A stretch of DNA of 64,000 nucleotides from an uncultured Pseudomonadota bacterium (GCA_963736005.1 CAVTNB010000001.1:96001-160000); one strand, 5' to 3'; shown: positions 1 to 64,000, numbered from the stretch's first letter. The notes: a model not told the origin generated them from the letters alone. Numbers and translations: made by a program.

Positions 1-261
1 ATCGTGCGCCAGTGTCCTTCGGGAGCACTCGGCTTTGCCCGCGACGGAAATGCCTATCAAGGTGACCAGCGCGAACCCGAGATCTATGTCGCGAATAATG
101 CGAGCTATTACGTTCGAGGCGGAATTGAATTGGATGGCGAGATGATGAATGAGGGCGCAAATCGCGAACACTACGCGCTCTGCCGCTGCGGGCAGTCAAA
201 GAACAAGCCTTTCTGCGACGGGACCCATTGGTGGGTGAAGTTCAGCGATCCTGACAATTAG
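1..261 (+). CDS. CDGSH iron-sulfur domain protein, 5'-truncated by window edge
   Basis: CPSGAL (end of a ferredoxin-like motif) followed by ALCRCGQSKNKPFCDGTH, a zf-CDGSH signature. Confidence 0.85.
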   Translation: MVRQCPSGALGFARDGNAYQGDQREPEIYVANNASYYVRGGIELDGEMMNEGANREHYALCRCGQSKNKPFCDGTHWWVKFSDPDN

Positions 262-275
262 GTGAGGCTCGCCGA

Positions 276-936
276 TTGAAACAATTCTTCAAAGGGACAG
301 GATTGGCCATAGGTCTCCTTATTGCCGTCTATGTGCCTGCTTTTCTGATTACCGCGCTCATTCGACCGTCGATCGCGGTTGCCGTACCCATGGTCATCGT
401 CATTTCCTTCGGCGTTTGCTTCGCAATCATCGTTGCTCTCGCGAGGCGCCCAGAGGGGCTGGCAGAGTTTGGGTTTCGGCTGCCGCAAGCAAAATATGTC
501 TGGTGGTGTTTGGGCATTGGTGCAGTGTTCGGCCTCATTGCGGGTTACGCTACGTATCTCTTCCCCACAAGACCACCGTACGACGTTTCAAAGTTCGCGC
601 CGGTCTGTGCTCGTGTCGTACTTTGTGATCGGCGCTTCCGTGCAAGAAGAAACAATATTTCGGGGGCTCTTCCAGACGATACTTGCCCGTTTTTTTACTC
701 AGAGACATTAAGATCTTTGGGTTCACCTCGGCAGCGAGGTTGTGGTCGTTGCAGTTCTGTTTTGCCTCATCCATATTCCAGAAGGCCCGGCGGTAGGGCT
801 TGGCGCCCTCGTGCTCGGCCTGGTTGCAGGGGAATTTCGCAAGCGCAGTGGGAGCCTCGTGCCCGCAATCCTGGTTCACATGCTCTTCAATATCTCCAGC
901 GGGATCTTCGAGTTTCTCCCAAGGTTCGGGCATTAG
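276..936 (+). pseudogene. CPBP/CAAX-family intramembrane metalloprotease, disrupted (frameshift near 600, in-frame stop at 709-711 after a T-run); may be a sequencing artefact
   Basis: Hydrophobic N-terminus in the 276 frame; EETIFRG, FCLIH and HMLFN motifs lie in the 379/742 frame. Confidence 0.75.
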
Positions 937-946
937 CAAAGAAAAA

Positions 947-973
947 TGTCCGCTGCCCAGCCCCTGAAACGTT
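947..973 (+). promoter_or_regulatory. Possible ECF42-type autoregulatory promoter (TGTCCG-N17-CGTT)
   Basis: Resembles the TGTCG..CGTC-like motif of YciI-linked ECF sigma factors and sits just upstream of the yciI-sigma operon. Confidence 0.3.
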
Positions 974-1022
974 AGAAGCTCGAGGTACCAAATGATGGCA
1001 CCCAAACCAAGGAGGAATCGTC

Positions 1023-1358
1023 ATGAGCGAATTCGTGTATCTGTATCGTGGTGGAGACCGATCGAACTCCCCGCAGCAGGCTGAGCAGGTGATGCAAAAG
1101 TGGGTTGCCTGGATGAACGAGCTGGGCGAAAAAGGTCACCTTAAAGATCGTGGCCAGCCGCTCGAACTCACCGGAAAGGTCGTGCGAGACAAGCAGGGCG
1201 TAATCACGGACGGTCCGTACGCAGAGTCCAAGGACATCGTGGGCGGGTATACGCTGGTTGCAGCCAAGGATCTCGCCCAAGCAGCGGAACTCTCCAAAGG
1301 CTGTCCGATTTTCGAATCTGGCGGCATCGTCGAAGTGCGGCCCGTGATGGAGATGTAG
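1023..1358 (+). CDS. YciI/DGPF-family protein
   Basis: TDGPYAESKDIVGGY motif and C-terminal VEVRPV; AAGGAGG RBS. Confidence 0.9.
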   Translation: MSEFVYLYRGGDRSNSPQQAEQVMQKWVAWMNELGEKGHLKDRGQPLELTGKVVRDKQGVITDGPYAESKDIVGGYTLVAAKDLAQAAELSKGCPIFESGGIVEVRPVMEM

Positions 1359-2611
1359 TGGAACCAGGCGATACTCTCTTTCGGCGTGACGCGGGGCGGA
1401 TGGTCGCCGCCCTCACACGCATCTTCGGGATCCACAACCTCGCGCTGGCGGAAGACGTCGTCCAAGACGCCTTCTGCCGCGCGCTCGAAGTATGGAAGAT
1501 TCGCGGCGTTCCAGAGTCCCCATCCGCGTGGCTCATGAAGACCGCAAAGAACCGCGCGCTCGATGCGTTGCGGCGCGAGCGCACGGCGCGCACATTCGGC
1601 CCGGAATTAGGTCGGCTGCTCGAGAGCGAATGGACGCTCGTTCCCACGGTTGAGGAGCTGTTAGGACCCACTGCGATCAAAGACGATCAGCTCCGCATGA
1701 TGTTCTCTTGCTGTCACCCTCGATTGGCCGAACAAGCACAGGTGGCGCTCGTGCTCCATCTCCTGTGCGGTTTCAGCGTGGGTGAGATTGCAAGCGCGTT
1801 CCTCAGCAATCATTCCGCGGTCGAGAAGCGCATCACGCGGGCGAAGAAGGTGCTGGCCGGATCAAAAAGGTTGTTCGAACTCACCGATCGCGATTTCTCC
1901 AGGCGCCTTTCGGCCGTTCAGCGAGCTCTTTACTTGCTTTTTAACGAGGGCTATCACGGAGCGTCCCCAGAGTCTGCGGTACGCGTGGAGCTCTGCCGGG
2001 AAGCCATGCGGCTTGCCTTGCTCCTTGTCGAATATCCCCAAGCATCAACGCCGTCGACGCGGGCGCTCTACGCGCTGATGTGTCTCGATGCGGCGCGTTT
2101 ACCGGGCCGGGTTGATGCATCCGGGAATTTAAGCTCGCTCTTTGATCAGGACCGATCGCGCTGGGATGCAACGTTGATATCGCAAGGGCAAAAGTTCCTC
2201 GAACGATCGGCCACAGGTTCCGAGCTCAGCGAGTATCACATCGAGGCCGCAATTGCCTGGATTCATGCCAGTGCCCCTCGTGTGGAGGACACCAACTGGG
2301 AAAATATCGTCGCGCTCTATGATCAACTGATGGTCATTCGCCCCTCACCGGTCGTTGCGCTCAATCGTGCCATCGCCGTGGCCCAGTACGCTGGCCCGGA
2401 ACGCGGGCTCGAAGAAATTCACTCAATCCAAAATAAAGATCGCCTCGCCCGATATCCGTTTTATGCCGCGACGCTCGGCGAGCTCGAACATCGTCGTGAA
2501 AACTATGAGATTGCGCACGCACATTTCCAAGCTGCGCTCGCGCTTGCGCGCAATCCGATGGAACGACGATTCCTCGAGCAACGGTTAGAGTCGTGCAAAC
2601 TTAAGGCATGA
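1358..2611 (+). CDS. ECF sigma-70 factor with C-terminal TPR-like extension (ECF42-like)
   Basis: AEDVVQDAF, WLMKTAKNRALD, DDQLRMMFSCCHP, LYLLFNEGY and SPVVALNRA motifs; coupled to yciI. Confidence 0.9.
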   Translation: MEPGDTLFRRDAGRMVAALTRIFGIHNLALAEDVVQDAFCRALEVWKIRGVPESPSAWLMKTAKNRALDALRRERTARTFGPELGRLLESEWTLVPTVEELLGPTAIKDDQLRMMFSCCHPRLAEQAQVALVLHLLCGFSVGEIASAFLSNHSAVEKRITRAKKVLAGSKRLFELTDRDFSRRLSAVQRALYLLFNEGYHGASPESAVRVELCREAMRLALLLVEYPQASTPSTRALYALMCLDAARLPGRVDASGNLSSLFDQDRSRWDATLISQGQKFLERSATGSELSEYHIEAAIAWIHASAPRVEDTNWENIVALYDQLMVIRPSPVVALNRAIAVAQYAGPERGLEEIHSIQNKDRLARYPFYAATLGELEHRRENYEIAHAHFQAALALARNPMERRFLEQRLESCKLKA

Positions 2612-4355
2612 GAACGGGCGCAAGTGGATCTTTGACAGCGTCGATCCAACGGGAATCTCCAAACCACTCCCAGGCAATGGTGGAGTACGGCACGGTGCCG
2701 AACGAGAGGAGCTTGTCATGGAACGCACGCAGGCTGAAGTTTGCGCCTTCCTTGTCTTGGGCTTGCGCAAGCAACATTTCGATTTGTGACTTACCCGTGA
2801 GGTAATCGATGGCTTGCCCGGGTCCCATCGCGAAGCGCGTGCCTTCGCCGTAGGCCGTTGCTTCGTCTATCCCAGCGTTATCTTTGAAGAATTCGATTGC
2901 TTGTGGGAGCGTCATTTCTCCGCTGGCGAGGCCAATGTCGACCAGCACGCGCGTGGCGCGATGTCGCATCAGGTGGATGACGGCCGTGCGGCCCGCCGGG
3001 TCATCGTCGTAGAGGCCCGCGCGCATAAGCATCTCTTCACCGTAAAATGCCCAGCCTTCGGAAAAGACACTGTCACCGTGGACTTTACGAATGTAGTCCG
3101 GATTCTTGTACGCAATGGAAAACTGGAGGAAGTGGCCCGGGATCCCCTCATGCGCGAGCACTGGGAGTACCGCTTGGCGCGCTTGAGCCGCAAAGAAGCT
3201 TGTGTTCTTGGGGTCGTAATCAGGGACGAAATAAAACCCGGTTTGATCGCGATCGAACGTGCCAGGGGGATTCATGAAGCCGCCGGGGTTGATGGGTGCG
3301 AGTGCTTTTGGCAGCTCCACGATCTTGAACGCGCCGATATACGAGGGAATCGTGATAAGATTGTGGCTCTTGATGAAGGAGACGACTCGGGCCGTTTGAC
3401 TTTGATAGTATTGCAGGAACGCAGCCTTGTCCGCGAATTGGGGTTGCCGCCGCACAGGTCCGCTTGCGTAGGCTTGGTGGTCGCGCTCCCAGGCGGTGAG
3501 CGCACGGTCGCGGGCCAGCTCGAAGCGAGCCATTTGGGCGAGTTGATCCGAATTCCATGGCAGCAGCAGCACGCGGCGCAGCATCCAGTCATACTGTTGC
3601 TTTCCGACGGCGAAACCACCGGCGTGCCAGCTCGAAACGTGCGCATCGACCCAGCGCTTGTACGCATGTAGCTCGGCCAATGCTTGATCGCGCGCTGCGT
3701 ACAGGTCCGTTTTTTGTGCCGGCGTCAATCCGGGAGTAAGTGCATCCAAGCTGTCGGTAAAGAGCGGATCGGCACCGCCAATCTCCTGGGATGCAACGAC
3801 GCCGAATTCGCGCACGGGCTGGGTGAGATTGTGTTCGCCTTGCGCCAGCACCGGGCCGCATTGGCGCATGCGGGAGGCAGCGTCGTGCGCGCGCACCGCG
3901 TTACTTGCGAACTGCTTGGGCAACAAGGTAAAGATGCCGTTGGTACACTCCTCTTCGTAAATAGCGGGGTTGCGCTCACGCGCGCGGAGGTACGTTCGTT
4001 GCCACCAGTCCCCTTCAATGTCAGCCCGCAGCAGCAGATAGTTGATCTGATCGTGCACGGTCGTGCCGCCCGGTGCAAGCGCCGCAAGCTCGTTGCGAAA
4101 TTCCTGCAGTTGGGTGCCGTATGAGCGATCGGCTGCGTCGGAGAAATCAGTGAGCTTGTCGTCGGCAGTATGAAGTCCGTTGACGGTTGTCGAGATTGGA
4201 CTTGCCGTCCAGGTGAAGGTATAGTAGCGGTGTGCCAGCGCCTCGACCGCGGCAGCGCGAGTTGGGATAGCTGCTCCCAGTGAGGGCGCAAAGGTAAACG
4301 CGAACGTTACCGCCACCAGAGCAAGCGTTCGCGAGGCCCATGTTCTTGTGTGCAT
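2601..4355 (-). CDS. DUF885 family exported metallopeptidase-like protein
   Basis: Signal peptide, HEGIPGHFLQ, FSEGWAFYGE, PGQAIDY and FHDKLLSFG motifs; start taken at MHTRTW. Confidence 0.85.
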   Translation of the reverse strand: MHTRTWASRTLALVAVTFAFTFAPSLGAAIPTRAAAVEALAHRYYTFTWTASPISTTVNGLHTADDKLTDFSDAADRSYGTQLQEFRNELAALAPGGTTVHDQINYLLLRADIEGDWWQRTYLRARERNPAIYEEECTNGIFTLLPKQFASNAVRAHDAASRMRQCGPVLAQGEHNLTQPVREFGVVASQEIGGADPLFTDSLDALTPGLTPAQKTDLYAARDQALAELHAYKRWVDAHVSSWHAGGFAVGKQQYDWMLRRVLLLPWNSDQLAQMARFELARDRALTAWERDHQAYASGPVRRQPQFADKAAFLQYYQSQTARVVSFIKSHNLITIPSYIGAFKIVELPKALAPINPGGFMNPPGTFDRDQTGFYFVPDYDPKNTSFFAAQARQAVLPVLAHEGIPGHFLQFSIAYKNPDYIRKVHGDSVFSEGWAFYGEEMLMRAGLYDDDPAGRTAVIHLMRHRATRVLVDIGLASGEMTLPQAIEFFKDNAGIDEATAYGEGTRFAMGPGQAIDYLTGKSQIEMLLAQAQDKEGANFSLRAFHDKLLSFGTVPYSTIAWEWFGDSRWIDAVKDPLAPVLMP

Positions 4356-4499
4356 GCGTCTGGGTTCTAGAAAGCCGCGCGCATCCCCTGAAGAGCTGGG
4401 CATTTTGCAGGCTGGCGTAGCCATGGCGCGAATATGCCGCCCACGCGGTTCTCTGTGGGCCGCGGTCAATTATTTTACGCACTTAAGGCAAAGGAAATC

Positions 4500-4901
4500 A
4501 TGAGAAACAGAATCTACTTCGCTGCGCTGCCGCTCCTAGCGCTCGCGATTGTGCTCACGTTCACAATGCACTCACGTCCAGCTGTCGCGGCAATGAGTCC
4601 GATTTCAATCAAACAGTGCTTCATCATCCACAAGGCAATGAGCACGAATGCAGGCGGAACGCAGATTGTCTTTGTGAATCGCACCTCAAAGCCGGTGAAG
4701 CGGGTTACCTTCGCGGTGGGTTATCGCAACGCCGCGGAACACTTTCTTCGCAAAGTGACGGACATCGGCAACTTTGCCCCTGGCGTGGTGATCGATCACA
4801 AGTATTCGCTATACAGCGATGTCACGTATGCGGGCACGCAGCCAACGAGCTGCAGTGTCATAGCCGCGTGGTGGCAAGACGGCTCCAGCTGGACGCCGTA
4901 A
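4500..4901 (+). CDS. Hypothetical exported protein
   Basis: AAGGA RBS, signal peptide, two Cys, C-terminal DGSSW; followed by a terminator. Confidence 0.75.
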   Translation: MRNRIYFAALPLLALAIVLTFTMHSRPAVAAMSPISIKQCFIIHKAMSTNAGGTQIVFVNRTSKPVKRVTFAVGYRNAAEHFLRKVTDIGNFAPGVVIDHKYSLYSDVTYAGTQPTSCSVIAAWWQDGSSWTP

Positions 4902-4927
4902 GCTCACAGTATTTCCCAGCAGGAGGG

Positions 4928-4959
4928 AGCCGCCGGCGCATGGCCGGCGGCTTTGTTTT
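4928..4959 (+). terminator. Rho-independent terminator
   Basis: Stem AGCCGCCGGC/GCCGGCGGCT followed by a T-rich tract. Confidence 0.75.
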
Positions 4960-4984
4960 GACCCGCTTCTAATGAAGCGCATTC

Positions 4985-5010
4985 GTAGGGGGCGATTGGA
5001 AAATCGGCCC
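4985..5010 (+). repeat. GTAG-foot REP-like palindrome, class B
   Basis: GTAG-GGGGCGATT-ggaa-AATCGGCCC; near-identical copies at 26462, 30608 and 53539. Confidence 0.75.
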
Positions 5011-5072
5011 ACGTAACTAGCGGGACAATCACGGGACGTACCAGCACCGTGACTGTGTGGAAGGCCGCCTTG

Positions 5073-6362
5073 TTACGTCGGTAGTTTTAGCGCCGTGCAA
5101 ACCGCTTGAGAAACGTGCAGCTTGCAAAAGGCATTTAAGTTAGCCGCCAACTTACCAGCCCACCCCTCAAACGTGTGTCGAAACGTAAGGCCCGAGGACG
5201 GATTGCCGAGAGTTAAACCGCTCGAATTAGCTGCGAACGTCCCCAACGCGACATCATTCTGATAGGTGATGAAGCTGTTCAAGGCGTTGGGGGACGCTGA
5301 AGGATTCGGCGCGGGCATGGTGGCCTCATGAGCAGCGGAATTGGCTTCCAGAAGCGTTCCTGCCAACGCGAGTGGGAAGAACGACAGCGCCGTCGTTTTG
5401 TTGCCGTCTGAGATGTTATCCGACCACACCGTCGAGAGGTACGGAGGAGCGGCAGAGCTGCAATTGACAACTTGCGCAGTAAAATTCGCTTCGCTGCTAC
5501 CGTAGACGGTGACAACCGCGAACGTCCCATCAGCGGTAACGGTTGAACCATTGAGGACAATCGCTCCGAGCGTTCCATGCCCAGCCGGCGTACTCTGGCG
5601 CGCACCATACGGATTGTTGGGATCGTTCGGCACGTACGGATCATCGAGGCACTGCGCGCGAAAATCCTCGAGGTTCCAGGTCGACTCCGGTACCACCGCA
5701 ACGGGATGCTGCGAATCGCAGTCGCGGAGCGAAATTTGACTGCGCGAGCAAACGTCATGTTCCAGCCGCTGGGCAATTACAAAGAGCAAAAAGTAGGCAG
5801 GGTTGTCGACGGAAGATCCGGTGGCAGTGCTACCCGTCGCAGGCCCGGAGCCGCCTTTGCCTCCACCTCCACCTCCGCCAGCGCTCGTTGCACCGCCAGA
5901 TTTTGTCGTGCCCGCTGGAGGGCCAGCCGGCCCGGCTCCAATCGATAAGAGCACGTAAAACGTCGGCTCTTGCGTTGCGACAAGAGGGGCTGCCTGAGGC
6001 TCGAGGCCGAGGACGCCTTCGCAAAAATTCAGTTGCTGCCAAAGTGCCCGTGGATCTCGTTCCCCCGGGTTCGGCGTGCAGGCACTCTTTGCCGCCGCCT
6101 GGCCGGCGAGCGCGGCGCAGGTATTGAGGCGACCAACGAGCAGCCCTGCGAGATAGGACTTCACGCCTACGGGGAGCGATTCAGGTGAGCTCTTGTATGT
6201 GGGCGAGTTGAAATTATACACGGCGACGATGTCATTGAGATCGGCCGTGCCGCAGATTGAGGTCGACAGCGCTGGCGAGGGCCCTTGCGCGCCATCTGCA
6301 CTCGTTGTTAAACCGGTCATAAGGCTACACACGAGGACAAATGCAAAAACCTTCTGGGTCAT
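5073..6362 (-). CDS. Hypothetical exported Cys-rich protein with Gly/Ser/Thr linker
   Basis: 429-aa ORF, AGGAG RBS, signal peptide, 24 nt downstream of the patatin gene. Confidence 0.75.
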   Translation of the reverse strand: MTQKVFAFVLVCSLMTGLTTSADGAQGPSPALSTSICGTADLNDIVAVYNFNSPTYKSSPESLPVGVKSYLAGLLVGRLNTCAALAGQAAAKSACTPNPGERDPRALWQQLNFCEGVLGLEPQAAPLVATQEPTFYVLLSIGAGPAGPPAGTTKSGGATSAGGGGGGGKGGSGPATGSTATGSSVDNPAYFLLFVIAQRLEHDVCSRSQISLRDCDSQHPVAVVPESTWNLEDFRAQCLDDPYVPNDPNNPYGARQSTPAGHGTLGAIVLNGSTVTADGTFAVVTVYGSSEANFTAQVVNCSSAAPPYLSTVWSDNISDGNKTTALSFFPLALAGTLLEANSAAHEATMPAPNPSASPNALNSFITYQNDVALGTFAANSSGLTLGNPSSGLTFRHTFEGWAGKLAANLNAFCKLHVSQAVCTALKLPT

Positions 6363-6386
6363 AGAGCTCGCTCTCCTAGGCCTCCG

Positions 6387-7589
6387 CTATTGCGTCAACG
6401 AGAAGCCGGCGAAGTCGTCGGGTGACACGTAGAGATCGGCCGCGGTCTTCCCGACGAGCTGCAATTCGTCGAGATGCGCGACGTCAAACGGCTGAACCGC
6501 ATTCTCGTCGACGCCATTCAACCCTAGCCGATCTAAACCTTGCCGCGAAAGGTCCACGTTGTAGCGCACATAGGTAAAGAGTTTCTCAGCCAGCGGCGCC
6601 TGATTGCCGACAAGGTCGCCGATCTCGGAGTCCAGCGCATGTCCTGTGCGGGTCCTTCCAAAGACGCGGCAGAGCATGTCTTGTTCGACGCCAGCGGCCG
6701 AGATGAGTGCAGCTGGCAGCGATTGCAGATTATACAGCAAGTTCATCTCATTTGGTCGCAGCTGCAGGTTCGCGCTCTCGCTCAAGCCTGTTCCGACGGA
6801 GAGCAGCAACAAATTTTCTTCACCGGCCGGCCACTGAATTTCGTACGGTGGCAGCGTGGCCATAAGAAACAGGAGAAACGCCGGATTGTTGTAGACGGTG
6901 ACGCCGCCGTCGACGAAGACAAACTGCTGATCGCCCACGCGAATCGTTTCAGGTGGGAAGAACACAGGGGCCGCCGTGCTCGCGCGTACTAGCTGCCAAA
7001 GCGGCAGATTTAAGTTGCAGTCCTTCAGCTCGCGCTGGTTGTACTGCGCTTTTGGATTGTTCGACAGCGGCCACGGCGAATCGGTCGATGCGTTACGCAT
7101 GACGATGAGCAGTAGGGTGCGAAGCTTGTCTGTTCCAAGCCTTGCATCTTCATCGCCGTCGGTTCCGATCACCGCTTTAATCTCTGCTGCCAGCGCCTTT
7201 TGCGTGAACATTGAAGAAGATGCGAGCACGCCGAGCGTGCTTAAAAATTTGGTAATCAATGAGTTCGGACCGAACTTGCGGCCAAGGCGCAAGAAGACAT
7301 TCGCCGGATCGAACATCGTGTGCGCGCCGGTTAAATAGAATTCTCGAATCTGTTGAGTGGAGAACCCAAGCGACGTGAACGTGGCGATAATCGCCCCCGT
7401 GCTCGTGCCGCCGACGTAGTCAAAGTAATCCGCAAGCACCAGGTCGCTCCGGCCAAACCTTTGGCGTAGCAGCGTCTCCACGCGAAAAAGGAACTCCAAA
7501 GCGATGAGCCCTCGAATGCCGCCTCCGTCGATCGAAAGAAGTTTCTTGGGACCACGCTTGGTTATACGTTCTTCGAGGTGTGGTTGCAT
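6387..7589 (-). CDS. Patatin-like phospholipase
   Basis: DGGGIRG oxyanion motif, GTSTG nucleophile elbow, ASTAAP and DGG catalytic Asp all intact. Confidence 0.95.
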   Translation of the reverse strand: MQPHLEERITKRGPKKLLSIDGGGIRGLIALEFLFRVETLLRQRFGRSDLVLADYFDYVGGTSTGAIIATFTSLGFSTQQIREFYLTGAHTMFDPANVFLRLGRKFGPNSLITKFLSTLGVLASSSMFTQKALAAEIKAVIGTDGDEDARLGTDKLRTLLLIVMRNASTDSPWPLSNNPKAQYNQRELKDCNLNLPLWQLVRASTAAPVFFPPETIRVGDQQFVFVDGGVTVYNNPAFLLFLMATLPPYEIQWPAGEENLLLLSVGTGLSESANLQLRPNEMNLLYNLQSLPAALISAAGVEQDMLCRVFGRTRTGHALDSEIGDLVGNQAPLAEKLFTYVRYNVDLSRQGLDRLGLNGVDENAVQPFDVAHLDELQLVGKTAADLYVSPDDFAGFSLTQ

Positions 7590-7725
7590 TGTGAACGCCT
7601 TCGTGATTGCTTGCCGCGGCGTTCGCCGAAAAGGGAGAACTTCTTCCAGCAGGCGCCGCTGGCGGGTTTCGAAGCGCGCTCCGCGAAAGCACGCCGCCCA
7701 GGTGCTATCAAATGCTAGTCAAGGT

Positions 7726-9381
7726 ATGAAAGCGCCGTTCGATGGCTTACCGCTCGTCGTCGGCGTAACCGGCCACCGCGATCCGCCGGCAGAGGCGGAA
7801 GGTACGCTTCGCAAACGTTTCGGCGACGTTATCCAGGGGCTCAGCACGCAGTACCCGTCGATGCAGCTTCTCGTCCTGTCGGGACTTGCGGCCGGTGCGG
7901 ATATATTGGCGGCAGAAGAAGCGCTGGACCGCGGCATTGCCGTGCTCGGATGCTTGCCACTGCCTCAGTCCGATTACGAGAGGGACTTCACGCCTTCAGA
8001 ACTTTTTCGTTTTCGCTCCGTCTTACCCCGATGCTGGGATGTCATCATCGTCGGATCGTCTGAAAAACGCGAGCAAAACTACGTCGATGTCGCGGACTTT
8101 ATCGCCTACTATTGCCATGTACTCGTGGCATTTTGGGATGGACTCCAAGCACGCGGACCTGGCGGGACTGCCGAAGTTGTCCACCTTCGAAAAAGTGGTC
8201 TGCCGGGAATCGTCGGCGACGCACTCGTGGCGTACGCGCCCGACACCGGCCCCGTGTTCCAGATCGTCACTCCACGCACGGATCGTCCGCCCCCTGCCGA
8301 GTGTTTCTCAGTGCACGCAAGTTACCCAGAGCGCCCGGCTTGGAATACCAAAGCTAGAAAATCCGAGAAAGTTGCGGGCGAGCAAGCATTTGAGCACGCC
8401 ATCGCGGATCTTGAGCGCTTCAACCGGGACCTCGGGCGCGAGCCTATACCCGCTGGACCCAGCGCACTGGCTGCCTTGCGCGACCGAACGGATGCAGCGG
8501 CCAACAAGTTACAGCGGGATACGGTGCGGTCGCTGCAAAGCGTGTACATTGCAACTGGGCTGGCAGGCGCCGCGCAGTTGGTGCTGCCCACTGACGGCTC
8601 GTTCAATATTCCAAGTTGGGCTGGCGTCGTCGCTAAAGTCGGATTTCTGGCCATCGCCTTTGCCGTGTTGGCGGTCGCCAAGCGGAACGACTTCGAGAAC
8701 CGGTACCAAGATTATCGCGCAATCGCGGAAGCGCTGCGCGTGCAATACGCGTGGTGTTGCGCAGGTGTGCGCACTCGTTTGGTGGAGGCATCCTACCTTG
8801 AGATGCAGCAAAGTGAACTCGAGTGGATCCGAATGGCACTTCGAACTGCATATTTGATTACCGGCACCGGGACTGCTGACGCCGGCGGCTCAGTGGAACA
8901 TCCCGAATGTGCGGGCTGGATCGATGGTCAACTTGAGTACTACCAAAAATCTGGAAGGCGCGAAGAGGAGCGCTTGCGCCGAGCACGATGGCTCATGATT
9001 GGCGCCGCAGCAGGGGGCGGTGTCATCTCGGCCGTTGCCGCTGTGTTTGCTTGGATGCTCTCCCACAACTTGCTCCCGATCGAGGCGTCCCAATATACGC
9101 AAACGTTGCATATGACGGCGTATTGGGCGACCATGCCCTTCGCACTGGGGAGCTTGTTCGCTCTTCTGATTCGCTTTTACATCCAGCAGCGGGGCTTTGC
9201 TGAGAATGCCCGGCGCTACCAGCACATGTTCGTGGTGTTCGACGCGGCGAAGAGACTGCTGCGCGAACAGATTCGCGATCCGCAAAGAGTCCTCGAACAA
9301 CTGGGCCACGAGTCCCTCTCGGAGCACGCAGATTGGTTGATTCTGCACCGCGAACGTCCGCTCAGTTTCGTGCACACGTAA
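7726..9381 (+). CDS. SLOG-fold nucleotide-binding domain fused to two SLATT/DUF4231-like 2-TM modules
   Basis: N-terminal VGVTGHRD, LSGLAAGAD and WDG..GGTAEVV; then TM pair + YQDYRAIAEALR; then TM pair + EHADWLILHRERP. Confidence 0.75.
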   Translation: MKAPFDGLPLVVGVTGHRDPPAEAEGTLRKRFGDVIQGLSTQYPSMQLLVLSGLAAGADILAAEEALDRGIAVLGCLPLPQSDYERDFTPSELFRFRSVLPRCWDVIIVGSSEKREQNYVDVADFIAYYCHVLVAFWDGLQARGPGGTAEVVHLRKSGLPGIVGDALVAYAPDTGPVFQIVTPRTDRPPPAECFSVHASYPERPAWNTKARKSEKVAGEQAFEHAIADLERFNRDLGREPIPAGPSALAALRDRTDAAANKLQRDTVRSLQSVYIATGLAGAAQLVLPTDGSFNIPSWAGVVAKVGFLAIAFAVLAVAKRNDFENRYQDYRAIAEALRVQYAWCCAGVRTRLVEASYLEMQQSELEWIRMALRTAYLITGTGTADAGGSVEHPECAGWIDGQLEYYQKSGRREEERLRRARWLMIGAAAGGGVISAVAAVFAWMLSHNLLPIEASQYTQTLHMTAYWATMPFALGSLFALLIRFYIQQRGFAENARRYQHMFVVFDAAKRLLREQIRDPQRVLEQLGHESLSEHADWLILHRERPLSFVHT

Positions 9382-9465
9382 TCTGGGAGACACGACGAAG
9401 GCGCACTCCAGGACTCTCCCAAAACCCGATGGAATCAATAGTTGGGTGTAACATCATCCATAAAT

Positions 9466-10980
9466 ATGCCGTTTCAAATTTTCGTTTCCTACGCGCGCAA
9501 CGACGACTTACCGCCCTTAGACGGCGAGGGTAAAGGCTTTGTCACAACGCTTCTGAAGCATTTGGAGTTTCACTTCACATCCTTCGGTGAGCCCACCCCC
9601 ATCATTTGGCGCGATAGGCGAGCCATCGCTCGCAGCGAGCAATTCGACCCCATCATTGAAAAGGGTATCAACGACTCGCACTTACTACTCGTCGTGCTCT
9701 CCAACAACTGGATTCACCGCGAGTTTTGCCGCCGGGAACTCGAGCTTTTTTCCCAGCGCTGGCGCAGCGAGGGAGAAGGGGCTGTAAAACAGCGGATCAT
9801 TGTTGTGGGCAAGAATCACATCGAACCCTCTGCGCGGCCTCCTCTCTTGCAAGGCCAAGAGGGCTATCTGTACTACGCTCCGGACGAAGACAATCCAAGC
9901 CGATTTCGAGAGTTTTTTGTGCGCGGAAAAGCGCGCGAAGAGTTTCACGATCGAACGCAAGAGCTTGCCGAAGATATTTGGCGGCGGGCCTGCGAGCATG
10001 AACAGCTGCCGATGCCCGATTCGACGGGACCTTCGTGGACGCCGATTTCGTCGAGCGGGCGCAAAATTTATCTCGCCAAGCCTGCTGCTGACATGCGCCC
10101 GGCATACGCGCGCTTAGTTGACGAGCTGCGCCAACGCGGCTACATTGTCGAACCGAAACCGGACGCCGAGATGCCGTCTGACGCGAGCGCAAAGGAATTT
10201 ATTCGAGGCGCGCTCGCCGGCACAGAGCTATCGATTCACCTGCTTGGTGAAAAGGCTGGTTGGACCCCCGAGGACTGCGAACCGATTATTCCATTGCAGC
10301 TCAAGATGGCGTCCGATGCGCAGTCGCGGCGTATCATTTGGGCGCCGCGAATACTCGTAGAGGAGCACTCTCAAGCTGCCGAGGGCACCGCGCGCGATCC
10401 TTTTGCCGTTCTTGCCAAGTTCGATCGCAAGCTCGACAGCGACACAGTCGATGGCAGCGAGATCAGCGCCTTCGCGCAGTTCGTCATCCAGCATCTCGAC
10501 AAAAACGTGCCTCCAGTTCCGGACATAGAGGCCATAGAGCCGAATGCGCGCGTCTACCTCTATCACCGGCCGGAGGACACACACTATGCAGTTGAAATCG
10601 CAAAGGCGTTGGCGCAGCGCGGTATCCAGCCGGTCTTTCCGGCCTTTGAGGGCGATCCGGCCGAGCTCGCTGCGCTCCATCGCCAGGAACTCGCCGAGTG
10701 TGATGCCGTCGTATTGTGTTGGGCAAATGCCGCGGAGGTGTGGGTAAAAAGCCAGGCTCGCGAACTCAAAAACTGGCGCGATCTCGGTCGAGACAAAAGG
10801 TTTGCATGCCGCGGTTTGGTGGCTGGACCGCCTCCAGGCCAACGCAAGGACCTGCTTGTGCAACTCCCGCCGCGCAACGAGATCGACGTCGTGGTCGATC
10901 TCACCGGCTCCGAAACTCTCGTTCCTGAGGCGCTTGACCCTCTGATCCGCGCAACCCAACCGCCCAAGGACGCGGCCTAA
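9466..10980 (+). CDS. TIR-domain protein with two additional TIR/DUF4062-like folds
   Basis: IFVSYARND..IWRDR..LLVVLSNNW..FCRREL (TIR_2-like, Glu retained); KIYLA..SIHLLGEKAG; RVYLYH..CDAVVLCW. Confidence 0.85.
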   Translation: MPFQIFVSYARNDDLPPLDGEGKGFVTTLLKHLEFHFTSFGEPTPIIWRDRRAIARSEQFDPIIEKGINDSHLLLVVLSNNWIHREFCRRELELFSQRWRSEGEGAVKQRIIVVGKNHIEPSARPPLLQGQEGYLYYAPDEDNPSRFREFFVRGKAREEFHDRTQELAEDIWRRACEHEQLPMPDSTGPSWTPISSSGRKIYLAKPAADMRPAYARLVDELRQRGYIVEPKPDAEMPSDASAKEFIRGALAGTELSIHLLGEKAGWTPEDCEPIIPLQLKMASDAQSRRIIWAPRILVEEHSQAAEGTARDPFAVLAKFDRKLDSDTVDGSEISAFAQFVIQHLDKNVPPVPDIEAIEPNARVYLYHRPEDTHYAVEIAKALAQRGIQPVFPAFEGDPAELAALHRQELAECDAVVLCWANAAEVWVKSQARELKNWRDLGRDKRFACRGLVAGPPPGQRKDLLVQLPPRNEIDVVVDLTGSETLVPEALDPLIRATQPPKDAA

Positions 10981-10983
10981 GAA

Positions 10984-13900
10984 ATGCGCCCGTTCCCGGG
11001 GCTTCGACCCTTTGACTTTGAGGATCGCGATTTCTTCTTCGGCCGTGAAGACCAAATCTATTCGCTGTACCGCCTGTTAGAGCACAGTCGCTTCATTGCC
11101 GTGGTTGGCAGCTCGGGAAGTGGAAAGTCGTCACTGGTTCGTGCTGGACTCCTACCGGTCATTGATGAAGAAAGCCAGGGCCAAGGCGGGCGAAAGTGGC
11201 GCTTTGCTACATTGCATCCGGGGGACGCGCCAATAAAGGCGCTGGCTTCTGCCGTCACATCGCTTGCCCAGGACAGCGGTGAAGACTCCGAAATTCGCCA
11301 CGAGCGTACGCTCTTTACCCTACGGCGCTCGAGCTTCGGCCTCGCCAAAGCACTAGACGAAGTTCCAAACCTTACCGGTAAGTCTGTGTTGCTCGTCGTT
11401 GATCAGTTCGAGGAGCTCTTCAGGTATGCCACAAGCTCAGCGCGCGACCGGGTGGCAGGTGCACTGTGGCGCGACGAGGCCACGAACTTCGTTCAGCTTT
11501 TGCTGGAAGCAACGCGTAGCCGATCCAGTTCCGTATACCTGTTGATCACGATGCGCTCGGATTTCATCGGCGACTGCTCGCAATTCCATGGCTTGCCCGA
11601 GGCGGTGAGCGCAGCACAGTTTCTTGTCCCATCTTTGACTCGCGATCAGCGCGAAGACGTTATCCGCAAGCCGGTTGAAAAAGCTGGCGCTAGCATTGAT
11701 TCGACCCTCGTTGAGGTACTCTTGAACGACGCCGGCAGTGAGATGGACCAGCTTCCGGTCTTGCAGCATTGCCTAGCGCGCTTGTGGGATCGAGCCAAAG
11801 CTGCGAGTGATGATGACGCGAGCCGTCATCTCGGGCTTACCGAATATCGCGCTCTTGGGGGCATCTCGGGCGCACTCTCACAACATGCTGACGAGGTCAT
11901 GGCTTCCCTGCCTGGGCTCGAGCTCGCGGTTGAACAGATCTTCCGCGCGCTCAGCGAAATCGACAAGGAGGGTCGCGCTACTCGCAGAGCGTTGCCGTAC
12001 TCGAGCCTCCTGGCGGAAACTGGAGTTGGCAAGCGCGACCTGGTACGCGTGCTCGATCGTTTCCGTGCCGACGACTGTTCCTTTCTCTTGCCGTCTCTTT
12101 CGGCGGTGCCGCTGCTTCTCGGCGACACACGAGTTGATGTGGTTCACGAGGCGCTGTTGCGGCGCTGGGAGCGCATTAGCGCAGAGCAACCACACATTCT
12201 CGACGGACGGATGCAAACTGGATGGCTTGCTGCGGAAGCCGCCGATGGGAGATTTTACCGGGCACTGCTTGCGTTGCTGGAAACCGAATCTGCGTCCAAT
12301 GCGGTAACCCTGCCGCTCGACCAAGTCGAAGCTCGTTGGCACTGGTGGAAATCGCGTCCGCGAACGGAGGCTTGGGCCGAGCGCTACGGTGGCCGCCTCG
12401 CGAGCGTTGAGAAGTTGTTCCAAGACAGTCTGGCGGCACTCGCGGCCGATCGAGCGCGCCAAGAGGAAGCGGAACGCCGCGAACGCGAGCAAGAGCGTCG
12501 CAAGATCGAAGCGGAAGAAGCGGCAAAGCGCGAGCGGTTGCAGCATGAAGCTGAAGTCGATCGGATGCGTGCAGAATCTGCGCAACGGCTGACCCACCGC
12601 ACTCGGATCGCAGCCTTCGCAATGTCCCTTGTCGCTCTCCTCGCGGTAGTCTTGGCGGTGTTTGCTTGGCATCAAAAGCAAGTGGCCGATGAAAAGACTT
12701 TTATAGCGATCGCTGCAACCGGTAAAGCCGGTACAGCAACCAAAATCGCACAGCAACAAAAGAAGCGCGCTGACAGAGAGGCGAATATAGCAACCACAAA
12801 AGCACAGCTCGCTGCGGTGAGCGCAGAGCATGCAATGGTTGAAACCAAGCTTGCCAAGGCAGCCCTCGCAAAAGCTCAGCAACAAAGTGAGTTGGCAGTT
12901 CAGCAGCGGAAGCTTGCAGACCAGCAGCGCACGATTGCACAAAATCGGACGGAGCAGGCCCTCACTGCACGCTCCCAAGTTTTTCTGCAAAGAGGTCGAC
13001 AGGCGCTGCTCGACGGCGATGACAACGACGCAGCTCTTTTGCTCGCCGCCGCGTACAGCGGCGACTCGCAGAATCCGGTTTTGCAGCTCTTGCTACAGCA
13101 AGCACTTGAGAAGCTGCAGATCCGGCCCAAACCCATTAGCGCTCACGATGACCTCATCACGGCGCTGGCATTCAACCCCGATAAGAACGAAGACCAGATT
13201 GCGACGGCGAGCACCGACGGTTCGGTTAAACTTTGGAGCGGCACTGGTCGTTTGATCCACGAGTTTCGAGATCAGAAGGATCTCATCACCGCACTCGCTT
13301 TCGATCCTTCCGGGCGATACCTTGTCAGTGTTGGTCGCGATGGATCTGCTAAGCTCCACGATCTTGCGGGTGTGACCCTTGGCTCCGATCCGCCAGCAAT
13401 AGCCCTGCTTGATGTGAAGGACCAACTCGAAGGCCATGTCGGGCGCGTCAATTCGGTTATCTTTAGTCATAGCGGCACGCGCATCCTGACGTCGGGCAGC
13501 GACGGCATGGTCAAAGTCTGGAACGCGACGAACGGCAAAATGCTTACGGAGTGGAATGGAGCGGCACTAGGTGTTGGAATCAACGACGCGTCGTTTAGCC
13601 GGGACGATCGGATTGTCGCCGCATGCGCCGCCGACGGTTCGCTCACGGTTTGGAATTCGGATACGGGCGCTCAGATTGGGTCGACAACCGTGTCGTCGAA
13701 AAGCCCGCTTGTCCATATCGCCATCTCCCCCAGTGGGAAAAGCGTAGTTGCGGGAGCACTCGACGGGACGATTTTATCTTTCGATGTTGATACCAAGCAA
13801 TCGAACGAGTTGCACTATCAACATGCTGCAATTAACGCAGTTTCATTCGATATGACCGGCGAGCGCGTTGTGAGTGCGAGCGACGACGGAACGATCCTTC

Positions 13901-15336
13901 TCCTCGATGCCGCAAGCGGCGAGCCGCAGAAAATCTTGCCAGCAAGGCCGGGTACGCCCGCAGCGTTAACTGCCTCATTTAACCCTTCAAGTAACGGCTT
14001 TGAGACAACGTACGCGGACGGCTCCGTCAATTTCTGGACGCAGGAGGGCGATCCGATCGCTGTGTTGCGCACACCTACGGGCGAAGCGGTCGTCGCGAGT
14101 TTTTCTCCGGATGGGAGTGTCCTCGCGACTGGCAGCGAGCATGGCAAAGTGTACCTGTGGCAGTTGCCTGCTGCGATAGCGCGGAATGACTTCTCGCATC
14201 GCGGGGCGATCGATTCAATTGAGTTCGATCGCGCTGGCCGCAGCATGCTGACGGCCAGTCAAGATGGGACTGCAGCGCTGTGGCGAGTCGAGCGAGAGCT
14301 CCGGATGCAGCGCGTCTTGCCTCACACACCTGGTCAGGCATGGGTCGTTGCCGCGCACTTCAGCGCTGACAGCCGGCGCATCGTCACAGCCGGCGGCGAC
14401 GCTGTGAAAATCTGGGACACCACATCAGTAGGTGCGCGCCCATTGACTACTATTCGCACAACGGGGCCGCTGAAGCGTTTTACGCAGGCCGCCTTCGTCG
14501 GGCGAAGCCACAACGTCATTGTTGCGCAAACCGATACGAGCCTGACCTCTCCTGTTTACAAGACGAATGGGTGGACGGTGTGGTCGGGCGACGGCGTAAG
14601 ACTCTTCAAGGAACCTGGCTGGCTAACAGGTATCCGGGAATTGGACCTAACGGACGACGGTAATTTCGTGCTTTCGATCAGCGCAAATGGATATGCGTTC
14701 TTTTGTCCGACAGACGGCGCGGATAGTTGTCGGGAGTGGACGAGTGCATCGGAGGGCATTTCGGCCCGCGACCGCTTTGTGGTAGGCGGAGCTGGAGGAG
14801 GGATTCACGTTGTTGACCGGGATGGCAATGAGATAAGCCATTGGTCGAGCGACGACAAGCGCGTCTTGGCCTTCGCGATCTCCGCAGATGACAAATGGCT
14901 TGCATCCGGCGGTACGGGAGGGTCGCCTGGGGCGATATGGGATCTTGCACAACATGGACAGCGGCACGTGCCCCTAGGAGGCGGTGCGGGTGAAATTGAG
15001 TCGGCAGCATTCTCGCCAGGCAGCGGGGTCTTTCTTTTGGGGACTGCCTCCGATGGAACCGCAAAGCTTTGGGATCGTGAGTCCGGAAATCTCGTTGCCT
15101 CGGTGTCCGTTCCGGGATCGCGTGCGACCGCTGCAACTTTCACGCCCGATGGTTCTGCAGTCGTCATTGGTGCGCAAAATGGAGGCATCTTCATCTGGCC
15201 TATTCTTGGACGCCTTTCCAATCCACACGATGTTGCAAAGCGCGTGCTTCGTGAGACCGATCGTTCGGGTCTTTCCGATCCGTTGGTAAGCCAAGCAATC
15301 GGCGTCTTACAACAGGCAGCACGAAATGGACAGTAG
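10984..15336 (+). CDS. STAND (nSTAND1-like) NTPase, coiled coil, single TM helix, C-terminal WD40 repeats
   Basis: PFPGLRPF..FFGRE, Walker A GSSGSGKSSL, Walker B LLVVDQFEELF, MRSDF, LPVLQHCL, VHEALLRRW; TM at 12607-12669; many SxDGxxxxW WD40 repeats. Confidence 0.92.
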   Translation: MRPFPGLRPFDFEDRDFFFGREDQIYSLYRLLEHSRFIAVVGSSGSGKSSLVRAGLLPVIDEESQGQGGRKWRFATLHPGDAPIKALASAVTSLAQDSGEDSEIRHERTLFTLRRSSFGLAKALDEVPNLTGKSVLLVVDQFEELFRYATSSARDRVAGALWRDEATNFVQLLLEATRSRSSSVYLLITMRSDFIGDCSQFHGLPEAVSAAQFLVPSLTRDQREDVIRKPVEKAGASIDSTLVEVLLNDAGSEMDQLPVLQHCLARLWDRAKAASDDDASRHLGLTEYRALGGISGALSQHADEVMASLPGLELAVEQIFRALSEIDKEGRATRRALPYSSLLAETGVGKRDLVRVLDRFRADDCSFLLPSLSAVPLLLGDTRVDVVHEALLRRWERISAEQPHILDGRMQTGWLAAEAADGRFYRALLALLETESASNAVTLPLDQVEARWHWWKSRPRTEAWAERYGGRLASVEKLFQDSLAALAADRARQEEAERREREQERRKIEAEEAAKRERLQHEAEVDRMRAESAQRLTHRTRIAAFAMSLVALLAVVLAVFAWHQKQVADEKTFIAIAATGKAGTATKIAQQQKKRADREANIATTKAQLAAVSAEHAMVETKLAKAALAKAQQQSELAVQQRKLADQQRTIAQNRTEQALTARSQVFLQRGRQALLDGDDNDAALLLAAAYSGDSQNPVLQLLLQQALEKLQIRPKPISAHDDLITALAFNPDKNEDQIATASTDGSVKLWSGTGRLIHEFRDQKDLITALAFDPSGRYLVSVGRDGSAKLHDLAGVTLGSDPPAIALLDVKDQLEGHVGRVNSVIFSHSGTRILTSGSDGMVKVWNATNGKMLTEWNGAALGVGINDASFSRDDRIVAACAADGSLTVWNSDTGAQIGSTTVSSKSPLVHIAISPSGKSVVAGALDGTILSFDVDTKQSNELHYQHAAINAVSFDMTGERVVSASDDGTILLLDAASGEPQKILPARPGTPAALTASFNPSSNGFETTYADGSVNFWTQEGDPIAVLRTPTGEAVVASFSPDGSVLATGSEHGKVYLWQLPAAIARNDFSHRGAIDSIEFDRAGRSMLTASQDGTAALWRVERELRMQRVLPHTPGQAWVVAAHFSADSRRIVTAGGDAVKIWDTTSVGARPLTTIRTTGPLKRFTQAAFVGRSHNVIVAQTDTSLTSPVYKTNGWTVWSGDGVRLFKEPGWLTGIRELDLTDDGNFVLSISANGYAFFCPTDGADSCREWTSASEGISARDRFVVGGAGGGIHVVDRDGNEISHWSSDDKRVLAFAISADDKWLASGGTGGSPGAIWDLAQHGQRHVPLGGGAGEIESAAFSPGSGVFLLGTASDGTAKLWDRESGNLVASVSVPGSRATAATFTPDGSAVVIGAQNGGIFIWPILGRLSNPHDVAKRVLRETDRSGLSDPLVSQAIGVLQQAARNGQ

Positions 15337-17044
15337 GCAACTTCAGCTTGCGATCGTTCAAATTGTGTGTGCGCTGCTTGCATCTTTGCTGGTCGTCGCG
15401 CCCGCACGCGCAGAAAAAGTTTCCTTTGACGTCACAACGTATGGCGATTTTCACATCAACTTTATCGATATACGTACGCAAGGTGGCCTTGGTATGGGAA
15501 TATCGCGTGTCTACAATTCTCTCGATAACGACAGAACAGGCAGATTCGGCAATGGCTGGAGCGCGCAAGCTGAAACCTACGTGACCGTCGAAGCTGACGG
15601 TTCTATCGTCATTCACGAATATGGTGGCGGTGCCAACAACGCCTTCCAGCCGACAACGCTGAGCCGTCGCGCATCAACGGACATCCTGAATGAGATCATG
15701 CGAGCAGCCGAAGAAACTGGTAAATTTGGCAGCGATGCTGATAGATTGGCATATCGCCAGTGGCTGGAGACCGACGACAACGAAGAATACGCGTGGGAGA
15801 ATTTTGCTAGCCTCGGCTTAGTGAGGCAACAAGATCCGCCAATCGGAGAAACGTTTTTTAGCGGCCGCTTCGATACGGAGTTCGTTACTCGGGTTCCCGA
15901 AGGTTATCAGCGGGAAATGAAATATACCGGCGGGGTCTTATTTCAGGCCTTTAATTTTGGGGGGCGGCTTACTCGCTACTGGGATACGAATCACAATTTT
16001 ATCGCCTTAAGCTACGGACAAGATGGTAACATTCAGGAAGCATTGGACAACGAAGGCGACCGATTCGCGTTTTCGACTAAAAACGGTCTCGTCGCTCGCG
16101 TGAACGATCCTCCTGACCACTTGGTGCTCTATGACTACAAGACCTCGAATGTTCCCTATAGCGGTTACGACCTCACATCGGTGACCGTGGATGGCAAGAA
16201 GACGCGTTATGACTACGATCGAAACGACAGAATCATCGCCATCTGGTATCCTGATAGCACGTCGATGCACATTACCTACGATCAAACCGGTAAGGCAACG
16301 AGCGTGAAAGATACAGACGGTACTATGACTACCTACAGTTACACGACCCGCAGAACTCAAATGATCGACGTCTCTACTTTCGAGGAAGACATACACAAGT
16401 CGAACGGCGAGATCCACCGCGATACATTCCAGTCGTTTTATGACCCTCCCGATTACTACAAGGATAAAGAAATCGAAACGGATGACGGAGTGGTGGTAAA
16501 AACAACAACCTATAATTCTAATGGTGATGAATTAACGAGCACAACAGCAAAAGGCAGCACTGAGTACGGATATGATTCGCTAGATCGCGAGATACTTGAA
16601 AAGGAGCCGACGGGCAGGACGCTCACATGGCAGTATGATCCTGCCACCGGCAGTGTCTCGGTTACCAACGAAACGGATAAGAATTCCGTTCTCACCGAAC
16701 ACTTTGAATATGACCCTCGAGGCAACCTCGCGCGGGCCTACGACAACGATGGACATGATTTTACCATCAACCATGATGAGCATGGGCGAATCGCCTCTGT
16801 AAGCGGCACGCTCCATCTGAGCTTTCAGTATCCCAATGGTCGCGCGCCAAATCCGACCACTGTGGCGCTCGATGGAGTTGATTCGGTGGGCATTTCATAT
16901 CTCCCAAACGGTGACGTAGAGAAAGCGCAGAGTCTTGGAGGCGCTGTCGTCGTCGATAAGGTCAGAGTAGCGCTCAAAACCGTGGATGACCTCATTTCAG
17001 ATGCCGGCTTCGACGTAGTCACGTTGCCCGCGACTAGCAAATAA
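15326..17044 (+). CDS. Exported YD/RHS-repeat protein (DUF6531-like N-terminus) without toxin tip
   Basis: Signal peptide ending ARA, RVYNS..GRFGNGW motif, repeated YxYD units; overlaps STAND stop by 11 nt. Confidence 0.85.
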   Translation: MDSRQLQLAIVQIVCALLASLLVVAPARAEKVSFDVTTYGDFHINFIDIRTQGGLGMGISRVYNSLDNDRTGRFGNGWSAQAETYVTVEADGSIVIHEYGGGANNAFQPTTLSRRASTDILNEIMRAAEETGKFGSDADRLAYRQWLETDDNEEYAWENFASLGLVRQQDPPIGETFFSGRFDTEFVTRVPEGYQREMKYTGGVLFQAFNFGGRLTRYWDTNHNFIALSYGQDGNIQEALDNEGDRFAFSTKNGLVARVNDPPDHLVLYDYKTSNVPYSGYDLTSVTVDGKKTRYDYDRNDRIIAIWYPDSTSMHITYDQTGKATSVKDTDGTMTTYSYTTRRTQMIDVSTFEEDIHKSNGEIHRDTFQSFYDPPDYYKDKEIETDDGVVVKTTTYNSNGDELTSTTAKGSTEYGYDSLDREILEKEPTGRTLTWQYDPATGSVSVTNETDKNSVLTEHFEYDPRGNLARAYDNDGHDFTINHDEHGRIASVSGTLHLSFQYPNGRAPNPTTVALDGVDSVGISYLPNGDVEKAQSLGGAVVVDKVRVALKTVDDLISDAGFDVVTLPATSK

Positions 17045-17122
17045 CGCCGACGCCTCAGCCCAGCCTTATTTCCCCGTAAAGGAGGCGTTCGTGAAGTTTT
17101 TGATTGGCGTAAGTCAGGCCTC

Positions 17123-19489
17123 GTGAACGCGTGTCGCCGCTGGTCTTGGGTCGTCTTTTCGTTCATGCTTTGCGTGACCGCAACAAGCGTTGCACTGGCA
17201 GCCCCTGGTACCCAGTTGAGCGTGATTGTCATCGATGCATCGAACAAACCCGTTTCGAACGCAGTACTGGAACTGACGCTGCTGTCGCACGTATCCGGCG
17301 AGCGTGAGGCACAGATTCAACGGGTTGGATGCGATCGTGATGGCCGGTGCATCGCAGACAACTTAACACCTGCGAACTACGCCGTTCGGATATTGTACGA
17401 CGGCAACGCAGCATCGTTGAAATACCCGATATCGTTGTCCTCCGCACGTCAAAATCTTGTGATTCGCATAATTGGCGCAAGCGCAGCGGAAGTTGTTTCT
17501 TTGGGCGTTGTGCGCGTCGCGCCAACCGGCGGGCTCTCAACCGGGTCGGCGCCCAGTGTCGAGTTGAACTCGCAGTCGCTTGCTCGGCGAGGGGAGCTCA
17601 ATGTCGCGAACGCCCTCGCAGCCGTTCCTGGTGTGACGCTGAACCGTCCAAACGGAGGCTCATCAGCGCTGCCGGTGAGCGTGATGATTCGAGGAGACGA
17701 TCCTAAGGAGGCAGTCGTTGAACTCGATGGTAACCCTATCAACAGCGGAAACAGCGGGGATTTCGATCTTTCGTTGCTCGATCCAGCGGCTTTTCAAAGC
17801 GTGCAGATCGTCTATGGCTTAGCCCCCGCGTCCTTAGTGGGTGCCAATACCGAGGGTGGCACCGTCAACTTTCAAACGCTGCAGCCAACGCTGACTCCAC
17901 ATGGGTTGTTGAGCTACTCGAATGGCAGCTTCGTAACCAATAACTATACTCTTGCGGACACGGGCACGGCCGATCATTTTGGGTACGCCGTTGAGCTGCA
18001 GAGTTTCCATCAACAGGGCGAAGTGAGTTCCTTTCCCATTCTAAACACGGCCACTGGCGCGCAGCAAAATCTCGGCAGCGGAATCTCGGGCTCAAATGCA
18101 CTTGCAAAGTTGACGGATGACTTGCCGCACGACGGCGTCGTTCAAGTTTCGGTTCTAACGAGTGGATACGATGAAGATATTTCCGCTGCACTAAGCAGCC
18201 CGCTGAGTCCGTTTGACTCAAGTCCTGGCGCCCCGTTTACAAGCTATGCGGGCTCGGAACGGAACGACGTCAACACATTTTATTCTGGCAACGTGCGGCT
18301 GCCGCTCGGACCTCCGAGCGCCGACGGTGAAGTGCCGTCCTTCCTCACGGCAAGCTACATGTTTGCTAACTCTCGCCAGAACGTGAGTGGCCCCGCTTTA
18401 GGTCTAAGCGAATACCTGCTCAATACGACAGATCTGCTCAGGGACTACAGCCTGGAGTACGACCGGGTGCTCCCGGACGCGCAGCTAACCCTGGCTGCCA
18501 GGGCTCAAGGCGAGACGCTTACAGCTCCGGACGATTTCGGTTCCGGCGCGCCTTCGCAAGCGCAAACCAACCACACGTTTATTGCCCGATATACTTGGTC
18601 CGGCGGCAGCCGCCTTGAGTATACTGCCGTTGGCTATCTGAGCTTGTTTAGCACGTTCGGTTCGAGCTTCAATCCGAGAGGCGCGATTGTTTGGCGTCCG
18701 CATTGGCGAACCGTCATGCGCGCATCCGTCGGAACCGGATTTCAAGCACCGTTACTTTCAGAAAAAATCGTTCCGTCTCCGCTTCCACCGCCTGATGCTA
18801 ATGGGCTGATACAGGTGGGTAACCCCAACCTCACGGCGGACCATACTTTGGAATTTGAGTTAGACGGAGGTCAGATGTTGGGTTTAGGCCCGCACGCGGC
18901 AAGCGCTGAGCTTGATCTGTATCGCGTCGATCAAAAAGATGATGACATTCAATTCATTCCAACGGGTGCTTCGCCAACAAACCCCAAGCTAAGCTATCCG
19001 ATCAACATTGCCAATTCGATCTGGCAGGGACTAGCTCTCAGCTTGACGGCCCCTTTTGGACGCGGCTTTGAAACGAAGCTGTCCTACAACATCAATCAGG
19101 GATATCCGTTGACTTTGCCGCAGTCGCTAGCCGGCTCTGCCGGTAACCTCGTACCTTACGAGCAGTTTCAAGGAGTTCCGCTTCATCGCGCCGCGCTGTC
19201 TGTTGAAGAGTCTATTGGAAGATTCTCATGGCTCATTGGCTCGGCATACGAGGGGACCAACAACGACTTAAATCAGCCGGCGTTTGCCACCCTGCAGGCG
19301 AACGCTCAGTACACTTTCGGCCACACATCGCTAACCGTTGCTGGCACGAACTTGACCGGTGTTTACGACGGAAAGTTCACGTTGATAAATGCCGGAACTC
19401 CATATCCTGGTTTGATGGGTCCGCTTCTTGCGGACGCATATCAACTGCAAGGTCCAGCAATCACGGCAACAGTCGAGCAGCACTGGTAA
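17123..19489 (+). CDS. TonB-dependent receptor with N-terminal carboxypeptidase-regulatory-like domain; true start may be 17091
   Basis: Signal peptide, plug motifs (LAAVPGV, IRG, DGNPI, GGTVNF), GNPNLT, C-terminal aromatic residue. Confidence 0.88.
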   Translation: MNACRRWSWVVFSFMLCVTATSVALAAPGTQLSVIVIDASNKPVSNAVLELTLLSHVSGEREAQIQRVGCDRDGRCIADNLTPANYAVRILYDGNAASLKYPISLSSARQNLVIRIIGASAAEVVSLGVVRVAPTGGLSTGSAPSVELNSQSLARRGELNVANALAAVPGVTLNRPNGGSSALPVSVMIRGDDPKEAVVELDGNPINSGNSGDFDLSLLDPAAFQSVQIVYGLAPASLVGANTEGGTVNFQTLQPTLTPHGLLSYSNGSFVTNNYTLADTGTADHFGYAVELQSFHQQGEVSSFPILNTATGAQQNLGSGISGSNALAKLTDDLPHDGVVQVSVLTSGYDEDISAALSSPLSPFDSSPGAPFTSYAGSERNDVNTFYSGNVRLPLGPPSADGEVPSFLTASYMFANSRQNVSGPALGLSEYLLNTTDLLRDYSLEYDRVLPDAQLTLAARAQGETLTAPDDFGSGAPSQAQTNHTFIARYTWSGGSRLEYTAVGYLSLFSTFGSSFNPRGAIVWRPHWRTVMRASVGTGFQAPLLSEKIVPSPLPPPDANGLIQVGNPNLTADHTLEFELDGGQMLGLGPHAASAELDLYRVDQKDDDIQFIPTGASPTNPKLSYPINIANSIWQGLALSLTAPFGRGFETKLSYNINQGYPLTLPQSLAGSAGNLVPYEQFQGVPLHRAALSVEESIGRFSWLIGSAYEGTNNDLNQPAFATLQANAQYTFGHTSLTVAGTNLTGVYDGKFTLINAGTPYPGLMGPLLADAYQLQGPAITATVEQHW

Positions 19490-19796
19490 TATCACGTTCG
19501 ACACGACGAAGCCGAAAGTGGCAGTGCAAAGTCGAGTCAATTTGGGCAGCTGGCAGAAGCCGGAGGCTTTCTTGATTCAGCCCTTACCCTGGTAGCCCGG
19601 TAAGGCCCACTAGTGCCGCGCTGACGAGCCTTACTTTGCCCCGAAGGCGCGCCCCAGGCCGAGAACGAAATCGCGACAAAATATCCATTTTGAACAACGT
19701 CCGTGCCCACGACGTGCCCACCATTAGGATGCGGGAACAGGATTAAGGCCCGAGGTAATGCTCGGAGCCACGTAACACGGGAGCTCAAGCCATCAA

Positions 19797-19869
19797 GCCG
19801 AGATAGCTCAGTTGGTAGAGCACAGGTCTGAAAAACCTGGTGTCGTCGGTTCGATTCCGACTCTCGGCA
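19797..19869 (+). tRNA. tRNA-Phe (GAA), CCA not encoded
   Basis: Acceptor GCCGAGA/TCTCGGC, D-arm AGCTCAGTTGGTAGAGC, anticodon arm CAGGT-CTGAAAA-ACCTG, T-loop GGTTCGATTCC. Confidence 0.95.
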
Positions 19870-19884
19870 CATCACCCAAGCCTG

Positions 19885-19912
19885 AAGCCCCCGGCCCATC
19901 AGCCGGGGGCTT
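19885..19912. terminator. Hairpin downstream of tRNA-Phe, probable bidirectional terminator
   Basis: Perfect 11-bp stem AAGCCCCCGGC/GCCGGGGGCTT between convergent genes. Confidence 0.65.
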
Positions 19913-19949
19913 AGCCAGCTGAGACCGTAGTTTGAAGTGCAGATCTATT

Positions 19950-20487
19950 CTATTGCTTGGGCCGAGGCCGCGCGAACAAAAATGACACGGGCACGGCGAA
20001 GTCCGGCAAGCTTGGATGGGTCACTGTGTCGTCGCGTTGGAAAAGCTGCTCCCCTGTGCAATCGCGTGCGGTGACGGCCTCGCGTGTGGTATCGACCAAG
20101 AATATGACTGACGCACCGCAGCTAAGGTAAACTCGAATCTTGTCCTCAACGTCCTTCTTTTGGTCACGAGGCGAGAGCACTTCGACGACCGCATCCGGCG
20201 CAACGCGCGGGTTATCCGCCGCTGATTCATCCTCATAAGGAACGCGTATACGAGAGATAAGCGACGTCGGGGACGAGTGGTCGTCGGACCTCCCCCGGCG
20301 GTTGTAAGCGAAACTCCCATTCAGTGCCAACCATTCCGCAACCGCGGTCACTTGCCCACGCGTTCAATGCGAGCGAAAACTTTATTTGGGCTAGCGCGTG
20401 TCTTCGCTGAGGGCTCACCTTTTGGAGCACCCTACCGTTGACCCATTCCAAAGCTGGCTTGGTTTCGGGGAGCACAATCTCGCGCAC
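19950..20487 (-). pseudogene. Uma2-family endonuclease, frameshifted near 20246 (possibly artefact)
   Basis: PETKPALEWVNG..KVSP..H..VPDVAY in one frame continues as RVP..APDAVVEVLSP..KIRVYL in another. Confidence 0.85.
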
Positions 20488-20602
20488 GATATTTGCTCAA
20501 GGACATTGTATCACGCGGAACGGGCGTTGGTCTATCCAGGAACCCGTTGCAACGGAGAATGCGGAACGCAGGTCAAACTATCGACCTTCGGGGGTTGCGA
20601 GC

Positions 20603-21121
20603 GTGAACGTCGTTATCAACTGCGGAATTTGTCAGGCGCGTCGTTGGCGACACGGCGATGAAGATCGGCTGGTCTTTCATGCCAACAACCAAAACGTGTC
20701 GGCTCAACTAAGAGATAAGTTTCCATCCCCCTATACCGCCGAAGAAGCACAAAAATGGTTGGCCTTTGCGACTCAGCAACAACCCTTGACCGATTTTGCC
20801 ATCGAATCTGAAGGCACGGTGGTTGGTGGAATTGGTCTCCAGCTTCATGGCGATATCGAACGCTGCTCGGCAGAAGTCGGTTACTGGCTTGGTGAAAGCG
20901 TGTGGGGCCGCGGAATAGCTGCTGCAGCGCTGCGCGGTATAACCGAGTATGGCTTTACTACTTTCGAATTCTCGCGGATCTACGCTCTTCCGTTTGCCGA
21001 TAATCTCCGTTCCCGCCGCGTATTGGAAAAGGCAGGCTTCGAGTACGAAGGAACGTTGCGAAAAAACGTGATCAAACGTGGGGTCGTGCACGACAGCGCA
21101 GTCTACGCTCGCATCAAATAA
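20603..21121 (+). CDS. GNAT N-acetyltransferase (RimJ/RimL-like)
   Basis: AEVGYWLGESVWGRGI and NLRSRRVLEKAGFEYEG. Confidence 0.9.
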   Translation: MNVVINCGICQARRWRHGDEDRLVFHANNQNVSAQLRDKFPSPYTAEEAQKWLAFATQQQPLTDFAIESEGTVVGGIGLQLHGDIERCSAEVGYWLGESVWGRGIAAAALRGITEYGFTTFEFSRIYALPFADNLRSRRVLEKAGFEYEGTLRKNVIKRGVVHDSAVYARIK

Positions 21122-21131
21122 CTCGGAACTG

Positions 21132-21983
21132 TCAGTTGTTGATGTCGTGGGGAGGTCCGACTTGGAGCCTGGCGGTGCGTTGGAGTTCATGTTCAAGGCC
21201 CGTGAGTTCACCGCCGCCGGCCATATGATAGATGAGTCGCTCGAGCGGCAAATGCTTGCGTGGGGCGTCAAGTTCGACTTGGCCAAGTTTGAGAACGACG
21301 AAGTGATCGCCAACAAGGTAGGCATGATGAGGGTTGTGCGAGACGAAGATGACCCCGATACCAGCATCGCGCGCTGCAGCGATGTATTTGAGCACGACAC
21401 CCGATTGTTTGACGCCGAGTGCGGCGGTGGGTTCGTCAAGGATCAGCACTCTCGCACCGAAGTAGATGGCGCGGGCAACAGCGACGACTTGGCGTTGTCC
21501 GCCAGAAAGTCTGCCGACAGGTTGTTCGATGTCAGCCACGGCAACGCCCATCTTTTTGAGCTCTTCGTCCGCGATCGCGCGCATTTTGTCCACGTTCAGG
21601 CGTCGCGTCAAGGCGCGGCCCGTGTTGATTTCGCTTCCAAGGAAGAAGTTTCGCCAGACCGACAACAACGGTATCATGGCAAGGTCTTGGTAGACGGCGG
21701 TAATGCCGAGGTCGAGCGCATCGCGGGGAGAATGAAAGTGCACAGGATGGCCATCCACGAGATAGGAGCCGCTATCGTACGAGTGGAGTCCGCAGATGAT
21801 TTTGATAAGCGTGGACTTGCCGGCACCGTTATCACCAAGAATACACGCCACTTCTCCGGCGCGCACTGAGAGGTCGACTCCCGAAACGGCGGTGATGTTG
21901 CCAAAATTCTTACCGATGCCGCGTAGTTCAACGATTGGGACTTCAGTGCGAACCTCGGTGCCAGTAGGGATGTCGGTTGTCAT
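21132..21983 (-). CDS. Sugar (inositol-type) ABC transporter ATP-binding protein
   Basis: GDNGAGKST, LSGGQRQ, ILDEPTAALG; ATGA overlap with the permease. Confidence 0.92.
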   Translation of the reverse strand: MTTDIPTGTEVRTEVPIVELRGIGKNFGNITAVSGVDLSVRAGEVACILGDNGAGKSTLIKIICGLHSYDSGSYLVDGHPVHFHSPRDALDLGITAVYQDLAMIPLLSVWRNFFLGSEINTGRALTRRLNVDKMRAIADEELKKMGVAVADIEQPVGRLSGGQRQVVAVARAIYFGARVLILDEPTAALGVKQSGVVLKYIAAARDAGIGVIFVSHNPHHAYLVGDHFVVLKLGQVELDAPRKHLPLERLIYHMAGGGELTGLEHELQRTARLQVGPPHDINN

Positions 21984-23023
21984 GCGAGAGCCGATCGTTT
22001 GCTGATTTGCCGGCGCACGAGCGTGTTCGTGACGGTTGCGATCAAAAGCATGACGCCCACGAAGAACAGCAGCCAATTGTTATCCCAGCCTGCGTAGACG
22101 ATGCCGAGTTTGGTCATGCCATAAATCAAGGCGCCGATGCCGGCGCCAATGGCGGTACCGTAGCCGCCTGTAAGCAGGCAGCCGCCCACAACGGCGGCCA
22201 TAATGTACAGCAGCTCGTTGCCCGGCCCTTCACCTGATTGCACGACGCTGTAGGTGAACAGTTGAATCATGCCGGTGAACCACACGGTGAAACCGACGGC
22301 GAGATAGAGGCCAATTTTTACTTTGGGCACAGGAACACCGACCGCCCGCGCGGCATCAGCGTTGCCGCCAACAGCGTAGATCCAGTTACCGACCTGCGTA
22401 TGCAGTAACACCCACGTGCCGACCGCGATAAAAGCCAGCCACCACAGCACGGCGACGTGCAGGTGAATGCTCCCAACAGTGAATTCGCTGGCGAAAATTG
22501 CTTTGGCGGACGCGAAGCCTCCCAAGTTCGAGATGTCGTTGGTGGCCACGCTACCAGTGAGCACCTTGGTTAGCGCGATGTTGATGCCTTGAAGCATTAG
22601 AAACGTCGATAGGGTCACCAAAAAGCTCGGGAGCTTGGTGATGATCAACAGCCAGCCGTTGACGAACGCGATGAGCAGCGCCAGCGCCAACCCGACAGCG
22701 ACACCCGCCCAGACGTTGATCGACAGTTGGTAGGAGAACATCGCCGCCGCCAACGCGGAAGAAACCACCGCTACACCAGCCGACAGGTCGAACTCGCCTC
22801 CAATCATCAACAAGGCCACTCCAACCGCGGGGATACCCAACGTGGCGGATTCGTACAACATGTTCGACCAGGACCTTGGCAGACGAAAGGCTGGTGCGAG
22901 CAGATAGAAAAGGACGAATACTGCAACGGCGCCGACAAGCGATCCCATCTCGGGGCGCGCCGCTATACGCCAAAAAGGCGAACGTTTACCCGTCTGGATC
23001 GATGAAACGGCAGCCTGCGCTAT
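21980..23023 (-). CDS. Sugar ABC transporter permease; start uncertain (ATA at 23023 or ATG at 22948)
   Basis: GEFDLSAG, LPSFLVTL, GGNADAARAVGVP and AAVVGGCLLTGGYG motifs. Confidence 0.9.
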   Translation of the reverse strand: MAQAAVSSIQTGKRSPFWRIAARPEMGSLVGAVAVFVLFYLLAPAFRLPRSWSNMLYESATLGIPAVGVALLMIGGEFDLSAGVAVVSSALAAAMFSYQLSINVWAGVAVGLALALLIAFVNGWLLIITKLPSFLVTLSTFLMLQGINIALTKVLTGSVATNDISNLGGFASAKAIFASEFTVGSIHLHVAVLWWLAFIAVGTWVLLHTQVGNWIYAVGGNADAARAVGVPVPKVKIGLYLAVGFTVWFTGMIQLFTYSVVQSGEGPGNELLYIMAAVVGGCLLTGGYGTAIGAGIGALIYGMTKLGIVYAGWDNNWLLFFVGVMLLIATVTNTLVRRQISKRSALA

Positions 23024-23997
23024 CGCGTGCCCCTTGCAGCGAACGTTGCGATCTGAGCAACGTTGCTTTGGTCAACGAACGATGGCCCGGTCAACACGGC
23101 TTGCGCATTACCGCCAAAAGTGTCACCGTTGTTCTTGAACAGCGCCAACGCTTCAACCGCGAGGTAACCCTGCAAATAGGGCTGCTGATCAACGGCCCAC
23201 TCTAACTTGCCTTGTTGAATGGCCTGCACTGCCTGCTTGTTCGTATCGAAGGTGGCCACCTTGGCATGGCTTCCTGCCGAATTGACCGACTGCAACGCGA
23301 TCATCGCAAAAGGCGCACCCAGCGTAACGACTTGATCGATGCTCGGATCTTGCTGCAGTTTCGAGGTAATGGAAGCTTGCACGTCCGGCGGGTTCTGTCC
23401 GTTCACGTATAACATGTCCGTCTGCCCGCGGAACGCCTTCTTCAATGAGGAACAGCGTGTCTCCAGCGCCACTTGACCTTGCTCCTGGATCACGCACAAC
23501 GCGTGTTTTGCGCCGATCGAGTTCAACCGCTCGCCAAACTCGGTGCCTGCGATCGCTTCGTCAGAGCCGAAATACTCCATCGCTCCGATGGACTTCCAGT
23601 TGTCCATCCCCGAGTTGAAAGCCACCACCGGAATGTTGCTGGCCCTCGCCTTCCGCACGACGTCAGCCATCGCATTTGGTTTCGCAAGGGTTAACGCGAT
23701 CCCGTCGACTCTCTGATCGATCGCGTTTTGTACCAACTCTGCCTGTTGCGCTGCCGATGGATCCGAATAGTATCTTAACGTCACATTGTTCTTGGCAGCC
23801 GCGTCCTGCGCGCCCTTACGCACTAAATCCCAGAACGCGTCGCCGGGTGTCTGATGCGTGATCATCGCTACGGTGATCGGTGACGAGGCGACCCAACCAG
23901 TTGATTGCCGAGCGCTCTGCGAGCTGCAGGCGGTCAAAGCGACAAACGCAGCAACGAACAACGCGGCAAACGCCCACGATCTCAAATGAGGTATCAA
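23020..23997 (-). CDS. Sugar ABC substrate-binding lipoprotein
   Basis: Lipobox LTAC, GDAFWDLVRKGA, DQQPYLQGY; GAGGA RBS before TTG. Confidence 0.9.
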   Translation of the reverse strand: MIPHLRSWAFAALFVAAFVALTACSSQSARQSTGWVASSPITVAMITHQTPGDAFWDLVRKGAQDAAAKNNVTLRYYSDPSAAQQAELVQNAIDQRVDGIALTLAKPNAMADVVRKARASNIPVVAFNSGMDNWKSIGAMEYFGSDEAIAGTEFGERLNSIGAKHALCVIQEQGQVALETRCSSLKKAFRGQTDMLYVNGQNPPDVQASITSKLQQDPSIDQVVTLGAPFAMIALQSVNSAGSHAKVATFDTNKQAVQAIQQGKLEWAVDQQPYLQGYLAVEALALFKNNGDTFGGNAQAVLTGPSFVDQSNVAQIATFAARGTR

Positions 23998-24017
23998 AGA
24001 AATTCCTCTCAGCTGGA

Positions 24018-24941
24018 TCAGCCTTGCTTTTGCCCCGAGCCCAGTCCACAACTGTTCAGGTATTTACGTGTGCGAATGGCAATCGGCAGCGGCACATCGG
24101 GCTCACATGGATACAAGTCTTGTTCGACGATTACGAACACGCGGGCATCGACTCCTTGGAGCGCGGCGATCACGGAAGCTGGATCCGGATCGCCAGCTGG
24201 TGGCTCAACGCATACTCCGCGTCGCACCGCTTCGCCAAAGGAAAGATTCTCTTCGCGTACCGCTTTGAGCTTCTCGCGGTCTATCTGTTTTATGTGTACG
24301 TAGCCAATGCGATGTGGGAACCGACAGATGAGCGCGATGGGGTCGCCGCCTGCGTAGACCACGTGGCCTGTGTCCAAGCAGAGCCAAACGTAATCTGGAT
24401 CCGTGCCTTCCAGGAAACGTTCGATCTCTGGCTGCGTTTGGATGTGGCTGTCGGCATGCGAGTGCAAGCAGAGCCGGATGTCATAGTCGTTCAAGAGGAC
24501 CTTCCCGAGTTCGTTGGCCGCGCGGATAAGCTTTGCCCATGCAGAGTCGTCGAGCGTGAGAGCATCGCAGTATTCGCCGGTCTTCTCGTCACGGAACATC
24601 TTTGGAAGAAAAACAAGATTATGCGCACCGACCGCAGCGGTTAGTTCGGCAACTTTTCGTGCGGTGCTCATCGTTTGTTCTAGCTCGTCTGAACGGTGCA
24701 GTGCGCCGGCCATCGTGCCGCCAGAGACCGCTAGTCCGCGCTTGGTCAGTTCATGAGAAAGGAGCGCATGGTTCGTGGGCAGATAGCCGTAAGGTCCCAA
24801 CTCGATCCAATCGTAGCCCGCTTCGGCCACTTCATCGAGAAACCGATGCCATGGAATCTGTCGCTCGTCGTCAGGAAACCAGACACCCCAGGAATCCGGC
24901 GCCGAACCTAGCTGCAGCTTTTCGCTCCCCCACGTAGTCAT
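24018..24941 (-). CDS. iolE: IolE-like myo-inosose-2 dehydratase (sugar phosphate isomerase/epimerase TIM barrel)
   Basis: APDSWGVWF, ELGPYGYLPT, HSHADSH, CLDTGH, VEQD; heads a sugar ABC operon. Confidence 0.75.
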   Translation of the reverse strand: MTTWGSEKLQLGSAPDSWGVWFPDDERQIPWHRFLDEVAEAGYDWIELGPYGYLPTNHALLSHELTKRGLAVSGGTMAGALHRSDELEQTMSTARKVAELTAAVGAHNLVFLPKMFRDEKTGEYCDALTLDDSAWAKLIRAANELGKVLLNDYDIRLCLHSHADSHIQTQPEIERFLEGTDPDYVWLCLDTGHVVYAGGDPIALICRFPHRIGYVHIKQIDREKLKAVREENLSFGEAVRRGVCVEPPAGDPDPASVIAALQGVDARVFVIVEQDLYPCEPDVPLPIAIRTRKYLNSCGLGSGQKQG

Positions 24942-25073
24942 GATCTCGCCGCCGTTCTTTTGTGGAGGCGTTTAACTTCCCTAAGCCGCATTAGCAACGT
25001 GCCACGAGTATTTTTCTCTCTGTCGCGCAGCTCCGCACGCGCAGAAGAACCCTCATTATATGGGCCTCTGAGA

Positions 25074-25149
25074 TGGAGCGGGAGACGAGGTTCGAACTCG
25101 CGACCCTCAGCTTGGGAAGCTGATGCTCTACCAACTGAGCTACTCCCGC
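25074..25149 (-). tRNA. tRNA-Gly (CCC) with encoded CCA
   Basis: Reverse complement GCGGGAGTAGCTCAGTTGGTAGAGCATCAGCTTCCCAAGCTGAGGGTCGCGAGTTCGAACCTCGTCTCCCGCTCCA. Confidence 0.97.
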
Positions 25150-25238
25150 GTATGAATTGATTTCTTCGGATTGGCGCAGCATCCCCGCCTGAACGCCTTG
25201 CCCGGTTCGCATCATAGAAACGAGGGTAAAACGGCAAT

Positions 25239-25412
25239 ATGCCATTCTCAAAATGCGATAATGTCTTGTGCTTATGCGTGGTCAGCGATCACACAACGAG
25301 TACCAGTTTTTGCAGCGATGCCTGCCGGCACGTCAGCCCCGGCACGACCCAATGCAAGTGTGGGCATCCCGAGTGCGAGCACGCAGATCCATCTCAGCGC
25401 CAGCTTCGATAA
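25239..25412 (+). CDS. Bacterial metallothionein-like small protein (57 aa, absent from ORF track)
   Basis: MPFSKCDNVLCLCVVSDHTTSTSFCSDACRHVSPGTTQCKCGHPECEHADPSQRQLR: 8 Cys, 4 His, with CxC, FCSDAC and CxCGHPEC spacing. Confidence 0.8.
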   Translation: MPFSKCDNVLCLCVVSDHTTSTSFCSDACRHVSPGTTQCKCGHPECEHADPSQRQLR

Positions 25413-25525
25413 TCGCTGATCCGGCGGATGTCTTCACTCCGCAGCATGATACTTGAAAACCCCAGCGAATGCTGTTCGCCCCGGCGCTCGTCGGCCGGCC
25501 GCATTCAACGAGCCAGGAGGTACTC

Positions 25526-25903
25526 ATGGCAACTGCAGGTGCAATCAAAGTTAAGGGCTACGATGCGACCTACTACATGGTGAAGGATCTCGATCGCGCA
25601 ACGAAGTTTTACAATGACTTGCTCCAAATGACACCGACGTTTACAGTGCCCGGCATGGTCTCGGAATACACGTTCCCGACAGGGGAGACTTTTGGGCTCT
25701 ACCGGCCGCCCGAAGGCGATTGGGAAGTGGGTCATGGCGTCCTCTTCGCGGTCGACGACGTCGCCACGGCAGTCGCAGATTTCAAATCGCGCGGCGTCGA
25801 CTTTGACGATGATGGCAAGATCGATGAGACGCCCATGTGTTTCATGGCATTTGGCCACGATACCGAGGGAAATCGCTTTATCATCCACGAGTTGAAACAC
25901 TGA
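25526..25903 (+). CDS. VOC/glyoxalase family protein
   Basis: VKDLDRATKFY, FAVDDV, DTEGNRFIIHE; AGGAGG RBS. Confidence 0.88.
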   Translation: MATAGAIKVKGYDATYYMVKDLDRATKFYNDLLQMTPTFTVPGMVSEYTFPTGETFGLYRPPEGDWEVGHGVLFAVDDVATAVADFKSRGVDFDDDGKIDETPMCFMAFGHDTEGNRFIIHELKH

Positions 25904-25913
25904 TAGCGGGCCT

Positions 25914-26249
25914 GTGACCAGGCAGGCGCAGGTCGAGCACATTTCTCTTGCGCGGGCGCAGGGAGCGCCCTTGACCCCGGGTGACCTCTCGTCACTTCTG
26001 CTGACGCACGGCAGCATGACGCTTGAGTACTATGCGCCGCGTGGCGTCGACAAGCAAACACCTCATAGTAAGGATGAGATTTACATCATCACGAGCGGGC
26101 AGGGTTGGTTTCGTTACGGCGCGGAGCGCGTGCGATTCGCGCCGGGCGATGCACTTTTCGTCGCGGCAGGCGTGGAGCACAAATTTGAGGAGTTCGGCGA
26201 CGATTTCGAAGCGTGGGTGATTTTTTATGGCTCGGAAGGCGGCGAATGA
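25914..26249 (+). CDS. Cupin domain protein
   Basis: QTPHSKDEIY and GDALFVAAGVEHKF. Confidence 0.88.
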   Translation: MTRQAQVEHISLARAQGAPLTPGDLSSLLLTHGSMTLEYYAPRGVDKQTPHSKDEIYIITSGQGWFRYGAERVRFAPGDALFVAAGVEHKFEEFGDDFEAWVIFYGSEGGE

Positions 26250-26416
26250 TCGCCAGGCTTCGCTCGTCGCGCCAGCAGCCAGCCAGCCCCGCCCACAACG
26301 GCAGCGATCGTCAGCACGCCCGCGACAATTCGAAGCACGGTCGCGGTGGCATTGGGACGACGCTTCTTGGGCCGTTGTTGCGCATCAGATGCTGGAGTGG
26401 GCGCGGGCGAGGCCAT
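26225..26416 (-). CDS. Small single-TM hypothetical protein
   Basis: Basic patch followed by a hydrophobic helix; fills an otherwise empty gap. Confidence 0.4.
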   Translation of the reverse strand: MASPAPTPASDAQQRPKKRRPNATATVLRIVAGVLTIAAVVGGAGWLLARRAKPGDHSPPSEP

Positions 26417-26431
26417 GTCGACACGTTCTAG

Positions 26432-26487
26432 AGCGGACCTAAAGGTCCGCTGCTACATAGCGGGGCGATTTTCGGATTGCCCCCTAC
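26432..26487 (-). repeat. REP-like doublet (class B + class A)
   Basis: Reverse complements GTAGGGGGCAATCCGAAAATCGCCCC and GTAGCAGCGGACCTTTAGGTCCGCT. Confidence 0.85.
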
Positions 26488-26503
26488 GAATAACTACATC
26501 GAG

Positions 26504-27430
26504 ATGAAGAGAGTGGTCATTCCAGCGCGTGTCAACGAAGCGACCATGCGCTTCGGGCCTCGCGAAGTTTCGCTGACTAATCTTACCAAGGTCTTCTGGC
26601 CCGATCTTGGTATCACCAAGCGCGACTTGCTGCAATATTACGCCGACGTCGCCGCCGTCTTGCTACCCCATCTTCACGATCGGGCAATGGTGATGAAGCG
26701 CTATCCCAATGGCGCTTATAAAGAATTCTTCTTTATGAAGCGCGCGCCGTCGCCACGACCGCCATGGATCGAGATCTGTACCATAAAGCACTCCTCGGGC
26801 AACGTGATTGACTTTCCCATGATCCAGGACGTTCCATCACTGCTGTGGGTCATCAATTTGGGCTGTATCGATCTCAATCAGTGGTACGCCCGTTGCGACG
26901 ACGTTGACACGCCCGACTACGTTCATTTCGACCTCGATCCAGTCCCTGGCGCCACCTTCGAGAGGGTGCTCGAGAGCGCGCTCATCGTGCACAAGGCGCT
27001 CGACAAACTTGGGATGCCCAATGTTGTCAAGACAAGCGGCTCGCGCGGCATGCACGTTTACGTTCCGATCGTTCGCGGCCCCACACAAAAAGAGGTCTGG
27101 ACTTTCGCCAAAGCGTTCGCCCATAGCTTGGCGCCAGAGCATGCCAAACTGCTGACGGTTGTTTATAAGACCGCGAACCGTCCGCGCGGGCGCGTGCTCC
27201 TCGACTACAATCAAAACGCGTGGGGTCGCACCCTTGCATCGGTTTATTCGGTTCGGCCAAAGCGGCGCGCACCGGTGTCGACGCCGGTGACGTGGCGTGA
27301 AGTCGAGCGCGGCTTGCGCATCGAAGACTTTCGTATGGACAATGTGCCGGCGCGAGTCCGCAAGCTCGGCGATCTTTGGGAGTCGTTGCTCGCACGAAGC
27401 GGGCGGTTTGATTTGCGCAGGTACTTATGA
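26504..27430 (+). CDS. Stand-alone LigD polymerase (primase-polymerase) domain
   Basis: LTNLTKVFWP, KRYPNG, FDLDP, KTSGSRGMHVY, DYNQN, YSVR. Confidence 0.92.
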   Translation: MKRVVIPARVNEATMRFGPREVSLTNLTKVFWPDLGITKRDLLQYYADVAAVLLPHLHDRAMVMKRYPNGAYKEFFFMKRAPSPRPPWIEICTIKHSSGNVIDFPMIQDVPSLLWVINLGCIDLNQWYARCDDVDTPDYVHFDLDPVPGATFERVLESALIVHKALDKLGMPNVVKTSGSRGMHVYVPIVRGPTQKEVWTFAKAFAHSLAPEHAKLLTVVYKTANRPRGRVLLDYNQNAWGRTLASVYSVRPKRRAPVSTPVTWREVERGLRIEDFRMDNVPARVRKLGDLWESLLARSGRFDLRRYL

Positions 27431-28473
27431 CGGCAAAGAAAATGCGGCTGCCGATCACCCCTCCGTACCCGCCGATGGAAACCAGATCCAGCGAAACAAT
27501 TCCCACGGGCGACGAGTGGCAGTACGAGCCCAAGTGGGATGGTTTTCGCTGCCTTGTCTTCAGAGATGGCGACGAGATATTTTTGCAGTCAAAGAACGGC
27601 TTGCCATTGGCGCGCTACTTTCCAGAAATGGTGGAGCATGTACGCGCGCTCAAGGCCAAAAAGTTCGTGCTCGACGGCGAACTCGTGATCCGCGTGGGGA
27701 AATCACTTTCTTTCGAGGAGCTGCAGAACCGTCTTCACCCGGCAGAGAGTCGAGTGCGCAAGCTCTCGCGCGAACATCCGGCAAGCTATTTGGTCTTTGA
27801 CCTCCTCGCGGACGACCGCGGAACAAGTTTGGTCGCGATGCCTTTACGCGAGCGCCGGCGTCGCCTCGAGGCGTTTGCAAAGCGGTATTTTAGCGGCGGC
27901 AGCATTCGGCTGTCTAAAGCGACCAAGCAACGCCGGGTTGTCGATACTTGGCTCTCCTCTGTGGGAGGCGCGCTCGATGGCATCATTGCGAAGCGTCTCG
28001 ATCTCGACTACCGGTCCGGCGATCGCACGGGAGCCCAAAAGATCAAGAAGCTGCGCACGGCTGACTGCGTCGTCGGAGGCTTTCGCTACGCCAGCGGCAG
28101 CAAAGTCATTGGATCCCTCTTGCTGGGTTTGTTCGACGATCGCGGCCTCCTCAATCATGTCGGCTTTACGTCGGGGTTGAGCGTAGACGAACGCAAGACT
28201 CTCGTGCGCACCCTCAAACCGCTCATCCGGCCACCTGGCTTTACCGGCCGTGCACCGGGTGGCCCGAGTCGCTGGAGCACGGATCGCACCGACCAGTGGG
28301 AACCGCTCGCACCGAAACTTGTTGTTGAGGTGAGTTTCGATCATGTGAGCGATGACCGATTTCGTCATGGAACGCGCTTGTTGCGCTGGCGTCCGGACAA
28401 ATCGCCGCGGCAGTGCACGATGGAGCAACTGGAGTCTGCCGGCGGTGCTTCGGTCTTAAAATTGAGCACCTAG
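27427..28473 (+). CDS. ligC: ATP-dependent DNA ligase (LigC type)
   Basis: YEPKWDGFR, LDGE, RTADCVVGG, GGPSRWS, RFRHG..WRPDK. Confidence 0.9.
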   Translation: MTAKKMRLPITPPYPPMETRSSETIPTGDEWQYEPKWDGFRCLVFRDGDEIFLQSKNGLPLARYFPEMVEHVRALKAKKFVLDGELVIRVGKSLSFEELQNRLHPAESRVRKLSREHPASYLVFDLLADDRGTSLVAMPLRERRRRLEAFAKRYFSGGSIRLSKATKQRRVVDTWLSSVGGALDGIIAKRLDLDYRSGDRTGAQKIKKLRTADCVVGGFRYASGSKVIGSLLLGLFDDRGLLNHVGFTSGLSVDERKTLVRTLKPLIRPPGFTGRAPGGPSRWSTDRTDQWEPLAPKLVVEVSFDHVSDDRFRHGTRLLRWRPDKSPRQCTMEQLESAGGASVLKLST

Positions 28474-28504
28474 GGACGGCCGCGATCACTTCGCGTCACG
28501 AGGT

Positions 28505-29518
28505 TTATCCGCCGATGCGCGACATCTCAACTTTCGGTCGCCCGGCGGTCTGCTGCGTTCGTATCTCGGAGTAGCGATCGTCGCGCACGCGCCATCTCAC
28601 CTTCAGGGCGTCAGTAATCTCCGAATCGGAGTTACCGCCACGGATCAATGCGCGAACATCGAAGCCAGAAGAGGCGAACAGACATGTGTAGAGCTGCCCA
28701 TCGGAGGAGAGTCTCGCGCGCGTGCAGTCGCCGCAGAATGGTTGCGTGACGGACGCGATAATGCCGATCTCCCCGCTGCCATCGCGGTAGCGATAGCGGC
28801 GGGCAACCTCACCGCGATAATTCGGCTCGAGCGCTTCGAGCGGCAGCTGCGCATCGATCAAGTGGAAGATTTCCATTGCAGACACTACATCATCCAGGCG
28901 CCAGCCATTTGTGCTCCCGACGTCCATGTATTCAATGAAGCGCAAGATGCAGCCGGTGCCTTGGAAATGCCGCGCCATGTCCACGAGCGTGTGCTCGTTC
29001 ATTCCGCGCTTGACGACGACGTTGATCTTGAGGAGGCCAAGCCCCGCATGCAGTGCGGCTTCGATGCCTTCAAGGACACGGCTCACCGGAAATTCGACGT
29101 CATTCATCGACCGGAAGACCGCGTCGTCGAGCGAATCCAAGCTGACCGAGACGCGCTGCAAGCCCGCGGCTTTGAGTGCGCTGGCCTTGCCCGCGAGCAG
29201 CGAGCCGTTCGTCGTCAGGGTGAGATCCCGAAGATCCGGTATGCGCGAGAGCATCTCAACCAACTTTTCGATATCGCGGCGCAGAAGCGGCTCTCCCCCT
29301 GTGAGGCGTATTTTTTCGACGCCAAGCGCCACAAAAATCTCCGCGGCCCGCGTGATCTCCTCAAACGAAAGCAGCTCTCCGGACGGCAAGAAATGGAAGT
29401 CTCGACCGAAGACCTCCTTCGGCATGCAGTACGTGCACCGAAAGTTGCAGCGATCGGTGACGGAAATGCGCAGATCTCGAAGGGGGCGGTTAAGGGAATC
29501 GAGCACGGGGCCAGGCAT
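28505..29518 (-). CDS. moaA: GTP 3',8-cyclase (radical SAM)
   Basis: [28 protein letters not shown]-terminal MSRIGG. Confidence 0.97.
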
Positions 29519-29556
29519 TTGGCTGACTTCTTGTCGGCATCGCGTCGTTCCCGTGG

Positions 29557-29598
29557 AGCGGATCTAAAGATCCGCTGCTACGTAGGGCGATTTTCTAC
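29557..29598 (-). repeat. REP-like class A copy plus degenerate class B remnant
   Basis: Reverse complement GTAGCAGCGGATCTTTAGATCCGCT, with a compensatory stem change relative to the other copies. Confidence 0.8.
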
Positions 29599-29622
29599 AG
29601 GGATTTCGAAACGAAGCGATTT

Positions 29623-30591
29623 TCAAAGCTCAGCTGCGACGGCGAAGGGTGTGCAATCCAGTGCGTCGATGGCGCAGGCCGCATGCTCGCCCATTGTGAC
29701 TATCTCATAGTCAGCCGCAAGCAGGTCGAGTGCGCCGGCGACGAGCTCAAGTTTGCGCTCGCTTGACATGTTCATCGCAGGGAAGAAGGACAGCGATTGG
29801 TTATCCTCTCGCCCGAGAAAATCAAGCGGGTGCAAGAGCAGCGAAGGTGTCGTGGCGGTCAATTTGCATAAGGCCAGCGCGCTGCGGAAGTAGCCCAGCG
29901 CCAACTGATGAGAAAAACCAGCGAGATAGAGGAGATAGCTGACATGCATCGGCAGGCGGGAACCTGGCATCGTCGTCACGGGTATTTCCAACAGTTCGTC
30001 GCCATCAAACCTAAAGCGATAAGGCCGATTCGGGCGGAAACCGTCGGCGATCGACCCGAACAGGGCGCGTCGTCGGCGCAGTTCGGCGCCTTTTAAGTTG
30101 CTGCGCATGAAGTAGTACGCGCGCGCGAGCGGACCGATGAACGTCGGGAACGTGGATGCGTCATATCGATAACCCCGCTTGCACAGCGTTCGCAGCAAGG
30201 CGGGCGAGCAAGAAAAACCAGGACCGCGAAAGCCGATGGGTCGCTGTCCAGTCGTTTTGGCGATCGACTCCTCAGCCAGCTCAACCTCGCGCTCGATGGC
30301 GGCGTCCGAGTACAGATTCAGCCAAGGTTCGTGATTGAAGGAATGATTGCCAATCTCGTGTCCAGCCGCAGCGATCGATCGCAACGCATCCTCGTTTTTT
30401 TCGAGCGCTGCATCTTGTCCAACGATGAAGAAGGTAATCTTGAGATTTCGCTGTTGGAAAAAATCGAGCACGCGAGGCACGATCCAGTGCAAGTACGATG
30501 GGAACGATGACCAGTTCGCGTCACCGTGGGTCTTCAGGTAGGTCCACTCATTGTCGAGGTCGAGCGAAAGGCTCGCGATCGGCTTAGGCAT
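29623..30591 (-). CDS. Polysaccharide deacetylase family protein
   Basis: SLDLDN, TFFIVG, HEIGNHSFNH, GFRGPG, LHPLDF. Confidence 0.9.
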   Translation of the reverse strand: MPKPIASLSLDLDNEWTYLKTHGDANWSSFPSYLHWIVPRVLDFFQQRNLKITFFIVGQDAALEKNEDALRSIAAAGHEIGNHSFNHEPWLNLYSDAAIEREVELAEESIAKTTGQRPIGFRGPGFSCSPALLRTLCKRGYRYDASTFPTFIGPLARAYYFMRSNLKGAELRRRRALFGSIADGFRPNRPYRFRFDGDELLEIPVTTMPGSRLPMHVSYLLYLAGFSHQLALGYFRSALALCKLTATTPSLLLHPLDFLGREDNQSLSFFPAMNMSSERKLELVAGALDLLAADYEIVTMGEHAACAIDALDCTPFAVAAEL

Positions 30592-31957
30592 TGGTTTGAA
30601 CCGCGACGGGGCGATTTTCCAATCGCCCCCTACAGTCGCCCGCTACGGGTCGGCATAAGGTGGTGGCTGCGCTGTTTGCGAGACGAACGGTCTCGTTGAC
30701 GTTGAGCGTGCCGTTGACGATATGGGCAGAGTTGACGATCGAAATGCCCGGCACGGACGTTTGCATCGGCGGCAAGCGCTTGGAATAGCCCAACGTGGAA
30801 ATGGGCAAGACGTAGCGCACGCGCGAGATGCGGAAACTGAGCACGTCCTCTCGAGAGAAACCTGGATACATGCGCTCGAGCGCGCGCACGAAATTCGTCT
30901 CGATCTGCTCGTCGGCTAGAGCAAACGCCGGGTCGTCAGAGGCAAGGTACTTGGGAAGATAGACAAGCGAGTTGCCGCCGAATTGGGCTCGGTCCACCAG
31001 CGCCGACATCTCGATAACCGCTGTGAAGGGTACCCACCCATCGGTGATGTTCGTGACGTAAAAGCCTAAGAGGGGCCGCCGGAGCAACAGCGATGCACAG
31101 ACGATTCCCTGGTACTTGACGCCGTGAAGTCGACGGAGTTCGTCGTCATTGAGTTGCGAGCACAGGGCCGCGGCAAGTGGCGCAGCGACGGTTATAATGG
31201 CGCGATCGAAAAGTTCCTCTCGGCCGTCAGCAAACGCAACCGCAACGCCCGCCTCGTTGCACGCACGAACACGGGCCACAGGTGTGCCGACCTCGAGGCG
31301 AACCCCTTCGACCCGCAGCTTGTGCTCGAAGCTCTCGAGCACTCGCGCGTACCCGCCCGGCACGTAACCGAACTGCTCCCGCTTGAGGCCGGAACGCCGC
31401 GCGGCATACATGCGCGCAATAACCGCCCAGATGAAAGCGGCGGACGTCACGCGATAGTTTTCGCCGAGCTTGGCGCGCAAGAGTGGCAGCCAGATCTTTT
31501 CAAACGTTCTTTGTCCGGAGAGACGCACCAGCCAGTCGCTAACTGAAATATCCTCAAGCTCTTCCCAACGCCGCACTCGAGATGCGTGCAGGATCGTCGC
31601 GGCGAGCCGCGCTTTGTCGACGAGATCGAGTGGCGCAAAGGCGATAAACTCTGGCACGTTCGACATGGAATGGAAAGCGCCGTCGGTATAAAAGCCGGTC
31701 CTTGTCGTCACCCATTGCAGCTCGCGCTCGAGCTCGAGTTCGCCGAGCAGCGAGCGCAATTCGGTGTCGGAAGAAAGCGTGACGTGGTAGTGGCGATCCC
31801 AGGTGATGTCACCGAGGCGCCACGCGCTTGCAAGGCCACCAAGATTCTGGGCGGCCTCGATGAGGGTCACATCCCTTCCTGCGAGGCGCAAGCGGTGGGC
31901 CAGCGTCATCCCCAGCATGCCGGCGCCGACAATAGCGCACCGCTCGCGCGCGGCCAT
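30584..31957 (-). CDS. FAD-dependent oxidoreductase (amine oxidase/HemY-like family)
   Basis: IVGAGMLG..EAA..LGGLA..WDRHYH; TAATG coupling with the upstream gene. Confidence 0.88.
   Translation of the reverse strand: MAARERCAIVGAGMLGMTLAHRLRLAGRDVTLIEAAQNLGGLASAWRLGDITWDRHYHVTLSSDTELRSLLGELELERELQWVTTRTGFYTDGAFHSMSNVPEFIAFAPLDLVDKARLAATILHASRVRRWEELEDISVSDWLVRLSGQRTFEKIWLPLLRAKLGENYRVTSAAFIWAVIARMYAARRSGLKREQFGYVPGGYARVLESFEHKLRVEGVRLEVGTPVARVRACNEAGVAVAFADGREELFDRAIITVAAPLAAALCSQLNDDELRRLHGVKYQGIVCASLLLRRPLLGFYVTNITDGWVPFTAVIEMSALVDRAQFGGNSLVYLPKYLASDDPAFALADEQIETNFVRALERMYPGFSREDVLSFRISRVRYVLPISTLGYSKRLPPMQTSVPGISIVNSAHIVNGTLNVNETVRLANSAATTLCRPVAGDCRGRLENRPVAVQTNA
30608..30633 (-). repeat. 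REP-like class B copy inside the 3' end of a CDS
   Basis: Reverse complement GTAGGGGGCGATTGGAAAATCGCCCC. Confidence 0.8.
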
Positions 31958-32601
31958 TAGCGGGTTCGCATGGGGAGTGGTGGTGGCGTAAGTTCGTGCA
32001 CCGTGCCGACGTCGATCGAGTAGGCAAGTCCGCACGCGACGCACGTTGTGATACGCGGCTTGGTCGTCTGCCCGTTTTGATAGCGCATGAGGACGTAACC
32101 GCAACGACAAACATAGCCGGCAAATTGCGCCGGGTGTCCGATGACGAGGTGAAAATCGGGGACTGGCCGGGTCACGACGGAGCCCATGCCAACCATCGCA
32201 AAGCGGCCAATGGTCAGGTCGCACCCAATCACGCAGCGAGCGCCAATGGTTGCGCCCTCGCGCACGAGCGTCCGTCTGGTGTGCTCGTCGGGTTCGGAGC
32301 TTCGCAATTCACGTAAGTCCGACGTCGTCGCGCGCGGGGTACGATCGTTGGTGAAGATAGTTCCCGCGCTCACCATCACGCCGTCCTCTAACGTGACGCC
32401 AGGGCAAATGAACACAAATGAATTGATCTTGACGCGATTGCCGATCGCAACGTCGTACGAAATGTGGCTCTTTCCGCCGACGATGCATTCCTGGCCGAGC
32501 CGCGCGCCATGCCGAATGTGCGCGTGGTCCCACACGGCCGTGCCGGCCCCGATAGTGGCGCCATCTTCAACGATCGCGGTGGGGTGAATTCTCGTGTCCA
32601 T
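31957..32601 (-). CDS. Hexapeptide-repeat sugar N-acetyltransferase (WbpD-like) with C-terminal Cys motifs
   Basis: IHPTAIVEDGATIG, FTNDRTPR, CRCG..CVACG. Confidence 0.88.
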   Translation of the reverse strand: MDTRIHPTAIVEDGATIGAGTAVWDHAHIRHGARLGQECIVGGKSHISYDVAIGNRVKINSFVFICPGVTLEDGVMVSAGTIFTNDRTPRATTSDLRELRSSEPDEHTRRTLVREGATIGARCVIGCDLTIGRFAMVGMGSVVTRPVPDFHLVIGHPAQFAGYVCRCGYVLMRYQNGQTTKPRITTCVACGLAYSIDVGTVHELTPPPLPMRTR

Positions 32602-32603
32602 GC

Positions 32604-33644
32604 CTAGCCCGCCGCCGCGCTGATCGGTACGAGCTCAGGAATGGCCACATCGCCGCCTTCGTGGCCATCGACACTCACCCAACGATCGCAGCGTAACGAG
32701 CGATACGCCGCCGCGATCGCTTGTACCGATGCAAGCCCATCCTCTGGCGTGATGAGCAATTCTTCTTCGCCCTGCAGCGAGCGGCAAAAGTTGTCGAGTT
32801 GGGCAGACAAGGCCTCGTGTTTGTCGTACCCGCTACCGAAGCTGATCCACGTTGCTTTGCTTCCGTGCCGGTAGCGGGAGCGCGCCCAACCAAGACTGAT
32901 CGCACCATCGGTTCCATACACTCGCACGTAGTTCTCGCTCGAGAGGTTGCAACTCCACGAGAGGTCGATGCTCCCGAGCACGCCGGCGGCAGTACGGGCG
33001 ACCACGTGCGCGGTATCTTCGACAGCCAATTGCTGCACGCGCGCTCCCTCGTAGGCGGCGATTGCCGTGATCGGACCGCACAGATACCGGAAAATGTCGA
33101 CCGAGTGCGTACCATTGTCGATGATGACTCCGCCACCGGACATAGCGGGATTGGCGTGCCACCGTCCGGCCATTTTCACGCCAGAGGCAAAGGCGTTTTC
33201 AAACGCGAGCACTTCGCCCAAAAGGCCAGCGGAGATAAACGCCTTGGCCTGAATGACATCGCCGACGTATCGAAACTTCGATGCCATCGCGAGCTTGACG
33301 CCCACACGGTCGGCGACATGGAGCATGCGTCGAGCGCTCGCCACGTCGATGCTCAACGGCTTTTCACACAGGACATGAACGCCGCAGCGCAAGAGTTCGA
33401 GGGCGATCGGTGCATGCGTTGCGGGAGGCGTGCAGACGAGCGCGGCATCAAATCCGCCCGCACGCAAGAGCGAATGATGCGAGTCAAAAACGCGACAACC
33501 AAAAACATCCGCGATGCGAGCAGCTGCTTCCAGGTTCGTGTCGGCAACAGCCACGAGTTCTGCAGTGTCGCTTGTCTCCAACACACTCGAGTAGGCCTGG
33601 GAGATCCAGCCGGCGCCAAGCAGGGCAATGCGAACTTTCTGCAT
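32604..33644 (-). CDS. Gfo/Idh/MocA oxidoreductase
   Basis: GAGWIS, HVLCEKP, GGGVIIDNGTHSVD. Confidence 0.92.
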   Translation of the reverse strand: MQKVRIALLGAGWISQAYSSVLETSDTAELVAVADTNLEAAARIADVFGCRVFDSHHSLLRAGGFDAALVCTPPATHAPIALELLRCGVHVLCEKPLSIDVASARRMLHVADRVGVKLAMASKFRYVGDVIQAKAFISAGLLGEVLAFENAFASGVKMAGRWHANPAMSGGGVIIDNGTHSVDIFRYLCGPITAIAAYEGARVQQLAVEDTAHVVARTAAGVLGSIDLSWSCNLSSENYVRVYGTDGAISLGWARSRYRHGSKATWISFGSGYDKHEALSAQLDNFCRSLQGEEELLITPEDGLASVQAIAAAYRSLRCDRWVSVDGHEGGDVAIPELVPISAAAG

Positions 33645-33647
33645 GCG

Positions 33648-34880
33648 CTATTGTCCAGCCGCGGCGACCGCGTCGCGAACCATGGCCGCGATGTAGTCGA
33701 TGTGTTCGTCTGTGTAGCGATCGTTCCACGGTATGACGATGATGCGCTCCAACGCCGCGTATGCGCCCGGGAAACGTTCGGGCGAGTAGTCGAGGGCCTC
33801 TGGGCGCGCAAGCGTGAACGGGTATCCACTATCGCCGAACGTGCGCCGCTGCGCAAACACCGCACAGGTGAAGGCTGGCTTTTGAATGTAGCGCGGGACG
33901 GCGGCGATGCCGCGATCGCGTAAGTACTTGGCAATGGGGCCGACCCCACAGGAGAGCCTGCTTGAGTCCACCCCAAGGCAATACTTCCAGTAGACGTGAC
34001 GGCTTTGCTCGCGCACGAGGGGGGTCTCAATACCAGGCTGGCGGCGCAATTGGCTTGTGAGCTTGTTTGCAAGCGACACGCGTCGAATGACCGCCCCGCT
34101 GAGCTTGTCGAGTTGGGCCACCCCGACCGCACCTGTGAGCTCGTTCATGCGATAGTTGAGGGCGAGGAAGTAGTGATCGGGGTGCTCGTCGCCATAGCCC
34201 CACGCCTTATTAATGAAGAGTTCCATTCGGCGCGCGAGCACCGGATCGTCAGTGACGACGAGGCCCCCCTCGCCGGTCGTGACATGTTTGCCCTGTTGCA
34301 GGCTGAAGCAACCGATCGTGCCGATGGTGCCCACCGTTCGACCGCGGTCGCTCGCTAGGAAGGCCTGCGCGCAATCTTCGATGACCGGAATATTGCGCTC
34401 GGCGGCCAGCGCGACGATGTCTTCCATGTCAACGGGATTGCCAAAAAGGTGCGTGACCACAATTGCCTTCGTGCGATCGCTCAGACGGTCACGGATCGTC
34501 CCGGCCGTGAGGTTGCACGTGTGCTCGTCGACGTCAGCGAAAACCGGAATCGCCCCCTGATACAAGATGGGTGCGAGTGCACCCATGTCGGTAATGGGCG
34601 AGGTAACGATTTCGTCGCCAGGATTTGGGTTGATCGCGGCAATTGCGCAGTGCATCGCGGCGGTGCCAGAGGCGCACGCCGAAGCATACCCAACGTCGAG
34701 GAGTTCGGCGAAATTTGCTTCCAGAGTCTTGACGAATCTGCCCTTCGTGCTCGTGAGCGTGCCACTGAAGATCGCCTCGCTCAGGAGGGCGAGCTCCCTT
34801 CTTCCCAGACTGCGCCCGGTGGCATCTTGATCCGACGGCAACGTTAAAAAGGAGGATGTTTTTTCGACTGGGTTATGCAC
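33648..34880 (-). CDS. DegT/DnrJ/EryC1/StrS sugar aminotransferase
   Basis: SGTAAMH, IEDCAQA, FSLQQGKHVTTGEGG, NYRM. Confidence 0.93.
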   Translation of the reverse strand: MHNPVEKTSSFLTLPSDQDATGRSLGRRELALLSEAIFSGTLTSTKGRFVKTLEANFAELLDVGYASACASGTAAMHCAIAAINPNPGDEIVTSPITDMGALAPILYQGAIPVFADVDEHTCNLTAGTIRDRLSDRTKAIVVTHLFGNPVDMEDIVALAAERNIPVIEDCAQAFLASDRGRTVGTIGTIGCFSLQQGKHVTTGEGGLVVTDDPVLARRMELFINKAWGYGDEHPDHYFLALNYRMNELTGAVGVAQLDKLSGAVIRRVSLANKLTSQLRRQPGIETPLVREQSRHVYWKYCLGVDSSRLSCGVGPIAKYLRDRGIAAVPRYIQKPAFTCAVFAQRRTFGDSGYPFTLARPEALDYSPERFPGAYAALERIIVIPWNDRYTDEHIDYIAAMVRDAVAAAGQ

Positions 34881-35847
34881 TCGATTCAGTTCTGCTTCCT
34901 GTTTGCAAAGGCAAAGTGGTGGGTGGCTTGCGGCGCAGCTGGGTGATATAGGTCCCGGTCAAGACGCCGAGAAATGCCAAACTCGCGAGCTGCACGGCGA
35001 GCGTTATCATCGTCGCTTCGATCGCAATCGTGCGCGAGGAATGGAAGAACGCAAGACTCGCGGCGAGGAGAGGCCAGATACCTGGGACCAGAGCGGGTAG
35101 GACAAAAATCATGGATGGCCGGAACCGGAGCCCGGCCATCATGACGGACCAGGAATGTGATACGACTTTCATGCTCGAGCGGCGTAAACTCGCGCCTGTG
35201 GGCGCGGATCTCCACTGGAGTCGCGCCGGAATTTCCAAAACGGGAAGCCCGAGCCGCAGGGCTGCAAAAACGACCTCGTAGTTGAAATCCATGTGCGCGA
35301 CCGAAACGTTAAGTTTGCGCAACGCGGCGGCGTTGTACGCGCGCACCATGCCGGTGAGCGTTGCGAGTTGGCCGCCGGTTGCAACCGACAAATAACGATT
35401 CGCCCATGCGGAGAGGATCTTGCGCGTCCAAGGAACGTTGACAACCATGCCACCGCGCATATACGGAGAGGTCAACACCATGGCTGCGTTTGTCTGTTCG
35501 AGCGCGCGAAGCATAAGATCGATGTGATAGGGCGCGTACGACAGATCGACGTCGAGCGTGACCACGAGATCGCCGCGCGCATGATGGAAACCGGTTTGCA
35601 GTGCGGCGCTCAAACCTTGGTTGCGAAGATGGTGTACCACCGTGACGTTTGGGTGGCTGCGAGCGAAAGCCTCAGCTATGGCGCCCGACTCGTCCGCGCT
35701 ACCATCGTTGACCACGATGATTTCATATGGATGCTTGGGCTCGAGCGCGCTCACGTGACGGTAAAGCTCGCCAAGGTTGCCGGCGATGATGGCAGCCTCG
35801 TTAAACGCTGGGACAATATAAGATACTAGCGGCTTTGTTTGGCTCAT
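34873..35847 (-). CDS. GT2 glycosyltransferase with C-terminal TM helices (ArnC/GtrB/Dpm1-like)
   Basis: VPAFNE, VNDGSAD, LDVDL and two hydrophobic C-terminal segments. Confidence 0.9.
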   Translation of the reverse strand: MSQTKPLVSYIVPAFNEAAIIAGNLGELYRHVSALEPKHPYEIIVVNDGSADESGAIAEAFARSHPNVTVVHHLRNQGLSAALQTGFHHARGDLVVTLDVDLSYAPYHIDLMLRALEQTNAAMVLTSPYMRGGMVVNVPWTRKILSAWANRYLSVATGGQLATLTGMVRAYNAAALRKLNVSVAHMDFNYEVVFAALRLGLPVLEIPARLQWRSAPTGASLRRSSMKVVSHSWSVMMAGLRFRPSMIFVLPALVPGIWPLLAASLAFFHSSRTIAIEATMITLAVQLASLAFLGVLTGTYITQLRRKPPTTLPLQTGSRTESSA

Positions 35848-36056
35848 AAATAGACTGGTCCGTCGAGTCCAGTGTACCGCCGTGAGCCCCGTCACGGCGA
35901 GAGCAAAACAGCAACGACAAGGCCGCCCAGCGCCTCAAGCGCCAGCCCCCGCGATGAGGCCGAAAGGCCCCGCTAGCTAGGGTCCTGGGAACCCAAGGCG
36001 ATTTGCCTCCCGCCTGCCGATAATTGTGTTACCTCCGTCACGGGAAAAGGAAGGCC

Positions 36057-36897
36057 ATGGCACACGCGCTTTGGACAGGGTCCATTAACTTTGGGCTCGT
36101 CAACATACCGGTCAAACTCTTCACCGCGGTGCGCGGAAACGATCTCTCGTTTCGTTTTTTACACAAGAAAGATAAGGGACGCATCAACAACGTTCGCACG
36201 TGCAGCGAGTGCAACAAGAAGGTTCCCTGGGATGAGATCGAGCGTGGTTATGAGATCGAGAAGGGTCAGTACGTTGTTCTGACCGATGAAGACTTCAAGC
36301 GCGTGAACGTGGAGGCGACGCAGTCTGTCGATATCGTCCAGTTTGTCAATCAAAAAGAAATCGACCCGATCCTCTACGACACCCCGTATTATCTCGAGCC
36401 CGAAAAGAAGGGGCGCCACGCGTACGCCCTCCTTCGCGAGGCTCTCAAGAAATCGGGCAAAGTGGGTGTGGCGCGAGTCGTCATCAGGACTCGCGAGCAT
36501 TTGGCGGCCGTGCGTCCGCAAGGCAATGCAATCGTGCTGGAGACAATGCACTATGCAGACGAGATCGTGCCGGTCGACCAATTCGATCTTCCGCCCGCGA
36601 AAAGAAAAGACGCCGGCGACCGAGATGAAGGCGGCGCTGATGTTGATCGACACCATGGCGGAGAAGTTCAACCCGCAGGCCTTCCATGACGAATACAAAG
36701 ACCAGCTCTTGACGATGATCAAAGCACGCGCACGCGGTAAAACGTTGCCGAAGACAACCGCGAAAGCTCACGAACCGACCAATGTTGTTAACATCATGGA
36801 CGTTTTGCAACGCAGCTTGAGCGAACGGCGCACCAAGGTCACGTCGGCTTCGAAGAACGGTCGGAAAAAAAGCCGTCGCCTTGTCGCAGTAGGCTAG
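36057..36897 (+). CDS. ku: NHEJ Ku protein, apparent +1 frameshift in the A-run at ~36600
   Basis: WTGSINFGLVNIPVKL, YYLEP, YALLREAL; C-terminal FHDEYKDQL..VVNIMDVLQRSL in a second frame. Confidence 0.92.
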
Positions 36898-36985
36898 GCG
36901 AACCGGCGTTCGATTTTCGGGTCCAAACGAGAAGGCATCAGGGCTTCCTCGCTCGAACGTGCGTTCGAGGCGGAGGTGCTAAGGA

Positions 36986-37342
36986 ATGCCTTCCTTTCAG
37001 CTTTGGAAAGAGCGCGACGCTGCGTTGAAGTGGCATCTGTCCACGTCCATCGCGGAGTCGAAACAATTAAGCCGAATCGAGCGTCGCGTTCTCTTGTTCC
37101 TGTTTGCGTATTACGATCGAGAGCACGTCCGCATCGATTATCCTGGCCACCAAAGCTTTTCCACGCGACACCACATCCCGCCCGAGCAGTTGCAGAGCGC
37201 CCTGCTGTCGCTTGAGCGTGCAGGCTTTGTGATGCCGCAACCTTCGCCTTCGAACCTGTGCGCCTATCTCCCAAATGCCCTGCTCCTTGCCGAAGCCTAC
37301 GAACGAGCAAAGCAGGCGAGTCCAGAGCTTTTTATCGCTTAG
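36986..37342 (+). CDS. Hypothetical winged-helix-like protein
   Basis: LSRIERRVLLFL..LQSALLSLERAGFV pattern; RBS upstream. Confidence 0.6.
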   Translation: MPSFQLWKERDAALKWHLSTSIAESKQLSRIERRVLLFLFAYYDREHVRIDYPGHQSFSTRHHIPPEQLQSALLSLERAGFVMPQPSPSNLCAYLPNALLLAEAYERAKQASPELFIA

Positions 37343-38300
37343 GCTTTTCGCGCACGACGTCGCGTGCGTTCTTGTCGTTGCGCAAACCAAGAAACACCGG
37401 TTGGCGCATGAGCCCGTCGGCAGTCCATTCTCCAAACTTCACTTCCGCGACGAGGACCGGTCGCACCCAATGGCTGGCAGCGTTGGATTTGGGCGCGGTC
37501 GCGAACGGACAACGCTTTGTCTCGAGCGGACGTAGTTTCTTCATGACTTGCGCAAGCAAGGCGCGGTCGAATCCTGTGCCAACATGTCCGACGTACACAA
37601 GTTGTCCTCGATCGTAGAGGCCGAGGAGCAACGCGCCGAAGTCTTCTCGCGAGCCGCGTGGCTCCGTCCAACCGGCTATGACCGCTTCCTGTTCGTGATG
37701 CGTCTTGATCTTGAGCCATAGCCGAGAGCGCCGTTCCACATAGGGCGCATCGCGACGCTTTGCCATGATGCCTTCGAGCGCGCGGCGCTTCGCGAGCGAA
37801 AATAACTGTTTGCCGCGGCCCACGACGTGCTTCGAAAACATGACGTGTGGCGCGTTCGCGTGCAGGATGCGCTCGAGCAATTCTTTTCGCTGTTCCAGTT
37901 GGTGCGTGCGCAGGTCGGTTTTGCCTGCGAAGATCAGGTCGAAGATGACGTACGTCGCTGGAATGGCGCGCTGAAGAGCTGGATCACTCGTGCGGCGGTT
38001 GAGTCGCGATTGGAGCCGCTGAAATGAGGAACGCCCGTAGCGGTCGAGCGACACGATCTCGCCGTCAACGACCACGGGCAATTGCGAAAAGCACGTCGCC
38101 AGCTTTGCGAACTCAGGAAACTGCACGAGCAAATCCTTGCCCGTGCGTGAATGCATCGTTGGGGGTTTGTTAGGGACGACCGTTGCAATCGCGCGGACGC
38201 CATCCCACTTGATTTCAAACAGCCATTCGTCATCGTCGAAAGGAGCATCGACGAGCGTCGCGAGCATGGGCTGGCGGATGACGGGCAGCCGGATCGCTAT
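37332..38300 (-). CDS. Stand-alone LigD ligase domain; start uncertain (ATA at 38300)
   Basis: PMLATL, FEIKWDGVRA, EGIMAKR, WLKIK, GHVGTGF, VAEVKF..MRQPVFLGLRNDK. Confidence 0.9.
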   Translation of the reverse strand: MAIRLPVIRQPMLATLVDAPFDDDEWLFEIKWDGVRAIATVVPNKPPTMHSRTGKDLLVQFPEFAKLATCFSQLPVVVDGEIVSLDRYGRSSFQRLQSRLNRRTSDPALQRAIPATYVIFDLIFAGKTDLRTHQLEQRKELLERILHANAPHVMFSKHVVGRGKQLFSLAKRRALEGIMAKRRDAPYVERRSRLWLKIKTHHEQEAVIAGWTEPRGSREDFGALLLGLYDRGQLVYVGHVGTGFDRALLAQVMKKLRPLETKRCPFATAPKSNAASHWVRPVLVAEVKFGEWTADGLMRQPVFLGLRNDKNARDVVREKPKR

Positions 38301-38935
38301 CGTCCTTTTGTCTTGCGATTGGAGATCCAACGAGCCGCATGATGGCTCTTGGCGAGATCGTCGAGCGTGCGCCCGCTCTTGACGGACTCATCGTGTCGTT
38401 CCGGATCCCAGCGTGGATCGGCGCCTGTATCTTTATCTTTGATCAGCAGCCAAGCGTTTTCAGATCCGTCGCGCGGCCGCATGCGGACGAGCGTAAACAT
38501 GCCCGTGAGCTTGCGGCCTCGCAGGATGAACTTGATCTTGCCTTTGTGAATCTCGGCGCTTGGGTTTTGACCCTCCGCCAAGCGATACGTGCCCCGATCC
38601 CAAACAATCACCTGACCCGCGCCGTAATTTCCGGGAGGTATGACCCCTTCGAAATCACGGTAATCAAGAGGATGATCTTCGACCTGCATAGCGAGGCGGC
38701 GATCAGCGGGGTTGAGCGTCGGCCCTTTCGGAACGGCCCACGACTTCAAAACGCCATCCGCCTCGAGGCGAAAATCGTAATGAAGCCGCGATGCTTTATG
38801 CTTTTGCACGACGAAGCGCAAAGCGCGACCGCGCGGTTGTTTTGCGCCTCGAGGTTCAGGCGTTTGGGTGAAATCGCGTTTAGCGGAGTAGCGGCGCAGC
38901 GAACCGCTTGCGGCTTTTGGCTTCTTTGGCGTCAT
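38297..38935 (-). CDS. Stand-alone LigD 3'-phosphoesterase domain
   Basis: KRDFTQTPEP, FVVQKHKASRLHYDFRLE, SWAVPKGP, EDHPLDY. Confidence 0.93.
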   Translation of the reverse strand: MTPKKPKAASGSLRRYSAKRDFTQTPEPRGAKQPRGRALRFVVQKHKASRLHYDFRLEADGVLKSWAVPKGPTLNPADRRLAMQVEDHPLDYRDFEGVIPPGNYGAGQVIVWDRGTYRLAEGQNPSAEIHKGKIKFILRGRKLTGMFTLVRMRPRDGSENAWLLIKDKDTGADPRWDPERHDESVKSGRTLDDLAKSHHAARWISNRKTKGR

Positions 38936-39411
38936 CTCGCCATCACAATTGCTGTCTTATTCGTTTAACCCCCTCCTACAAGTAAGGCAGGGGTCTGCAA
39001 ATGCTTGTAAGGGCGTCCCGCCAAATGTCGGCACGTCCATTTTATTCAGAAGCAATGTTGCCCGCTGATGCTAAGTTAGCGTGACTGATGCGAAGTCCGT
39101 GACCATTTAGTGACCACAATATGTCAACGGGAATTACAGCCCTTGGGATGCGTTCTCAATCGCCAGCGCTTACATCGAGGGTTGCGTTGACACGGTCCAT
39201 TTCATTAAAAGCAAACACTTTAGAATAAAACAGTCGCCGAAGAACCAACTGGCGGCGTTGAACGCCTACTTCGAGGCAACCGGCCTCGCGCACTGACAAA
39301 ATCCAAAAAAGTCCGAAGTTTCTTGGCCGATTTTTGCTGATGGGGGATTATCTGAGGCCCGACGGTGTATCAAGGCGAGGTTCCGACGCGTGAGCAGACG
39401 AAGCACGTCTA

Positions 39412-42192
39412 ATGCCACCCGAGAGTGAGGCGGAGCTCAAAGGCCTCGTCACTTTACCTACGGGTACGGTGACGTTTCTATTTTCCGACATCGAAGGCTC
39501 GACGCAGCGTTGGGAGCAGCACCGCGAGGCGATGAGGGATGCCGTTCGCCAACACGAGGAGATCATACAGTCGGCGATCGCGGCGCATGATGGCTATGTC
39601 TTCAAGACGATCGGCGACGCGTTTTGCGCAACCTTCCGCACTGCACCTGATGCGATCGCGGCCGCGCTCGACGCCCAGCGCGCACTCGTCAGCGCAGATT
39701 TCAGCAAGGTCGACGGCCTCAAGGTCCGCATGGCCGTGCACACAGGACTGTCCTACGAGCGCAGCGGCGACTACTTCGGTCCCACGGTCAACCGGGTATC
39801 ACGCTTGCTCTCGATCGGATACGGTGGCCAGGTGCTCGTTTCGGGAACCTCGACGGATCTCTCACAAGGTGACATGCCGCCCAAGTCGAGCTTGCGCGAT
39901 CTTGGCGCGCACCGGCTGCGCGATCTCATCCAACCGGAACAGGTCTATCAGCTCGTCTCGCCGGATCTGCCCAGCGAATTTCCGCCGTTACGATCGCTCG
40001 AGGCGCTCCCCAACAACTTGCCGCTACAACTCAGCGAGCTCGTCGGCCGCGAGGCGGACGTCAACGAAGTCGAAAAGCGCCTCGCTAAAACGCGCATTAT
40101 GACGCTCGTCGGCACCGGCGGCGTCGGAAAGACGCGGCTCGCGCTTCAAGTCGGAGCGAACCTGCTCGACAGCTACCCTGACGGGGTATGGTTCACCGAG
40201 CTAGCACCGCTGACCGATCCGAGCTTCGTCGTCGGCGCGATCGCGGCGGTGCTCGACGTCCAAGGGTCCGAAGATAAGCCGCTCATCGAAGTGCTGGTAC
40301 GATCGCTGCGCCACAGGCAGGCGCTCATTATCCTCGACAACTGCGAGCATCTGGTGAGCGGTGCAGCCGATGCGGCGGATCGTCTACTCCATGGGTGCCC
40401 GGGTGTGCGCATCCTGGCGACGAGCCGTGTGGGTCTGAACATCGAGGGTGAGACGGTCGTCCGCGTCGCGTCGCTGGGCGTGCCCAAACGCAACGACGAG
40501 CTCACGGTTCAAGACGCAAAGCTCTTCGGGGCGATTGCGTTATTCGAGGAGCGTGCTTCTGCGGCACTCGAGAATTTCAGTCTCGATGAACGCAACACTG
40601 CAACCGTCGCTCAGATCTGCCGTCGCTTGGACGGTATTCCGCTTGCGATCGAGCTGGCCGCAGCCCGCGTCAAGGTCCTGAGCGTGCAACAGCTCGCCGC
40701 ACGATTGGACGAGCGCTTCCGGATTCTCACCGGCGGCCGGCGCAACGTTTTGCCGAGGCAGCAGACGATGCGCGCGCTCATCGACTGGAGCTATGACCTG
40801 CTCACGGAAAACGAAAAGGCGATGTTCCGAAGGGTCGCCGTCTTCGCAGGCGGGTGGACGCTCGATGCTGCCAGTGACGTCTGCGCCGATGAGCAGATCG
40901 AGCGGTGGGGTCTGCTCGATCTCTTATCCGCGCTTGTCGACAAGTCGATGGTCGTCGCGGAGCTCAGCGGAGCAGAGCAGCGATACCGCCTTTTGGAATC
41001 GACGCGACAGTATGCTTGGGAAAAACTGGTTGAAAGCGGCGAGCGAGACCGCGTCGGTGCCCGCCACGCGAGGTTCTTCGAGGCTTTCGGTCAGCAGCAC
41101 TATGCCGAGCACGCCACCATGTCCATCCGGGCTTGGACCGCCCTTATGGAGCCCGAGCTCGACAACTTTCGGGCGGCCCTGAACTGGACGCTCGCCGAAA
41201 AGCACGATATTGTGCTCGGGGCAAGCCTGGCTGCGGTCTCAGCCCCGGTGTTCTCGCGCCTCAATCTCAGAATCGAGGGTTCGCGCTGGCTGGATTTGGC
41301 ACGGCAAGCGTCGGACGGCGTCTCCACGCTGACCCAAGCGCGGCTTGCACGCTGGGCAGCGCTGTTCTCTCAATTGCAAGGCGGCGGTTTTGAAGAACGC
41401 CAATCCAAGTTCAAACTCGCGATCGAGCTGTTGCGCTCGACAGAAGATAGGCGCGAGCTCAGCATCGTCCTGATGAATTTGGCTTGGGACCTCGCCGTCG
41501 TCGATCGCCTCGACGAGGCGAGGCCCCTCAACGAGGAAGCACTGCACATCGCCCACGAGCTTAACGAAGCGCCGCAAATCGCGCGGTGCTTGTCTCAGGC
41601 GGCCTACCTTGCGACTGATCCCATGGCGCAAGATCGCCTGTTTGAGGACAGCCTTGCGATGTATCGGTCGCTGGGGGATGAAGACCGAGTCGCCGTCACA
41701 CTGGTATGGCGCGCGGAAGCCGCGTTCGTTCGCGGAGCATACGACCAGTGCATCAAGTATGGTACCGAGTCGTTGGAGATCAGCGAACGCACAAAAAACA
41801 AGGCACAGATCTGCATCGATCTGTCCAATTTAGCCAACTACTATCTTGCGACCGGAGAGCTATCGTCCGCGCTCGAGTTCGCGCGAAAAGCGTTGCGGTC
41901 GGCGCGTGAGAATGAAGTAACGTCTGGTACGCTAATGACGATCATTTGCATCGGCAACCTCGCGTGTTGGTGTGCATCCGGCGGTGAGGTCGAACACGGA
42001 GCCCGGCTGTTTGGGTTTGCCGCAGCCGCGCTTGATGCTCTTCGCGAGCGGCGACAGTCGACAGAGCGCATCAACCATGAGCGCGCGCAAGAACGCCTAC
42101 AAAAAGTACTCGGGTCGCGCTTTGAGGAGTTGACGACCGCGGGGGCATCGATGAGCGAAGAACGCGCGATCGAAGAGGCCATGCGTGTCTGA
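39412..42192 (+). CDS. Class III adenylate/guanylate cyclase - STAND ATPase - TPR protein
   Basis: LFSDIEGST, FKTIGDAFC, GPTVNRVSRL; GTGGVGKTRLAL, LDNCEH, LDGIPLAIELAAAR; helical C-terminal repeats. Confidence 0.93.
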   Translation: MPPESEAELKGLVTLPTGTVTFLFSDIEGSTQRWEQHREAMRDAVRQHEEIIQSAIAAHDGYVFKTIGDAFCATFRTAPDAIAAALDAQRALVSADFSKVDGLKVRMAVHTGLSYERSGDYFGPTVNRVSRLLSIGYGGQVLVSGTSTDLSQGDMPPKSSLRDLGAHRLRDLIQPEQVYQLVSPDLPSEFPPLRSLEALPNNLPLQLSELVGREADVNEVEKRLAKTRIMTLVGTGGVGKTRLALQVGANLLDSYPDGVWFTELAPLTDPSFVVGAIAAVLDVQGSEDKPLIEVLVRSLRHRQALIILDNCEHLVSGAADAADRLLHGCPGVRILATSRVGLNIEGETVVRVASLGVPKRNDELTVQDAKLFGAIALFEERASAALENFSLDERNTATVAQICRRLDGIPLAIELAAARVKVLSVQQLAARLDERFRILTGGRRNVLPRQQTMRALIDWSYDLLTENEKAMFRRVAVFAGGWTLDAASDVCADEQIERWGLLDLLSALVDKSMVVAELSGAEQRYRLLESTRQYAWEKLVESGERDRVGARHARFFEAFGQQHYAEHATMSIRAWTALMEPELDNFRAALNWTLAEKHDIVLGASLAAVSAPVFSRLNLRIEGSRWLDLARQASDGVSTLTQARLARWAALFSQLQGGGFEERQSKFKLAIELLRSTEDRRELSIVLMNLAWDLAVVDRLDEARPLNEEALHIAHELNEAPQIARCLSQAAYLATDPMAQDRLFEDSLAMYRSLGDEDRVAVTLVWRAEAAFVRGAYDQCIKYGTESLEISERTKNKAQICIDLSNLANYYLATGELSSALEFARKALRSARENEVTSGTLMTIICIGNLACWCASGGEVEHGARLFGFAAAALDALRERRQSTERINHERAQERLQKVLGSRFEELTTAGASMSEERAIEEAMRV

Positions 42193-42329
42193 AGCCATCG
42201 CCGAACGCAAGCAGCGGTCCAGCGACACGAAGAGATCATGCGCACCGTGAAATGCGGAGCTCGAAAGCTTGCAGCCGAAGGCGCGGCGTGGTCGGAAGAT
42301 CCGGGCAGGGTTAGGTTTTCACCCTATTG

Positions 42330-42508
42330 GGCGCAGGCAACCCTGCTGCAGTCCTTTGCGTGCCGGCGTGATCACAACGCTAGCTGCCATCCTGGGTCAT
42401 GATATGACCATGCTCATGCGCGTGTACGGTCATCAGATCCCTTTCGCTGAGGACACGGCCGCGAAAGCCCTTCAACAGGCGCTAGCAGGCGCGCCAAACG
42501 GCGGGTAA
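42330..42508 (+). pseudogene. Tyrosine recombinase/integrase C-terminal remnant
   Basis: LRAGV..LAAILGHD..MLMRVYGH matches the LGH..Y-x-H catalytic box; the rest of the gene is absent. Confidence 0.7.
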
Positions 42509-42579
42509 GAAAATGGCTTTTCGAGCCCTTTTAGAGATCGTTCGTGAAGCCTTACAGAATAAGACTTCGACAAACTTAG

Positions 42580-42650
<71 letters not shown>

Positions 42651-42660
42651 TTTTCTTTCC

Positions 42661-43395
42661 CTACGAGCCGGTCGTGCGATAGTGATAGTTGATCGTCGTC
42701 GTCTGGCCGCCTGAAATCATCGGTTGGTCCTTCAAGAGGAAGCCCTGTTTGCGACTGGCCGCAAGCTGGAGTGGTAGACTCAACTTTGTTGGAACGTTGA
42801 GCGCGAGGCTGACGCTTGACGTCGGACAGTCCGGTGGCAGCGTCACAGCGACGACGACAGCATTCCCGTGGAGCTCGCTAAACGCGAAGCGGTTGAAGAG
42901 ATGCTCGGGCTTGGAGTGACAAAGCAGATTCGCGCGCGTCACCAGAGAATCAAGTTCATGCACGGGGAAATAGTCGGTCAGCAACGCGGGAGTGCCCGGA
43001 TGGCGAAGGTCGATGGCCACGGTCTTGCGGCCGGTTCCTGTGGCTCCACTTGCGCATTTCATGGTATCGGTATCCATGATGGAGACGATCGATCCAACGA
43101 CGGATTGAAGCTGCGTCACTCGCACAAAGTCGCAATCCGAGGTCTGCTTGCGCGTGATGCTGTGGAAGTCAAAAATTGTCAATCCCAGCTCGGAGAGCGC
43201 TTGCCGCGATGGCCCCAGCACGGGCGACGCGGAAATATCACCAGCTGTCCAGCGAATCGAGAATCCGCCGCTCGTACCCGCCCATATCAGCTTTGGCGGA
43301 CCGGCAGGCGGTGATGCCGGCGGCGGCGCGATTGCCATTTTGCCACACGCCGCTACAACCGAGGAAGCCAATATCAAGATCACAAGTCGCTTCAT
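42661..43395 (-). CDS. Hypothetical lipoprotein
   Basis: MKRLVILILASSVVAAC lipobox and Pro-rich linker. Confidence 0.7.
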   Translation of the reverse strand: MKRLVILILASSVVAACGKMAIAPPPASPPAGPPKLIWAGTSGGFSIRWTAGDISASPVLGPSRQALSELGLTIFDFHSITRKQTSDCDFVRVTQLQSVVGSIVSIMDTDTMKCASGATGTGRKTVAIDLRHPGTPALLTDYFPVHELDSLVTRANLLCHSKPEHLFNRFAFSELHGNAVVVAVTLPPDCPTSSVSLALNVPTKLSLPLQLAASRKQGFLLKDQPMISGGQTTTINYHYRTTGS

Positions 43396-43467
43396 ACGTG
43401 CGCTCCTTTGCGTGGCGGTTCCAACGTCGGCGCGCGCAGGACCTGCAAGAGGGGTGGACAGCGCACG

Positions 43468-43486
43468 TGCTATAATCGCCAAGATG
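43468..43486 (+). promoter_or_regulatory. Extended -10 promoter (TGcTATAAT) 7 nt before the recG ATG; likely leaderless transcript
   Basis: Perfect TATAAT at 43471-43476 with TG extension; no SD before the ATG at 43484. Confidence 0.55.
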
Positions 43487-45649
43487 GCAACGAGGGTTAC
43501 CCCGCACGCTCCCGCATCAGACGAGGAATCGCCTGTTCTCGCCAAGCGCGCCGCGGCAGTTTTCGGATTATCGAACCGCACAGGGGCTGCGCTCGAGAGA
43601 CTTGGCATCGTCTCGGTGCGAGATCTCATTCGACATTTCCCGTACCGCTACGACGATCTACGCGATCCGACGCCGATTGCACAAATCCAAAGCGCTCGCA
43701 CAAACCCGGCGGCTCATGGCGGCACGGGCGAGATCAATGCGTTAGGCACGGTGCTCCACTGTTCGCACGTGCGCCTGCGCGGGCGCATCAGAGCCAAGAC
43801 AACGGCCACCATCGACGACGGAACGGGTAGTCTTCAAGCCGTGTGGTTTGGGAGACCTTATCTTGCCGGACAGCTCAAAGTCGGCAGCCGCGTTTTCGTT
43901 CGCGGGCGGGTCGACTACACGCTCACCGGGGCGAGCATCAACGTGAGCCGTCATCGCGTCTTGAAAGCTGACGAATCGTATCGCGGCGAGCTCGTCCCTG
44001 TGTACGCTCAGACGGCGGGTTTGACGAGCTACGAACTGCGCCGCCTGATCCACGGGGCGCTCCGCCTCGTCTCTGCCGATCCTTCCGCTAAGCTGGAGCT
44101 CGATCCGTTGCCAAAGCTCGTCAACAAGCAGGAACGCTTTGGCGATGCCTGGCGCGCGATCGCGGCCATTCACGACCCAGCGACTCCAGAAGCGGCGCAA
44201 GAAGCTCGGCGCCGACTGGTGTTCGAAGAGTTCTTTCTGCTGGCGCTGCGCGCCGCTCGGCGTCGCGCGACGCGGCAACATGAAGCCGGACCAGACTTTG
44301 GGAGCGTGGCTAGCAAGACGGCGCAACGCGAATTTCGCAACAGCCTGCGCAAGGCAATTCCTTTCGAGCTCACGCACGCGCAGGTTCGGGTCATCGACGA
44401 GATCGCCGCCGACATGACAAAAAACACGCCGATGAACCGACTGCTTCAAGGTGACGTGGGTTCCGGCAAGACGGCGGTCGCTCTGGCTGCCATGATTCTG
44501 TGCGCCCAGGCGGGGTATCAAGCGGCGTTCATGGCGCCCACCGAAGTCTTGGCAGCTCAACAGTTTAACAAGATCAATGGCTGGCTGTCCCAAGTGGGTT
44601 GCAAGAGCGCGTTGATCATCGGAGCGCTCAAACGCCGCACGCGCGACGACATCCTCGAGCAACTGCGCGCAGGTGAGCTGGGTGCCGTCGTGGGCACGCA
44701 TGCACTGTTGACGGAAGACGTTGATTTCGCCAAACTCGGTCTCGCGATCATCGACGAGCAGCATCGCTTTGGCGTTTTGCAGCGGGCGGCGCTGCGCAGC
44801 AAAGCCGGAGATGTTGCGCCGCACACGCTCGTGATGACCGCGACGCCCATTCCGCGCACGCTCGCGCAAACGGTGTATGCGGATCTCGACGTCTCGACGA
44901 TCGATGAGATGCCGCCCGGGCGGCGACCGATTAAAACCTTCGTTCGCGGTGAGGAGGCAAAAGAAAAAGTCTTCGCGTTTGTGCGAAGCGAGGTGGAAAA
45001 GGGTCATCAAGCCTTTGTCGTCTGTCCGGCAATTGATGAGTCCGAGCGAGCGCTCCACTCGGCGCAGCAGCAAGCGGAAGAGCTCCGCAAGACTGCCTTC
45101 GCAGGCATACAGGTCACCCTGCTCCACGGTCGCATGTCCGTCGCGCAAAAAGACGAAATCATGAAGCTTTTTGCTGACGGTTTTATCAAAGTCTTGATTT
45201 CGACGACGGTGATTGAAGTTGGCGTGGACATCCCAAATGCGACGGTGATGCTCGTCTTGGATGCGCAAACCTTCGGCCTTGCGCAATTGCATCAATTGCG
45301 CGGCCGCGTTGGTAGGGGTGCCGCGCAATCCTTTTGCATTCTCGTCGCTCCGAATGCCGCCGACGCTGCTCGCTTGCACGTGCTGGCGAAGACCAACGAT
45401 GGCTTCGTCATCGCCGAGGAGGACATGAAAATACGCGGTAGCGGCGACTTGGCTGGGACCCGGCAACATGGCGGCAACGAGCTGCGTCTCGCACACCTTC
45501 TTCGAGATTATCCGGTCTTCGTGCGTGCAAAAAAGGCAGCGGAGGCGCTGGTGGCTGCCGATCCGGACCTCGTGCGCCCCGAGAACCGATCGCTCGCTGC
45601 GCACCTCGCGGCGCAGGACCGCGAGATTCTGCTGCGAGAGAGTTCCTAG
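43484..45649 (+). CDS. recG: ATP-dependent DNA helicase RecG
   Basis: MNRLLQGDVGSGKT, DEQHRFGV, MTATPIPRTL, QLHQLRGRVGRG. Confidence 0.96.
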   Translation: MATRVTPHAPASDEESPVLAKRAAAVFGLSNRTGAALERLGIVSVRDLIRHFPYRYDDLRDPTPIAQIQSARTNPAAHGGTGEINALGTVLHCSHVRLRGRIRAKTTATIDDGTGSLQAVWFGRPYLAGQLKVGSRVFVRGRVDYTLTGASINVSRHRVLKADESYRGELVPVYAQTAGLTSYELRRLIHGALRLVSADPSAKLELDPLPKLVNKQERFGDAWRAIAAIHDPATPEAAQEARRRLVFEEFFLLALRAARRRATRQHEAGPDFGSVASKTAQREFRNSLRKAIPFELTHAQVRVIDEIAADMTKNTPMNRLLQGDVGSGKTAVALAAMILCAQAGYQAAFMAPTEVLAAQQFNKINGWLSQVGCKSALIIGALKRRTRDDILEQLRAGELGAVVGTHALLTEDVDFAKLGLAIIDEQHRFGVLQRAALRSKAGDVAPHTLVMTATPIPRTLAQTVYADLDVSTIDEMPPGRRPIKTFVRGEEAKEKVFAFVRSEVEKGHQAFVVCPAIDESERALHSAQQQAEELRKTAFAGIQVTLLHGRMSVAQKDEIMKLFADGFIKVLISTTVIEVGVDIPNATVMLVLDAQTFGLAQLHQLRGRVGRGAAQSFCILVAPNAADAARLHVLAKTNDGFVIAEEDMKIRGSGDLAGTRQHGGNELRLAHLLRDYPVFVRAKKAAEALVAADPDLVRPENRSLAAHLAAQDREILLRESS

Positions 45650-45696
45650 CGCGCGTTGCAGAGGGCGAGCGCTGCGCGGTCGTGTAACTAGGCTGC

Positions 45697-46332
45697 ATGC
45701 GATTGTCCGGGGGCGAACGCTCGGGCCAGCGAGTTGCTGCTCCGAAAGGAAAGAAGACCCGCCCCACGCCTGCGCGGGTGCGCGAAGCTCTGTTCGCCGT
45801 CTTGGGAAAGCGCGTCGAGGAAGCTCGCGTGCTCGACCTGTTTGCCGGATCGGGCGCTCTTGGGTTTGAGGCGATGTCACGTGGCGCTGGTTCGGTTGTT
45901 TTTGTCGACAACGACGCTGCCGCGGTCATGTCCATCCGCCGCAATGCCGTCCGCTTGTTAAACGATCCCAATCGCTGGCGCGTCGTGCCGATGAGCGCGG
46001 CTCGCGCGTTGCGAATGTTGCGCGGCACTTTTGACGTGGTGCTCGTGGATCCGCCTTACCAACGCGGCGCCACCGAAGAACTCGCGCTGATCGTGCAACG
46101 CGGTTTGCTTGCGCAAGGTGGGGTGGTCGTCTGGGAGCATCCCTCGGGAGCCGCCAACCAACTACCCGCGTCGATGCGCATCATTAAAGAAGCCAAGTAT
46201 GGCGACACGTCGTTAACGTTTGCCACCACGCGCAGCGACGGTCGTCTGCAGCCCGAGGGGCGCGAGGAGGATGACGTGGCCGCTGTGTCATCGGCTCGCA
46301 ACTCGTCGCGCGCCCGGTCTGCGCGAAAATGA
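45697..46332 (+). CDS. rsmD: 16S rRNA m2G966 methyltransferase
   Basis: TRPT..VREALF, LDLFAGSGALGFEAMSRGA, DPPY; recG-rsmD-coaD synteny. Confidence 0.92.
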   Translation: MRLSGGERSGQRVAAPKGKKTRPTPARVREALFAVLGKRVEEARVLDLFAGSGALGFEAMSRGAGSVVFVDNDAAAVMSIRRNAVRLLNDPNRWRVVPMSAARALRMLRGTFDVVLVDPPYQRGATEELALIVQRGLLAQGGVVVWEHPSGAANQLPASMRIIKEAKYGDTSLTFATTRSDGRLQPEGREEDDVAAVSSARNSSRARSARK

Positions 46333-46865
46333 TCCCGCGCGCCGTGTACCCCGGAAGTTTCGACCCGGTGACCAACGGCCATCTCGATATCATCCGTCGT
46401 GTCGCTGCGCACTATCCAAGACTGATCGTCGCCGTGGTCGCCAATCCCAATAAGAAGCCCCTCTTGACGCTGCAGCAGCGAGTCGATTTACTTCGAGATG
46501 TCTGTTCCGGTTTGCGAGGCATTGAGGTCGACTGCTTTGATGGACTGCTCGTCGACTACGTACGCGCCAGGGGTGCATCGCTGATTATCAAAGGACTTCG
46601 CATCGTTTCCGACTTCGAATACGAGTTTTCCATGGCGGTCCTCAATCGACATCTGCCCGGCGGCGTTGACACGATGTTTTTGCCGGCGAGTCTTGAATAT
46701 GCGCATATCTCATCTTCATCGGTGCGGGAAGTCTTTTCGCTGGGCGGCGACATTTCGGAATTCGTACCGCCCGCCGTCCTGCGCACAATGAAGCGGCTGC
46801 AACCCAGCCGCGCAAGTTCTTCGAAGAAGTCAGTCAAGAAATCCGTGGGAGGAAAGACCGTATGA
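46329..46865 (+). CDS. coaD: Pantetheine-phosphate adenylyltransferase
   Basis: YPGSFDPVTNGHLDII, KGLR..DFEYE, ISSS. Confidence 0.96.
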   Translation: MIPRAVYPGSFDPVTNGHLDIIRRVAAHYPRLIVAVVANPNKKPLLTLQQRVDLLRDVCSGLRGIEVDCFDGLLVDYVRARGASLIIKGLRIVSDFEYEFSMAVLNRHLPGGVDTMFLPASLEYAHISSSSVREVFSLGGDISEFVPPAVLRTMKRLQPSRASSSKKSVKKSVGGKTV

Positions 46866-47332
46866 GCGCTTACCGCGTTATCGACAAGCTGGAGTCCCTC
46901 GTCAGAGAGGGTGTGTGGATGCCTTTCGGCTGGCGCGCAGTCAACTCAGATCGCGCCCTCGACCTCATTGAAAAGCTGCGCACGACGCTGCCCGACGAGG
47001 CGTATCGAGCCAAGCGCAGCGAGGGTAGCGAGCGCGCCGCCGAGATCCGGGAAGGGGGGAGCTTAAACCCGCCCGACGAGTCGAAGGTGAGGGCCACGGA
47101 GAGCGACCTGATCGCCAAGGCGCAGGCCAGGGCGGACGGCATCGTCGAGCAGGCCCAAGCTGCGGCACGTGACATACGCAAGGGTGCCGACGAGTATGCA
47201 GACCAAGTGCTTGCGTCGCTCGACACGAGCCTGACCAAAGCGCACGCGGCAGTGCAGAAAGGCCGCCAAGCACTTGCGGTGCCGCTCGCGCAGAGCAACG
47301 GGAAAAAGCCGCGAGAAATGAGCGCAACATAG
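46862..47332 (+). CDS. Conserved coiled-coil protein downstream of coaD
   Basis: ATGA coupling; GADEYADQVL motif typical of genes at this position. Confidence 0.75.
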   Translation: MSAYRVIDKLESLVREGVWMPFGWRAVNSDRALDLIEKLRTTLPDEAYRAKRSEGSERAAEIREGGSLNPPDESKVRATESDLIAKAQARADGIVEQAQAAARDIRKGADEYADQVLASLDTSLTKAHAAVQKGRQALAVPLAQSNGKKPREMSAT

Positions 47333-48339
47333 TCGACCCTTCCTTTTGGACAGCGCAGCGGCGCCGCACGGTCGCCCGGGCCGCGCGCGTGTTGCTCGTG
47401 CTAGCGCTTATCGCGGGAGCGTTCTTCCTTATTCCGATCCCCTACATAATTTTTGGCCCCGGCGCGGCGGTCGACCTCAGCCGCGCCATCACGGTACCGG
47501 GTCACGTGCCTCCGCCCGGGCGTTTTTATCTGACCGACGTCAACCTTATGCCCGGCCGGCCGTTCTTTTACTTGATCGCGCGCGTGCTGCCGGGTTTCGA
47601 AATCATTCACCGCCAGGAGCTCGTGCCGCCAAATGTCAGCGACCGCCAGCTCAACTTGGCACTGATCGACGCGATGACGGAAAGTCAAACCAACGCGCAG
47701 ATCGTCGCCGAACGTGCCGCCGGCCTCACGGTGAAAGCGCGCTCGAACTTTGTCGTGACCCAGCTTGTGGCTGGTGCCCCTGGAGCGCGTTGCTTTCGCC
47801 TTGGCGACAAGATCTCAAGCGTCGACGGCCGCACCCTGAAAGACGCAGCGACGCTCCCCGACGCGACGGCGTCGAAGCCGTCCGGCACGATGTTTTCCCT
47901 TTCCTTGCACCGGGGGGGTGCGACAATGACGGTGAAATGCACGACCTTTCGCCTTCGCGGGAAGCCCCGTTTTGGCATCACTGGAAGTTTTCAAACGGAG
48001 GCATACTCGCTGCCGGTGCATGTTGCGTTTCACGTACCCAATATCAACGGATCGAGCGCCGGGCTGATGTTTGCTCTGCAGATCTATCGAACGCTGACGA
48101 ACAAAGATATTTCCTCGAGTGAGGATGTTGCCGGTACCGGCGTGCTGGCGGCCGATGGATCTGTGAGCGCAATCGAAGGGGCTCGGGAAAAAGTGCGGGC
48201 CGCGACACGCGCCCGGGCACGTATCTTCCTGGTGCCCGTGACAGATTATCCCGCGATCAAGGACACGCCCAACATCCACGTGATTCCGGTTTCAAGCTTC
48301 CAAGCTGCCCTGGACGCACTCCAAAAAACCCAGCTGTGA
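47329..48339 (+). CDS. PDZ/Lon-protease-domain membrane protein (YlbL-like); start ATA 47329 or GTG 47389
   Basis: N-terminal TM, GSSAGLMFAL, AGTG..DGSV..I.G..EKV. Confidence 0.88.
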   Translation: MVDPSFWTAQRRRTVARAARVLLVLALIAGAFFLIPIPYIIFGPGAAVDLSRAITVPGHVPPPGRFYLTDVNLMPGRPFFYLIARVLPGFEIIHRQELVPPNVSDRQLNLALIDAMTESQTNAQIVAERAAGLTVKARSNFVVTQLVAGAPGARCFRLGDKISSVDGRTLKDAATLPDATASKPSGTMFSLSLHRGGATMTVKCTTFRLRGKPRFGITGSFQTEAYSLPVHVAFHVPNINGSSAGLMFALQIYRTLTNKDISSSEDVAGTGVLAADGSVSAIEGAREKVRAATRARARIFLVPVTDYPAIKDTPNIHVIPVSSFQAALDALQKTQL

Positions 48340-48346
48340 TGGTTCC

Positions 48347-48853
48347 ATGAAGATTTCTGTCGATCCACTCTTTCATTCCGATGTGCAAACGATCGAGGTC
48401 GAGCAGCTCGTTCGGCTCAGCGGCGAGTTGGGATTGCGATATCCAGACGGGGCGCACATGACTGCGACGATCAGTCACATTAGTCACGGCGTGCACATGC
48501 AAGGAACGCTCGGCGGTGTCGAACGCGAGGTGTGCGCGCGCTGTCTCGAGCCGTTCGCCCGGCCAACCAATATTGAAATCTCGGAGACGTTCAGCGAAGA
48601 CGTTGGAAAAGACGAAGACTTCTACTCGGAAGTATCGCCGCTTGTGGATCGTTCAATCGACCTGACGGATCTCGTCTCCCAGCTGTTGGAAGTCGACGAA
48701 CCAATAGCGCCGGTGTGTTCCGATTGGTGCCGCGGCATGTGCGGAAGCTGTGGCACAAATCTCAACCTTGGTCCGTGCACGTGCGCGCAAAACAATGACG
48801 ACCCGCGGTTGGCAGGCCTGGCCCGTTTGCGGGACGAATTGGAGAAAATGTAG
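48347..48853 (+). CDS. yceD: DUF177/YceD family protein
   Basis: CARCL and CSDWCRGMCGSCG..DPRLA; upstream of rpmF. Confidence 0.9.
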   Translation: MKISVDPLFHSDVQTIEVEQLVRLSGELGLRYPDGAHMTATISHISHGVHMQGTLGGVEREVCARCLEPFARPTNIEISETFSEDVGKDEDFYSEVSPLVDRSIDLTDLVSQLLEVDEPIAPVCSDWCRGMCGSCGTNLNLGPCTCAQNNDDPRLAGLARLRDELEKM

Positions 48854-48909
48854 CGGCGCGAGTTCATTCGCGCCAATGCCAAATGCAGCGGCGGACCTTT
48901 AGATCCGCC
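48850..48909 (+). repeat. REP-like doublet (variant hairpin + class A); GTAG foot overlaps the yceD stop
   Basis: GTAGCGGCGCGAgttcaTTCGCGCC and GCAGCGGCGGACCTTTAGATCCGCC. Confidence 0.75.
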
Positions 48910-48931
48910 TGGCGTTCGCGCGAAGGAACCT

Positions 48932-49138
48932 ATGGCAAACCCAAAACAAAGGCGCAGCAAATCAAATATTCGGACGCGCCGTCGCACGTGGAAACTGCGC
49001 AGGGTCACGCTCTCGACCTGTCCGCAGTGCAAGCAGCCCCGGCGTCCACACTACGCGTGCACGCACTGCGGCTATTACAACGGCCGTCTGGCTGTGAAAC
49101 AAAAGGACGAGTCGACGACAAGTCGAGCGAAAGGTTAG
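48932..49138 (+). CDS. rpmF: 50S ribosomal protein L32
   Basis: MANPK..CPQC..PHYACTHCGYYNG. Confidence 0.95.
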   Translation: MANPKQRRSKSNIRTRRRTWKLRRVTLSTCPQCKQPRRPHYACTHCGYYNGRLAVKQKDESTTSRAKG

Positions 49139-49141
49139 CGT

Positions 49142-50197
49142 TTGACCAGCTACGGCGCCACCATCACCGGCGTCGGCTTCTGTGCGCCCCCCGGCATCTT
49201 GACGAACGAAGATCTCGAGAAGCTTGTCGACACAAGCGACGAGTGGATCACCCAGCGTACTGGGATGAAGCGTCGCCACATCATCGGGCCTGACGGAGTA
49301 ACCTCCGACCTCGCGGTGCCCGCTGCACAAGCAGCACTTGAGGCAGCCGGCAAAACGCCGCGCGACATCGACTGTATCATTTGTGCGACCGCCACCCCAG
49401 ATTACCCATTTCCCGCGTTGGCGTGCATTGTGGGGGCGCGACTTGGCGTGCAAGGCAAGCCCGCGTTTGACATTGCGATCGCGTGCTCGGGTTTTGTGTA
49501 TTCACTCACGACGGCCGCGTCGCTGATACGCTCCGGCGTTTACCGGTCGATCCTCATCATCGGTGCGGAGACGCTTTCAAAAATTACCGACTATACCGAT
49601 CGGACGACCTGCGTTCTCTTCGGTGATGGCGCCGGCGCAGCGCTCGTCGAGCGATCCGACGAAGACTGCTTCCTCGGTTCCGACCTAGGATCGGACGGCT
49701 CGGATCCGACGGTCTTGTATATGCCCGGCGGCGGGAGTAAATTTCCCTATAATCGAAACGGCGAGTTGACCGATCAGCGCCTCGGATACATCAAAATGCA
49801 AGGGCAGAGCGTGTTCAAGTTTGCCGTGAACCAGATGGCGGCGTCCACGCGCAACGCCCTCGCCCAAGCTGGTCTCACGACGAGCGACATCGACTTCGTC
49901 GTGCCCCACCAGGCAAATTTGCGCATCGTCGACGCGACCGTCAAGATGCTCGGCGTTCCGCCCGAAAAATGCATCGTGAACATTGCCGAGTATGGCAACA
50001 CATCGGCCGCGTCAATCCCGATCGCGCTTGGCGAGGCCGTAGAAAATGGTTTGATCAAGAACGATAATGTGATCGTCTTGGTTGCCTTTGGCGGAGGCCT
50101 CTCTTGGGGTTCGGTCGTCTGGCGCTGGAAAGGGGCACCTGTCATCCGCGCCCAGGCGCTCGCTCCCGGCGCGCTCGTGGGACTCACGGCGAACTAA
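49142..50197 (+). CDS. fabH: 3-oxoacyl-ACP synthase III
   Basis: DTSDEWI, ACSGF, PHQANLRI, YGNTSAAS. Confidence 0.96.
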   Translation: MTSYGATITGVGFCAPPGILTNEDLEKLVDTSDEWITQRTGMKRRHIIGPDGVTSDLAVPAAQAALEAAGKTPRDIDCIICATATPDYPFPALACIVGARLGVQGKPAFDIAIACSGFVYSLTTAASLIRSGVYRSILIIGAETLSKITDYTDRTTCVLFGDGAGAALVERSDEDCFLGSDLGSDGSDPTVLYMPGGGSKFPYNRNGELTDQRLGYIKMQGQSVFKFAVNQMAASTRNALAQAGLTTSDIDFVVPHQANLRIVDATVKMLGVPPEKCIVNIAEYGNTSAASIPIALGEAVENGLIKNDNVIVLVAFGGGLSWGSVVWRWKGAPVIRAQALAPGALVGLTAN

Positions 50198-50206
50198 GGC
50201 GAGAGC

Positions 50207-51163
50207 ATGCCGACGGCTGGTTTCATCTTTCCCGGTCAAGGTTCTCAAGCCGTGGGTATGGGGACCGACGTTGCGTCGCACTTCGCGCAGTCTCGCGAAT
50301 GTTTCGAGCGCGCCTCGGGCGTCTTAGGTTACGACCTCCTCGAAAAAGTCTCGAGCGCGAGCGCTGAAGAACTTAAAGAAACCCGTCTGAGCCAACCAGC
50401 GATTTTCACCGCGAACGTTGCCATCTATCGCGCAGTTTCGACGCTTGCTTTGCAACCAGTCGTCACCGCAGGCCATTCGTTTGGCGAATATTGCTCGCTT
50501 GTGATTTCCGGTGTGATGAGTTTCGACGAGGCAATCCGCATCGTCAACGAGCGCGGCCTTGCCATGGGTGAGGCCGCTGACCTCGCGCCGGGAGCCATGG
50601 CCGCCATCATCGGCATCGAGGAAGACGCGGTGGATGCGGTGTGCAAACGAGCGCGCGAGGTGAGCGGAGCACGCGTCGACATCGGTAACCTCAACACCCT
50701 GACGCAGATCGTCGTGTCCGGCGATGTCGCCGGAGTGGAAGCCGCCTGCGAACTTGCAAAGGACGCGGGAGCAAAGCGCGTGCGCGTCCTCAACGTATCG
50801 GGTGCGTGGCACAGCAGCCTTATGGCACCCGCATTGCCACGCTTTGAGCGAGCAGTCGCGAGTGCCACTCTTCACATGCCCGAGTTCAGCGTCATCAGCA
50901 ACGTGATCGCGAGACCATACGGTTCGGTCGCCGAAATTCGCAGCTCGCTTTTAGCGAGCTTGTGCGCGCGAGTTCGATGGCACGAAGCCGCCACGGCTTT
51001 GGCTGCCGTCGCGCCCGATTTCATCGTCGAGTGCGGCGCAAGCGAAGTGCTCGCACCTATGATGAAGCGTCTGCCCAATATCGGCTCGATTCGCGTCGCC
51101 CATGTTGCGGACACTCCCGGGTTGGAAGACGTCGCATCCGCCCTGAGGCCGTCGACGGCGTGA
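50207..51163 (+). CDS. fabD: Malonyl-CoA:ACP transacylase
   Basis: FPGQGSQ, GHSFGEY, VSGAWHS. Confidence 0.96.
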   Translation: MPTAGFIFPGQGSQAVGMGTDVASHFAQSRECFERASGVLGYDLLEKVSSASAEELKETRLSQPAIFTANVAIYRAVSTLALQPVVTAGHSFGEYCSLVISGVMSFDEAIRIVNERGLAMGEAADLAPGAMAAIIGIEEDAVDAVCKRAREVSGARVDIGNLNTLTQIVVSGDVAGVEAACELAKDAGAKRVRVLNVSGAWHSSLMAPALPRFERAVASATLHMPEFSVISNVIARPYGSVAEIRSSLLASLCARVRWHEAATALAAVAPDFIVECGASEVLAPMMKRLPNIGSIRVAHVADTPGLEDVASALRPSTA

Positions 51164-51945
51164 ACGTCGCAGGCAAGACCGCGCTCATCACGGGTGCCGG
51201 CACGGGAATTGGGCGCGCCATCGCTCTAGAATTGGCTCGCGGTGGCGCTGTCCTGTGTCTGAACGGCCGGCGACGCGAGCCGCTCGAGGCGGTGCGGCAG
51301 GAGGTTGCTGGCCTCGGCGGAACCGCGCACGTGCATCCGGCAGATGTTGCGGATCCGGGGCAAGCTGCGGAGCTCGTTGCAGCGGCGAAGTCGTTGCTCG
51401 GGCGCATCGACATCTTGGTCAACAACGCAGGGAAGACGTACGACGTTCTCATCCTACGCATGAAATGGGATGCGCTGGATGACGCGCTGGCGGTGAATCT
51501 CAAAAGCATGTTTTATCTCAGCGCGGCGGCGGGAAAGGTCATGCTATCGCAGAAGAGCGGCGCAATCGTCAACATCACGTCCGTTGTTGCGCTGACCGGG
51601 AATGCAGGCCAAAGCGCCTATGTGGCGGCGAAGGCTGGCGTCATCGGCCTCACGAAGTCGCTCGCGCAGGAATTCGGATCTCGTCACATCCGAGTGAATG
51701 CGGTTGCGCCAGGGTTCATCGAGACGGACATGACGGCGACGTTGCCGCAGACCGTAAAGCTTGGGTACCAGGAGCGCATTCCGCTCCGCCGCTTCGGTAG
51801 CGCGGCGGAGGTCGCAAAAGTCGTTTCGTTTTTGGCGAGCGACGACGCGTCGTATATGACCGGACAAGTTATCGCCGTCGACGGCGGCGTGTCACATGTG
51901 ACGAACAAGACACACAAGAGACCAGTGGAGGGAGTGACTGTCTGA
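51160..51945 (+). CDS. fabG: 3-oxoacyl-ACP reductase; true stop probably ~51901 (apparent 1-nt insertion near the 3' end)
   Basis: [38 protein letters not shown]. Confidence 0.93.
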
Positions 51946-52184
51946 TGTCAGTGTTCGACAAAGTGAAAAAGAGTATCGTAGAGCAACTCGGCGTGGATGA
52001 AGACGAAGTCACGCCCGAGGCCTCGATCACAGACGATCTCGGCGCAGACTCACTCGATCAGGTGGAACTGGTCATGGCCCTTGAGACCGAATTCAATTTG
52101 GACATCCCGGACGAGGACGCTGAGAAGATCAAGACGGTCGGGGATGCCGTTCGCTACATCGAGGAAGTAAGCGAAAAAGCCTAG
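51945..52184 (+). CDS. acpP: Acyl carrier protein
   Basis: [17 protein letters not shown]. Confidence 0.97.
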
Positions 52185-52237
52185 CCCCAAGCGCTCGCGG
52201 CACCGCCTCCTTCGCGCACCCGCGAAAAGAGTAAGAC

Positions 52238-53542
52238 ATGTTTTCTGCCCTTTCCGATCGCCTCGGAGCGATCTTCGCTCGCCTGCGTTCCCGCGGCAAG
52301 CTGACCGAAGCGGACGTCTCGGAAGTTCTCCGGGAGGTTCGCATCGCGTTGCTCGAGGCCGACGTCAATTTGGGCGTCGTCAAGAACTTTATCGCCTCGA
52401 TTCGCGAGCGCGCGGTTGGCGCAGAGGTCACCGAATCGCTGACGCCGGCGCAGGCAGTCGTGAAGATCGTGCACGACGGGCTGATCGAGCTCATGGGCAC
52501 GGTGGTCGAGCCCCTCCATTTCGCGCCGAGCGGACCAACGCCAATCATGCTCGTGGGCCTGCAGGGTAGCGGCAAAACGACGCAGGCTGCAAAACTTGCG
52601 TTGCGTTTGCAAGAGCAAGGGCGTCGACCGTTGCTCGTGGCGTGCGACGTGTATCGCCCGGCAGCCATCGATCAGTTGAAAGTCTTGGGGGAACAAATCG
52701 GCGTGCCGGTCTACGAGGAAGGCACAAGTGCCCCCACGCAGATCGCCCGCAATGCAGTCGCGCGCGCGCAGCAGTTGGGTCACGGAGCCGTGTTGTTAGA
52801 TACCGCGGGTCGGCTGCAGATAGATGAGCCGATCATGCGCGAGCTCGAAGCGATCAAGCAAGCGGTTTCTCCGCTTGAGACCCTGCTCGTGGTCGACGCA
52901 ATGACGGGGCAAGAAGCGGTCAACGTCGCTAAGGTATTTGACGAGCGACTGAATCTGTCGGGCTTGGTGCTTACCAAGCTTGACGGAGATAGCCGGGGTG
53001 GCGCGGCGCTGTCGATTCGCTCGGTGACTGGCAAGCCGGTGAAGTTCATCGGGACCGGTGAAAAGGTCACTGCGCTGGAGGAATTTCACCCAGATCGACT
53101 CGTGTCGCGCATCTTGGGCATGGGCGACGTGCTCACGCTCATCGAGAAGAGCCAGCGCGTTTTTGACGAAAGCAAAGCGAAGGAGCTCGCCAGCAAGCTT
53201 CGCACCCAAAAACTCACGCTGCAAGATTTCTTAGATCAGCTTCGGCAAATGCGAAAGATGGGTCCGCTTGGCGATCTCGTCAAGATGATTCCCAACATGG
53301 GCAAACTCCTGCCAACCCAAGATCTCGACGAACGAGAGGTAGGGCGAATCGAAGCCATCATTTGTTCGATGACGCCTCGGGAGCGCACGGACCCGGCCAT
53401 TCTCAACGCCAGCCGGCGGCGGCGCATTGCCGCAGGCAGCGGCACCAAGGTGCAAGACGTCAACCGATTGATCAAGCAATTCGAAGCATCGCGCCAGATG
53501 ATGAAACAACTTGGGCGCATGCGAGGCCTCCCTAAAATGTAG
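52238..53542 (+). CDS. ffh: Signal recognition particle protein
   Basis: GLQGSGKTT, DTAGR, TKLDGD, RILGMGD, SRRRRIAAGSG. Confidence 0.97.
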   Translation: MFSALSDRLGAIFARLRSRGKLTEADVSEVLREVRIALLEADVNLGVVKNFIASIRERAVGAEVTESLTPAQAVVKIVHDGLIELMGTVVEPLHFAPSGPTPIMLVGLQGSGKTTQAAKLALRLQEQGRRPLLVACDVYRPAAIDQLKVLGEQIGVPVYEEGTSAPTQIARNAVARAQQLGHGAVLLDTAGRLQIDEPIMRELEAIKQAVSPLETLLVVDAMTGQEAVNVAKVFDERLNLSGLVLTKLDGDSRGGAALSIRSVTGKPVKFIGTGEKVTALEEFHPDRLVSRILGMGDVLTLIEKSQRVFDESKAKELASKLRTQKLTLQDFLDQLRQMRKMGPLGDLVKMIPNMGKLLPTQDLDEREVGRIEAIICSMTPRERTDPAILNASRRRRIAAGSGTKVQDVNRLIKQFEASRQMMKQLGRMRGLPKM

Positions 53543-53605
53543 GGGGCGATGGGCAAATCGCCCCACGAACAATTGGAAATGTAGCAGCGGACCTTCAGGT
53601 CCGCT
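53539..53605 (+). repeat. REP-like doublet (class B + class A); GTAG foot supplies the ffh stop
   Basis: GTAGGGGGCGATgggcaaATCGCCCC and GTAGCAGCGGACCTTCAGGTCCGCT. Confidence 0.85.
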
Positions 53606-53627
53606 CGGACCACTGAAAGGATATCAG

Positions 53628-53924
53628 TTGAGCGTCAAGATCAGACTGCGCCGAACGGGCGCAAAGAAGCAAGCATCCTACCGTTTCGTCGTCGCCGATA
53701 GCGCCTCACCGCGTGATGGGCGTTTCTTGGAGATCGTGGGTCATTACAATCCACGCCGAAGTCCCGTCGAACTCGTGCTTGATGAAGAGAAGATCAAACG
53801 CTGGTTGAGCCGAGGTGCCTTGCCTTCCGCAACGGCGGCACGGCTGCTTGCGGACAAGGGTTTGTATGAACGGTCGCGCGTGCCGGTCCGCAAAGCGCGG
53901 GCGCCAAAGAAAGAGAGCAAGTAG
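53628..53924 (+). CDS. rpsP: 30S ribosomal protein S16 (TTG start)
   Basis: VKIRLRRTGAKK..PRDGRFLEIVGHYNP. Confidence 0.96.
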   Translation: MSVKIRLRRTGAKKQASYRFVVADSASPRDGRFLEIVGHYNPRRSPVELVLDEEKIKRWLSRGALPSATAARLLADKGLYERSRVPVRKARAPKKESK

Positions 53925-54293
53925 ATGAGCGAACGTCCGCCCGATTTTGTCGATCTCGAAGAGGAAGAAGATCTCGTCGAGCGTGACGAGGCGGAAGGCT
54001 TGCCAGTTGCGCCGGACGAGGAGCTAGAAGAAGAGGACAACGGCGACGACGTCATCGGACGCGCCGCGGCAGTGCTCAAGTATATTGTGGAGCGGATCGT
54101 GGACGATCCCAGCCAGATTTCAATCGGCGCCACAACGGACGGCCGCGGCCCCGTCCTTTTGCTCAGCGTCGCAGAGGATGATCGCGGCAAGATCATCGGC
54201 CGGCAGGGTCGCATCATCCAGGCCATTCGAACGATTGTCAAAGCAGCCACGGTCGGAACGGGTGCGCGCGTCAACGTCGAAATCGTCGACTAG
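53925..54293 (+). CDS. khpA: KH-domain RNA-binding protein with acidic N-terminal extension
   Basis: GKIIGRQGRIIQAIRTIV; lies between rpsP and rimM. Confidence 0.9.
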   Translation: MSERPPDFVDLEEEEDLVERDEAEGLPVAPDEELEEEDNGDDVIGRAAAVLKYIVERIVDDPSQISIGATTDGRGPVLLLSVAEDDRGKIIGRQGRIIQAIRTIVKAATVGTGARVNVEIVD

Positions 54294-54810
54294 CGAGCAC
54301 GCTTCGCCAGAGAGCATCCTCATCGGTCGAATCGTCGGCCATTTTGGGCTGCGCGGCGATGTTAAACTTGCGGCGGCGGACGGCGATGCTCTCAAAGTAG
54401 GCCTGCGGGTCGTGCTCGCACCCCGCGATGGAGCGCTGGGCGAGAGCCCAACTCAGATCGTACGATTGCGTGCGCATCAGAAGCTGTTTGTTGTCGGTTT
54501 GGTGGGCATCGACGATGCGGATGCTGCTCGGCGGCTCCATGGGGCAAACGTGCTGGTCGCCCGCAAGGATCTTCCTCGCTTACCGCCACGCACGTTTCGT
54601 GAGATCGACCTCGTTGGACTTCTCGTTGTCGATGAGGCGCTCGGCGCGCTGGGAACCGTGCAAAGCGTGCGCCGTTACCCGTCGTGCGACATGCTCGTCG
54701 TCGGACCACGAGAACTGCTCGTTCCCTTGCTGACCGCCTACGGCGTCTCGATCGATCGGAAAAAAAGGGAAATACGCGTACGGCTACCGCGCGGTTTTGA
54801 GGAGTTGTAA
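54262..54810 (+). CDS. rimM: Ribosome maturation factor RimM
   Basis: IGRIVGHFGLRGDVK, DLVGL, LLVP; synteny; GTG start overlaps khpA. Confidence 0.88.
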   Translation: MRASTSKSSTSEHASPESILIGRIVGHFGLRGDVKLAAADGDALKVGLRVVLAPRDGALGESPTQIVRLRAHQKLFVVGLVGIDDADAARRLHGANVLVARKDLPRLPPRTFREIDLVGLLVVDEALGALGTVQSVRRYPSCDMLVVGPRELLVPLLTAYGVSIDRKKREIRVRLPRGFEEL

Positions 54811-54815
54811 TTTCC

Positions 54816-55613
54816 ATGGAAGCAAAAACGGCGCTGGTCACGGGAGCTTCATCCGGCTTGGGCCGGGAATTTTGCGATCTCGCGGCGGCGGACGGTTACA
54901 ACTTGGTTCTCGTCGCGCGGAATCCTCACCGGCTCGAAGAGGCGGCCACACAGCTGCGGACCGAGCATGGTCGCGACGTTGACATCATTGCGAAAGACCT
55001 GGGCGAAGCGGGAGCCGCGGGAGCTATTTATAACGAGGTCAAGCAGCGCGGCTTGCGCCCGAGCGTGCTCATCAACAATGCTGGCTTTGCGTACAACGGA
55101 TACTTTGAGAAGCAGAACCTGGCTGAGTTGGATTCCATGATGCAAACGAATATGGTCGCGCTCACGACGCTCACCCGGCTTTTCCTTCCCGACATGCTGG
55201 GTCGGCGCGAGGGTCGGATCCTCAACGTGGCTTCCACCGCTGCGTTTCAACCGGGTCCACTCATGACCGTGTACTACGCTTCGAAAGCATATGTCTTATC
55301 ATTCACGGAGGCGCTGGGAGTGGAAATCGAGGGCAGCGGTCTCACGGCAACGGTCGTGTGCCCTGGGCCCGTGAAAACGGGATTCCAGGCGCGCGCGGGA
55401 CTGCAGGATTCCGTGATGTTGCGCAGTCCGCTCGTTATGGACGCCCGCCGGGTTGCAGAGATCGGCTATCGCGCGATGATGGCAGGGAAGGCGGTGTGTG
55501 TTCCAGGGGCCTTAAATGCCCTGACTGCTTTTCTTGCCCTGCATTCGCCGCGTTCGCTCACCGCCCGAATGGCAAAGAAGATTCAAGCCGGTCCGCTACG
55601 CCAAGCTTCCTAA
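54816..55613 (+). CDS. SDR family oxidoreductase
   Basis: TGASSGLG, NNAG, YYASK. Confidence 0.92.
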   Translation: MEAKTALVTGASSGLGREFCDLAAADGYNLVLVARNPHRLEEAATQLRTEHGRDVDIIAKDLGEAGAAGAIYNEVKQRGLRPSVLINNAGFAYNGYFEKQNLAELDSMMQTNMVALTTLTRLFLPDMLGRREGRILNVASTAAFQPGPLMTVYYASKAYVLSFTEALGVEIEGSGLTATVVCPGPVKTGFQARAGLQDSVMLRSPLVMDARRVAEIGYRAMMAGKAVCVPGALNALTAFLALHSPRSLTARMAKKIQAGPLRQAS

Positions 55614-56285
55614 GAACTTCCCAATTGCTGCGTTCACCTCTGCAGGGTGCTCGGCCATCACAATATGGCCGGCGCCTTCGATAACGGCCAGCGTGGACCC
55701 AACGATACGATCGTGCAAGTACGCCGAATATTTCGGCGGCGTGAGCTGATCCTCACTGCCGACGATGATAAGGGTCGGGGCGCGAAGCGTGCCTAGCTCG
55801 TGCATCACATCAAACTTGTCGCAGGCGGTGTAGTCTCGCCACGTTGATTCCAACCCAACAAGCTCGTGCCAATCGCGCACTCGTGCATGCAGTGCGGCGG
55901 AAGCACCGGGCGAAAGCGCGAGATCCGCGAGCGTCGCGATGCAAGCGGGCCAACGCTCGTCGAGCATCTCGAAGATCTTGGGAGAGACTCGCAGACGAGA
56001 GCCCGTTCCGATGAGCACTAAGCCTGCGACTTGTTCGGGAAAATCAAGCGCCCAGCGCAACGCAACGGCGCCTCCCAGCGAATGGCCGACTGCAACTGCG
56101 CGCCCAGCATGTTTCCAGTCAACGTAGCGCGCGAACCAACTCGCGATTTCCTCGACTGATTCTAATGCCTCGCCGCCTGGATGACCGGGTAGCGAAACGG
56201 CATCGGAGCCGGCAAAAGCGGCTACTTGCTGGGCAAAACTGTCCTGCGTATACCCGGACCCATGAATGTACAGCACCTGCGGCAT
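55596..56285 (-). CDS. Alpha/beta hydrolase
   Basis: HGSG, GHSLGG, GSEDQL, GAGH. Confidence 0.9.
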   Translation of the reverse strand: MPQVLYIHGSGYTQDSFAQQVAAFAGSDAVSLPGHPGGEALESVEEIASWFARYVDWKHAGRAVAVGHSLGGAVALRWALDFPEQVAGLVLIGTGSRLRVSPKIFEMLDERWPACIATLADLALSPGASAALHARVRDWHELVGLESTWRDYTACDKFDVMHELGTLRAPTLIIVGSEDQLTPPKYSAYLHDRIVGSTLAVIEGAGHIVMAEHPAEVNAAIGKFLGSLA

Positions 56286-56298
56286 TGACCCCAAGGTT

Positions 56299-56356
56299 GT
56301 CGCAGCGGACCTTGAGGTCCGCTCAAACCATGTAGCGGCGGACCTTTAGGTCCGCC
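56299..56356 (+). repeat. REP-like class A tandem pair
   Basis: GTCGCAGCGGACCTTGAGGTCCGCT and GTAGCGGCGGACCTTTAGGTCCGCC. Confidence 0.85.
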
Positions 56357-56400
56357 CATAGTAGGATATCGTACATGCGTTCGAAAAACACACGTTCGAT

Positions 56401-58176
56401 ATGGCGTTGGCGATTCCATTACGCGCGCCGGCTTTTGCCGTTACGCCGCGCGACCTTGACGCAGACCTCGGCGACGCCGTCCGCAATGCGCGCCTCGCGG
56501 CGCTCGCGGGCGTCGACCTTTGGGATCTGCCATTTTGCGTAGTGGATATCGAGACGACAGGGGCCGTGCGAGGTAAGGACGGGATCACCGAGATTGCTCT
56601 CGTCAACGTGGCGCGAGGACGTGTCACAAAAGAGTGGCAAACGCTCGTCAACCCACGGCAACCCATACCCGGCTTCATCACTCACCTCACCGGCATCACG
56701 GACGAAATGGTGGCAGGGGCACCTCAGGTCGGCGAGGTGCTGCCAAGCATCGTGGAAATTGTGGGCGACTGCGTTCTCGTGGGACACAACGTGCGTTTCG
56801 ACGCCCATTTTATTGAATGGGAATTGCTTCGACACGGCTTTGCTGCGCTGTCGAATATCAAGCTCGATACGCTTGCTCTCGCGCGGCGCACCATCGCCGA
56901 GGTGCCGAACTACAAACTCGGTACGTTGACCCGCGAACTTGGCATCGACGTTGAGCGCCACCATCGCGCCCTTGCCGATGCGCGGGCAACTGCAGAATTG
57001 CTCATCCATTGCATCAAACGCTTTGAGGACAACGCAGTCTTCACGCTTGGAACGCTGCTGGACCACTTACGCACTCGGGCGCTTCCGCGCCGCCGCTCGA
57101 TCGCCAAACTTCCGGATGCTTCTCAGCTTCCGGTGTGGACTTCGATTCTCCGTAGCGAGCTCGACGACGTTCCAACAAAGCCGGGTGTTTATACACTTCG
57201 CGATGCCAGTTCGGAGATCGTCTACGTGGGCAAGTCGCGAAACCTGCGGCAGCGGTTGCGGGCATACGCAACGGTTGGCAAACCCGCTGGATCAAAGATG
57301 CGGGCGCTGCGCGCGGTCGTTGCAAGCTATCATTATACGGTCACGGGGTCGGAACTTGAAGCGTTGTTAGTGGAAGCAGAACTCGTCCAGATGCACGATC
57401 CTCCGTTCAACGATCGGCTGCGAAACTTCCGGCAGTTCGGTTTCATCAAGATCGTGCAAGGGCCACGCGGTAGGTTGCTGACGACGACGCGCCTGATTGC
57501 GGATGGAGCCCGATACTATGGGCCGTATCGGAGCATGGCTGCAGCGCGCGCGTCGGCGGCGGCGCTGCAAGATGCGCTTGGATTGGATTCAGGTGTTGGG
57601 CCCGATCCTTCAAGCGTGCCGCCCGCCATGCGAGAAGCGTTGCTTTTCGAAGCTGTTGCTTTCATCGAGGGGCACGCGGACGAAGTGCTCTTGACTGTTG
57701 CGCGTCGTCGCGATGAGGCCGCGGCTCGGGGCAAGACGGAAATTCTCGCAAGAGAAGAGGAGCGCTTGGACCGCTTGCGGCGTCTTCGGAGCGTGCATGC
57801 GGCGCTCGAATCCGCGGCAGGCTTGAATGCGATTGTCTTGGCACCTGCACCGGATCCCTCGGAAGAGGCATGCTTTTTGTTTTGTCGGGGTCGCCTAGCT
57901 GGTCGGCAATACCTTCCGCGTCGGTTGCCGGAGCGGGGACGAGCAACGTCCATGCTCGCCAAGATGCTTGCCGAAGGCTTCATGCCGCAAGATGTTTCGC
58001 GATGCTTTGTGAAACAACACGAAATCGATCAGCTCTATATTTTCTCCTCTTGGTTCGAAGAACGGCGCGAGGGATTATACTATGCGCCATTGCCAGACCG
58101 CCGGCCCTGCGATGGCGAATCCGAGCGCTGGGCGGAAACGATCCTCGATGGGGGACCGGCTGGCGCCGCCGGGTAG
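56401..58176 (+). CDS. DEDDh 3'-5' exonuclease fused to UvrC-like GIY-YIG endonuclease
   Basis: VDIETTG, GHNVRFD, HRALADA; PGVY..YVGKSRNLRQRL..ALLVE..PPFN. Confidence 0.9.
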   Translation: MALAIPLRAPAFAVTPRDLDADLGDAVRNARLAALAGVDLWDLPFCVVDIETTGAVRGKDGITEIALVNVARGRVTKEWQTLVNPRQPIPGFITHLTGITDEMVAGAPQVGEVLPSIVEIVGDCVLVGHNVRFDAHFIEWELLRHGFAALSNIKLDTLALARRTIAEVPNYKLGTLTRELGIDVERHHRALADARATAELLIHCIKRFEDNAVFTLGTLLDHLRTRALPRRRSIAKLPDASQLPVWTSILRSELDDVPTKPGVYTLRDASSEIVYVGKSRNLRQRLRAYATVGKPAGSKMRALRAVVASYHYTVTGSELEALLVEAELVQMHDPPFNDRLRNFRQFGFIKIVQGPRGRLLTTTRLIADGARYYGPYRSMAAARASAAALQDALGLDSGVGPDPSSVPPAMREALLFEAVAFIEGHADEVLLTVARRRDEAAARGKTEILAREEERLDRLRRLRSVHAALESAAGLNAIVLAPAPDPSEEACFLFCRGRLAGRQYLPRRLPERGRATSMLAKMLAEGFMPQDVSRCFVKQHEIDQLYIFSSWFEERREGLYYAPLPDRRPCDGESERWAETILDGGPAGAAG

Positions 58177-58243
58177 GGCCGCAGGTCCGCCAAGTTCCAA
58201 TCGCCAAATAACCGAGCGGGCGCTTATCAAAACGGAGTTTGCA

Positions 58244-58819
58244 ATGACCACCATGCGCCGGTTCTCCATCCTCACCGCACTCGCTGCAGTCTGCGCTGTA
58301 CTCTTCGTGGGGCCCGCCGCAGCGATCGAGCATGCGACCACTCCTGAAAATGACGAGACACGCAATTCGCTTATCGCCACCGGCACGCTGGTCCACATCG
58401 TCATGCTGCAGACTGTCTCGTCTGCTCACTGCACGAAAGGCGACACGTTCAGCTTTCGCGTCATCGATGATGTGAAAGCCGGCTCGCGCCTCGCGATACC
58501 GAGCGGCACGACCGGCACGGGCAAGGTCACCGATTGCGCGCCCGCGCACGGGGGCCGCCAAGACGGCCGTCTGCGCATCGAATTTGATCCCATTGTTCTG
58601 AGCGACGGTACGCAAGTGCCCGTTGGCATCACGCACGATAGCCTTGTTGCCGATGCAAACGAGAAAAATGGGACCGGGCCGGCGCTCGAAGACATTGCCA
58701 ACATGATGGTGCCCGGTTTCTTTCTCCTCGACTTCCTGCGCAAGGGCGATGATGTGACCGTCGCCGCGAACTCGCCCTTCCACGTCGCCGTCACCGAGGA
58801 CGCGTTTCTCTCCGAATAA
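58244..58819 (+). CDS. Hypothetical exported protein (beta-rich)
   Basis: GGAG RBS, signal peptide, IPSGT..G.V..G.L.I.F..I.LSDG pattern. Confidence 0.7.
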   Translation: MTTMRRFSILTALAAVCAVLFVGPAAAIEHATTPENDETRNSLIATGTLVHIVMLQTVSSAHCTKGDTFSFRVIDDVKAGSRLAIPSGTTGTGKVTDCAPAHGGRQDGRLRIEFDPIVLSDGTQVPVGITHDSLVADANEKNGTGPALEDIANMMVPGFFLLDFLRKGDDVTVAANSPFHVAVTEDAFLSE

Positions 58820-58822
58820 GCC

Positions 58823-59560
58823 TCAGCGCGTGACGATGCGGTTGCGCAGCGTGCCGATCTCATCGATAGTCACCTCGACGACATCCCCGGGCTGCATCGG
58901 TCCTATGCCGGCAGGTGTTCCGGTTGAGATGACGTCGCCCGGCTCGAGGGTAAACGCCGCTGAAATGTACTCGACAAGCCGATCCACGCCGAAGATCAAC
59001 GACGACGTGGCCGCATCTTGTTTGAGTTCTCCATTGAGATAGGTGCGCAGGCGCATGGAAGACGGATCGAGTTCCGTCACGATGCAAGGGCCGAGCGGAG
59101 CAAAGCCGTCGAATCCCTTGGCGCGAGCCCACTGCCCGTCGCTTTGCTGCAAATCGCGCGCGGTCACATCATTGCAGATTGTGTAGCCCAAGATGACGTC
59201 GTTGGCGCGCGCAGCTGGAACGTCGCGGCAGCGCTTGCCGATGACGACTGCGAGTTCTCCCTCGAAGTCAACGCGCTTGCTTTGAGATGGGTACACAATG
59301 TCGCCGTCGGGATCGTTGAGAGCCGATGGCGGCTTAAAGAACAAAAGCGGTTCCTTTGGCACGGAATTTCCCAGTTCGGCCGCGTGATCGGCGTAGTTGC
59401 GGCCAACCCCGATGATCTTCGAAGGAAGGCATGGCGCTACCAGACGCACCGAAGCGAGCGCCACGCGTCCACCAGCAAAGAGAAACTCGCCTGCATCGAT
59501 GGTTCCTTCTCGGATTGCGCCATCGATGAGTGCGCGAGCAAGCTTTCTCCGCTGCGACAT
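58823..59560 (-). CDS. Fumarylacetoacetate hydrolase family protein
   Basis: VGRNYADHA, FEGELAVVIG, NDVTARD, RAKGFD, TGTPAG. Confidence 0.93.
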   Translation of the reverse strand: MSQRRKLARALIDGAIREGTIDAGEFLFAGGRVALASVRLVAPCLPSKIIGVGRNYADHAAELGNSVPKEPLLFFKPPSALNDPDGDIVYPSQSKRVDFEGELAVVIGKRCRDVPAARANDVILGYTICNDVTARDLQQSDGQWARAKGFDGFAPLGPCIVTELDPSSMRLRTYLNGELKQDAATSSLIFGVDRLVEYISAAFTLEPGDVISTGTPAGIGPMQPGDVVEVTIDEIGTLRNRIVTR

Positions 59561-59652
59561 ATGCCGAGGCGTTTGGGCTCCGTCACGCACGCGACCTTCT
59601 CGCTGGCACATTCACGCAAGGCTGCGCCCCGGGAGACGGGCAATACCTCTTC

Positions 59653-61056
59653 ATGAAGAACCTGCACGAATTTGATTTTTGCGTCCTTGGCGCGGGAAGC
59701 GGCGGCTTCGCAGCGGCAACGACGGCACGAAGCTTGGGTAAAACTGTTGCCCTGGTTGATGGCCTAGGTCCGCTTGCGGGCTTGTGCATTCTGCGCGGTT
59801 GCATGCCGAGCAAGACCCTCCTTCGCTCCGCTGAGATCGCGCACTTAATGAAGGTCGCCCCAGTTTTGGGCGTTCATCCCTCCGGCGTGCGTTTCGACGT
59901 CGCGCAAATCATCGAGCGCAAGAACAGGATCATTGATGGCTTCGCAAACTTTCGGGTCGATGGCATCAAAGAGTTCCCATTATTTTTAGGAGCGCCACGT
60001 TTTGTCAAGGCGGATGAGCTTGAAGTTGACGGACAAACGGTGCGGGCGAAGCGATTTCTCGTCGCCACTGGCTCTGTGATCAACGTACCCGCTGTTGCCG
60101 GATTGAACGAAACAGGCTTCATGACAAGTGACGACGTGCTCGATCTGACGACGCTGCCAAAAAGCGTTGTCGTGCTTGGGGGCGGGTCGGTAGCTGTCGA
60201 ACTTGGCCAGTATTTGGCGCGGATGGGAACGCACACAACGATCGTGCAGCGCAGCACAACCCTGTTGTCCAGCGAAGACCCAGACGTTGGCGAGTACCTA
60301 CGGATGGCGTTGGAAAAAGACGGAATCGAGGTTCTGACCGGTACAACGCTGACCTACGTTGAGAAAGTTGGTGCAAAAAAGAGAGTTTCGTTTCAACTCG
60401 CAGGCAGCGATGTGTCGGTCGAGGCCCATGAGGTCCTTGTCGCACTTGGACGGAGGCCAAATGTGGATGGCTTCGGATTTGAAGCCGCCGGCATTGCTTT
60501 CGACCATCACGGCGTGAAAACCGATCGTTTTCTTCGCACAAGCAATCCGCAAGTGTATGCCGCGGGTGACGTTACTGGCGCATTTGAATTAGTGCACGTT
60601 GCCGTTTACGGTGGACAACTCGCCGCACGGAACGCATTTTCAGAATCTCCCCAGCCGATAAATTACGATCGTATGGGAGCGCGTGCTGTGTTTACGGATC
60701 CTGCAGTTGCCGTGGCTGGTCTCACGGAACGCGAGTGCCAACAGCGACACATCGCGTATGAGAAGGCTGTCTATCGATTCGCGGAACTCGGCAAGGCCAT
60801 CGCAACGGAGCTGACCGAGGGTTTTTTAAAGATGCTCGCCGACTCGGATGGGCGGATCCTTGGCGTCACGATCGTCGGGGCAGAAGCGTCCGATCTTATC
60901 CACGAAGCGATCGCCCTTCTGTACTTCGGCGCCAAATGCCACGACGTGATGGAGATGCCGCACCTGCATCCCACGCTTGCAGAAATCATCACCTATCCGG
61001 CCGAAGAGCTTTCCGAGCGGATCGAGCATCAACGTCATGCAGTCGTCACGCCGTAA
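59653..61056 (+). CDS. Class I pyridine nucleotide-disulfide oxidoreductase (Lpd-like)
   Basis: GAGSGG, CILRGCMPSK, AAGDVTG, HPTLAE. Confidence 0.9.
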   Translation: MKNLHEFDFCVLGAGSGGFAAATTARSLGKTVALVDGLGPLAGLCILRGCMPSKTLLRSAEIAHLMKVAPVLGVHPSGVRFDVAQIIERKNRIIDGFANFRVDGIKEFPLFLGAPRFVKADELEVDGQTVRAKRFLVATGSVINVPAVAGLNETGFMTSDDVLDLTTLPKSVVVLGGGSVAVELGQYLARMGTHTTIVQRSTTLLSSEDPDVGEYLRMALEKDGIEVLTGTTLTYVEKVGAKKRVSFQLAGSDVSVEAHEVLVALGRRPNVDGFGFEAAGIAFDHHGVKTDRFLRTSNPQVYAAGDVTGAFELVHVAVYGGQLAARNAFSESPQPINYDRMGARAVFTDPAVAVAGLTERECQQRHIAYEKAVYRFAELGKAIATELTEGFLKMLADSDGRILGVTIVGAEASDLIHEAIALLYFGAKCHDVMEMPHLHPTLAEIITYPAEELSERIEHQRHAVVTP

Positions 61057-61093
61057 AGCGCGGCCACTGCATCGCTACGGTGCAGATTTGCCT

Positions 61094-61873
61094 ATGTACC
61101 GAAGACCCTATTTGTACGACCTCGCCTTCGGCTTTCGCGATATCGCGGCAGAGTGTCAGGGTCTCTTGACGTTAGCAGCGCGTCATGGGGTGAAGCACCC
61201 GCGAACGGTGATCGAGCTTGCCTGCGGGCCGGCGCACCACTTGCGGGAGCTTGCGCGGCTGGGGGTGGCATGTCAAGGACTCGACATCAACAGGGAGATG
61301 CTCGGATATGCGCGCGCTTTGTGTCGGCGTGATGGGGTTAAAGTTGCCTTGAGGCGAGCGGACATGCGAACGTTTACAACTCCTCGTCGGTTTGACGTCG
61401 CGCTCTGTCTCTTTGATTCGTTCGCGCAATGCGTCACCGATCGCGATGCCATCGAAACCCTGCGCTGCACTGGCGCGGCCTTGCGTCGCGGCGGCTTGGC
61501 GTTTGTCGAATTCACCCATCCGGCCGACTATTTTGGAAGAGGGAGAACGCGCACGGTAGACCGCTGGACCCAGCGCGACGGCGACCTTGCCGTGAGCGCA
61601 CGGTTCTCACTGACGCGCTTCGATCCGGTGGCTGAAACCGTCGTCGCGAGCCTTGTCATCGTACCGAAGGTGCGCAACGGAAAACGCAATGCTGCACAGC
61701 CCCTGGTCATGCGCTGGCCGCAACGCATGTGGCTGCGCGGCGGCATTTCGCACGTCGTTCTTGCAAGCGCATGCTTCGACATCGTTGGGTGGTATGGCGA
61801 CTTGGATCCAATTGCTCCGCTCGACCTCGCCGCCCAAGCGTGGCGAATGATCGTCGTGCTGCGCCGGCGGTAG
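61094..61873 (+). CDS. Class I SAM-dependent methyltransferase
   Basis: ELACGPA, GLDINREML, ADMRTF, LRRGG. Confidence 0.85.
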   Translation: MYRRPYLYDLAFGFRDIAAECQGLLTLAARHGVKHPRTVIELACGPAHHLRELARLGVACQGLDINREMLGYARALCRRDGVKVALRRADMRTFTTPRRFDVALCLFDSFAQCVTDRDAIETLRCTGAALRRGGLAFVEFTHPADYFGRGRTRTVDRWTQRDGDLAVSARFSLTRFDPVAETVVASLVIVPKVRNGKRNAAQPLVMRWPQRMWLRGGISHVVLASACFDIVGWYGDLDPIAPLDLAAQAWRMIVVLRRR

Positions 61874-61880
61874 CGATCGC

Positions 61881-62838
61881 ATGCGCATTGTGTCGCTCTC
61901 GAGCATTTGGAATGAGGAACTCGCGCCGCTGCTCGACCGCGGTCTCGAACTTTATGCTGTTGACCCAGACGATGCAAAGACGTTGGAGGCTGCCCTAGCT
62001 GACGCGCATGTCGTGATCAGCGCAAAGCTTTCAAGCCGGCAGATTCGGGCCTGCAAGCAACTGCGATTGCTCATTTGCCCGGCTGCCGGTACGGACCTCA
62101 TCGATCGAGCAGCTCTGCCAGGCGATGTGCAGTTCGTCAAAGGGTCGGGCCACGAGATTCCAATGGCGGAGTATGTGCATCGGTTGCCTTGTGGCGCTGC
62201 GTCAACACCTTTTTGAATCAGATGCCGCGTTGCGCCAGGGGCACTGGAAATATGGATTTCTCGGCGACTGCGGATTGCTCGATGAACTGCATGGGTCTGC
62301 TCTTGGTATGATTGGATTCGGGGGCATCGGCCAGGCTGTTGCTCGTCGCGCGCTCGCCTTTGGAATGCGATGTGCGGCGGTGACCCTTCATCCAGACACA
62401 AAGCGTGCGCAGGCCTCCGCGTTGGAATTTTTAGGAGGACTCGGCGATGCGGCAGAGGTCGATCGCCTGGTGAGCTGGAGCGATGCACTCGTGCTGTGCT
62501 GCGAGCTGTCGGAAATAACCCGAGGGATTCTCGACTCGCGACGCTTCGAGTTGATGAAACGCGGCGCCGTCGTAGTGAATATCGCGCGCGGACCAGTGGC
62601 TCGCGAAAAAGACTTCTACGATGCGCTCGCCAGCGGGCGGATCGCCGGCGCGGCGATCGACGTGTGGTACCGCTACCCGCCGGAGGCCAGCTTCCCGTCT
62701 GAGCTGCCGTTCCAAGACTTGAGGAACGTCATCATGACGCCTCATTCAAGCGCCTGGACCGAACCCACGAAGCGACGCCGCGTGGCGGCCATTGCAGCAG
62801 CGATCAACGACTTCGCGCGAGGCTCCAAGCCCGTTTGA
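61881..62838 (+). CDS. D-isomer 2-hydroxyacid dehydrogenase, apparent frameshift near 62178
   Basis: AGTDLID..MAEY in the first frame; GFGGIG, VNIARG, AAIDVW and MTPHSS in the second. Confidence 0.85.
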
Positions 62839-63550
62839 AGATGCGGTCGAGCATCGCCCGAGTGAGCTTTCCGGTGTTGGTGTTTTGGCGGCTGGGGTGG
62901 TAGCTCGCAAGGAGCTGAATCGTGCGGCCATCGCCGTTTTTGAGTTGATAGACCCGGTCGTGGCCGAAAATCGGTCGTTGCGCAGCCGTGAAGCCGCGTT
63001 CGCGCAAACGCGCCCAAATAGTGTCGAAGCCAATCTTGCCGAGAGCGACCACAACGCGAATCGAGCGCAGCAGGTCGAGTTCAGCGCGCATGTGATCGGC
63101 GCATTTCGCCATTTGGTCCGACGCGGGCTTGTTGCCAGGAGGAGCACAACGCAAGGCGGCGGTCATGAAAGCGTCGATCAGTTCGAACCCGTCGCCCCTG
63201 CGCACGGACGTCGGTTGGGTCGCTAAACCTGCACGATACAGTGCTCGGGCCAAAAAGACGGCCGAACCGTCGCCGGTAAACATGCGCCCCGTTCGATTGC
63301 CTCCATGTGCGGCTGGGGCGAGGCCAACGATCAGGACACGGGCATCCACCGAACCAATACTCGGCACGGGCTTTCCCCAATAGTGCTCGTGGGCAAACTC
63401 GCGCTTGCGCTCGGAAGCGACGCGGTGGCAATAGGCGCGTAACTCTGGACAGCGCGTACAGGTGACGATGCGGCGTCGCACCGCCCCTATGTTTGCCCCA
63501 AGATGTCGCAGCACGAGTTTCCTCGCGCCCGTCGTTTGCGAAGCTTTCAA
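62804..63550 (-). CDS. Uracil-DNA glycosylase, family 5 (UdgB-like)
   Basis: CTRCPEL, GLAPAAHGGNRTGRMFTGD, HPSRQNT. Confidence 0.92.
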   Translation of the reverse strand: MKASQTTGARKLVLRHLGANIGAVRRRIVTCTRCPELRAYCHRVASERKREFAHEHYWGKPVPSIGSVDARVLIVGLAPAAHGGNRTGRMFTGDGSAVFLARALYRAGLATQPTSVRRGDGFELIDAFMTAALRCAPPGNKPASDQMAKCADHMRAELDLLRSIRVVVALGKIGFDTIWARLRERGFTAAQRPIFGHDRVYQLKNGDGRTIQLLASYHPSRQNTNTGKLTRAMLDRIFKRAWSLARSR

Positions 63551-64000
63551 TCGCGACGGGTGCCGAGTGGGGAGCGATCGCCGATCCATTGCGCCGGGTC
63601 GATGACCCAATAGCGGGCAAGATTGTTGAGCGACGACGCGTACGTAGCGCGAAGGCGTCGAAATGCCTCCCAGGTTTGCGCTTCGTCGCCGAGCGTGTAG
63701 CCCGCGGCCGCGAGGCGCTCCCTAGCCGTCACAAATTCCTGCCGTTCGACCAACGACTGCTCCGTGCCCAAAAGACCAAAATAATCCGCAACGTCGTCAA
63801 CGAGATGCGCGCCGACGCTATGGGCAAGTTGCGCCTGCCCTTTAGGAACGCTTTCGATGGTGGAGACGACGAGGGTCGCGGCGTCAAGGATGGCGCCCAA
63901 GCCTGCGATCCATGACTCGCCAACGTGCGTGGATCGAAAGTAGCAGAGGACGGGATACGCAAGGTGCGTCTCAAGCACGTCTCCGCACCAAGCCTGCGCT
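63547..64000 (-). CDS. C-terminal part of a potassium-channel-family protein (5' end outside window)
   Basis: LETHLAYPVLCYFRS..SWIAGLGAILDAA resembles the cytoplasmic tail of 2-TM channel family proteins. Confidence 0.6.
   Translation of the reverse strand, partial: AQAWCGDVLETHLAYPVLCYFRSTHVGESWIAGLGAILDAATLVVSTIESVPKGQAQLAHSVGAHLVDDVADYFGLLGTEQSLVERQEFVTARERLAAAGYTLGDEAQTWEAFRRLRATYASSLNNLARYWVIDPAQWIGDRSPLGTRRD

Follow-up and report, generated by a model that had tools for sequence, protein, structure and literature searches.

The window, which is the whole 64-kb stretch of DNA from an uncultured soil bacterium that was analysed, contained one compact locus of six genes (Table 1). The minus strand carries genes for a predicted exported protein (EXP) and a patatin-like phospholipase, and the plus strand carries genes for a SLOG-SLATT protein, a three-domain TIR protein (TIR3), an nSTAND1 NTPase with a transmembrane (TM) helix and WD40 repeats, and a YD/RHS-repeat protein. 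The ORF coordinates agreed with the sequence-only reading: the six genes are intact where it had placed them, and the plus-strand gaps are 84 nt (SLOG-SLATT/TIR3), 3 nt (TIR3/STAND) and -11 nt (STAND/YD), the 84-nt gap requiring that TIR3 starts at ATG 9466, where homologues of 503–507 aa begin at 98% coverage. The SLOG-SLATT gene is present with its stop at 9381, but its start had to be corrected. The longest ORF, from 7504, was rejected because it overlaps the patatin gene; ATG 7726 is likely the true start codon and yields 551 aa, the length of matching homologues.

Table 1. Genes and intergenic region of the locus, with positions counted from the first letter of the window.
Feature	Position	Strand	Evidence
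EXP, predicted exported protein, 429 aa, no known family	5073..6362	-	signal-peptide-like N-terminus
Patatin-like phospholipase, 400 aa	6387..7589	-	PF01734 9.1e-24
Divergent intergenic region between patatin and SLOG-SLATT start codons	7590..7725	.	136 nt, read from sequence
SLOG-(SLATT)2 protein, 551 aa	7726..9381	+	DUF4231 2.1e-06; SLOG by fold
TIR3, 504 aa, predicted cytosolic, three domains	9466..10980	+	TIR_2 1.1e-14; AF2 model pLDDT 81.1
nSTAND1 NTPase-single TM helix-WD40 protein, 1450 aa	10984..15336	+	PF20703 1.9e-88 and many WD40 models (Pfam)
YD/RHS-repeat protein, 572 aa	15326..17044	+	RHS_repeat 5.8e-15, DUF6531 3.9e-09 (Pfam)

Promoters for both directions presumably lie within the divergent intergenic region; a consensus promoter scan detected none in it and gave a lower count of sites than shuffled sequence did. 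Elsewhere the window was composed of housekeeping genes and formed no defence island, and no phage or mobile-element genes were seen adjoining the locus. Among close relatives the genes flanking the six-gene block vary. CD-NTase/SMODS families were absent from the Pfam matches of the locus and of the other window ORFs of at least 140 aa, and searches of the locus proteins against PADLOC-DB 2.0 and NCBIfam assigned no named system.

The patatin retained all its catalytic motifs, namely DGGGIRG (oxyanion) at residue 21, GTSTG (Ser63) and VDGGV (Asp227), which together with the PF01734 match bear out the earlier claim of an intact phospholipase. It was matched by the PADLOC model of the CBASS phospholipase effector (PDLC00758, 4.5e-35) and scored 92 bits with NCBIfam CBASS_lipase, of which the cut-off is 200. 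By sequence similarity, the patatin is putatively CapV-like. A spacer of 24 nt separates the patatin stop codon from the EXP gene. The EXP product, read directly, has a signal-peptide-like N-terminus with the boundary between MTQKVFAFVLVCSLMTGLTTSA and DG, and a Gly-rich linker. No match to EXP was found in Pfam, PADLOC, NCBIfam or Atlas, and no Pfam family in the 11 relatives scanned; the EXP family is small: a search of 1.84 billion representative clusters recovered 32 at E≤1e-3. EXP adjoins the patatin in nine related loci (L009, L010, L011, L013, L014 and L062–L065), and weak partial matches (33–36%) were found near the SLOG-patatin pairs of L073, L074 and L077. We regard EXP as a probable accessory to the pair of patatin and SLOG-SLATT, specific to its lineage.

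The SLOG domain covers about residues 8–200, with GVTGHRD at 13 and PGGTAE at 145, and is followed by a helical membrane region of about residues 215–548 that contains two putative SLATT-type hairpins. The AF2 model (pLDDT 84.4, pTM 0.81) showed long helical hairpins, and the best Foldseek match of its N-terminus was YpsA (E 6.3e-05, TMt 0.67), then DprA, ShosA, LOG and PpnN. Across 24 homologues G16 never varies, and conservation of H17 and R18 reaches 90% or more. The membrane region scored 28.5 bits with DUF4231, over its Pfam cut-off of 24.7, and we take this family to be a member of the SLATT clan. SLATT_1 (22.6 bits) and SLATT_3 (17.8 bits) both remained under the Pfam cut-off of 26.3, and likewise under the NCBIfam cut-offs; in precomputed annotation, PF18181 or PF18184 is assigned to some of the homologues. 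In PADLOC-DB 2.0 (2023) the protein had no ThsA match, and only ShosA was found, at 0.0039. From its fold and sequence, the SLOG-SLATT protein is a putative effector in which a predicted TIR-product-binding domain is fused to a membrane module, and its gene adjoins that of a TIR protein.

TIR3 had been described as a triple-TIR protein, and this description held for its first domain. D1 (residues 1–177) is the one demonstrable TIR, reaching Z 13 against the TIR domains of MyD88, RPP1 and SARM1 in a structure comparison of the AF2 model, but D2 (residues 197–349) has a TIR/nucleoside-deoxyribosyltransferase-like fold (Z 10.3–11.4; MilB 11.4, RCL 10.9, ThsB 10.6, also deoxyribosyltransferases), and D3 (residues 358–500) matches flavodoxin-like folds only, CheY-like and B12-binding, at Z of about 10. 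Profile-profile comparison of D2 and D3 with D1 gave no significant similarity. All 19 of the 19 sequences compared have Glu91 of D1, which aligns with the Glu of the plant TIR motif ‘CLDEL’, the catalytic residue of TIR enzymes; Glu91 is thus the putative catalytic residue of TIR3. The PADLOC ThsB model matched the locus only at 0.0041.

The nSTAND1 NTPase module occupies residues 3–399 of the STAND protein and has intact Walker A (GSGKS, K48) and Walker B (VVDQFEE, D140) motifs; the WD40 repeats occupy about residues 690–1450, and WD40 (7.5e-56) and many beta-propeller models of Pfam match over residues 675–1395. No effector domain fused to the N-terminus and no effector-associated adaptor domain was found, the NTPase beginning at residue 3. 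Some relatives contain TPRs in place of WD40. A TM helix is located at residues 542–560 (nt 12607–12663). Most homologues share this feature, 38 of 43 having a hydrophobic helix after the NTPase. Lys plus Arg around it number 5.3 before and 2.4 after, with more before in 35 of the 38 helix-bearing homologues, and this charge bias fits an N-in/C-out orientation. The TM helix after the NTPase is conserved, and therefore the WD40 sensor is predicted to face outward, outside the cytoplasm, beside the secreted YD protein. The conserved TM helix is new in this analysis, and an extracytoplasmic placement of the WD40 repeats was not part of the sequence-only reading.

In 50 of 53 related loci the TIR3 gene, as a separate gene, is followed directly by a match to the N-terminus of the nSTAND1 protein; the three exceptions are L047 and L050, in which the contig ends there, and L061, with a partial TIR match. 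This gene pair was seen both in Eremiobacterota-type MAGs and in many Alphaproteobacteria, Microvirga vignae among them. When TIR3 was modelled in complex with STAND residues 1–480, the median score was 0.46 (runs 0.44, 0.46 and 0.50), and the best of three controls scored 0.00. The partners had a pLDDT of at least 80, agreement of contacts between runs was at least 0%, and no interface was reported. Of 157 solved complexes, 116 pass the mark set for the tool, as do two of 215 mismatched pairs; at scores of 0.60 or below, those that pass are 18 of the 157 and both of the mismatches. The prediction lends weak support to a TIR3-STAND association.

The start of the YD gene and the end of the STAND gene share 11 nt, and the N-terminus of the YD product, read directly, is signal-peptide-like (…LLVVAPARA before EK). 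With the RHS_core model of NCBIfam, whose cut-off is 2000 bits, it scored 46.6. The protein has no DPxGL motif (DP.GL) and no C-terminal toxin domain in Pfam, so it is no ordinary Rhs toxin. A YD gene lies directly 3' of the WD40-type STAND gene in L009–L015, L060, L062–L064, L066, L086 and L087, and it comes after a 2233-aa STAND ORF in L042/L076. Wherever there was enough downstream DNA, each WD40-type STAND gene examined in this phylum had the YD gene immediately after it, and TPR-type TIR3-nSTAND1 loci were without it. By gene arrangement, the WD40-form STAND and the secreted YD protein are translationally coupled in this phylum.

Comparative genomics showed how far the parts are linked. 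By comparison of two tables by eye, the patatin subfamily abuts SLOG-SLATT in 37 of 45 published genomes and is 2.3–12.2 kb away in four more. A TIR-domain protein was found in 30 of 40 SLOG-SLATT loci (39 genomes) in several gene orders, many of the compared loci being non-independent, as related MAGs of two lineages; the scan, which was non-exhaustive, found no TIR in the other ten. The 30 loci comprised eight with TIR3 and nSTAND1, 16 with TIR fused to NB-ARC/AAA and/or TPR, two with CHASE2-TIR and four with another TIR. The order varies from divergent patatin and SLOG followed by SLOG>TIR3>STAND>YD in the locus studied, to TIR3>STAND>YD>SLOG (L086), SLOG>patatin convergent with TIR3>STAND>YD (L087), SLOG>patatin>TIR-STAND-TPR (L074) and CHASE2-TIR>FecR-TPR>SLOG>patatin (L072). 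A SLATT or SLOG protein was found in 17 of 53 TIR3-nSTAND1 loci, including SLATT without SLOG in Alphaproteobacteria, and the remaining 36 showed none within about 10 kb. L012, whose TIR3 is 82% identical, contains TIR3-STAND-YD with no SLOG, patatin or EXP gene in the 9.9 kb upstream; L015 and L060 contain TIR3-STAND-YD only, and the close relative L065 contains EXP, patatin and SLOG genes with no TIR3 on its 11.8-kb contig. On gene content, the TIR3-STAND-YD and SLOG-SLATT-patatin modules are separable.

The earlier view of the parts as linked to one another withstood this comparison because homologues do co-occur in other genomes, with TIR3-nSTAND1 in 50/53, patatin-SLOG-SLATT in 37/45 and a TIR near SLOG-SLATT in 30/40. 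The further claim that they form one circuit fared less evenly: the co-occurrence supports linkage, but the modules also occur apart.

Among known systems, Thoeris resembles the locus in placing a TIR enzyme beside a SLOG- and/or SLATT-type effector that receives ADP-ribose derivatives and kills or arrests the cell. The ThsB TIR of type I signals to the SLOG domain of ThsA (SIR2-SLOG), and type III has several TIR proteins and one SLOG effector. According to a 2025 preprint (10.64898/2025.12.03.692087), type VII joins a TIR with the SLATT effector ThsH via cADPR, and phospholipases and TM proteins are listed among putative effectors; the TIRs of Avs proteins were left out of that survey. The locus differs from Thoeris in fusing SLOG and two SLATT hairpins in one protein, in adding a patatin as second effector, in the two extra Rossmann-like domains of its TIR protein, and in pairing the TIR obligatorily with a membrane-anchored STAND NTPase, whereas the Thoeris TIR itself senses phage. 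The earlier statement that the combination matches no named defence system stands for PADLOC-DB 2.0 and NCBIfam, but the combination is less unheard of than was supposed, given the TIR and SLATT of type VII Thoeris and the putative phospholipase and TM effectors.

The locus shares with nSTAND1/NLR-like systems, as also with Avs and bNACHT, the logic of TIR effector, STAND switch and C-terminal repeat sensor, and TIR is among the effector domains listed for nSTAND1 conflict systems in the accessible text of Kaur, Iyer, Burroughs and Aravind (2021, eLife, PMC8195603). Unlike those systems, the effector here is a separate three-domain protein with no N-terminal fusion, a conserved TM helix is predicted to place the repeats outside, the WD40 form has a secreted YD partner, and the TIR is linked to signal-receiving effectors and is apparently not the terminal effector. 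Single-TM NTPase immune systems have been described as PCTM, the TIR-ParA ‘receptor-like subtype’ (10.64898/2026.10.19.760177) and TM-type bacterial NACHT (10.1101/2022.07.19.500537). In the available portions of these accounts, an NTPase in the cytoplasm is joined, as in the locus, by a single TM helix to a periplasmic sensor that varies (TPR and others) and is coupled to TIR, SLATT or caspase effectors; the suggested cue is disturbance of the periplasm, for example peptidoglycan breach. The NTPase of the locus is nSTAND1 and not ParA or NACHT, and the same portions make no mention of the WD40 and YD pair, TIR3 or the SLOG-SLATT/patatin pair.

CBASS has a possibly comparable patatin effector in CapV and also uses SLATT effectors, but no CD-NTase/SMODS was found among the window ORFs scanned, the CBASS_lipase score is below its cut-off, and the likely signal generator here is the TIR. 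Rhs/YD polymorphic toxins share DUF6531 and RHS/YD repeats with the YD protein, which differs from them in its length of only 572 aa, its lack of toxin domain and DPxGL, its low RHS_core score and its coupling to a WD40-type STAND. All of the parts were already described or predicted; what is new is their arrangement.

Considering co-occurrence in other genomes, domain content, structure models and these analogies, we favour, at a probability of roughly 55%, the reading that the locus encodes one membrane-associated system of TIR signalling, Thoeris-like and STAND/NLR-gated, whose effectors are SLOG-SLATT and the patatin. The WD40/YD pair would sense a cue from outside the cytoplasm, for which phage or other envelope attack is the most plausible candidate, and the signal would pass across the membrane to cause NTP-dependent oligomerisation of the NTPase, which would gather and activate TIR3. 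TIR3 may then convert NAD+ to an ADP-ribose-derived messenger; its binding by the SLOG domain would lead the SLATT helices to permeabilise the inner membrane, and the patatin, triggered by the same messenger or by SLOG-SLATT, would degrade phospholipids, so that the attacked cell stops growing or dies.

The locus might instead hold two independent neighbours: TIR3, nSTAND1-WD40 and YD, with TIR3 as terminal NAD+-depleting effector as in TIR-bearing Avs/bNACHT-type proteins, and SLOG-SLATT with the patatin (and EXP) answering another nucleotide or cue. Loci with TIR3-STAND-YD only (L012, L015, L060) agree with this, as do the 36 of 53 TIR3-nSTAND1 loci in which no SLATT/SLOG was found nearby, where TIR3 could therefore deplete NAD+ as lone effector, and the SLOG-patatin loci in which no TIR was found (L065, L071, L073, L077); the Thoeris preprint (10.64898/2025.12.03.692087), in its available part, also warns that a TIR in unverified operons may be an NAD+-depleting effector. 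Yet a TIR accompanies SLOG-SLATT in three quarters of its loci, in at least five gene orders and with four kinds of TIR protein, which is unexpected from chance juxtaposition, and SLOG needs a ligand, with no other nucleotide-generating enzyme (cyclase, CD-NTase) among the neighbours scanned. We therefore consider two separate systems rather unlikely. The system might also consist of four genes only, with YD and EXP playing no part in it; YD could be a decayed Rhs toxin, for instance, and EXP a secreted protein of unrelated function. Pfam, PADLOC and NCBIfam gave neither of them a domain linked to nucleotide signalling, most EXP matches come from the closest clade and those outside it are weak and partial, and the TPR-type loci have no YD gene. 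The 11-nt overlap, the persistence of YD directly 3' of WD40-type STAND even where TIR3 identity falls to 33% (L060) and also in the rearranged L086 and L087, the missing toxin tip and DPxGL, and the closeness of EXP to the patatin, kept in nine related loci, make us regard this as improbable.

A circuit of the favoured kind could serve envelope surveillance or conflict with kin or competitors, and not abortive infection: periplasmic WD40/YD would report wall or outer-membrane damage or contact-dependent attack, and the TIR messenger would tune permeability and lipid turnover or bring altruistic death in a community. The predicted extracytoplasmic sensor, the predicted export of YD and EXP, and housekeeping flanks with no adjoining phage or mobile-element genes are in line with this, and Aravind-lab papers propose periplasmic sensing of peptidoglycan breach by receptor-like NTPase systems and tie such systems to multicellular habits. 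Against it, in the sources as far as available, all characterised relatives of the parts are anti-phage (Thoeris TIRs, CBASS/Thoeris SLATT and patatin effectors, STAND NTPases), and flanks that vary among close relatives are usual for variable defence loci; we hold this role to be the least probable of those weighed.

Returning to the STAND-gated TIR signalling system, we might speculate, as a tentative idea that we think possible and still doubtful, that it is a bacterial counterpart of the Toll-like receptor pathway built from NLR parts, in which an outward WD40/YD receptor would recognise an attacker at the envelope, during its entry or ahead of it, and a single helix would let the STAND assemble TIR3, whose diffusible NAD-derived messenger would act on two lipid-directed effectors, a SLOG-gated SLATT pore and the patatin. 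If this is true, STAND/NLR proteins can serve as transmembrane receptors of extracellular cues, and the TIR would be a signal generator and not the executioner.

The six intact genes found at 5073-17044 of the window are best read as a STAND-gated, Thoeris-like circuit, a reading to which we give a probability of about 0.55. In this circuit, an extracytoplasmic cue would act upon the WD40 repeats and the YD protein, the NTPase would oligomerise, and TIR3 would thereby become activated and make a NAD-derived messenger; the messenger would then be bound by the SLOG domain, the SLATT helices would permeabilise the membrane, and phospholipids would be attacked by the patatin.

Genes of the locus and other features of the window
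Feature	Position	Strand	Description
EXP	5073-6362	minus	429 aa; signal-peptide-like N-terminus; no family match
Patatin	6387-7589	minus	400 aa; PF01734 at 9.1e-24; 24 nt upstream of EXP
Divergent spacer			136 nt between patatin and SLOG-SLATT
SLOG-(SLATT)2	from ATG 7726 (probable start)	plus	551 aa
TIR3	9466-10980	plus	504 aa; 84 nt after SLOG-SLATT
nSTAND1-TM-WD40 (STAND)	10984-15336	plus	1450 aa; nSTAND1 at 1.9e-88; 3 nt after TIR3
YD/RHS-repeat protein	15326-17044	plus	572 aa; signal-peptide-like N-terminus; 11-nt overlap with STAND gene
TonB-dependent receptor-like protein	17123-19489	plus	Plug domain, weak CarboxypepD_reg; 78 nt downstream of YD gene
Non-homologous end-joining genes, two sets	26477-28473, 36024-36689, 37332-38935	plus, plus, minus	Set one: LigD primase-polymerase and ATP-dependent ligase; set two: Ku, second ligase and LigD 3'-phosphoesterase
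Cyclase-STAND-TPR protein	39412-42192	plus	926 aa; adenylate/guanylate cyclase domain, NB-ARC/AAA NTPase, TPRs

The source MAG is 2.84 Mb in 6 contigs and 84% complete, and its relatives are labelled Eremiobacterota/Vulcanimicrobiota, with some labels inconsistent. The coordinates, spacing (gaps of 84, 3 and -11 nt) and domain calls of the sequence-only reading were borne out, and PADLOC-DB 2.0 and NCBIfam, like that reading, give the locus no system name. The ATG at 7726 is probably the real start of SLOG-SLATT, giving a protein as long as its homologues. Scanning 4400-17600 for promoters and terminators yielded fewer sites than shuffled sequence did, and the divergent spacer contained none of them. 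L014, the closest relative, lacks the TonB-dependent receptor-like gene at the corresponding place, so the gene is probably not a member of the system; it indicates a diderm envelope.

In bacteria as in eukaryotes, the known role of NLR-like STAND proteins is that of cytosolic sensors. In the STAND protein, residues 542-560 make up a strongly hydrophobic helix that separates NTPase and repeats, and a comparable helix was found in 38 of the 43 homologues with a long enough C-terminus, a set in which the window's own STAND is counted and in which L011/L064 and L042/L076 are each a duplicated pair; the remaining five fell just below the threshold. Lysine plus arginine averaged 5.3 in the 15 residues before the helix versus 2.4 after it, and was higher before than after in 35 of the 38 cases. 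The repeats are WD40 in the window and TPRs in the homologues of Alphaproteobacteria. No signal peptide precedes the N-terminal NTPase; together with the positive-inside charge bias this suggests, from sequence, that the WD40 (or TPR) repeats are extracytoplasmic and share a compartment with the predicted-exported YD and EXP. The YD protein contains DUF6531 and RHS repeats; toxin tip and DPxGL motif are both absent, and we rejected an ordinary Rhs toxin because of the missing tip.

The TIR3 model (pLDDT 81.1) has three alpha/beta domains. D1 (residues 1-177) has a TIR fold, with Z of 13.0 to MyD88 and RPP1 and 11-12 to SARM1, TIR-1 and bacterial TIRs; its invariant Glu91 lines up with the Glu in the 'CLDEL' motif of plant TIRs, the established catalytic residue. 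D2 (197-349) matched MilB CMP hydrolase (Z 11.4), RCL and the TIR of TIR-STING (both 10.9), ThsB (10.6) and deoxyribosyltransferases (10.3-10.4), and its modelled fold puts it on the TIR/DRHyd side of their common assemblage. D3 (358-500) matched only generic flavodoxin-like domains at Z of about 10. Hhalign of D2 and D3 against D1 gave no significant similarity among the domains (probabilities 4.9, 0.6 and 0.1). The name 'triple TIR' is thus correct in part: it is backed by fold for D2 and by a shared strand-start motif read by eye.

Linkage of TIR3 to STAND was followed in 53 loci of GTDB species genomes, from a search seeded with an 8-sequence alignment; a 19-sequence alignment had no conserved stretch to serve as seed. 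A STAND N-terminal match directly follows TIR3 in 50 of the 53, and the other three comprise a partial TIR match and two contigs that are truncated. All six genes occur together in L009, L010, L011, L013 and L014 (TIR3 82-98% identical) with differing flanks, and L012 (82% identical) has just TIR3-STAND-YD. Behind the WD40-type STAND gene, the YD gene is still present where TIR3 identity is as low as 33% (L060). A SLATT or SLOG protein is near 17 of the 53, including SLATT without SLOG in Alphaproteobacteria and Microvirga vignae. An apparent TIR3-STAND fusion in L051 was rejected, the long ORF being an out-of-frame overlap by its coordinates. When TIR3 was modelled in complex with residues 1-480 of STAND, the score was 0.46 (best of 3 controls 0.00; partner pLDDT at least 80; runs agreeing in at least 0% of contacts), which weakly supports their pairing; of 157 solved complexes 116 attained the pass mark, as did 2 of 215 mismatched pairs, and passes at 0.60 or below comprised only 18 of the 157 plus both mismatches.

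Several other genes lie beside TIR3-nSTAND1 or other TIR genes. In two alphaproteobacterial MAGs (L037 1-1350 and L040 5225-7684, both minus), a protein whose SLOG-like N-terminal domain is joined to a TPR-S sensor repeat rather than to SLATT helices is encoded divergently from TIR3-nSTAND1; in Microvirga vignae (L059 14346-15617) a trypsin-like peptidase fused to a TIR domain lies downstream. NHL/Vgb-lyase-type beta-propeller genes occur directly upstream of TIR3 in L012 (8777-9838), beside TIR-STAND or TIR3 genes in L100 (7697-8956), and between TIR-AAA-TPR and SLOG-SLATT in L092 (6340-9039), and may encode further exported partners.

Of 401 genomes sampled from the phylum, 118 carry the SLOG-SLATT family, a tally that includes three unpublished ones. 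Among 40 SLOG-SLATT loci from 39 genomes, a TIR-domain protein was found by Pfam in 30 (a profile built on D1 was less sensitive and missed L067 and L068): TIR3 with nSTAND1 in 8, fused TIR-NB-ARC/AAA and/or TPR in 16, CHASE2-TIR in 2 and other TIR in 4. No TIR was found among the greedily called ORFs of the other 10. Gene orders vary widely, as seen in the window type, L086, L087, L074, L072, L078 and L042. A patatin is present in 14 of the 40, adjacent in 13 and 6 kb away in one. Conversely, the patatin subfamily occurs in 48 of the 401 genomes; by eye comparison of two genome tables, it directly adjoins a SLOG-SLATT match in 37 of 45 published genomes, lies 2.3-12.2 kb away in 4 and is unlinked in 4.

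Other neighbours of SLOG-SLATT were also observed. CHASE2-TIR, a membrane sensor domain with a C-terminal TIR, followed by FecR-TPR, stands beside it in L072 (4618-9028), with the patatin adjacent, and in L080 (3325-8600), with the patatin 6 kb off; from these sequences it appears to be a second type of outward-facing sensor, coupled to the SLOG-SLATT/patatin pair. A MAP3K_TRAF_bd/TPR-S protein adjoins SLOG-SLATT in L083. Trypsin-like peptidases immediately downstream in L066 (10740-11876) and L069 (11163-12368) may, like that of L059, be an alternative effector.

On the effector side, the patatin keeps the motifs DGGGIRG, GTSTG (Ser63) and VDGGV (Asp227). It is similar to CBASS phospholipase effectors (PDLC00758 at 4.5e-35) yet scores 92 bits where the NCBIfam CapV cut-off is 200, and we rejected a CBASS identity for the locus because no CD-NTase was found among its genes or the window's other ORFs of at least 140 aa. 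The AF2 model of SLOG-SLATT (24 homologues as input; pLDDT 84.4, pTM 0.81) shows a Rossmann-like N-terminal domain, then long helical hairpins. By Foldseek the N-terminal domain matched YpsA (E 6.3e-05, TMt 0.67) and also DprA, ShosA, Moco carrier protein, LOG and PpnN, which as modelled are the SLOG assemblage. Both GVTGHRD and PGGTAE are conserved motifs: G16 never varies, and H17 and R18 each show at least 90% conservation. SLOG and SLATT were reportedly defined by Burroughs et al. 2015 (NAR). EXP belongs to a tiny family (32 representative clusters among 1.84 billion); an ESM Atlas search gave no usable match, and a Pfam scan of 11 relatives found no recognised domain.

The proposal that all parts form one immune circuit receives partial support from three strong couplings: TIR3 with nSTAND1, WD40-type STAND with YD, and patatin with SLOG-SLATT. 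Coupling of the TIR/STAND sensor module to SLOG-SLATT is frequent and persists through rearrangement, but is not obligatory, as in L012 and the 10 SLOG-SLATT loci in which no TIR was found; many loci come from related MAGs, and therefore the counts overstate independence. The modules are separable, which leaves room for the main rival, that TIR3 itself is an NAD+-depleting effector and SLOG-SLATT with patatin a separate system; we consider this unlikely. As for the trigger, the genes flanking the locus in the window are housekeeping, and this, with the predicted outward-facing sensor, keeps in play a role other than against phage, in other envelope damage or competition.

Every part of the STAND-gated circuit has been described or predicted previously: nSTAND1 with TIR, SLATT with TIR, Thoeris SLOG/SLATT effectors and receptor-like NTPases. 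The accessible text of the Thoeris preprint (10.64898/2025.12.03.692087) describes a signal going to a SLOG domain in type I, cADPR with a SLATT effector in type VII and, in type VIII, a CMP-hydrolase-like sensor, the fold that TIR3 D2 resembles; phospholipases and TM proteins are among its 29 putative effector types, and TIRs of Avs proteins were excluded from its survey. Within the available portions of the papers, nSTAND1 is reported with TIR effectors (PMC8195603), SLATT with TIR (PMC7159879, PMC9503650), and single-TM receptor-like NTPases with periplasmic sensors are described for ParA (10.64898/2026.10.19.760177) and noted for NACHT (10.1101/2022.07.19.500537). In the accessible parts of the literature searched, we found no description of this topology for nSTAND1 or of the six-gene arrangement; effectors of the SLOG-TM or phospholipase type may be given in Table S1 or Figure 1C of the Thoeris preprint. 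The same texts gave no separate three-domain TIR obligatorily paired with TM-anchored nSTAND1, no WD40 and YD exported pair, and no SLOG-(SLATT)2/patatin pair as recurrent neighbour of TIR-nSTAND1, points on which supplements may bear.

Elsewhere in the window, a sugar-modification cluster lies between the two end-joining sets. The cyclase-STAND-TPR protein has similar 926-955-aa ORFs with weak nSTAND1 matches in the same genome (C1:78567, 1586828, 1968156 and 1970920), which look like a paralogous family.

The whole nSTAND1 subfamily retains a predicted TM helix between switch and sensor and has a separate TIR enzyme as its partner, often together with putative signal-receiving membrane effectors. 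The circuit reading offers a candidate function for the SLOG-SLATT family and for an orphan patatin subfamily. If true, it would join NLR-like sensing to Thoeris-type TIR second-messenger signalling, which are usually studied apart, make extracytoplasmic immune sensing accessible in a tractable system, and show how a single signal drives both a pore and a lipase as effectors.
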